Assembly (NCBI RefSeq): GCF_037902255.1
Contig: NZ_CP147990.1
Span: forward strand, 1,950,001 to 1,982,000
Direction: 5' to 3'
Source: Candidatus Electrothrix sp. GW3-4
GTDB lineage: Bacteria; Desulfobacterota; Desulfobulbia; Desulfobulbales; Desulfobulbaceae
DNA: 32,000 nucleotides
Shown one piece after another: positions 1-32,000 of the stretch. The stretch's first letter is position 1. Each line of letters starts with the position of its first letter. The translations under genes and the position numbers were made by a program. The notes below the pieces were generated by a model that was not told the origin of the DNA, searched no databases, and was given only the letters and a program-made list of their open reading frames with translations.

Positions 1-2
1 TG

Positions 3-434
3 GAGCTTGGTTCCAAAGTGACCCTGCAGAAAGATGGCCACTTTACAGTTGAACCAGGTGGCCCTGAAAACGCCATACTCTTTATCAACAACAGAGCTGT
101 TGATAGCGGAACCATTACCGTTGGCCTGGCGTCCCTTATTAACGGAAGCTACGCGCCGTTTTGCGCCTTCAAGGCTGTTCCGCAGAAGCCACTACATATG
201 GCGCCCAACGATAAAATTTGCTTATTTGCAGTTCCTACAGTGACAAGAGCAGGCTCAGTTGCAGCCCAAGCTGTTACGGAGGGGGCATTATTCGAGCTTG
301 ATGCGCCGCATAACTGTTTACACCTGAAAATGAAACAGGAAGGAGATGGGTTCAACCCGGTATCCTGGGGTATGCCAGTTAGAGAGGTGCATCCAGGAGA
401 CCCACTGACCCAGTTAATGGATTGCCATCATTAA
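3..434 (+). CDS. hypothetical protein, probably 5'-partial at the window edge
   Basis: The frame is open from nt 3, with no stop before the GTG at 18 used by the ORF track. It ends at TAA 432-434, and a strong intrinsic terminator lies 65 nt downstream. The sequence looks beta-rich and globular, and I can assign no family motif. Confidence 0.55.
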   Translation, partial: ELGSKVTLQKDGHFTVEPGGPENAILFINNRAVDSGTITVGLASLINGSYAPFCAFKAVPQKPLHMAPNDKICLFAVPTVTRAGSVAAQAVTEGALFELDAPHNCLHLKMKQEGDGFNPVSWGMPVREVHPGDPLTQLMDCHH

Positions 435-498
435 CAGACACCCACTCTCGGCCTCCCGGGACTGACTGAGAAGACCTTTATACAGACAAAGGCAGCTG

Positions 499-540
499 AT
501 CGGGTTTTTCCTGTACAAGGAAAAACCCGATTTATTTTTT
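499..540 (+). terminator. rho-independent terminator
   Basis: A perfect 13-bp stem pairs ATCGGGTTTTTCC (499-511) with GGAAAAACCCGAT (519-531) around a 7-nt loop. TTATTTTTT follows at 532-540. Confidence 0.85.
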
Positions 541-651
541 CTCTTGCCCTTGCAAAAAAACGCATTTCTTGTCAAATATATCCGTTGCAGAAAATACTCA
601 GGCAAAACCTCACTATCTCCCCACCAATATTATCAGGTAATTTATCAGATA

Positions 652-969
652 ATGGAAAAAAAATACTGCCTTGTTATAACGTCCTACGCAGATGAAGAAA
701 ATGGCAAAAAAATCATTGACGCCCTCCTCACGGCACGCTTAGCGGCCTGTGTCCAGGTCATACCAATCCAGAGCTATTACCATTGGCAGGGAAAAAGAGC
801 CAGCGATGAAGAAAAACTCCTCCTCATCAAAACAAAATCCTCTCTGTACAGCAAAGTGCAGGAGGTTATTATTACTCATCACGCTTATGAACTCCCTGAG
901 GTCATTCAAGTGCCGATCTCAGCAGGTTCTGCTGGATATCTGCATTGGCTTGAAAAAGAATGCTGTTAA
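652..969 (+). CDS. cutA: divalent-cation tolerance protein CutA
   Basis: Starting at internal ATG 652 gives a 105-aa protein, MEKKYCLVITSYADEENGKKIIDALLTARLAACVQVIP...YHWQGK...ELPEVIQVPI..GSAGYLHWL. It is collinear with E. coli CutA motifs (KLAAC, YxWxGK, PE, YLxWL). The upstream part of ORF 544-969 looks non-coding. Confidence 0.85.
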   Translation: MEKKYCLVITSYADEENGKKIIDALLTARLAACVQVIPIQSYYHWQGKRASDEEKLLLIKTKSSLYSKVQEVIITHHAYELPEVIQVPISAGSAGYLHWLEKECC

Positions 970-1964
970 CCCTTCCTATGTCCTTTTTACTTGTTCTTTT
1001 TTTAGCCTGTCTTCTAGACCTTATTTTCGGAGACCCACGCTGGCTTCCCCACCCGGTCCGGCTTATCGGACGAGTTGCTCTATTGGCAGAATCTCTGACC
1101 AGAAAGCTGCCCGTAACCGCATATAAGAGTGGTAGATTGACTGTACTGATTGTACTATGCTGCACCGGAGGAGCCTGTCTTGGTCTTTTTTTCTTGTTAT
1201 CCTCCTCATCGCAGCCCTTGTTTATCTTGGGCGCGACCCTTGCTCTCTACACCACTCTTGCAGCCCGCGATCTGATCTTTCATGCCCGCCAGGTTGTTGA
1301 TGCACTCGCGCTTGATATGGAAACAGCCAGGAAACAGGTAGGTATGATTGTGGGAAGAGATACTGACCAGCTGGATACTGCAGGCATTGTTCGGGCCTGT
1401 GTGGAGAGCGTTGCAGAAAATATGTCAGATGGGATTATCGCACCATTATTTTGGTCGCTGATCGGTGCCGGGCTTGGTCAATCCTTGAGCGGGACTCCGA
1501 TTATCTGGGGGGTAACAGCTGCGATGCTCTATAAGGCCGTCAATACCATGGACTCCATATTCGGATATAAAAACACGCGCTACCTGCAATTCGGCTCCAG
1601 TGCAGCCCACCTTGATGATCTGGTCAACTTTCTCCCTGCCCGAATTTCAGGGATCTCTCTTGTTCTTGCATCCCTGCTCTGCCGTTGTGATATGAAAAAT
1701 AGTTTTCGGATTCTCCGAAGAGACCGGAAGCAGCACAGTAGCCCCAATGCGGGTTGGCCAGAGGCAGCTATGGCTGGCGCCTTGGGGATTCAGCTTGGCG
1801 GCGACTCCTCATATTTTGGCAAAATAACCCAAAAACCAACTATAGGCGATGCCCTTGTACGGCCAGTGACAACCCACATCTTCCAGGCAAACACGCTGAT
1901 TTTACTAGCATCATTACTCTGCCTTCTCTTTTTTAGCGCCCTCTATGCATTGTTTCTTTTTTAG
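960..1964 (+). CDS. cbiB: adenosylcobinamide-phosphate synthase CbiB/CobD
   Basis: The N-terminus LLDLIFGDPRWLPHPVRLIG matches the CbiB signature (GDPxxxPHPVRxIG), and the protein is a multi-TM type of typical length. ATG 960 overlaps the cutA end by 10 nt. An alternative start at ATG 978 is possible. Confidence 0.9.
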   Translation: MLLTLPMSFLLVLFLACLLDLIFGDPRWLPHPVRLIGRVALLAESLTRKLPVTAYKSGRLTVLIVLCCTGGACLGLFFLLSSSSQPLFILGATLALYTTLAARDLIFHARQVVDALALDMETARKQVGMIVGRDTDQLDTAGIVRACVESVAENMSDGIIAPLFWSLIGAGLGQSLSGTPIIWGVTAAMLYKAVNTMDSIFGYKNTRYLQFGSSAAHLDDLVNFLPARISGISLVLASLLCRCDMKNSFRILRRDRKQHSSPNAGWPEAAMAGALGIQLGGDSSYFGKITQKPTIGDALVRPVTTHIFQANTLILLASLLCLLFFSALYALFLF

Positions 1965-2093
1965 GAGTACTCAGTGAATCTTCACCACACCTGCTTGTAA
2001 TGTAGACTCTTTTCTGTTATAGTTATTTTGAAAAATTACCCTTAACAATCAGACTATTGGATACATAACCCCTTAAAGCTTGTAAAGCTTTAT

Positions 2094-2147
2094 ATGAAAG
2101 TACCGACGACTCCTTGGAGTCGTTCGATCAACTTTCATGTTTTGTTG
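2094..2147 (+). terminator. candidate long stem-loop with U-rich tail (terminator for cbiB or a leader element)
   Basis: An outer stem pairs ATGAAAGT (2094-2101) with ACTTTCAT (2131-2138). An inner stem pairs ACGACTC with GAGTCGT around loop CTTG. GTTTTGTTG follows at 2139-2147. The element sits about 130 nt after the cbiB stop. Confidence 0.35.
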
Positions 2148-2251
2148 CCCCTCCCAGTGGGGAGGGATGGGCGTTTATATGCTGAAGCATACTTAAGCAA
2201 TCCCGTCAACACAGGCTGATACAATGAAAAGGTACTCTTGTGGAGGACCGT

Positions 2252-2713
2252 ATGTATTTACATATTACCATCTTGGTTGCTGCTGTTTTTCATTGCGGCA
2301 TATTGCCTTTTTCAACGTCCCATGCCCTTGCTGAGCATATCGACACCAAAACAGCGAGGGACTATTGCACCATTCCCTTGCCAAACCCGGAACAACTCTC
2401 TGAAGATGAGAAAGAATGGTTTACTACCTTTCAGGAAGGGACCTTCTATGTTCAGGGATGGAAAGAAATTACCTCAGAAATTCTTGACAAAATAACGCAG
2501 GAAAACGAAAAGAAAAAGCTGCGCCGCTCTCTGGACCTTCTTGGCATACGAATAGGCTGTGAGTGGAGCAAGAGCAACGATATCAGAAAAATCAATACTG
2601 ATATGTTGGAACAATGGGGCTCTGAGCTGCAAAAAACCGCAGAGAAGAACCCGGATGAGCTACCGGTGGTGATTGCTGATATCCGCCAGAAGGTATTTAA
2701 CCTTGTAGAATAG
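2252..2713 (+). CDS. hypothetical secreted protein
   Basis: ATG 2252 is preceded by GGAGG (2242-2246), and the ORF track begins at an upstream GTG at 2240. The N-terminus MYLHITILVAAVFHCGILPFSTSHA/LAE looks like a Sec signal peptide, and the mature part is charged and helical. I recognised no family. Confidence 0.65.
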   Translation: MYLHITILVAAVFHCGILPFSTSHALAEHIDTKTARDYCTIPLPNPEQLSEDEKEWFTTFQEGTFYVQGWKEITSEILDKITQENEKKKLRRSLDLLGIRIGCEWSKSNDIRKINTDMLEQWGSELQKTAEKNPDELPVVIADIRQKVFNLVE

Positions 2714-3071
2714 CACCCTTCCAGCCCCTTTCTTTCCCTGGCCCTTTCTTTTGTAGCAGCTGCTCTCATTCTCAGTTTTTCTGTCATGGCAGTAGAGCGA
2801 TTATGTCGAGCCTGATGGTTGACCTGCACCAATCCTGAGCCAAATTATCTGTATCTATCTTGTCACCTTTCTGATTGGACTCGGAGGACTCCACCATTCC
2901 ATTGCCAGATCTGTTGAAATGTTTACGGCCCTGTTTATTTCCGATCATTTTACCTTGCTGCCGGGACTACGTTTTCTCGGCCTTGCCATGCTTGGCAACC
3001 TGATCGGAGGCAGTGTCTTTGTGGCTATCCTTAACTACGGCCATATTCGAACAACACAAGAAATTTCTTGA
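2714..3071 (+). pseudogene. remnant of a formate/nitrite transporter (FNT) family gene: C-terminal fragment, frameshifted, with no start codon
   Basis: Frame 3, nt 2823-3071, reads PAPILSQIICIYLVTFLIGLGGLHHSIARSVEMFTALF...LGLAMLGNLIGGSVFVAILNYGHIRTTQEIS*. This matches the FNT motifs G(F/L)(E/H)HS(I/V)A and LGNxxGGxxFV in the last two TM helices. There is no ATG at the head, and the frame is closed by TGA at 2820. A TM-like segment, FLSLALSFVAAALILSFSVMAVE, lies in a different frame at 2714-2815. Only about 115 of the roughly 270 expected residues remain. Confidence 0.55.
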
Positions 3072-3152
3072 ACTTTCTAAGCAAGGCGTCGTCTCCCAAA
3101 AGAGCCTTTGAGAGCCGCCTTCTCAAGGTAGCGCAACATGACGGAGAGAAAC

Positions 3153-3344
3153 ATGGCAGAAGTTATTATTGATACCTATCAGTGCAGCGGTTGTGAAACC
3201 TGCGTAGAAATATGCCCAGATGTCTTTTACATAGACGAAGTCACTGAAAAAGCAGGCTTAGTGAGTCCATCGCCATACATCACCGATGCTCTTCGTCAGG
3301 CAGCAGCCTTCTGCCCGGAGAAATGTATTGCAATTTTGGAATGA
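3153..3344 (+). CDS. ferredoxin (single-cluster type, Desulfovibrio gigas Fd-like)
   Basis: MAEVIIDTYQCSGCETCVEICPDVF...FCPEKCIAILE carries a CxxCxxC...CP motif plus a C-terminal CPxxC. The CVEICPDVF string matches D. gigas ferredoxin as I remember it. GGAGAG lies 4 nt upstream of ATG 3153. The ORF track starts 15 nt earlier, at 3138. Confidence 0.85.
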   Translation: MAEVIIDTYQCSGCETCVEICPDVFYIDEVTEKAGLVSPSPYITDALRQAAAFCPEKCIAILE

Positions 3345-3604
3345 CTTCCCGAGGTATTTTTGCCTATAATCTATCCATAATCTTTTTGCTAAGCTACTCC
3401 CACTAGGAGTGTGATCGACCTGTCCTCCTGGGGGGGACAAGAGAAAAGGCATTTCTCCCAAACTTGCTCAAGAATGCTGCCAACAGCGGGAAAGCAAGCC
3501 AAGCATGGTCTCCCTTATCCCCGGTCCAGCGGACCGAGATAACAAAAAATAACATGAAGTAAAAATGGCGGACCCATCGCCAACCATTCTCATACGCATA
3601 CAAT

Positions 3605-4693
3605 ATGAACTCATTAATATCCTTCATTTTGGTCCTTGGCGTTCTGATCTTTGTCCATGAGCTCGGGCATTTTCTTCTGGCCAAGCTCTTTGGAGTACGG
3701 GTGCTGAAATTCTCGCTGGGTTTTGGCAATAAGCTGATCGGTAAGAAATGGGGTGAAACCGAGTATCTGATTTCAGCCTTTCCGTTAGGCGGTTATGTGA
3801 AGATGTTCGGTGAACAACCCGATGAAGAGGTCACCACAGAAGAGCGGGCTGTTTCCTTTACCCACAAAACCGTGTGGCAACGTTTCGGTATTGTCCTTGC
3901 AGGGCCTCTCTTTAACCTGTTTTTTGCCGTGTTTCTTTTTTGGTTGATGTTTACTTTTGCCGGTTTGCCGGGTTTTGTCGAATCAGGCCTGGTCGGTAAG
4001 GTCTCCCCAGGATCAGTCGCTGAACAGGCAGGACTGCAAGACGGAGATCTCATTGTATCCATTGATGGCAAAGAGATCTCGACCTGGACCCAGATTTCCG
4101 AAGCAGTGCGAGATTCTGAAGGCAAGGAACTACAGATCGTGGTTCAACGAGATCAGGAAACCTTCACCATCGCAGCAACACCAGCTATGGACAAGGTGAA
4201 AAATCTCTTTGGCGAAGAAGTCGGTGAACGTTATCTTCTGGGAATAAGTCGCTCAGAAGAGCTGGAATACCAAAAAATTTCTCTCGTTAAAGCGATCAAG
4301 TACGCCTTTGTGCAGACTTGGAACCTCATCGGCCTGACCCTACTGGGGATCGTTAAAATTATTCAGCGGGTGGTACCTGCCTCTGAGCTGGGAGGACCGA
4401 TCCGTATTGCGGAACTGGCTGGCCAGCAATGGGAAGCAGGCTTGATGCAATTACTCCATTTCACCGGCTTGCTCTCAATAAATCTTGGCGTACTCAATCT
4501 CCTCCCCATTCCGGTGTTGGACGGCGGACATCTTGTCTTTCTCAGTATTGAGGCTGTTCGAGGAAAGCCCCTTACAGAACAGGCCATAATCTGGGCCCAA
4601 AAAATCGGTATTGCCCTGCTCGGTTCTTTGATGATCTTTGTCTTTTATAACGACATCGCCCGACTTGTTCGCCAATGGCTGGCTGCGTCCTGA
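3605..4693 (+). CDS. rseP: RIP metalloprotease RseP (site-2 protease, M50)
   Basis: The HELGHF zinc motif sits in the first TM helix. There is a central PDZ-like segment (GSVAEQAGLQDGDLIVSIDG) and a C-terminal NLLPIPVLDGGH motif. Confidence 0.93.
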   Translation: MNSLISFILVLGVLIFVHELGHFLLAKLFGVRVLKFSLGFGNKLIGKKWGETEYLISAFPLGGYVKMFGEQPDEEVTTEERAVSFTHKTVWQRFGIVLAGPLFNLFFAVFLFWLMFTFAGLPGFVESGLVGKVSPGSVAEQAGLQDGDLIVSIDGKEISTWTQISEAVRDSEGKELQIVVQRDQETFTIAATPAMDKVKNLFGEEVGERYLLGISRSEELEYQKISLVKAIKYAFVQTWNLIGLTLLGIVKIIQRVVPASELGGPIRIAELAGQQWEAGLMQLLHFTGLLSINLGVLNLLPIPVLDGGHLVFLSIEAVRGKPLTEQAIIWAQKIGIALLGSLMIFVFYNDIARLVRQWLAAS

Positions 4694-4730
4694 CCTACTC
4701 TTTGGAACCCGATGATACGGAATACGCACT

Positions 4731-5453
4731 ATGCCTGAAACACCCCTGCCCCTTATACTCTCCCTTGAAACCGCTACCGGTTGCGGCAGTGTTGCCCTGA
4801 CCAAGGGCGGGGTCAGAAACGGCAAGATCCTTGCCGAGGCCACGGCCCAACCAGAGATCACCCACTCAAGGCGCCTTCTTGGCTCTGTGGAGTGGGTTAT
4901 GCAGGCAGCTGGTATTGATTGGGATAAACTGGACGGAATTGCCATCAGTCTCGGTCCTGGCTCATTCACAGGATTACGAATCGGCATGGCAGCAGCCAAA
5001 GGCATTGTCTTGGCCAGCCAAAAGCCCCTTATCGGTGCGCAGACCCTGGATGCCATCGCCCTCTCCTGCCCGCTCATTGATCGCCCGCTCTGGTGTTTGC
5101 TTGATGCCCGAAAACAAGAGGTCTACGCAGCTTGCTATCAGGCTGGCCCCTCTGGCCTGCCTGAGCGATGCAGCTCGGTTGAGGCTCTTCTCCCAAAAAA
5201 TCTGCTTAAAAAGATCAATGGCCCAGCCCTCCTTGCTGGCCCTGGGGTGAAGGAATATCATGATCTCTTTGCCGCTCAGCAATTACTGCAACTTATCCCG
5301 CCAGCTCTAACGAGTCCCTGTGCGGCGAGAATAGGTTTTCTGGCTGCCGGGCAGCTCCTTTGTGGAGAAACCCTGGATCCGGCAACCATCGCTCCCATGT
5401 ATGTCCGGGCCTCGGAGGCAGAGGTGAATCTGCAAAAAAAGAACGGCTCTTAG
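4731..5453 (+). CDS. tsaB: tRNA t6A37 threonylcarbamoyltransferase complex subunit TsaB (YeaZ)
   Basis: The protein contains ILSLETATGCGSVAL and GIAISLGPGSFTGLRIG, which are typical TsaB/YeaZ motifs. At 240 aa it is the usual size. Confidence 0.88.
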   Translation: MPETPLPLILSLETATGCGSVALTKGGVRNGKILAEATAQPEITHSRRLLGSVEWVMQAAGIDWDKLDGIAISLGPGSFTGLRIGMAAAKGIVLASQKPLIGAQTLDAIALSCPLIDRPLWCLLDARKQEVYAACYQAGPSGLPERCSSVEALLPKNLLKKINGPALLAGPGVKEYHDLFAAQQLLQLIPPALTSPCAARIGFLAAGQLLCGETLDPATIAPMYVRASEAEVNLQKKNGS

Positions 5454-5505
5454 GACAAACACAACAACTCCTCCCCCTCATTCTTTTCGTTAACCAGAAC
5501 TTTTC

Positions 5506-6585
5506 ATGATTCAGCGCAAACAGACCAAAAAAATACTTATCGGCAATACCCCGGTGGGTGGAGATGCCCCGATCACGGTGCAATCCATGACCAACACCGA
5601 TACCCGTGATGCGGCAGCCACGGTGCGCCAGATCAAGGGATTGGAGGCAGCAGGCTGCGAGATTATTCGGGTGGCAGTGCCGGATATGGAGGCAGCGCAG
5701 GCAATTCAAAGTATCCGGGAACAGATCTCCATCCCCCTGATTGCCGATATCCATTTTGATTCCCGTTTAGCTGTAGCGGCTCTGGAACACGGGGCCCAGG
5801 CCATTCGCATCAATCCCGGTAACCTTGGTGGACCGGATAAACTGGCGCGGGTGGTGGATGCGGCGAAGCACCATAAGGCACCTATCCGGGTGGGAGTGAA
5901 TTCCGGATCTATTGAAAAGGATCTCTTGGCAAAATACGGTTATCCCACCCCGGAAAATTGTCGTTCCCTCATTGAAAGCGCATTAAATAACGTGGCCGCC
6001 ATAGAAAAGTTAGGCTACGAAGAACTCAAGATCTCCATTAAATCCTCTGATACCCTGACCACAGTTGCTGGCTATCGTGAATTATCCCGGCGTACGGACT
6101 ACCCCCTTCATGTGGGGGTGACCGAGGCAGGCGGCCTTATTGCCGGGACCGTGAAATCCAGCGTAGCATTAGGTATTCTGCTTTTTGAAGGCATCGGTGA
6201 TACCTTTCGTATTTCCCTGACCCGTGATCCCGTGGAAGAGGTTCGGGTGGGTTTTGAGCTCCTCCGCTCCCTGCGGATCCGGGAACGGGGCCCGGAGCTG
6301 ATCTCCTGCCCCACCTGTGGGCGCACTCGGATTGATCTCTTTTCGCTGGCTGAGGAGGTTGAACAGGTTCTGCAGACCATGCAGTCGAACCTCAAGGTGG
6401 CAGTGATGGGCTGCGTGGTCAATGGACCGGGTGAGGCTAAAGAGGCTGATATCGGTATTGCTGGCGGACACGGGACCGGGATTATTTTTAAGAAAGGCGA
6501 GGTCTTTAAAAAGCTACCTGAGGAGGAGTTATTGCCTACTTTCTTGGAAGAGCTGCGGCGGATGGATGCGGAGGCCCAGTTATGA
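5506..6585 (+). CDS. ispG: 4-hydroxy-3-methylbut-2-en-1-yl diphosphate synthase IspG (GcpE)
   Basis: Motifs include PITVQSMTNTDT, IRVAVP, ADIHFD and the cluster cysteines CPTCGR...GCVVNGPGE. The protein is 359 aa. Confidence 0.95.
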   Translation: MIQRKQTKKILIGNTPVGGDAPITVQSMTNTDTRDAAATVRQIKGLEAAGCEIIRVAVPDMEAAQAIQSIREQISIPLIADIHFDSRLAVAALEHGAQAIRINPGNLGGPDKLARVVDAAKHHKAPIRVGVNSGSIEKDLLAKYGYPTPENCRSLIESALNNVAAIEKLGYEELKISIKSSDTLTTVAGYRELSRRTDYPLHVGVTEAGGLIAGTVKSSVALGILLFEGIGDTFRISLTRDPVEEVRVGFELLRSLRIRERGPELISCPTCGRTRIDLFSLAEEVEQVLQTMQSNLKVAVMGCVVNGPGEAKEADIGIAGGHGTGIIFKKGEVFKKLPEEELLPTFLEELRRMDAEAQL

Positions 6586-7757
6586 TAACCATCGGTATCG
6601 AACACCTCATCGCAGATCCACCAGCCTCCTTTGCAGGCAAACGCCTCGCCCTGCTCTGCAATCAGGCCTCCACTGATCGCCACTTCCGCCACAGCCGCGA
6701 CCTGATTATGCAGGCCTTTCCTGGCCAACTGACCTGCCTGTTTTCCCCGCAACACGGTTTCTTTAGTGAAAAGCAGGATAATATGATCGAGTCCGATCAT
6801 GCCAAAGACACGACCAGCGGGGTACCGATTTTTTCCCTATATGGGGAGAAGAGGAAGCCCACTGCGGCCATGTTTGAGCATTTCGATATCCTGCTCATCG
6901 ACCTGCAGGATGTGGGAACCCGGGTGTATACCTTTATCTGGACCGTAGTCTACTGCCTCCAGCGAGCAGCAGAAACCGGCAAAAAGGTGGTGGTGCTGGA
7001 TCGCCCAAACCCGGTAGGCGGCCAACTTGTTGAGGGGAATCTGCTCAAGCCAAAGTTTCGTTCTTTTGTCGGCCTGTATGAAATCCCCATGCAGCACGGG
7101 CTCACGATGGGTGAACTGGCCCTTCTTTGTAACCGGGAAATGGGGATTGATGCCGAGCTTGAGATCATCAGGATGCAGGGTTGGCAGCGAGAGATGTTCT
7201 TTGTAGACACCGGTTTTCCCTGGGTCTTCCCCTCACCAAACATGCCCTCCCCACTTACGGCCCTTGTTTACCCCGGCCAAGTCATCTGGGAAGGAACCAA
7301 TATCTCAGAGGGACGGGGCACCACCCTCCCCTTTGAATTGGCAGGTGCCCCCTTTGTTAATCCTGCCCAGGTACTGGAACATCTCTCCAGAATTGACCTT
7401 CCAGGCTGTGTGCTCAGGCCCCTTGTCTTTGAACCAACCTCGGGCAAATGGGCCAACCAAGCCTGTGCAGGCTTTCATCTTCATGTTACAGAGCCCCCTG
7501 CCTTTCGCTCCTACCGCTTGAGTCTGGCCCTTTTTCAAGCCTTGTTCCACCTGTATCCTGGGGAATTCGCCTATAAACAACCGCCCTACGAATACGAGTA
7601 CGATCTCCTGCCCATGGATCTTATTTTTGGTGATCAAAAAGTACGTAACGCACTGGAGGAAGGTGAGAATATTATAGAGTTGGAGCGCTCCTGGCAGGCT
7701 GAACTGAAAGAGTTTGATGCCTTGCGTCACTCTGTTTTCCTTTACCCTGCCAACTAA
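6582..7757 (+). CDS. DUF1343 family protein (exo-beta-N-acetylmuramidase NamZ-like)
   Basis: The length and motifs resemble DUF1343/YbbC: GKRLALLCNQAS, DILLIDLQDVGTRVYT and LDRPNP. The start overlaps the ispG stop as ATGA (6582-6585). Confidence 0.75.
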   Translation: MITIGIEHLIADPPASFAGKRLALLCNQASTDRHFRHSRDLIMQAFPGQLTCLFSPQHGFFSEKQDNMIESDHAKDTTSGVPIFSLYGEKRKPTAAMFEHFDILLIDLQDVGTRVYTFIWTVVYCLQRAAETGKKVVVLDRPNPVGGQLVEGNLLKPKFRSFVGLYEIPMQHGLTMGELALLCNREMGIDAELEIIRMQGWQREMFFVDTGFPWVFPSPNMPSPLTALVYPGQVIWEGTNISEGRGTTLPFELAGAPFVNPAQVLEHLSRIDLPGCVLRPLVFEPTSGKWANQACAGFHLHVTEPPAFRSYRLSLALFQALFHLYPGEFAYKQPPYEYEYDLLPMDLIFGDQKVRNALEEGENIIELERSWQAELKEFDALRHSVFLYPAN

Positions 7758-7811
7758 ATACGCTATGCTCATCTGCATCCAGCTATTCTCCTCAATCAAA
7801 AAAGAAAATAT

Positions 7812-8873
7812 ATGAAGACTGCAACCCTTGGCGAATTAGCCGCTTATGTTCATGGTAACGTCATTGGCGATGACCAAATTTCTCTGACCACTGTAAACAG
7901 CCTCAGCCTTGCTGAACCAGGCCAATTGACTTTTATTAATAATGTCAAACTGGCAGATAAATTGGCAGAGAGTAAGGCCTCTGCCTGTATTGTCCCAAAG
8001 GATTTTAGCGAGGCGGACATCCCCTTACTCCAGGTAGAGAATGTTGATCTGGCCTCAGCCCGGATCCATAATTATTTACTGGAAGAAGCATTTCAGGCCA
8101 CCGGAATTCATGACCGGGCCGTTATCGGGGCAGATTGCTCCATCAGCGAGCAGGTCTCCATTGGTGCCTTGGTGAGCATCGGTAACCGGGTCCAAATCGG
8201 TGAACGAGTAAAGATTGCCCCCGGAGTTGTCATTGGTGACGATGTGCAGATCGGTGATGGCTGCGTGCTCCATGCCAATGCTGTGGTCGCCTACGGCTGC
8301 ACCCTTGGCAAGCGGGTTGTTTTGCATCACGGCGCGATGATCGGCAGCGACGGTTTCGGTTTTGCCACAGATCCGCAAACAGGGATCCATGTCAGCAAAC
8401 CCCAGGTGGGTACCGTACGACTCGACGATGACGTACAGATTGGGGCCAACTCCTGTGTGGACCGGGCAGCCTTTGGCATCACCCATATAAAAAGCCAGGT
8501 GCGCATTGATAATCAGGTCATGGTAGGGCATAATTGTGTTATTGGCGAGAACTCCATTCTTGTTGGCCAGTCCGGTGTAGCAGGCAGCTCAACCTTGGGA
8601 CGCAATGTGATCCTGGCAGCACGGGCAGCGGTTGGAGGCCATATCCACCTTGATGATGGAGTGATGGTGGCTGCCCTTGCCGGGGTGCATAATGATCAGA
8701 AAAAAGGCGCTGTTGTTGGTGGCGTTCCGGCGGTTGATGTGAAAAAATGGGGCCGAGCTGCTGCTGCCTTTACCCGTCTTCCAGAGATGATCCGTGAAGT
8801 GAAACGCTTGCGAAAAGAGATTGACCGCCTGGTCAGTGAGCTGAAACCCTCTGATAAAAAGCCATGCTCTTAG
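7812..8873 (+). CDS. lpxD: UDP-3-O-acylglucosamine N-acyltransferase LpxD
   Basis: The N-terminal domain reads MKTATLGELAAYVHG...LTF. A long left-handed beta-helix of hexapeptide repeats follows (IGxxxxIG series), including SDGFGF and a C-terminal helix. Confidence 0.9.
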   Translation: MKTATLGELAAYVHGNVIGDDQISLTTVNSLSLAEPGQLTFINNVKLADKLAESKASACIVPKDFSEADIPLLQVENVDLASARIHNYLLEEAFQATGIHDRAVIGADCSISEQVSIGALVSIGNRVQIGERVKIAPGVVIGDDVQIGDGCVLHANAVVAYGCTLGKRVVLHHGAMIGSDGFGFATDPQTGIHVSKPQVGTVRLDDDVQIGANSCVDRAAFGITHIKSQVRIDNQVMVGHNCVIGENSILVGQSGVAGSSTLGRNVILAARAAVGGHIHLDDGVMVAALAGVHNDQKKGAVVGGVPAVDVKKWGRAAAAFTRLPEMIREVKRLRKEIDRLVSELKPSDKKPCS

Positions 8874-8912
8874 GATCAATGCTCTGTTGACCATGCCCCC
8901 TGTGAATCTCTG

Positions 8913-11126
8913 ATGTTTTCTCATCTCCGAAAACGGTGCAGGATCAGTCCGCTCACTCTCACAGGGGGGCTGCTTACGCTTTTTTTTATCCTTCTCGCTC
9001 AATACGACCCCGCCCTTCTCCATGAATTACGGCTGAAATCCTTTGATCTTTTTCTCCGTCATAGCCCTGCCCCGTTATCCGACCCCAGAGTTATTATTGT
9101 TGATATTGATTCAGCGAGCCTGGAAGAACTCGGGCAATGGCCTTGGCCCCGTAAACGCATTGCTGAGCTCCTCAAAAAAATCACCTCAGCAGGCCCTGCT
9201 GTTGTCGGCCTTGACATGCTCTTTGCCGAGCCTGACAGTAGTTCACCCCATCTTCTGGCCACCTTGGACGGTATGGAAAATGCCCCGGAGGCGGTGCGAG
9301 ACTATCTGCAAGCTCTTCCTGATTATGACCAATCGCTTGCCCGCGTCCTGGATCAGAGTCCTGCTCCTGTGGTGCTGGGCTCTGTCTTTACCAACTCAAT
9401 CAAAGGGGCGACTCAGGGAAAGAAAAATCTCCCTCGAAAAGGCAACTTTCTTTTTTATGGCCATAATCCGTTGCCCTTTCTCTTTCCATTCAGCGGGGTG
9501 GATTCCAGCCTGGAGATATTTGAGCGCACTGCCCAAGGAATAGGTTTCTTAAATATTATCCCGGATCAGGACTCCATTATTCGCAACCTTCCCTTGGTGG
9601 TTAATTATAGAGAGGAGGTCTATCCCAGCCTGGTCCTCTCCATGCTGCGGGCTGCCACGGGACAAGAAAACATCGAGTTAGAAACGGATCAAAACGGTGT
9701 CCGCGCTGTGCAAATAGGGGGGTACCGAATTCCCACCAATATGTACGGAGAACTGATCATCAATTTCAGCGGTCCTGCCCGGAGCCTGCCCTATGTCTCT
9801 GCCCACGATATTTTATCCGGCCAATTTGATCCTACCCTTTTTCGGGATGCCTATATCCTGATCGGGACCTCTGCCCCTGGTCTTTTTGATCTTCGGGCAG
9901 TGCCTACGGATCGGGTCTTTCCTGGAGTTGAACTGCACGGGCATGCCTTGAATACCATTCTCAGTCGAAATTTTCTTCATCGGCCTGAATGGGCCAAGGG
10001 ATCTGAGCTCCTCTATATCTGTTGTATAAGCCTGTTCCTGATTCTGGTGCTCTCTCGGCTGGAGGCAGCCAAAGGCGCCCTGGTGGTCCTTCTTCTTACC
10101 CTCGTATCGTCTGCCTTTGCGCACTGGTGCATGCATCATTACCATCTCCTGATTGATCTGGTCTACCCGCTGGCAGCCACCTGGCTTCTGTTCACGGTGC
10201 TCACCTTTTATAATTTTATTGCCGGAGAACGGAAAATACACCACCTTCGTTCCACCTTTTCCCATTATCTTTCTCCAGAGGTGGTCAAGGAGCTGCTCAA
10301 AAAACAGGGTGATCTTGTCCTGGACGGTGAAGAACGGGAGTTAAGTATCCTGTTTTCCGATATCCGCCGTTTCACCTCGTTGGCAGAAAAGATGTCGCCA
10401 GACGATCTCTGCGCCTTTCTCAATGAGTATCTCACCCCCATGACCGAGGCAGTGATGGAACGACGGGGCACTGTGGATAAATTTATCGGTGATGCTATTA
10501 TGGCCTTCTGGAATGCCCCTCTGGATACACCGAATCATGTCTCTCATACCTGCGAATGTGCCCTGGCCATGCTCAAGGAGCTTGCAATACTGAACAGCTC
10601 GTGGAGCAAACGAGGCCTTCCTGAAGTTCGGATAGGTATCGGTATTCACTGCGGGGTGGCCCGGGTCGGCAATATGGGCTCTCGGCAGCGTTTTGATTAC
10701 ACGATCATGGGCGATTCAGTCAACCTTGCCTCTCGACTTGAAGGGCTAACCAGGCTCTATGGCGCTGATATATTGGTTAGTGATGCAGTCTATACCATTT
10801 TACAGGAAAGCGATTTTTTCTTTCGCCAGATTGACACGGTCAGGGTCCTTGGCAAATCAGCTCCAGTGACCCTGTACCAGCTCATAGGCCTGCGCGACAA
10901 GCAGACAGTTGAGCGTCTCCAAGAGGTGAAAGCGTATTACGCGGCCCTTGAGCTGTATAACACAGGGGCGTTTTTCCAAGCGGCCAAAGCCTTCCAGATC
11001 CTGAAAAAAGACTATCCCAGCGATCTCCTGTATGAAGTCTATCTTGAACGATGCATCCGGATTGCAAAAAATCCCCCAGCGCAATGGAACGGGATTACCG
11101 ATATACAGAGAAAAAAAGGCGATTGA
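8913..11126 (+). CDS. CHASE2-domain class III adenylate/guanylate cyclase
   Basis: The order is an N-terminal TM helix, a periplasmic CHASE2-like region (IVDIDSASLEELGQWPWPR, FLNIIPDQDSIIRNLPL), three TM helices, then a cyclase catalytic core (LSILFSDIRRFTSLAE, DKFIGDAIMAFWNAP, GIHCG). A short TPR-like tail ends the protein. Confidence 0.85.
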   Translation: MFSHLRKRCRISPLTLTGGLLTLFFILLAQYDPALLHELRLKSFDLFLRHSPAPLSDPRVIIVDIDSASLEELGQWPWPRKRIAELLKKITSAGPAVVGLDMLFAEPDSSSPHLLATLDGMENAPEAVRDYLQALPDYDQSLARVLDQSPAPVVLGSVFTNSIKGATQGKKNLPRKGNFLFYGHNPLPFLFPFSGVDSSLEIFERTAQGIGFLNIIPDQDSIIRNLPLVVNYREEVYPSLVLSMLRAATGQENIELETDQNGVRAVQIGGYRIPTNMYGELIINFSGPARSLPYVSAHDILSGQFDPTLFRDAYILIGTSAPGLFDLRAVPTDRVFPGVELHGHALNTILSRNFLHRPEWAKGSELLYICCISLFLILVLSRLEAAKGALVVLLLTLVSSAFAHWCMHHYHLLIDLVYPLAATWLLFTVLTFYNFIAGERKIHHLRSTFSHYLSPEVVKELLKKQGDLVLDGEERELSILFSDIRRFTSLAEKMSPDDLCAFLNEYLTPMTEAVMERRGTVDKFIGDAIMAFWNAPLDTPNHVSHTCECALAMLKELAILNSSWSKRGLPEVRIGIGIHCGVARVGNMGSRQRFDYTIMGDSVNLASRLEGLTRLYGADILVSDAVYTILQESDFFFRQIDTVRVLGKSAPVTLYQLIGLRDKQTVERLQEVKAYYAALELYNTGAFFQAAKAFQILKKDYPSDLLYEVYLERCIRIAKNPPAQWNGITDIQRKKGD

Positions 11127-11146
11127 GCTGTAAAGGAGATTAAGAT

Positions 11147-11752
11147 ATGACTCTCATGATTTTTGGCTGGATTCTCTGGTGCGCCCTGCACAGCCTGCTC
11201 ATCAGCAGCAGGGTGAACCAATGGGTCAAGGAGCAGGGAGGCGTACTGCAAGGAAGCTACCGGCTGTTCTACAGCCTGTTTTCCGCCCTCAGCCTCATTC
11301 CATTGCTCTGGTACCAGTACAGTCTGCCCCAGGAGGTGCTTTTTTCCTGGGCTGGCTGGTTGCGCATCCCCCAGGGAATACTCCTGGCCTATGCCCTGGC
11401 CATGCTCTATGGGGGCAATAAGGTTTATGATGTGAACTACCTTATTGGAATCAGACAGTGGCAAAGCTATCAACGAGGAGAGGATATTTCTCCCCTGCCT
11501 TTCCGCTGTGAAGGGGCCCTGGCCTATGTGCGCCATCCCTGGTACAGCAGTGGTCTGCCCATCCTCTGGACCGTGGGCCCGCTCACGGATGCCAATCTGC
11601 CTGCCCGGATTATCCTCACCTGTTATCTCATTATTGGTACCCTGCTGGAGGAACGGAAGCTGGCCAAAGAACTCGGAGAGCCCTATCTGCGCTATCAAAA
11701 GCAGGTGCCCATGCTGATCCCCTGGAAAGGACGGGTAAAGCTCTCTGATTAA
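11147..11752 (+). CDS. membrane methyltransferase family protein (ICMT/PEMT/NnrU-like)
   Basis: This is a polytopic membrane protein with RHPWYSSG and a C-terminal LLEERKLAKELGEPYLRYQKQVPMLIPW, the pattern of isoprenylcysteine/phospholipid methyltransferase-like proteins. A strong RBS (AAGGAG) precedes it, and it starts 20 nt after the cyclase stop. Confidence 0.7.
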   Translation: MTLMIFGWILWCALHSLLISSRVNQWVKEQGGVLQGSYRLFYSLFSALSLIPLLWYQYSLPQEVLFSWAGWLRIPQGILLAYALAMLYGGNKVYDVNYLIGIRQWQSYQRGEDISPLPFRCEGALAYVRHPWYSSGLPILWTVGPLTDANLPARIILTCYLIIGTLLEERKLAKELGEPYLRYQKQVPMLIPWKGRVKLSD

Positions 11753-11756
11753 TGTT

Positions 11757-11793
11757 TCATCGGACGCCCTTACCCTTTCGATGGGTATTTTTT
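11757..11793 (+). terminator. weak candidate intrinsic terminator
   Basis: A short stem pairs CATCG (11758-11762) with CGATG (11779-11783) and is followed by GGTATTTTTT. The stem is only 5 bp, so support is weak. Confidence 0.3.
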
Positions 11794-11956
11794 ACACATA
11801 TTAACCAGAACTTCAAAGAGATAAAACGCGCCACCCTCACAGTCTTTTCTTGACTCTGGTGCTCTTTCATGTCATTACACCTGAGAAAAATAAGGCCGCA
11901 GGAAGTACACCAACTCTTCCCTGCTGCTGAACCGATCAACCACTCAGGTAAAAAAA

Positions 11957-12859
11957 ATGCCAATAACTCTCTCGCTGCTCAGAAAGGTCATCACCGTGGG
12001 GATGATATTCCTTCTTCCAACAACCAGCTTTTCCATTGACAGCAGCACACTGCTCCAATTTCTAGGAACCGAACATACGCCCCGCGTTTCCTTACTACCG
12101 ACGTCTCTCCCTCTTGCTGACAGTTTTAAACCGGGCACAAACCCGTATGCTGGCACTGTGGCCCAAATACAGGGAACAGCCTATGTCTATCATCAGGGCG
12201 GAACCGTTGCCTATAAACTGATGACCAATATCCCCCTCTTCAGCGGTGACACCTTGGTTACCGGAGAAAAAAGCAGGATCACCCTACAGATGGCCGATGA
12301 TACGATCCTGAGCCTTGCAGCCCAAACCAAGCTGACCATCGACAAATCTCTCCCCAGAATGAAGGTACGGGACACTGTTCTCCAGCTGTTCTTCGGCAGG
12401 ATCCGAGCTCTGGTGAAAAAACTCGCAGGGGAATATATAATCAACACACCGAACTCCAGTGTTGGTGTGCGAGGAACAGATTTTGCAGTGGTCGTAGCAC
12501 TTGCTCCAAAGAGCAGGATGGCAGGATGGAGAAAGAAGGTGCCAGCAGGTTTGCTGACAGCGGTGCTTACAGGCCAAGCCCCCTCAACAGTGGAGCTTGT
12601 GGGTCGTTTTGGATCCTCAATTATGGTGAAGCCATTCTCCGTTGCCGGAATAGCTACAGGAAGCCGCGCTGAAGAGGCCATGTATGTCGGACCTGCCGCA
12701 ATCCCTTTATTGCAGCAAATCGCCCCCCAAGAGGCCTTCCAATCCTACCTTCCGAAAAAGCCCGCTCCAGCAGCTGCTCCCTGTTGGCCCTTTTCCGGCA
12801 CAGCCAAGGGCTTAACATATTTTAAGGTATGCACACCAGGAGAAAAACCGAGCAGCTAG
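11957..12859 (+). CDS. FecR-domain protein (exported or anchored)
   Basis: The N-terminus has a signal/anchor sequence (VITVGMIFLLPTTSF). The core reads GTAYVYHQGG...LFSGDTLVTGEKSRITLQMADDTILSLAAQTKLTID...INTPNSSVGVRGTDFAV, which is typical of the FecR/PF04773 fold. Confidence 0.75.
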   Translation: MPITLSLLRKVITVGMIFLLPTTSFSIDSSTLLQFLGTEHTPRVSLLPTSLPLADSFKPGTNPYAGTVAQIQGTAYVYHQGGTVAYKLMTNIPLFSGDTLVTGEKSRITLQMADDTILSLAAQTKLTIDKSLPRMKVRDTVLQLFFGRIRALVKKLAGEYIINTPNSSVGVRGTDFAVVVALAPKSRMAGWRKKVPAGLLTAVLTGQAPSTVELVGRFGSSIMVKPFSVAGIATGSRAEEAMYVGPAAIPLLQQIAPQEAFQSYLPKKPAPAAAPCWPFSGTAKGLTYFKVCTPGEKPSS

Positions 12860-12863
12860 CCAC

Positions 12864-12907
12864 GGACCAAAGTAACATAGCCTGACTTTGGACCTTTAAC
12901 CTTTTTA
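12864..12907 (+). terminator. candidate terminator in a convergent gap
   Basis: The stem pairs GGACCAAAGT (12864-12873) with ACTTTGGACC (12885-12894) at 9 of 10 positions. TTTAACCTTTTTA follows. The U-tract is present only for the plus-strand transcript. Confidence 0.5.
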
Positions 12908-13927
12908 CTGCCTGCGCGGGTCAAAGGCCTCCTGGAGGGCCTCACCAATAAAAATTAAAAGAACAAGGGTACCAACCAAAACAGTAAAGGTCGTTAAGGA
13001 GAGCCACCAGGCCTCGATATTGGCCTTGCCCTGATTGAGCAGCTCGCCCAGGCTAGGGGTAGGCGGTGGTACACCAAGGCCAAGAAAATCCAGACTGGTC
13101 AGGCCAAGGATGGCCCCAGACATGCGAAAGGGCAAAAAGGTGATGACAGGGGTCATGCCATTGGGCAGGAGATGACGGTACATAATGGTCAGATTCCCCA
13201 CGCCCAAGGCCTTGGCTGCCTTGACGTACTCCATATTGCGGCCTTTCAGGAATTCAGCCCGCACGTAATCGGATAAACCCATCCAGCCAAACAAGGAGAA
13301 GAGGAGCAAGAGGAGCAGAACACTGGGTTTAAAAATCGAAAAAAAGATGATCAGCAGGTAGAGCTCTGGCATCGCGCTCCAAATCTCGATAATGCGCTGA
13401 AAAAATAAATCCGTCTTACCACCAAAATAGCCCTGCACTGCTCCTGCTATTATGCCAACAAAAGTGCCAATGAGGGTCAGGGCAAGGCCGAAAAGGATAG
13501 AGAGCCGGAAACCATAGATTAATCGGGCCAGGACATCCCTGCCCCGGTCATCTGTGCCAAGAATATTATCCTGAGAGGGCGGTGACGGAACAGGCTGGTC
13601 AAGCCCAAGGTTAATAGAGGCATAGCCATAGGGGTTCAAAGGAAAAACAACCTTATTGCCATCAACCGTCAATTTTTCCAGGATATAAGGATCCTGATAA
13701 TCGGTTTCGGTCTCAAAATCGCCCCCGAACACGGTTTCTGGATAGACCTTGAGCAGGGGAAAATAATATTGGCCCTGATACTTGACCAATAAGGGTTTAT
13801 CATTGCTCAAGACCTCGGCAAAAAGCGACAGTCCAAAAAGAAGGCTGAAGATCAGCAGACTGTAATAGCCTCTTCGATTTTTCTTGAAGTTCCTCCATCT
13901 GCGAGCCGCAAGCGTCTGTTTATTCAT
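12905..13927 (-). CDS. yejE: peptide ABC transporter permease YejE-like
   Basis: The protein is collinear with E. coli YejE as I remember it: RWRNFKKNRRGYYSLLIF, NDKPLLVKYQGQYYFPLLK, LGTDDRGRDVLARLIYG and a FIGEALQEAFDPR tail. Confidence 0.88.
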   Translation of the reverse strand: MNKQTLAARRWRNFKKNRRGYYSLLIFSLLFGLSLFAEVLSNDKPLLVKYQGQYYFPLLKVYPETVFGGDFETETDYQDPYILEKLTVDGNKVVFPLNPYGYASINLGLDQPVPSPPSQDNILGTDDRGRDVLARLIYGFRLSILFGLALTLIGTFVGIIAGAVQGYFGGKTDLFFQRIIEIWSAMPELYLLIIFFSIFKPSVLLLLLLFSLFGWMGLSDYVRAEFLKGRNMEYVKAAKALGVGNLTIMYRHLLPNGMTPVITFLPFRMSGAILGLTSLDFLGLGVPPPTPSLGELLNQGKANIEAWWLSLTTFTVLVGTLVLLIFIGEALQEAFDPRRQ

Positions 13928-13942
13928 AGCGCGACGCCCCTC

Positions 13943-14992
13943 TTATTGAACCTTTTCAAAACTGATCCTGGGATCAACCCAGACATAACTGAGATCAGAG
14001 AGCAGTCTGGCAATTAACCCGATCAGGGTGAAAAAATACAGGGTTCCCAACACCACCGGATAATCCCGATTAAGGACAGAATTATAGGCTAATAACCCCA
14101 TACCATCCAAGGAAAAAATTGTCTCTATGAGCAGGGCTCCAGTAAAAAAGGCGGTAATAAAGGAACCAGGAAAGCCGGTAATAATCGGGATAATGGCATT
14201 GCGAAACACATGCCGGTACAGGACCTGATTATCGCCAAGTCCCTTGGCCCGTGCCGTCATAACGTACTGCTTACGAATCTCTTCCAAAAAGGAGTTCTTG
14301 GTCAGCATGGTCATAACAGCCAAGCTCCCCACCGAGGTGGAAATAATGGGCAAAACCATATGCCAGAGATAATCCAGGATCCTTCCTGTCCAGCTCAACT
14401 CTGCCCAGTTATCCGAGATCAGCCCACGTAAGGGAAAAATATTCCAAAAACTGCCCCCGCCAAAGAGGACTATAAGGAGGATTCCCAGGACAAAGCCGGG
14501 GATGGCATAGCCGATAAGAATGATCGTGCTGGTCATCATATCAAAGCGGGATCCATCCTGAACCGCCTTGCGGATCCCAAGGGGAATGCAGACCGAGTAC
14601 ACAATGAGAAAGGTCCAAAGCCCTAAGGACATGGAAACCGGCATCTTGGAAATAACCAGTTCCGCAACCCCCTTCTGATGATAATAGGATTCACCAAAGT
14701 CAAAAACCAAGTACGATCCCATCATGGAGAAAAAACGCTGCAGGGGCGGTTTGTCAAAGCCATATATTCTTTTCAGCTGCTCAATCCGCTCCTGATCAAG
14801 CCCCTGTTTCCCCTGGTAGAGGCCCCCACGTCCGCCACCTGCCTCGCCACCTGCCCCTCGACCCTCAATCTGGGCCATCATCTTTTCCACTGGCCCGCCG
14901 GGCACAAACTGGGTGATGACAAAGGTGATAAACATGACCCCGAACAAGGTGGGGATCATGAGCAGAAATCGTTTGAGAATGTACAGACTCAC
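13943..14992 (-). CDS. yejB: peptide ABC transporter permease YejB-like
   Basis: The N-terminus is YILKRFLLMIPTLFGV, and the EAA-loop region reads YVMTARAKGLGDNQVLYRHVFRNA. The GTG start overlaps the upstream stop as GTGA at 14992-14989. Confidence 0.88.
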   Translation of the reverse strand: MSLYILKRFLLMIPTLFGVMFITFVITQFVPGGPVEKMMAQIEGRGAGGEAGGGRGGLYQGKQGLDQERIEQLKRIYGFDKPPLQRFFSMMGSYLVFDFGESYYHQKGVAELVISKMPVSMSLGLWTFLIVYSVCIPLGIRKAVQDGSRFDMMTSTIILIGYAIPGFVLGILLIVLFGGGSFWNIFPLRGLISDNWAELSWTGRILDYLWHMVLPIISTSVGSLAVMTMLTKNSFLEEIRKQYVMTARAKGLGDNQVLYRHVFRNAIIPIITGFPGSFITAFFTGALLIETIFSLDGMGLLAYNSVLNRDYPVVLGTLYFFTLIGLIARLLSDLSYVWVDPRISFEKVQ

Positions 14993-16530
14993 AGTTCCAC
15001 CACCGCCACAGAACCTCCTCTTCTGGGATCACCAACCCCACCGACCCCAGGCATGACCGCATGCACCCCACCGAAGTAAACATTCCGATCATCCCAGAGA
15101 TTTATCGGCACCTGTTTCTGTACTGCAGCGATCGCCTGGGCGTCAATCCCCGGCTCAATCTGCAATACACCTCCATCGTCGTCCCAGTGCAGCCTCGGCG
15201 CCTGGACCGCTTCAACCAGATCCCGTTTGAAATCGACATACTGCGTTAGGACCTGGCTTAATGCCGTTCTGATCCGCTTAGAGCCACCGCTCCCAAAGAC
15301 CAGTTTGACCTCATTCTCATAGAGGAGCGCAGAGGGTGACATCATGGAGCGGACCCGTTGTCCCGGCGGTTCGGCATGGAAGCCATCTGGATGGAGATCA
15401 TCTTCGCCCATCATATTATTGAGCATAATCCCGGTACCCGGCACAAAATACCCCGAGCCTTCCCCGTTGGAACAGGTCATGGATGCAATATTGCCCCGAC
15501 TGTCGGCAACCGAGATATGGGTGGTGCCGCGGCTGAACCGGCGCATCCTCCCTACGCTTGCCTCGCTATCCCTCCCTGCGATAAAATCAGCCAGGGTTTG
15601 AGGGCTGTCAACCCCCTGCTTCCGTAAGCGCTCCACCTCCTGCATAAGCCCCAAGGTGCGCAGCAGATATTCCGGGCTGCCCCATTGTTCAAGAGACCCA
15701 GCTACCTCTCCAATCTTCTCTTGTAAGAACAAAGACAGGCCGACCAGAGAACCCCCTAAATCCGGGGCGGTCAGCAGGGTATGGCCATGATAGGGTACCC
15801 GCAGGGGTTTGCGCTCAATTACCCTGTAGGCCCCAAGGTCTTCTGCCGTCAGTAGGCCGTCACCGTTGCGCATTTCCTGATCTATCAGGTGGGCTATCTC
15901 ACCACAATAGAACTCCTTGCCCTTATCCTCGGCAAGCTGCCGAAGGAAGGCAGCCAGTTCAGGGACCTCCAGGGTTGCCCCTGCCCGAAGAAGGGCTCCA
16001 TCAGGTTCATAGAGGGTGCGCCCGGGGGCCGTCATAGTAAGAATAGGTCGCAACAGCCGGATGAATTCGGCCTGAAAGGCATTGATCCTATGTCCCTCGG
16101 CCAAAATTACAGCTGGTTCAATGACCTCGCTCAGGGGCATCCTGCCCAGCCGTTCATGGATATGGAGCAATCCCTTCAGGGTACCGGGAACAGCCACAGA
16201 GCCTAAGCCGATATTAAACTCCTGGTCTGATCCGCCAAATTCCACCTTGATCGGATAAAAATGCGGTTCCAGCTGGGAGGTCTCCAGGCCGAGGCCAGGG
16301 GTATCAACAAAAAAATCAAAAAATATCTCCTGCTGATCCGCTGTCCGGGCCAGGGCAAAACCGCCTCCGCCCAAACTGGTCAGCATCTGCTCTGCAACGG
16401 TACCGGCAAAACCGGCTGCAACCACTGCGTCAAAGGCATTGCCGCCTGCTTCCAGGATGAGGGCTGCTGCCCCGGTCACCGCCTCATGCCCGGCAGCGAC
16501 TACTGCTTTCTTCTTCATCTTTCCCTTCAT
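14989..16530 (-). CDS. gamma-glutamyltransferase family protein, with no signal peptide
   Basis: Motifs include GGNAFDAVVAAGFA, the autoprocessing/catalytic TTHISVADSRGN and GSGYFVPGTGIMLNNMMGEDDL. I chose ATG 16530 (TAATG overlap with the ybdK stop). The ORF track starts 18 nt upstream, at 16548. The N-terminus is polar (MKGKMKKKAVVAAGH), so the protein is probably cytoplasmic. Confidence 0.85.
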   Translation of the reverse strand: MKGKMKKKAVVAAGHEAVTGAAALILEAGGNAFDAVVAAGFAGTVAEQMLTSLGGGGFALARTADQQEIFFDFFVDTPGLGLETSQLEPHFYPIKVEFGGSDQEFNIGLGSVAVPGTLKGLLHIHERLGRMPLSEVIEPAVILAEGHRINAFQAEFIRLLRPILTMTAPGRTLYEPDGALLRAGATLEVPELAAFLRQLAEDKGKEFYCGEIAHLIDQEMRNGDGLLTAEDLGAYRVIERKPLRVPYHGHTLLTAPDLGGSLVGLSLFLQEKIGEVAGSLEQWGSPEYLLRTLGLMQEVERLRKQGVDSPQTLADFIAGRDSEASVGRMRRFSRGTTHISVADSRGNIASMTCSNGEGSGYFVPGTGIMLNNMMGEDDLHPDGFHAEPPGQRVRSMMSPSALLYENEVKLVFGSGGSKRIRTALSQVLTQYVDFKRDLVEAVQAPRLHWDDDGGVLQIEPGIDAQAIAAVQKQVPINLWDDRNVYFGGVHAVMPGVGGVGDPRRGGSVAVVEL

Positions 16531-17669
16531 TACTGCTCTCTCAGCCAATAATCATTGCGCAGGCTGGTGATCATCTCTTTAAATTTTTTCGGCTCGCCCC
16601 CTGCCAACAGACGCTGTCGATCAGCACTGGTGCCCTGCTCCAAAATGTTGTACAGATCCTGAAGATAACCAGTTGTACCAAACCGCTCAGTCACAGGATG
16701 AATGAGCTGAAGCAATCTGTCTGCAGCCTGACGCAGGGGCAGATCAGCACCACCCAATAATCCGTAGATATCCACAAAACGGCCGCCGAGCCCATGCCGG
16801 GCTGCCTGCCATTTATTACATTTCAACATTTGCAGACTGACCGGACGGGAGGAAAGATTTGTTTCTGCAAGAAAGGCGGCCAATGCCTGAATAGCAGCTG
16901 TCAAGCCCAGGATAGAATAAAACCGGTAGGGCAGATCGCAGATACGAATCTCCACCGTACCGAATCCAGGACTCGGCCGTACATCCCACCAAAGATCCTT
17001 GAGCCGCTCAATGGCCTGATGCGCATGCAGATTATTGACCTCATCAATGTATCCCTGCCAAGTCCCCATATAGCCGGAGATACCCGCTAAAGGGAGGACC
17101 TCGAACAACTTAGTCCTATAGGATTGAAAGCCTGTGTCTCGACCACAAAAAAACGGTGAAGAGCAACTCAGGGCGAGTAAAATAGGCAGGTAGGGCTGGA
17201 TGATGTCGCAGACCCGGATCGCGGTGTCTCTGTCGGGCATACCAACATGGACATGCATCCCCTGGGTAATAAACTGACGACCAACCTGTTGCAGTTCATC
17301 CATGATGCGGCGATAGCGCTCCCCCTTACTCAAAAGCTGGGCCGAGGGGTCGGCAAAGGGATGCAGACTTGTCGAATAGAGATAGCAGTCCTCATGCACG
17401 GCAGTGTCTTCCACTAAATGTATAATGCGGCTGAGGTCATCGGCTACATCATCAACATGTTCACAGACACCGGTCTGGAGCTCGATAATGGATTGGAGAA
17501 ACTCTGGAACAATCCTGTCACTGCCTTCAGGAACCAAATCTTCCAAGATGTTGTTGACCCGTGGCACCAAGTCCAGGCTCTGACGATCAACAAGCTGAAA
17601 TTCCAGTTCAACCCCAAGTGTGTATTCCTGGCTGCCATTAAAAACAGGCGTAAATGCGTTATCTTGCAT
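16530..17669 (-). CDS. ybdK: carboxylate-amine ligase YbdK (GCS2 family, glutamate-cysteine ligase-like)
   Basis: TLGVELEFQLVD lies near the N-terminus, followed by GMHVHVG, and WWDVRPSPGFGTVEIRICD is the YbdK/GCS2 signature. I chose ATG 17669, which has AGGAAA upstream. The ORF track extends to 17738. Confidence 0.85.
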   Translation of the reverse strand: MQDNAFTPVFNGSQEYTLGVELEFQLVDRQSLDLVPRVNNILEDLVPEGSDRIVPEFLQSIIELQTGVCEHVDDVADDLSRIIHLVEDTAVHEDCYLYSTSLHPFADPSAQLLSKGERYRRIMDELQQVGRQFITQGMHVHVGMPDRDTAIRVCDIIQPYLPILLALSCSSPFFCGRDTGFQSYRTKLFEVLPLAGISGYMGTWQGYIDEVNNLHAHQAIERLKDLWWDVRPSPGFGTVEIRICDLPYRFYSILGLTAAIQALAAFLAETNLSSRPVSLQMLKCNKWQAARHGLGGRFVDIYGLLGGADLPLRQAADRLLQLIHPVTERFGTTGYLQDLYNILEQGTSADRQRLLAGGEPKKFKEMITSLRNDYWLREQ

Positions 17670-17686
17670 AGATCTGATTTCCTGAT

Positions 17687-18862
17687 TCACGATTGCTGCA
17701 GGTATCGCAAGGCATGAACGGCAACCGTGGCCAGCCATCGGCTTCCGCAGGGTAACACCTTTTCGTCAAAATCAAAGGCTCCAGAATGGGAAGGACCGAC
17801 ATGGGGATCTCTTGCTGCTCCAAAGCGAACCATAGTTCCAGGAATTTTCTGCTGATAAAAAGAGAAATCTTCCCCGCCAAGACTGGGAACCCCCTGAGAA
17901 ATAACCCGATCAATCCCCACCACCTCCAGGGCCGCCTGTCGGGCAAGAGCGCAGGAAGCAGGATCATTCACCACAGCGGGTAACCCCTGCTGGAGACTAA
18001 AATTGATCTCTGCATTGCACATTTCCTCAAGCCCGCGTACCACGCCCTCCATTCTCCTGATAATTTGCCCCCTAGTGTCTGGATGGGTGCTGCGGATCGT
18101 TCCCTCAAGCACAGCCTTACCAGCTATGACATTATGCACGGATCCTGCTGCGATCCGCCCAACGGTGATCACTCCTGGATGTGCAGGATTAATCATGCGG
18201 GATACCATGGTCTGGATATTCAGCACCAGACTCGCACCAACCACAACCGCATCAATGGCTTCATGGGGTCTGGCTGCATGCCCACCTTGGCCGCAGATGT
18301 TAATGAGAAAGGGATCAGCATAGGAGCAGATAACCCCCTGATCAACAGCAAAATGTCCGAGTGAATTATGGGTGTCAATATGACCGCAGAAAATCATCTC
18401 CACATCCTGAAGGCAGTTATCGGCAATCATAGCAGCAGCCCCAGTTCCTGCCTCTTCTGCTGGCTGAAAAAGAAGCACCACCCTGCCCCCCATCTCATCA
18501 AGGGCAGTATGTTGAAAAAGCAACTCTGCTGCGCCGAGCAACATGGCCGTATGCCCATCATGTCCACAGGCATGCATCACTCCAGGCTGCTGAGAGGCAA
18601 ACTCAAGACCGGTTTCTTCAATAACGGGCAGGGCATCCATATCAGCCCGCAGGGCCACACAGGGCCCTGACCCTTTTCCCAGTTCCGCCCTGATGCCGGT
18701 TCCACCAGCCAATCCTGCTCTGTAGGGTATCCTTAATCTTGTAAGCTCCCTCTCAATCAGGGCGGATGTCTTTTTTTCCTGAAAGGCGAGCTCGGGGTGT
18801 CGATGCAGCCTGCGGCGGATTCCCAGGATTCGCTGTTCCTGCTCCTCAGTCACAGTAAACAA
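17687..18862 (-). CDS. M20D family amidohydrolase (N-acyl-amino-acid / hippurate hydrolase-like)
   Basis: Motifs include RRRLHRHPELAFQEKKT, ALRADMDALP, MHACGHDGH and the usual dimerisation-domain layout. The start is TTG at 18862, with AGGA 6 nt upstream, only 2 nt after the MORN gene stop. Confidence 0.85.
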   Translation of the reverse strand: MFTVTEEQEQRILGIRRRLHRHPELAFQEKKTSALIERELTRLRIPYRAGLAGGTGIRAELGKGSGPCVALRADMDALPVIEETGLEFASQQPGVMHACGHDGHTAMLLGAAELLFQHTALDEMGGRVVLLFQPAEEAGTGAAAMIADNCLQDVEMIFCGHIDTHNSLGHFAVDQGVICSYADPFLINICGQGGHAARPHEAIDAVVVGASLVLNIQTMVSRMINPAHPGVITVGRIAAGSVHNVIAGKAVLEGTIRSTHPDTRGQIIRRMEGVVRGLEEMCNAEINFSLQQGLPAVVNDPASCALARQAALEVVGIDRVISQGVPSLGGEDFSFYQQKIPGTMVRFGAARDPHVGPSHSGAFDFDEKVLPCGSRWLATVAVHALRYLQQS

Positions 18863-18864
18863 GG

Positions 18865-20925
18865 CTATTCCTGCTCAACCAATTCATCGTTTTTGAAAAT
18901 CCCCTTCACAACACGACCATCTGCATATTTGATCGTTCCGGCCCCGTTCCTGCGCCCGGACTTAAACATCCCCTCATACACCGTGCCGTCGGCAGAGGTT
19001 AAGCGGCCGTATCCGTGAGGCAGGTCATTCTTGAATGTTCCTTTGTATTTTTTCCCGTTTTTATAGATCAATTCCCCTTTCCCTGAGAAAAATCCGTCGG
19101 AAAATTGTCCTTTATAATAGCTGCCATCTGGAAAAATATAGGTTCCCTTGCCTTCAAAGACCCCTTTGACAAAATCGCCTTCATAGGAAGAGCCATCAAG
19201 ATAGGTAAAAGCACCTTTTCCCTCGCGTTCGCCCTTACGAAAGCTCCCCTTGTACTGACGACCATCAGCAAAGACATAGGTCCCTTGGCCATGAAACTTG
19301 CCTGCAGAGAATTCGCCTTCATAGCTTTCTCCGTCTGCCAGCTGCATGGTGCCCCAGCCCTCCATTTTTCCCTCTCTAAACTCTCCCTGATAATGGGAAG
19401 AATCAGGCAAGTCAACCTCTCGTACCCCGCTGAAGGAATTTTTTCCTTTTTCTTCCTCCTCGTTGCGAAAGGAGTAGGGGATTTCATTGATCAGCACAAG
19501 CCGTCCTTCTTCCTCTGCTTCCTCTGCTTCCTCCTTTCCTCTTTCCTTACCTTCCTCCGCAAGATAAGGAGGAAGTTCTTCTTCACTGATATCAAGCTGC
19601 TCCACAGGAGATTCATCTTGATTATCTTTAACAGAGGCAACAGAGCCCTGAATACGTATCTCTGTCTCTTGACGCTCTATGTCTTCTTCAATCGGTGGTT
19701 CAAGAGTATCAGCAGTAACCACCTCTTCCTCAATCAGGCTATCCACCTCATCCATTTCATGAACTTCATAAACTTCATGCTTCTGTTCAAATTTCTGCTC
19801 AGATTCAACAGGCGCACCTCTCTCTTCAGCTGATACCTGGGCCTGGTGAGTAGCGATTTCTTCCTTCTTTGTGAGGGTGGCACGGGGAGTAGCTGCAAGT
19901 GAAGAGGGGGTGGCTTCTTTATCACTCTGCCTTTTCTGTTCAGGCTGGGCAGGGGGCACCACCGCTGTTTTGGCTCGTTTTTTTCGGGGAATCTGGCCTG
20001 CTGGCTCGTTCTTGGAAAAAAGGCCTTCGTAAACCCTGCCATCAGCATATTTCAGCTTTCCTATACCAACCCTGATCCCCTTTTCCCACTGCCCCACATA
20101 GCGAGAACCGTCGCCGTAGGTCATGGTGCCTTCTCCGTGTGGCAATCCATTGAGAAGATCACCTTGGTACTGTTGCTGAGCTTCAGACCAGGTTATGGTT
20201 CCTTGGCCGGTAATTGCTCCATCAAGAAAGGTCCCGATATAGGTCCGACCGTTCTTCTCCTTTAAGGTACCTCGTCCGTTGTACAGATCATTTTCAAAAT
20301 ACCCTTCATAGCGGGTGCCGTCAGGCATTTGCAGAATCCCGTATCCCTGACGAACCTTGCCGACATAGCTCCCGATATAGACAGTGCCGTCAGCATAACG
20401 GCGTACCCCCTTGCCACCTGGATGGCCGTCACGGAATTCCCCTTCAAAGCTACTTCCGTCAGCCATGATCATCTCGCCCTTTCCGTGCAGAAAATTGCTC
20501 CGAAAATCACCAACGTATTTTCGGCCGTCAGGGTAGATCAAAACACCTTTGCCATGAAATTTCCCCAGCTCAAATTCTCCCTGATAACGACGGCCGTCAG
20601 CTTCTTTCAGGATCCCTTCTCCATCAATAACACCGTTTTTAAAGGTTCCCTTATAGGAACGGCCATCACGTGTCTTCAATATACCGAAACCGTGAAATTT
20701 TCCCCGTACAAACTCGCCGTCATACTGCATGCCATCCGGCGTGATCAGCCTGCCGCGTCCCCAGAGAAAACCCTTTTTAAATTCACCTTCGTACTCCCGA
20801 CCATTAGCACTTCGTAACTTTCCTACACCGTTCTTGCAGTCTCCAGAAAGACAACCGGCCGAGCAGGTCAGGGCTGTTGCGCATTGAATAACTAAGGCAG
20901 CAATCAGTATCTTGGTACTTCGCAT
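18865..20925 (-). CDS. exported MORN-repeat protein (about 12 N-terminal and 8 C-terminal repeats, acidic central linker)
   Basis: About 20 repeats of Y(E/K/Q)G(E/T/D)Fxx(G)xxhGxGxxxxxDG recur every 23 aa. The N-terminus MRSTKILIAALVIQCATALTCSAGC looks like a signal or lipoprotein-type peptide. ATG 20925 is preceded by GGGAG, and the ORF track starts at TTG 20928. Confidence 0.85.
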   Translation of the reverse strand: MRSTKILIAALVIQCATALTCSAGCLSGDCKNGVGKLRSANGREYEGEFKKGFLWGRGRLITPDGMQYDGEFVRGKFHGFGILKTRDGRSYKGTFKNGVIDGEGILKEADGRRYQGEFELGKFHGKGVLIYPDGRKYVGDFRSNFLHGKGEMIMADGSSFEGEFRDGHPGGKGVRRYADGTVYIGSYVGKVRQGYGILQMPDGTRYEGYFENDLYNGRGTLKEKNGRTYIGTFLDGAITGQGTITWSEAQQQYQGDLLNGLPHGEGTMTYGDGSRYVGQWEKGIRVGIGKLKYADGRVYEGLFSKNEPAGQIPRKKRAKTAVVPPAQPEQKRQSDKEATPSSLAATPRATLTKKEEIATHQAQVSAEERGAPVESEQKFEQKHEVYEVHEMDEVDSLIEEEVVTADTLEPPIEEDIERQETEIRIQGSVASVKDNQDESPVEQLDISEEELPPYLAEEGKERGKEEAEEAEEEGRLVLINEIPYSFRNEEEEKGKNSFSGVREVDLPDSSHYQGEFREGKMEGWGTMQLADGESYEGEFSAGKFHGQGTYVFADGRQYKGSFRKGEREGKGAFTYLDGSSYEGDFVKGVFEGKGTYIFPDGSYYKGQFSDGFFSGKGELIYKNGKKYKGTFKNDLPHGYGRLTSADGTVYEGMFKSGRRNGAGTIKYADGRVVKGIFKNDELVEQE

Positions 20926-21088
20926 CAAAACTCCCTGTGTTACTTAACGTAGCGTCACGTGGCTCAGGAATTTTCCTGATTAAAATTATTTTCAGTGAAC
21001 CACCCTAGCCAAAGGCTGAGGAGGCCCAAATAGCATTTTTGCGGCCTTTGCAAGCAAGCTGTTGAGCATAAATTGCTCTATAAGGTGC

Positions 21089-21337
21089 TCAGCATTTTTT
21101 TTCAACTCGACTGATAAACTCTTGGGCGGTTTCAGGATCACCAATTTCCTCAACCAGAGCGGTGGTCAACTCAATGATGCGGGCAGCAACAACAGGGCCA
21201 TTGCGTTGCCATTGTTCAACATAATCGTAAAGGATCATGCCAGCAGCTGGTCCGATCGCGCCAGCAAGTGCCTGTTCAATATCCTGGAAAATCTCCTGAA
21301 TTTCAGGAGGATAACTTCCGCGCGCATAATCCGTCAT
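21089..21337 (-). CDS. hypothetical small acidic protein (82 aa)
   Basis: A good RBS (GGGAGAAAAGG) lies directly before ATG 21337. The sequence is helical and acidic (EIQEIFQDIEQALAGA...). The overlapping plus-strand ORF 21062-21367 looks less protein-like. I recognised no family. Confidence 0.5.
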   Translation of the reverse strand: MTDYARGSYPPEIQEIFQDIEQALAGAIGPAAGMILYDYVEQWQRNGPVVAARIIELTTALVEEIGDPETAQEFISRVEKKC

Positions 21338-21461
21338 CCTTTTCTCCCGTGCTCCGCTGAAACCTGATAATCTCAGCGTTTTCCGTGTATACTCGCCACA
21401 GTCATAGCCTGAGCTTTCAATATATCCTTAATGGATGAAAATTCAGACAGTTTCCAGCAAG

Positions 21462-21492
21462 AAAAAACACGATTTACCCCAGAGCAGTAAAT
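21462..21492 (-). terminator. weak candidate terminator after argJ
   Basis: On the minus strand, ATTTAC pairs with GTAAAT (plus coordinates 21472-21477 and 21487-21492). CGTGTTTTTT follows. The stem is a short, AT-rich 6 bp. Confidence 0.35.
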
Positions 21493-21499
21493 TCTCGCT

Positions 21500-22717
21500 T
21501 CAGGATCGATAATCAGCATTAATCTTCACGTAGTCACAGGTCAAATCTGTGGTAAACACTTCCGCACGTTCGCTTCCGTCCCTCAGATCGACAGTAACGG
21601 TAAATTCTTTTTGCTGCAACACCTTAGAAGCTTTCTTTTCAGCTTCTTTTCCGCAGCCTAGGCCATTCTTAACCATAACGACATGATCAAAGGCTATAGA
21701 AACCCGCTCCGGCTGAAACTGACATCCCGATCGACCAAGCGCTGCTATAATTCGGCCCCAGTTCGCATCCTCACCAAAAAAAGCTGTCTTAACCAGGGCT
21801 GAGTTGGCAATGGTCTGGGCACCGCTCATAGCCTCATCCTTGCTTCGTGCGCCAACCACTCGAATAGTGACCACCTTGGTTGTTCCTTCCCCGTCTGAAA
21901 CGATCTGCAAGGCAAGGTCTTTAAAAATCTTATGCAATGCTTCAGTGAAAATCTTGACGCCATCCTGATTTTCTTCATCAAGCCAAGGAGTTTCCGCAGC
22001 ACCGTTCGCCATAACCAGCACGGTGTCATTGGTTGAGGTATCCCCATCCACTGTTATCAGATTGAATGACTGTTCGACCCCGGCACTAACGATCGCATTC
22101 AGCACAGAAAAAGGAATTTGGGCATCGGTCACAACAAAGCAGAGCATAGTTGCCATATCCGGCATGATCATACCAGCCCCTTTGGCAACGCCAAGTAAAT
22201 TCACCTCAACCCCATTGATTTCCACACTAGCAGAAGAGGTCTTCGGCACAGTATCTGTGGTCATAATCGCCTGGGCAAGATCATCAAAGCCATCTTCCCT
22301 CAATGAGGAGACAAGCTCGGGCACCGCCCGAACAAAGGGATCCGTATTCAGCTGCTCACCAATAACGCCAGTAGAGGCCACCTGGACCAATTCTTCATCA
22401 ATGGCCAAGGCATCAGCGGCCAGGCCTCCCGTACGCAATGCCGCTTCCATACCCTGTTCACCAGTGCAGGCATTGGCGTTGCCGCTGTTCACCAACACTG
22501 CCTGGGCCTTACCGTTGAGCAGACGTTTTTTGCCCAGCACCACAGGGGCAGCCTGAACAGTATTTGTGGTAAACATGCCGACGGTCACAGCCGGAACCTC
22601 GGAATAAATCAGGCCGAGATCAAGTCGCCCCTGATAACGAATGCCTGCCTGAACAGCAGCTGCTGTAAACCCTTTGACCTTCATTACACGCTCAATGTAA
22701 AATTTTTCCTGCTTCAC
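21500..22717 (-). CDS. argJ: bifunctional glutamate N-acetyltransferase / amino-acid acetyltransferase ArgJ
   Basis: Motifs include KGFTAAAVQAGIRY, NSGNANACTG and the autocleavage site ATMLCFVVTDA, ending in INADYRS. The start is uncertain: either GTG 22717 or ATG 22684. Confidence 0.9.
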   Translation of the reverse strand: MKQEKFYIERVMKVKGFTAAAVQAGIRYQGRLDLGLIYSEVPAVTVGMFTTNTVQAAPVVLGKKRLLNGKAQAVLVNSGNANACTGEQGMEAALRTGGLAADALAIDEELVQVASTGVIGEQLNTDPFVRAVPELVSSLREDGFDDLAQAIMTTDTVPKTSSASVEINGVEVNLLGVAKGAGMIMPDMATMLCFVVTDAQIPFSVLNAIVSAGVEQSFNLITVDGDTSTNDTVLVMANGAAETPWLDEENQDGVKIFTEALHKIFKDLALQIVSDGEGTTKVVTIRVVGARSKDEAMSGAQTIANSALVKTAFFGEDANWGRIIAALGRSGCQFQPERVSIAFDHVVMVKNGLGCGKEAEKKASKVLQQKEFTVTVDLRDGSERAEVFTTDLTCDYVKINADYRS

Positions 22718-22857
22718 TCAAGCCATTCGGGAGACCAGCCTGCCCCCTCCTGAGTCCATAGAAATGGATTAAACAGAACAATATATTGCAATGTTACACA
22801 GACCTTCTCTTCTGGCAACATTTCAATATAATATCACAGAGCAGGGCCTGTGTATAG

Positions 22858-22889
22858 TACGTTATCGTCCTTCTCTATGTTATCGTCTT
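22858..22889. repeat. 14-nt direct repeat, two copies at 18-nt spacing, in the intergenic region upstream of argJ
   Basis: TACGTTATCGTCCT (22858-22871) and TATGTTATCGTCTT (22876-22889) are identical at 12 of 14 positions. Confidence 0.6.
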
Positions 22890-22931
22890 CCTTTCCTGAA
22901 GAACCGAGAGCAAAAAGAACAGCTGCAAAAT

Positions 22932-23708
22932 TCACGGAATCAATCGGTTGATCGAATTCCAAACCTGAGCTGCCCATTCATAAATCATTCGCTGTGAAAG
23001 GCCCAGATTCTCGCAGGTGGGCACAAAGGAGGATGAGACCAGCTGATTATTATCTTTGATAAGAAAGTCTGTTGGTGCCGCAAGAGGACGCGTACCAGCC
23101 TCTTTGAACAATTTCATAGCTCGTTCCATATGCGCAGCAGAGGTCACTAAAATAAAGGGCATATCTTTGAGCATAGGCTGCAGCATTTTGGCCTCTTCTG
23201 CAGTATCATGGGGACGTTCCTCAATGACCAGTCGTCCGCTATCCATACCTAATGATTCAGCGACCCTGCCTGCCACGGCTGCATTTGCCCGGGGGTCTTG
23301 ATTTGCCCCGCCGCTGAGAATAAGAAAGGTTTGTGGAAGCTGCCGTTGCAGACGAATCCCCTCAACCAAGCGGTATAACGACGCGGTATCCAGTTGATTG
23401 CTTTCTGGCAGTGCAGGATCGGTGGTATTTGAACTCCCAAGGACGACAACAAAGCGAATTTGCCGTTGCTCTGTCTCGGCTATTTTTTCGATATCCAATG
23501 GAGGATATCTTCTCTCAAGCTCTTCTAACTGCTGACGCGCAGGCAGGCCATAACCAAGGACAAGAAAAAGGCAGAGCGTTATCAGCAAAGAGAAAGTGGC
23601 CAGCTTGCGTAAACGAAAAAGTAAAAAAAACAGTGCCAAAAAAATACAGACCACACCTATGGGTAACGGCGCGAGAAAAGGCACCAAAAAACGAACAAAT
23701 TCAATCAT
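22932..23708 (-). CDS. DUF218 / YdcF-ElyC family membrane protein
   Basis: Two N-terminal TM helices are followed by the DUF218 core (VVVLGSS, ILSGG, FILVTSAAHMERA). The RBS AAGGTG sits in a 31-nt A-rich spacer after the upstream ligase gene. Confidence 0.75.
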   Translation of the reverse strand: MIEFVRFLVPFLAPLPIGVVCIFLALFFLLFRLRKLATFSLLITLCLFLVLGYGLPARQQLEELERRYPPLDIEKIAETEQRQIRFVVVLGSSNTTDPALPESNQLDTASLYRLVEGIRLQRQLPQTFLILSGGANQDPRANAAVAGRVAESLGMDSGRLVIEERPHDTAEEAKMLQPMLKDMPFILVTSAAHMERAMKLFKEAGTRPLAAPTDFLIKDNNQLVSSSFVPTCENLGLSQRMIYEWAAQVWNSINRLIP

Positions 23709-23739
23709 ATTTTTTCACCTTAATTTTTTTCCCTTTTTT

Positions 23740-25524
23740 TCAGACCTGCGAACAGGCCCCTTTTCGTAGGCTCTCTGCGGTATAGAGATACCTTTTGATT
23801 TTATGGGTAGCTGTTTTCACAAAGGGGCTCTTATGCTCAAAAGCAGCACTCAGCCTCGACGCAGTGGCAAGTCGTTTATTAACATTTTTTCTGAGCTGCT
23901 CAAGCTCCAACAGAATATGTTCCTGCCAGTACTGCCTGTCGCATTTGTCGTGCTTGTCTTTTCTTCCGATCCGCTTAGCAAGGAGATCATAATCCAAATG
24001 AAGCCAAGCCTCCAGCACAGAACCATTATCAATCACTAAGGAATCAAGGACAAAAAAACAGCTATTCAACCTGTGCTCAATAGCCTCAGGATATACATTT
24101 TCCCCGTTTGAACGAACAATAACAGATTTTGAGCGCCCACAAATACAAAGATTGCCCTGTGCATCCATACAGCCAAGATCACCGGTACGCAACCAACCGT
24201 CCTCAGCCAGTACTTCCTCTGTTGCCTGTGGATTTTGCCAATATCCCTGCATGATATTCGGCCCACGGACAAGAATCTCACCTATGCCGGTTTTGGGACT
24301 TGGCTCGGCAATACGCACTTCAACGCCAAGTACGGGTTTGCCCACAGAACCTGGCAGGATACTGCTATCCTCGTACGGACCTCCTGAAATCAGTGGCGCA
24401 GCCTCACTGAGTCCGTATCCCACAAGAAAAGGAAAGCCAGCATCGCGAAGAAAGAGCTCAACCTCAGGGTTCAGGGCAGCCCCACCCATTCCCATTATGA
24501 CGAGACGTCCACCAAAGAACTGGTGCAGCCTTGCGCCAATCTGAGGAAAAAACCATCTTCTCCCAAGAGAAACTTTGCTTACAAGAGAGAGGAGCGCATT
24601 GCCTTCAAGCGCAGGAACGATCTGTTTTTTATAAATTTTCTCAATGATCAATGGGACAACCAGCAGGGCATGGGGCCGTTCCTGCCTGCAAATCTTTTCT
24701 AATACTGATGGGGTAGGGACCTTGCCGACATAGAGAACAGATGCCCCCTTAATCAGAGGCATAAGAAAGCCTGTGGTAAACTCGTAAGCATGCGAGAGCG
24801 GGAGAAGAGAAAGAAATACGACACCAGGGAAAAGCGTTATCGCCTCATCCGTGGCATAGGCATTGGCACAAAAATTCTTATGACTGAGGATCACTGCTTT
24901 AGAAAAACCAGAAGTTCCCGAGGTATACATAATAGAGGCTGGCTGATCCGGTGTTGGCTCAGGAAATTGCAGCTCTCCGGCCTGCAGCATATCTGTAAAT
25001 ATATTCCGGGCCTGAGAAAGAAGTTCTGAAAAGGTTATTACCTCAAGAGGGAGAGCGCTGTCCTGATGATCATCCAGTGTGATGAGCCGGTTAAGCTGCT
25101 GGTGGATGCTAATTTTCTTGATCTGCGAACGCGTAGTAAAGATGGTTTCACACGCCATTTCAGTAAGAATATGCTCGACATCCTCCTCTGGCAGCTCAGG
25201 AAGTATGGGCACGCAGACTGCGCCCAAGCGAATAATGGCAAAATAGACTATTCCCCAAGCCGGAGAGCTTTCTGCCAGGAGAGCAACCCGATCACCAGGA
25301 CCAACTCCTGCTTGCCGGAGCAGAGCAGCAAGCAGGAGAATACGATCATGAAATTCCTGATAACTGACAGAACCTTCTAAGGCTATACCAACAGCTGGTA
25401 ACTCTTTATATTTTTCACAGATTGTATCGATTAAGGCATTGAGATGAGTGGCTCGCCCTTTTTCCCGATACTCCTTGACCGGAAAGAAAATATCTGGGCT
25501 GTTCTCGTTGTTTTTTTTAGACAT
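23740..25524 (-). CDS. AMP-dependent synthetase/ligase (long-chain acyl-CoA ligase-like)
   Basis: The AMP-binding motif is MYTSGTSGFSKAVILSH. GYGLSE, LRTGDLG and the terminal KIKR motif are also present. I chose ATG 25524, and the ORF track begins at TTG 25530. Confidence 0.85.
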   Translation of the reverse strand: MSKKNNENSPDIFFPVKEYREKGRATHLNALIDTICEKYKELPAVGIALEGSVSYQEFHDRILLLAALLRQAGVGPGDRVALLAESSPAWGIVYFAIIRLGAVCVPILPELPEEDVEHILTEMACETIFTTRSQIKKISIHQQLNRLITLDDHQDSALPLEVITFSELLSQARNIFTDMLQAGELQFPEPTPDQPASIMYTSGTSGFSKAVILSHKNFCANAYATDEAITLFPGVVFLSLLPLSHAYEFTTGFLMPLIKGASVLYVGKVPTPSVLEKICRQERPHALLVVPLIIEKIYKKQIVPALEGNALLSLVSKVSLGRRWFFPQIGARLHQFFGGRLVIMGMGGAALNPEVELFLRDAGFPFLVGYGLSEAAPLISGGPYEDSSILPGSVGKPVLGVEVRIAEPSPKTGIGEILVRGPNIMQGYWQNPQATEEVLAEDGWLRTGDLGCMDAQGNLCICGRSKSVIVRSNGENVYPEAIEHRLNSCFFVLDSLVIDNGSVLEAWLHLDYDLLAKRIGRKDKHDKCDRQYWQEHILLELEQLRKNVNKRLATASRLSAAFEHKSPFVKTATHKIKRYLYTAESLRKGACSQV

Positions 25525-25962
25525 TTTCAAAGGTATGTATTACCAAGCTACCAACTACGACAAGCGATTTGGCCGTGCTCCGACCTACGCTCAATGAGCA
25601 TCTAATCAGTACATCACATTTCGCCTCTCCCCTGCGGAAGCGAACCAGGAAAGAATATTAGGCAGGTTCAAGGGCAGAGATCCAGCAGCCTTTCCTTAAC
25701 ATTCTCTGAGCCAACGCTGGCTTGAGAGAGTTATAGGATTATATGCTGTATTCTTTTCCGATGCAATGCGGAATCCCCTTCATACAATATTGACGTGCTG
25801 GGTTGTGCCCATTTCACTTGAAGTATTCTTGCGACATAAGTAGACTGCGCCAGGGCGAAGAGCAGGAGACCCATCCTGCCTCTTAAAAATGACTGCAACG
25901 AGCTGTCATCGCTACCGAATCCTGGCAAGCAAAAAATCTCCATATGGTGACTCCACCGACGT

Positions 25963-27045
25963 ATGCAGAGTATTCCTTCAAGCAATCTCCCTATCAATCT
26001 CTCTATGACAGACTGGCAAAATCAGCTCAAAAATTCTATAACCAGCCCTGAGAAACTCTCCCAAATACTTCACTGCAAGCAGGCTGAGGTGGCAGCGGTG
26101 AGCTCTCGCTATCCCTTGCGAATTTCTCCCTATTACCTTGAGGTCATCAAGCAAGCCGGAAAACCGCTCTTTCGTCAGGCAGTACCTGATATCCGGGAGC
26201 TGGATGATCCCCAGGGCATGGTTGACCCACTTGCTGAAGAGACTCTCAGCCCTGTCCCAAATCTGGTGCATAAATATCCTGACCGCGCCCTCTTCCTTGT
26301 GAGCAGCCAATGCGCTATGTACTGTCGATTTTGTACCCGTAAACGCAAGGTGGGGAAGGCGAGCATGCAGATTACGCAAAAAACGCTTGCTGCTGGCCTG
26401 GAATACCTCCGTAGCACACCTCAAATTCGTGAGGTCCTGATATCAGGTGGGGATCCTCTGTTACTTTCTGACCAAGAAATTGAAGAAATCCTCCAGCAAC
26501 TCCAAAAAATTGAGCATATCAAGGTCATTCGTATCGGCACCAGAACGCCATGCACCCTTCCCATGCGTATTACACCGGACTTGGTAAATATGCTGAAGAA
26601 ATATCACCCCCTCTACATCAACACTCATTTTAATCATCCGGCAGAGATTACCCAAGAAGCGGCCCAGGCCTGTACCTTATTAGCAGACGCTGGCATCCCC
26701 TTGGGTTGCCAGACAGTGCTTCTCAAAGGGGTCAATGACTCCTTGCCCGTGATCAAGGAACTCCTCTATCGGCTTTTAGAGATCAGAGTCCGGCCCTATT
26801 ATCTCATGCAGGCGGATTTGACCGAAGGAACGGCCCATTTTCGTACTGATATCAAGACAGGGCTCACGATTATGCGCGGTCTTATAGGCAGTGTCTCGGG
26901 AATGGCCGCACCAACCTATATCCTTGACGCCCCTGAGGGCAGGGGCAAGATCCCCCTCACTCCCGATTACATCCTCTCGCATCAGGAGGACAAACTGGAA
27001 TTCACCAACTATGAGGGTATTCCCTGCACCTACCCCCTGCCCTGA
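25963..27045 (+). CDS. KamA-family radical SAM protein (lysine 2,3-aminomutase-like, short form)
   Basis: The radical SAM cluster motif is CAMYCRFCTRKRK. ISGGDPL, the IRIGTR block and YYLMQADL are also present. The start is ambiguous, ATG 25963 or ATG 26005, and neither has a clear SD. Confidence 0.85.
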   Translation: MQSIPSSNLPINLSMTDWQNQLKNSITSPEKLSQILHCKQAEVAAVSSRYPLRISPYYLEVIKQAGKPLFRQAVPDIRELDDPQGMVDPLAEETLSPVPNLVHKYPDRALFLVSSQCAMYCRFCTRKRKVGKASMQITQKTLAAGLEYLRSTPQIREVLISGGDPLLLSDQEIEEILQQLQKIEHIKVIRIGTRTPCTLPMRITPDLVNMLKKYHPLYINTHFNHPAEITQEAAQACTLLADAGIPLGCQTVLLKGVNDSLPVIKELLYRLLEIRVRPYYLMQADLTEGTAHFRTDIKTGLTIMRGLIGSVSGMAAPTYILDAPEGRGKIPLTPDYILSHQEDKLEFTNYEGIPCTYPLP

Positions 27046-27071
27046 TCCCGCCTGTTTTTTAGGCAGGGCAG
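27037..27071. other. inverted repeat in a convergent gap (possible bidirectional terminator)
   Basis: CTGCCCTG (27037-27044) pairs perfectly with CAGGGCAG (27064-27071). An inner CCT/AGG pairing flanks a T6 run. The T-tract lies in the loop rather than after the stem, so this is not a canonical terminator. Confidence 0.35.
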
Positions 27072-27077
27072 AGCCGA

Positions 27078-28166
27078 TCACTTAATCCCTGCACTGTGCT
27101 CTTCGGCAATGCGGGCAAACTCCAGTTCCACAGCAAGAAAGGCATCGTAGACGTCTGGATCAAAATGTCGCTCCCGTCCTTCTTCGGTGGCCATAATATA
27201 CATGGCCTCTTCATGACCCAGCGCCTTTTTATAGGAACGACTTGTCCTTAAGGCGTCATATACATCTGCCACGGCCATAATTCTGCCTGCCAAGGGAATG
27301 TCCTCCCCCTTCAGCGCTCTGGGATAACCACTGCCGTCATATCTCTCATGGTGGCTCCCCACCATATCTCTGGCGCATTCCAGAAATGCCATAGGCTCTC
27401 CGGCCATTTTTGCCAATTTATCAATCACCTCTTCTCCATAAATAGTATGCTTTTTCATTTCTGCAAACTCTTCAGCCGACAGGCGGCCTTCCTTGAGCAA
27501 AATGGAATCCCGGATCGCCACCTTGCCTATATCATGAAGCGGTGCGGTTTTATAAAGAAGAACAATATACTCCTGGGTGAGGATATCGGTAAATTTTCTC
27601 CTCTCAAACAGGGCTTCTGCCAATTTCTTGACAAAAAAACGGGTACGGTTGATATGGCCACCTGTATTGGTATCCCGATGTTCAGCCAATTCACCCATGG
27701 CTAATATAGTGATATCTTTCAGGAGGGTCGTCTCTCTGGTTCGGGCAAGCACTTTCTGCTCTAAACTCACCCGGTAACTGTGCAGCTCAAGATGGTTACG
27801 TACTCGAGAACGCAATTCAACCCCGTGAAAGGGCTTGGTGATATAATCAACTCCACCAAGCTCAAAGCCCCTGACCACATCTTCGGGTTCCGATCTTGCG
27901 GTGAGGAAAATAACGGGAATCGATTGCGTTTCAGGCAACTTACATAGTTCCTGCATGGTTGTAAAACCATCCATCCCTGGCATCATAACGTCCATGAGGA
28001 TGAGATCAGGAGTTCGTTGTTGAATCCTGGCTAAGGCCTGCTCGCCGGAAGTAGCATACGCGAATTCAAGCCCCAGCCCCTTTAAGTGAGAGAGAGCTAT
28101 CTGGATGTTTTCAGGAACATCATCAACAACAAAAACCAGAGGTTTGTTCGGTGAGCTCCTCATCAC
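27078..28166 (-). CDS. response regulator with HD-GYP domain (c-di-GMP phosphodiesterase type)
   Basis: The REC domain carries VFVVDDVPEN and DLILMDVMMPGMDG. The HD-GYP domain carries HDIGK and HHERYDGSGYP. The start overlaps the kinase stop (ATGATGA). Confidence 0.9.
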   Translation of the reverse strand: MMRSSPNKPLVFVVDDVPENIQIALSHLKGLGLEFAYATSGEQALARIQQRTPDLILMDVMMPGMDGFTTMQELCKLPETQSIPVIFLTARSEPEDVVRGFELGGVDYITKPFHGVELRSRVRNHLELHSYRVSLEQKVLARTRETTLLKDITILAMGELAEHRDTNTGGHINRTRFFVKKLAEALFERRKFTDILTQEYIVLLYKTAPLHDIGKVAIRDSILLKEGRLSAEEFAEMKKHTIYGEEVIDKLAKMAGEPMAFLECARDMVGSHHERYDGSGYPRALKGEDIPLAGRIMAVADVYDALRTSRSYKKALGHEEAMYIMATEEGRERHFDPDVYDAFLAVELEFARIAEEHSAGIK

Positions 28167-29965
28167 TCTTCCCTTGCGAGAGACCCCAGGATTGCCAAGA
28201 AATGATCCACCCCCTGAATATCGAGATCAAGAGCAAACCGTTGCAATTTACAGCCCATTTCAAAGAGGACCGGTGAATCGACCTGCTGTCCCTGCTCCTG
28301 CATTTTTTGCCCAAGCGCCGAAGCGACATCCAGACTGCCACTCATTTCAGCCTCTTTATAGATCGTGTCAAGTTCTTTGCTCCAGAACGGTGTAATCTGC
28401 TCTATATCTGGAGCTGATTCCTTTTCTTCTCCATGAGCTACCTGGGTTATGTCTGGCGTTACCTGAATATACTTATCTACTACATGACGTAATTCATGGA
28501 GATGAAATGGTTTCCCGAGAAAATCATCAAAAAGTTGCTTATAGGAATTTTTTTCCAGCATCATACCTGTCATAGCAACAATCGGTATCTGCTTTGTGCT
28601 TGGGTTCTTTCGCAGTTGCCGGGTTATCTCCCGGCCATCAGCACCCGCCAAATTAAGATCCATGAGAATCAGATCCGGGGTATTATTCAATGCATACTCC
28701 AGGCATTTCTCACGATCACACGCCTCAAGAACCCTGATTGCCGTGCCAGTGAAGTATATTTTGACCAAATGAGACATCTCCGGCATATCATCAACCACAA
28801 GAATGACAGGGTGCTTTTTCCTCTTCCCCTTTTGTCTCTGGCGTTGTTCCGGGCCAATATCACAAATCGCTGTTTCATCGGCTACCGGGGCCAGCATGGT
28901 AAAACGAAAGGTACTCCCCTTACCCTTATCGCTTTCCAACGTAATATCGCCACCCATGATGCGGGCAAGACGGGCACAGAGGGTCAGGCCAAGGCATTTT
29001 CCATCATAAATAGGAACACTTTCTTTTTGCAGGGCAAGCAAGTCCAGAATCTTCTTTTGTTCCTGCGCTGTCATTCCCCGACCGGTATCAACCACACAGA
29101 AGGTCAACTCATACCATGTTGCTCTTTTCTTTTCTCCAGAGACAGACAGTGCAACCTCCCCTACCTCTGTATATTTTATAGCATTACTGAGGAGATTGCT
29201 CAAAATCTGACGGCAATGATTTGCATCAAGAACATAGTATGTCGGCAGGGCCGGATCCACCTGACAGGTAAATTTGAGATTTTTCTCTTTGGCCTGGTCA
29301 CCAAAAAGATCCAAGAGCTGCTCTGTGATCACATGGAAATTAACTGTGGACCTCAGGACCTTCACCTTCCCGGTCTCCAGCTTGGAGAGTTCCATGATAT
29401 CATTAACAAGGGCAATAAGATGAGAACTGTTTTTTCGAATAGTCTCAACATAGCGACGTTGCTGGTCGCCAATATCTGAGTCAGCAAGCATCTCAGCATA
29501 CCCCACAATAGCATTCATTGGGGTGCGGATCTCATGATTAATATTGGCGATAAACTGACGTTTCCGCTGCTTTGCCGCCTCAATTTTTTTCTCAGCCTCA
29601 CGCCGTTCTTCACCAATGCTCAGGCCCTCAACCTTATGACTTATACTGGTGATAATCTCTCGTTCCGTATCAGCAACATGTACGAGTGTATGCTCGACAG
29701 AAAAACGTGTTCCATCTCCTCTGACCAGTTGACCACGAACAGTATGTACTCCGTGAGCTGCCAGCGTAGCGAGATGCTGCTTGAGATCAACATAATAGGG
29801 TTCCAGTTCCTCGACTGACATCCCTACAATCTCTTTTTTTCGCAGTCCAATGACATTGAGGAAGGCCCTATTCGCTGTTATGACCGTGCCGTCACGATCA
29901 AACAGTACCCCATACAGGGGGAGAACATCAAATACCTTCAATGCGAGCTGTACGTCCTGTGTCAC
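28163..29965 (-). CDS. hybrid sensor histidine kinase (PAS-HisKA-HATPase-REC plus an unassigned C-terminal region of about 115 aa)
   Basis: The PAS-like N-terminus is LFDRDGTVITANRAFLNVIG. The H-box is FIANINHEIRTPMNAIVGYAEML, the ATPase G-boxes include DTGRGM and GLGL-like elements, and the REC domain carries ILVVDDMPE and DLILMDLNLAGADG. There is no ATG near the 5' end. I chose GTG 29965, with AGGA 5 nt upstream. The ORF track uses TTG 30055. Confidence 0.85.
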   Translation of the reverse strand: MTQDVQLALKVFDVLPLYGVLFDRDGTVITANRAFLNVIGLRKKEIVGMSVEELEPYYVDLKQHLATLAAHGVHTVRGQLVRGDGTRFSVEHTLVHVADTEREIITSISHKVEGLSIGEERREAEKKIEAAKQRKRQFIANINHEIRTPMNAIVGYAEMLADSDIGDQQRRYVETIRKNSSHLIALVNDIMELSKLETGKVKVLRSTVNFHVITEQLLDLFGDQAKEKNLKFTCQVDPALPTYYVLDANHCRQILSNLLSNAIKYTEVGEVALSVSGEKKRATWYELTFCVVDTGRGMTAQEQKKILDLLALQKESVPIYDGKCLGLTLCARLARIMGGDITLESDKGKGSTFRFTMLAPVADETAICDIGPEQRQRQKGKRKKHPVILVVDDMPEMSHLVKIYFTGTAIRVLEACDREKCLEYALNNTPDLILMDLNLAGADGREITRQLRKNPSTKQIPIVAMTGMMLEKNSYKQLFDDFLGKPFHLHELRHVVDKYIQVTPDITQVAHGEEKESAPDIEQITPFWSKELDTIYKEAEMSGSLDVASALGQKMQEQGQQVDSPVLFEMGCKLQRFALDLDIQGVDHFLAILGSLAREE

Positions 29966-30067
29966 TCTTTTCCTAACGTGCAATGAAGACCCGATTGAGC
30001 CGGGTATCGTTTTTAGATGAGTACGAAGAGCGCAACACGTGCCAAAGTCAGGCAATGATGGAGCAGC

Positions 30068-30580
30068 TCAGTCGCGCAAATAACTGGCTATCTCTTCGGC
30101 ACGCTCTAAACTTGTCTTTCCCTTGACCGATATTTCTATATCTGCCAGCTTACGGTACAGAGGCAGGCGCTCCCTAAAGAGTTTTTCAGCCTGTTTCAGA
30201 TCCGTCAGGAGGGGGCGTTTTTTTATTTTCTTTTTTACATTTGGGTGATTACATATGGAATGATAGATATCTTCCACCGTGGAATGCAGGTAAATAACCC
30301 TCCCTAATCTGTTCAAATTCCTGACCTTTAAAAAACCGCCACCAGTGGACACGATGGTTCCGCGGACATAATATTCCAACCAATCTGCCACCTTCTGTTC
30401 CAGTTGACGGAACCCGGCCTCCCCCTGATTGGCAAAAATATTTCTTATCTTTTTATTGACCATGCTTTCAAGCAGGTCATCAGTATCCACAGCAAAACGA
30501 CCGGTTTGGCTGGCAAGGGCCCGTGCTGTTCTCCCTTTGCCCACCCCCATGAAACCGATCAGGATAATATTATCAGCCAT
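30068..30580 (-). CDS. aroK: shikimate kinase AroK
   Basis: The protein contains MADNIILIGFMGVGKGRTARALA (Walker A) and VISTGGG-like IVSTGGG. Starting at ATG 30580 gives about 170 aa. The ORF track extends to 30637. Confidence 0.88.
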   Translation of the reverse strand: MADNIILIGFMGVGKGRTARALASQTGRFAVDTDDLLESMVNKKIRNIFANQGEAGFRQLEQKVADWLEYYVRGTIVSTGGGFLKVRNLNRLGRVIYLHSTVEDIYHSICNHPNVKKKIKKRPLLTDLKQAEKLFRERLPLYRKLADIEISVKGKTSLERAEEIASYLRD

Positions 30581-30749
30581 ATTATTGTTCTTTCTGTTCC
30601 GCTTCTCTTCACGAACCTGAACCGCAACATTGGGCAAGTACGATCAAGCGTAGGTTAGTGGTAATGGATCAGTCACGAGTATCCTACGATAGTTCTTAAA
30701 AAAAGGATTGTAAAACGTAAAGCAGAATCTGTAAAATGAATTTTAGGAC

Positions 30750-30789
30750 AAAAAATTGCCCCCTCTTTTAGTCCAGGGTTGAAGGGGGC
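30750..30789 (-). terminator. rho-independent terminator overlapping the 3' end of the DUF3524 gene
   Basis: On the minus strand, GCCCCCT (plus 30783-30789) pairs with AGGGGGC (plus 30758-30764) around a loop containing the TAA stop. AATTTTTT follows (plus 30750-30757). Confidence 0.6.
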
Positions 30790-31919
30790 GTCACCCTCCT
30801 GAATTGCAGCCATTCCTGATAGTTCCCCCCAAGCACTGGCCAACTATACGCTTCTGTTAACCTCCTTGCCTCTACCTTGGTCAACGAGCAAGGTGCTGCC
30901 AATAATTGACAGAGATGCCCTCCCAATTCACCTTCCGCATACCTGTATTCTTGTGGAAAAAGCTCTCTGTAAGAAAGACGATCCGGCACCACAGGACGGC
31001 AACCAGCCCGCACGCCCTCTAACACTGAGATCCCGAAAAACTCGTGGCGGGCCGTTGATACAATAAAATCACCCTGGATGAGCAGACGGGCATATTCCTC
31101 CCGGCTTTTCACATAGCCAAAGTGGAGTACCCTGTCCTGAAAAACTGTTCTGGCCAGGGCAAAGATCTTTGGTTGGGAGCGGAAATGCTGGCCAAGAACA
31201 ATAATCTTAAAAAAATAGTCTTCAGCCAGGGTAAACAGGGTATGGAAAAACGTCTCAGGGTCTTTATCATGTTCCCAACGATGATTCCAAACAATAACAG
31301 GCGCGCTCTTTTTTTCCTTCTGTTGCCTACGGGCTGCTGCCGGTATTTCCGTTTCCTCGAACAGGGCATCAATCTTCCCAAAATCAATGCCAGGATACAG
31401 GATAACGGACTTTGCCTGAATCTGTTCTTCAAGATGGCGCAGCTCCATGTCTGTTGACTTTTTCAGAAAGAGACGAACCCCTGCAAGAAAGGTCTCCTGA
31501 TTATAGCGGCTGTTAAAGGCAAGGCGATCCGCGCACAGGGCTGAGGTGAAATTAATGGCGATGAACTGCAATATGCCAGGATCATGCACCTGGCCAGGGT
31601 AACTGAACTGATTCTCATGAAAATATATCGCCAGCGGAAGACGTATTCCCTGGGCGGCCAAGAGACTGCGCAACACGGCAACATCGAGAAAGGTGGAGGT
31701 CAGGATGCCATCAAAGCAGATCCCCTGCGTAATCATCGTGAGAATCCGTTCAGCAAACCAGGGTGCAGCCAGCTGCATCCGCATCTTCCATTTTCTCGGA
31801 GAAAGCGAGAGCAGGGTGAAACGACAAGCAAGCTGCTGCTGTAACCCGACCAAAAAGGCCTTATGAGAGCCTCCATAATACGGTTCCAGCAGAAGGATAT
31901 GCTGTGACTCGTTATCCAT
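30768..31919 (-). CDS. DUF3524 glycosyltransferase, GTDC1 (tRNA-queuosine mannosyltransferase)-like
   Basis: ILLLEPYYGGSHKAFL, IYFHENQFSYP and AFNSRYNQETFL parallel the human GTDC1 strings EAFYGGSHK, YFHENQLIYP and FNSxFNxxSFL as I remember them. The C-terminal half is a GT-B/GT4-like domain. Confidence 0.75.
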   Translation of the reverse strand: MDNESQHILLLEPYYGGSHKAFLVGLQQQLACRFTLLSLSPRKWKMRMQLAAPWFAERILTMITQGICFDGILTSTFLDVAVLRSLLAAQGIRLPLAIYFHENQFSYPGQVHDPGILQFIAINFTSALCADRLAFNSRYNQETFLAGVRLFLKKSTDMELRHLEEQIQAKSVILYPGIDFGKIDALFEETEIPAAARRQQKEKKSAPVIVWNHRWEHDKDPETFFHTLFTLAEDYFFKIIVLGQHFRSQPKIFALARTVFQDRVLHFGYVKSREEYARLLIQGDFIVSTARHEFFGISVLEGVRAGCRPVVPDRLSYRELFPQEYRYAEGELGGHLCQLLAAPCSLTKVEARRLTEAYSWPVLGGNYQEWLQFRRVTPPSTLD

Positions 31920-32000
31920 AGTTATTTACCCGAAAGACTTCAATGTTTCCTCAAACAGTTATCCAGTTATACTCCAAAAGGCAAGCTTTTGCTACTTTTT

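Follow-up and report, generated by a model that had tools for sequence, protein, structure and literature searches.

The locus described here raises the question of whether six genes packed together on the minus strand in Candidatus Electrothrix sp. GW3-4 serve one pathway and, if so, on what compound that pathway would act. Within the window (the whole 32-kb stretch of DNA that was analysed), the six genes (Table 1) form one co-directional, tightly coupled unit with all five junctions between -4 and +17 nt, and judging by this layout they are one operon. The MORN-repeat gene ends in a TAG stop (18867-18865) that is separated by 2 nt from the TTG start of the M20D gene at 18862, and the AGGA of the latter is located 6 nt upstream of this TTG, within the MORN coding end. 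The M20D gene ends in TGA (17689-17687), 17 nt ahead of the ybdK ATG at 17669, the ybdK stop and GGT start share TAATG (16532-16528), the GGT stop and yejB start share GTGA (14992-14989), and 15 nt separate yejB from yejE. All five junctions match the positions and spacings given in the earlier note, and its claim of a single co-directional coupled unit is borne out by the reading frames and junctions. Independent gene calling on two public contigs carrying these genes placed the gene ends identically, and no promoter- or terminator-like match was found at the gene junctions on the operon strand. Two starts have alternatives. The GGT start is ambiguous, as the NCBI model of 509 aa fits the next in-frame ATG at 16518, in which case the ybdK/GGT junction would be an 11-nt gap rather than an overlap. 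A second possible ybdK start lies upstream at ATG 17738, and the start at 17669 is favoured because most homologues are 371-379 aa long.

Table 1. Genes and candidate control sites at the locus, in window coordinates.
Feature	Position	Strand	Remarks
Sigma-70-like promoter match TTGGCT-16-AATAAT	20985..21012	-	9/12 positions; weak; only match on operon strand
Conserved ~45-nt block, candidate promoter/operator	20926..20970	-	directly upstream of MORN start; alignment A3
MORN-repeat protein gene	18865..20925	-	686 aa
M20D amidohydrolase gene	17687..18862	-	391 aa
YbdK/GCS2 ligase gene	16530..17669	-	379 aa
GGT-family gene	14989..16530	-	513 aa
YejB-type permease gene	13943..14992	-	349 aa
YejE-type permease gene	12905..13927	-	340 aa
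45-nt spacer before convergent FecR-domain gene	12860..12904		imperfect hairpin

Upstream of the operon, sigma-70-like sites in the region are not more numerous than in shuffled sequence. The conserved block is kept in five loci of the cable-bacterium group, four named Electrothrix and one labelled Desulfobulbaceae, and contains a GGGAG ribosome-binding site. Downstream, the spacer hairpin (fold energy -20.5 kcal/mol, with a weak z-score of -1.8) could act as a two-way terminator, and a consensus terminator scan of the spacer gave no match. A NamZ gene is also found in the window, 5 kb from the operon and on the other strand; its synteny with the cluster does not extend beyond Electrothrix.

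All family calls of the earlier note were upheld by Pfam and NCBIfam profile searches, none being reassigned. YbdK scored 162 bits against PF04107 and 252 bits against TIGR02050 (cutoff 176.4), and its best solved matches over the full length were 1tt4 and E. coli YbdK (1r8g), with which it shares the motifs ELE, HVHVG and WDxRPS...GTVExR. It fell below the equivalog cutoffs of NF010039 (306 versus 371 bits) and of the glutamate-cysteine ligase model NF010043 (285 versus 409 bits). These matches identify it as a YbdK/GCS2-family ATP-dependent carboxylate-amine ligase. E. coli YbdK has weak gamma-GCS activity only, and its gene, unlike the Electrothrix ybdK, is unlinked to ggt or to an M20D gene. 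The M20D protein matched TIGR01891 at 364 bits (cutoff 153.75), contains PF01546 and the dimerisation domain PF07687, and carries the motifs MHACGHDGH and QPAEE identical to those of ILL2 (1xmb), although YxeP (1ysj) matches it as strongly. The specific equivalogs CpsA and DoeB2 were not reached. From these features, it is assigned as a cytoplasmic M20D-type metal amidohydrolase. Enzymes of this type normally release L-amino acids.

The GGT-like protein matched PF01019 (MEROPS T03) at 304 bits over residues 25-506. Its AlphaFold model (pLDDT 84) gave Foldseek TM-scores of 0.76-0.81 to the E. coli and B. licheniformis GGT precursors, confirming the GGT fold at the level of the predicted structure. 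Alignment to the E. coli and H. pylori enzymes places the predicted nucleophile at Thr336 in GTTH, equivalent to E. coli T391, and the oxyanion hole Gly415-Gly416 (E. coli G483-G484) is retained. Gly416 never varies, and of 151 subfamily sequences 135 have Gly at position 415, the others having Ala or Ser. Measured against the E. coli donor-pocket residues R114, S462/S463, N411, Q430 and D433, the pocket is non-canonical, with Phe73, Met373, Glu376 and Met396. R114 is replaced by Phe73 in ungapped alignment. This Phe is found throughout alignment A1 and in 141/151 sequences of the subfamily. Q430 and S463 are each replaced by Met and D433 by Glu, and S462 is retained. The E. coli pocket residues bind the alpha-carboxylate and alpha-amine of the glutamyl donor, R114 being among them, and the R114L variant is inactive (PMC8062742). 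The equivalog for bona fide GGT, TIGR00066, was not reached (309.6 bits versus a cutoff of 357.85). Replacement of the donor-pocket Arg has also been described in the extremophile GGTs of Geobacillus and Picrophilus, which have Ser at this position and His/Thr for the Ser-Ser pair (PMC8062742), whereas the Electrothrix subfamily carries Phe/Met/Glu/Met and motifs of its own.

Most bacterial GGTs are periplasmic or secreted. In the Electrothrix protein, only six residues precede the stretch whose counterpart in mature E. coli GGT is residue 23, leaving no room for a signal peptide, and no hydrophobic N-terminal segment was found. Alignment and hydrophobicity thus agree with the leaderless GGT homologue proposed earlier; an intracellular GGT-family protein, YwrD, has been described in Bacillus subtilis (PMC8062742). 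The protein belongs to a large uncharacterised subfamily with the signature motifs DFF, TSNGEG, NNM[LM]GE and SMM, which are shared by no solved structure, the best PDB identities being 21-30%. The same Ntn-hydrolase fold occurs in the cephalosporin acylase 2nlz, LmbA (6j3a), HpxW (5hft) and CapD (3g9k), with identities of 21-26% to this group and TM-scores of about 0.8 between the model and both 2nlz and 6j3a. Since GGT-fold enzymes can have other chemistry, the fold is no guarantee of GGT activity. In all eight outgroup contexts (cyanobacteria in three cases, Thiolinea in one, relatives of a gammaproteobacterial sequence in two, and two others), the subfamily occurs without YbdK and without an adjacent M20D gene; in one outgroup genome, it is adjoined by a GsiA/YejF-type fused ATPase. 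In view of the Arg114 to Phe change and of the subfamily standing alone in other phyla, gamma-glutamyl hydrolysis or transfer by this protein is plausible, but not secure.

The MORN protein matched PF02493 at 295.8 bits in 14 significant stretches. The earlier count of 20 repeats was too high, as 18 were found by pattern (11 N-terminal and 7 C-terminal) and 14 by Pfam. Residues ~301-480 form a low-complexity linker that is acidic (26% Asp+Glu), and the first repeat has a conserved C-x4-C, with the motif CxEGDCxNG kept in homologues. The protein has a hydrophobic N-terminal signal peptide, as do homologues, supporting the proposal that it is exported.

Of the two permeases, YejB passes the NCBI model NF011712 (451.4 bits versus a cutoff of 445) and contains PF00528 with about six transmembrane segments, and YejE falls just below NF011596 (410.8 versus 439 bits) and contains PF00528 and OppC_N. 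E. coli YejABEF is an importer of microcin C and peptides. By comparison, no locus of the present cluster has yejA or yejF within 10 kb, and the permease genes are translationally coupled instead to a cytoplasmic hydrolase gene. No YejA binding protein or YejF ATPase gene was found in the window, nor any binding protein or ATPase gene within 10 kb in any of the ~40 YejBE-bearing loci; both could be encoded elsewhere in the genome. In Agrobacterium, YejBEF imports muropeptides via the unlinked binding protein YepA (PMC9790009).

Whether the cluster is more than an accident of adjacency was addressed in 83 species-level Desulfobulbales loci that had enough flank. YbdK adjoins the GGT-like gene in 71/76 loci, M20D is present in 63/68 and MORN in 45/58, and over 90% of loci keep M20D, YbdK and GGT adjacent, even where GGT identity is as low as 57%. 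Under a lenient start-codon rule, YbdK and GGT genes overlap in 64 of 74 relatives' loci and GGT and YejB genes in 34 of 42, so the tight junctions are not peculiar to GW3-4. One M20D::GGT fused ORF (P0241) was also found. YejB follows in 40/75 loci, being present in Desulfobulbaceae and not in Desulfocapsaceae, and YejB/YejE identity among relatives (75-93%) exceeds that of GGT (58-78%). The clusters of relatives include two extra genes, a DUF4177 gene and avtA, which is translationally coupled upstream; the relatives' AvtA, at 633 bits, clears the cutoff of 467 for the valine-pyruvate transaminase equivalog. Having lost both genes, Electrothrix carries a trimmed derivative with six genes. 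M20D-YbdK-GGT is the conserved core, and avtA-MORN-DUF4177-M20D-ybdK-ggt-like is the ancestral form, with yejB-yejE appended in Desulfobulbaceae. Synteny in relatives speaks against accidental adjacency, but the six-gene set as such is not the conserved unit, and a cluster "headed by" the MORN protein overstates its role, since several clusters that are otherwise intact have no MORN gene. A literature search found no published description of the operon, in line with the earlier remark that no characterised pathway has these genes.

The same comparison bears on a rival explanation, namely that these are functionally unrelated housekeeping genes, encoding a GGT-like amidase of general cytoplasmic use, an aminoacylase, a YbdK-type ligase, two orphan peptide permeases and a MORN protein of the periplasm, which share a promoter in this lineage but no single pathway. 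The GGT subfamily is solitary in the outgroups, and the modules come and go: YejBE is found in about half of the loci, MORN is absent from 13/58, AvtA and DUF4177 are lost in Electrothrix, and two loci retain GGT but have neither M20D nor YbdK. Gene order beyond the operon (e.g., ArgJ upstream) is likewise conserved within the order, and part of the synteny may thus reflect relatedness rather than function. Nevertheless, the persistence of the core adjacency in most loci, the conserved start-stop overlaps, the complementary chemistries of one ligase and two amide hydrolases, and the M20D::GGT fusion all argue against this explanation, which is considered rather unlikely.

The reading that we prefer, though only tentatively, is that the enzymes of the operon both make and break a small gamma-glutamyl-type (omega-amide) peptide in the cytoplasm, and that Desulfobulbaceae have uptake in addition; the substrate class, order of steps and link to import are what we infer. 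In Desulfobulbaceae, YejB/YejE would bring a peptide-like compound into the cell, powered by a GsiA/YejF-type ATPase with a binding protein, both encoded elsewhere. The leaderless GGT-family Ntn-hydrolase would cut the side-chain amide bond, M20D would split the leftover dipeptide or N-acyl amino acid, and YbdK would re-ligate a carboxylate (glutamate) to the freed amine (e.g., cysteine) using ATP, closing a salvage loop that resembles three steps of the gamma-glutamyl cycle. Desulfocapsaceae, which have no linked permease, would use these three enzymes on a pool inside the cell. Co-translation also takes in the exported MORN protein. This make-and-break reading draws on the short junctions, the conserved synteny and overlaps, the retained Thr and Gly-Gly, the lack of a signal peptide, the GGT fold, the YejB model match, the fusion P0241 and the ATPase neighbour in the outgroup genome, as well as on the GisABCD-Ggt and YejBEF-YepA precedents. 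It is weakened by the altered donor pocket, by the outgroup contexts without YbdK or adjacent M20D, by the absence of YejBE from about half of the loci and of a binding protein and ATPase nearby, and by the lack of glutathione synthetase, cyclotransferase and oxoprolinase genes in the cluster. The earlier proposal of an import-plus-remodelling module therefore stands in part: enzyme and permease genes are coupled, but import is an add-on rather than core because yejBE is attached only in Desulfobulbaceae, and the gamma-glutamyl substrate is plausible without being secure.

The closest precedent is the GisABCD-Ggt system of Staphylococcus aureus, which imports intact glutathione for cleavage by cytoplasmic Ggt (PMC10355420). 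In both, Opp/Dpp-class peptide importer genes and a leaderless GGT homologue share one operon. However, GisABCD is a complete transporter (ATPase, two permeases and a lipoprotein binding protein), whereas the Electrothrix operon encodes two permeases only, and adds YbdK, M20D and MORN proteins. S. aureus Ggt is bona fide and was shown to cleave GSH and GSSG, whereas the Electrothrix homologue has Phe for the donor-pocket Arg, and this divergent pocket argues for caution over glutathione as the substrate. Three enzyme types of the gamma-glutamyl cycle (GGT, Cys-Gly dipeptidase and gamma-glutamylcysteine ligase) are also represented in the cluster, each by one member. The Electrothrix set differs in lacking glutathione synthetase, cyclotransferase and 5-oxoprolinase, in its cytoplasmic GGT with a divergent pocket, in a candidate dipeptidase of the M20D rather than the M20A/M17/M1 type, and in a ligase of the weakly active YbdK type.

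Alternatively, the cluster might govern how an endogenous gamma-glutamyl compound is made and at what level it is kept (e.g., a gamma-glutamyl dipeptide, or gamma-glutamylcysteine serving as low-molecular-weight thiol), with YbdK as synthetase, the GGT-like protein and M20D for turnover and YejBE incidental. The high score of YbdK, a GCS2-family member, against the glutamate-cysteine ligase model, the core trio without linked permease in Desulfocapsaceae, and the upstream coupling of avtA, an amino-acid-supplying transaminase, fit this alternative. It is nonetheless judged unlikely, as YbdK lies under every equivalog cutoff and its E. coli counterpart is weak in gamma-GCS activity, the divergent GGT pocket is hard to square with a standard gamma-glutamyl donor, and the frequent GGT/YejB overlap argues against an incidental neighbour.

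Peptidoglycan stem-peptide recycling, in which YejBE would import murein peptides, the GGT-like protein would cut gamma-D-Glu-mDAP, M20D would cut L-Ala-D-Glu or a deacylation product and YbdK would re-ligate, is distinctly improbable. The Agrobacterium importer provides a precedent, the GGT-family CapD acts on gamma-D-glutamyl bonds (3g9k being among the matches), and a pocket without the canonical free-alpha-substituent contacts would make sense because the alpha-amino group of D-Glu is acylated; the unusual conservation of YejB/YejE and the nearby NamZ gene also point this way. Against it, AmpD, NagZ, LdcA and Mpl genes are absent from all loci, the trio persists where YejBE is absent, NamZ lacks co-orientation and wider synteny with the cluster, the same GGT subfamily is solitary elsewhere, and the usual products of M20D enzymes are L-amino acids. 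Gamma-glutamylation pathways are a known design, as in E. coli Puu. Streptomyces GlnA4 is a further example (PMC6529630). Such a scheme, in which YbdK protects an amine by gamma-glutamylating it, AvtA or another enzyme modifies the conjugate and the GGT-like protein removes the glutamyl group, shares the ligase-plus-hydrolase logic and the transaminase coupled upstream in relatives, but is very improbable here, since the known examples use glutamine-synthetase-like ligases and class I amidotransferase-like hydrolases rather than YbdK and GGT, AvtA scores as a valine-pyruvate transaminase and is absent from the Electrothrix operon, and the cluster has no oxidase or dehydrogenase.

A bolder reading concerns the Desulfobulbales, the order to which sulfur disproportionators and cable bacteria belong. 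It is conceivable, though doubtful, that it encodes a previously unrecognised cytoplasmic pathway specific to this order, in which a new functional class of GGT-fold Ntn-hydrolase, with Arg114 changed to Phe and a hydrophobic pocket, would not use ordinary gamma-glutamyl donors and, together with YbdK and M20D, would produce and recycle an amide-linked metabolite not yet described, and the conserved periplasmic C-x4-C MORN protein and the orphan YejBE would link the pathway to the periplasm. The metabolite may be a modified low-molecular-weight thiol or a sulfur carrier.

Six minus-strand open reading frames were found at the positions proposed in the earlier note for the marine cable bacterium Candidatus Electrothrix sp. 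GW3-4 (Desulfobulbaceae), and every junction was confirmed by reading the sequence. Identical gene ends were given by others' gene caller on two public contigs carrying operon genes. The GGT-like protein shares 100% identity with a protein of Candidatus Electrothrix sp. GW3-4; its NCBI model has 509 aa, which would fit a start codon four codons further down, and an alternative ATG upstream of ybdK is unsupported by most homologue lengths. A crude consensus scan of the operon strand detected a single, weak promoter-like site upstream of MORN and nothing resembling a promoter or terminator at any junction between the genes. The 45 nt preceding the MORN start are conserved in five loci of the cable-bacterium group. 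All six family assignments made from the sequence alone also hold in profile searches. None of M20D, YbdK and GGT-like attains an equivalog-level model, so no curated family names the substrates of these three enzymes, and a nearer solved structure or named equivalog was not found for any of them. By sequence, the products of the operon are one repeat protein of the periplasm, two permeases of an importer and three enzymes of the cytoplasm, namely an amidohydrolase, a carboxylate-amine ligase that uses ATP, and an amide hydrolase of the Ntn type.

Genes, junctions and neighbouring features of the operon. Positions are those of the window unless a homologous locus (L) is named; scores come from profile searches and junctions from sequence reading; counts give the loci that have the gene, by position relative to the GGT-like gene, over the loci with enough flank.
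Feature	Position	Strand	Description	Loci near GGT-like gene
AvtA-type transaminase				37/57
DUF4177 gene				51/64
MORN		minus	PF02493, 296 bits	45/58
M20D		minus	TIGR01891, 364 bits (cutoff 154)	63/68
YbdK		minus	PF04107; TIGR02050, 252 bits (cutoff 176)	71/76, directly upstream
GGT-like		minus	PF01019, 304 bits	
YejB		minus	NF011712, 451 bits (cutoff 445)	40/75
YejE		minus	NF011596, 411 bits (cutoff 439)	34/68
MORN/M20D junction		minus	TAG-cc-TTG; AGGA 6 nt upstream of TTG	
M20D/ybdK junction		minus	17 nt spacing	
ybdK/GGT-like junction		minus	TAATG overlap	
GGT-like/yejB junction		minus	GTGA overlap	
yejB/yejE junction		minus	15 nt spacing	
MORN acidic linker	19486-20025		MORN residues ~301-480	
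IspG/GcpE and NamZ-type genes	5506-7757	plus	5506-6585 and 6582-7757, 4-nt overlap; then lpxD	
CHASE2 cyclase, NnrU-like and FecR genes	8913-12859	plus	convergent on operon 3' end	
Short DUF8082 ORF	21089-21337	minus	82 aa, just upstream of operon	
DUF218, AMP-binding and radical SAM genes	22932-27045		upstream of operon	
Full-length DUF8082 gene	L083 3831-4466; L085 2885-3406		beside PatA_N-domain gene	
Insertion, Ca. Electrothrix gigas	L004 11694-14400		~2.8 kb, between GGT-like gene and yejB	
Repeat-like element	L003 ~5290-5400; L009 ~1960-2010		upstream of MORN	
GGT-subfamily gene and fused double ATPase gene	L090 6001-9753		ATPase gene 262 nt after GGT-subfamily gene	

The GGT homologue is indeed leaderless, as only six residues precede the stretch aligned to residue 23 of the mature E. 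coli enzyme. Its N-terminus is not hydrophobic, and the protein is predicted to be cytoplasmic because this end is too short and lacks a hydrophobic segment. Alignment to the E. coli and H. pylori enzymes revealed that the protein retains the nucleophile, Thr of GTTH, together with the Gly-Gly pair of the oxyanion hole. In the donor pocket, Arg114 is replaced by Phe73 in ungapped alignment, accompanied by Q430 to Met, S463 to Met and D433 to Glu. Within the local family these residues show little or no variation, and they recur in 150 clusters at 50% identity, taken from 1.8 billion representatives and including members with as little as 38% identity to the query. The donor alpha-carboxylate is bound by R114, the E. 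coli R114L variant is inactive, and extremophile GGTs have Ser at this position (reviewed in PMC8062742). The AlphaFold model (pLDDT 84) shows TM-scores of 0.76-0.81 to GGT precursors and fits GGT-fold enzymes of other chemistry equally well, namely cephalosporin acylase (2nlz), LmbA (6j3a) and HpxW (5hft).

Synteny was surveyed in one genome per GTDB species by a GGT alignment scan, from which the 80 best loci were kept; window proteins were mapped onto these loci and all neighbouring ORFs were clustered. The 80 loci are from Desulfobulbales without exception. The gene order is conserved in relatives, so the possibility raised in the earlier note, that no relative would share it, clearly fails. 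Of the six-gene module proposed there, the M20D-YbdK-GGT core stands, whereas the permeases are a family-level addition: downstream of the GGT-like gene lie YejBE in Desulfobulbaceae and FeoAB or GlnS genes in Desulfocapsaceae. With 633 bits, the AvtA protein exceeds the valine-pyruvate transaminase equivalog threshold of 467. Six loci, five from named Electrothrix and one labelled only Desulfobulbaceae, show precisely the six-gene arrangement and lack avtA and DUF4177; when these two genes were sought elsewhere in the window, tblastn gave hits at chance level only. Under a lenient start-codon rule, start-stop overlaps are conserved for YbdK/GGT (64/74 loci) and GGT/YejB (34/42), and DUF4177 and M20D lie within 30 nt of each other in 33 of 38 loci. 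Adjacency of the three core genes and the overlaps are kept down to 57% GGT identity. The trio is not obligatory, since in two Desulfocapsaceae-type loci (L044 and L082) the GGT-like gene directly follows avtA-DUF4177 with neither M20D nor YbdK, and YbdK alone is absent in five further loci. In addition, the farther-out gene order (ArgJ, a CHAD protein and a ParA-like protein) is likewise conserved within the order, and therefore the operon synteny may partly reflect inheritance rather than selection.

No binding protein or ATPase was found in any of the scanned loci. Electronema, the freshwater cable-bacterium genus, has no locus among the 80 best GGT matches, where more distant Desulfocapsaceae are present; the cluster may be absent from this genus or may have been missed by the peptide patterns of the scan. 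In Ca. Electrothrix gigas, an insertion with a 457-aa transposase-like ORF breaks the GGT/yejB translational coupling and leaves yejBE intact (91% and 90% identity). A foreign origin of the operon was considered and rejected, the GC content of the region being 0.48-0.57 vs 0.45-0.57 for the window, with no sign of recent transfer. Annotated plasmid-borne copies gave no tblastn match at E<1e-40.

In line with the export proposed earlier, the MORN protein carries a typical signal peptide at its N-terminus, and its repeats number about 18 here instead of the 20 counted before. A Cys-x4-Cys motif follows the signal peptide within the degenerate first repeat and is conserved in about 50 MORN homologues; both features fit a periplasmic, possibly disulfide-capped protein. 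An acidic, Glu-rich linker separates two MORN blocks. Complete MORN ORFs reach about 650-720 aa in the cable-bacterium group (mechanical ORF starts) vs 553-664 aa in other Desulfobulbales, and the linker appears to be expanded in the former. The idea that the protein stands in as a binding protein for YejBE was rejected, because the two do not occur together consistently: MORN is kept in Desulfocapsaceae clusters without YejBE and is missing from some with them. A leader RNA or riboswitch ahead of MORN was sought with Rfam: nothing reached gathering thresholds across the whole window, and 20800-21600 gave chance-level hits only. Two Electrothrix genomes share a G+C-rich repeat-like element (…GGGCGAACACAGAGGTTCC…) as an intergenic insertion at this place, which is absent from the window.

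Several neighbouring genes were also recorded. The short DUF8082 ORF corresponds to no more than the C-terminal portion of a 173-211-aa protein, which occurs in full length in other Desulfobulbaceae; conservation of the short form within Electrothrix (76-90% identity) suggests a truncated gene that has been retained, not one in decay. The order of the DUF218, AMP-binding (acyl-CoA-synthetase-like) and divergent lysine-2,3-aminomutase-like radical SAM genes is kept in several Electrothrix genomes, and these could form a beta-amino-acid module unrelated to the operon. Conservation is limited to Electrothrix for the genes of the CHASE2-sensor adenylate/guanylate cyclase, the NnrU-like membrane protein and the exported protein with a FecR domain. 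Further away, the NamZ-type exo-beta-N-acetylmuramidase gene couples a peptidoglycan-recycling enzyme to isoprenoid and lipid A genes.

A profile built from distant members also detected the GGT-like subfamily among filamentous cyanobacteria and gammaproteobacteria, Thiolinea for example, where all members lack a leader and keep the signature motifs DFF, TSNGEG, NNM[LM]GE and SMM. By these sequence features, the enzyme belongs to a large, uncharacterised, cytoplasmic GGT subfamily; the cyanobacterial ggt genes are unstudied according to a 2023 review (PMC10295655). YbdK and an adjacent M20D were each found in 0/8 outgroup contexts, and linkage to both is, as far as sampled, specific to Desulfobulbales. 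A fused GsiA/YejF-type ATPase lies beside the GGT-subfamily gene in one of these eight contexts; it scores 614 bits with GsiA and 518 bits with YejF. Permease genes are missing near this pair, and the orphan ATPase mirrors the orphan permeases of Desulfobulbaceae. An 869-aa metagenomic protein (P0241) joins M20D (residues ~1-395) and GGT-like (403-866) in a single ORF, which could be a genuine fusion, a lost stop codon, or a sequencing or gene-calling artefact. A second candidate fusion (L064) turned out to be two same-frame ORFs with a stop codon between them.

The cluster is built from common enzyme families, and in line with the earlier view that no characterised pathway has this combination, the literature search found no paper describing it; nothing relevant turned up on cable-bacterium MORN proteins or on GGT from Electrothrix or from Desulfobulbales. 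Among described systems, the nearest is GisABCD-Ggt of S. aureus, which imports glutathione for a cytoplasmic Ggt (PMC10355420). The cluster departs from it in having an incomplete transporter, a non-canonical GGT homologue and the additional proteins YbdK, M20D and MORN; clusters outside Electrothrix also have AvtA and DUF4177.

Tentatively, the most likely function is cytoplasmic turnover of a gamma-glutamyl-type amide compound, coupled in Desulfobulbaceae to YejBE uptake. The GGT-like enzyme would open a side-chain amide, M20D would split the remaining dipeptide or N-acyl amino acid, and YbdK would re-form a gamma-glutamyl amine; YejBE would import the compound with the help of a binding protein and an ATPase whose genes lie elsewhere. 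GisABCD-Ggt provides one precedent, and another is Agrobacterium YejBEF, whose partner is the unlinked binding protein YepA (PMC9790009). The M20D::GGT fused ORF and the ATPase neighbour in one outgroup genome lend weak extra support. Counting against turnover are the divergent GGT-like pocket, the solitary state of the subfamily elsewhere, the variable module content and the missing of other gamma-glutamyl-cycle genes from the cluster. It is rather unlikely that the co-transcribed genes have unrelated functions, and doubtful that they serve to keep the level of an endogenous gamma-glutamyl thiol or dipeptide steady. Recycling of peptidoglycan stem peptides is improbable, and a Puu-like gamma-glutamylation route very improbable.

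To our knowledge, neither the widespread ligases of YbdK type nor the equally widespread GGT homologues without a leader have an assigned physiological role. The cluster physically links the two within one order, in company with peptide permeases and an amidohydrolase, and provides a concrete, testable set of candidate substrates for three orphan enzymes together. This opens a concrete route to the physiology of two orphan families, and genetics might be tried in cultured relatives such as Desulfobulbus, Desulfogranum and Desulfolithobacter. The GGT subfamily signature extends to the ggt genes that were sampled from cyanobacteria. In cable bacteria, the cluster marks a conserved module related to peptides or thiols, in a lineage that has shed avtA and DUF4177.
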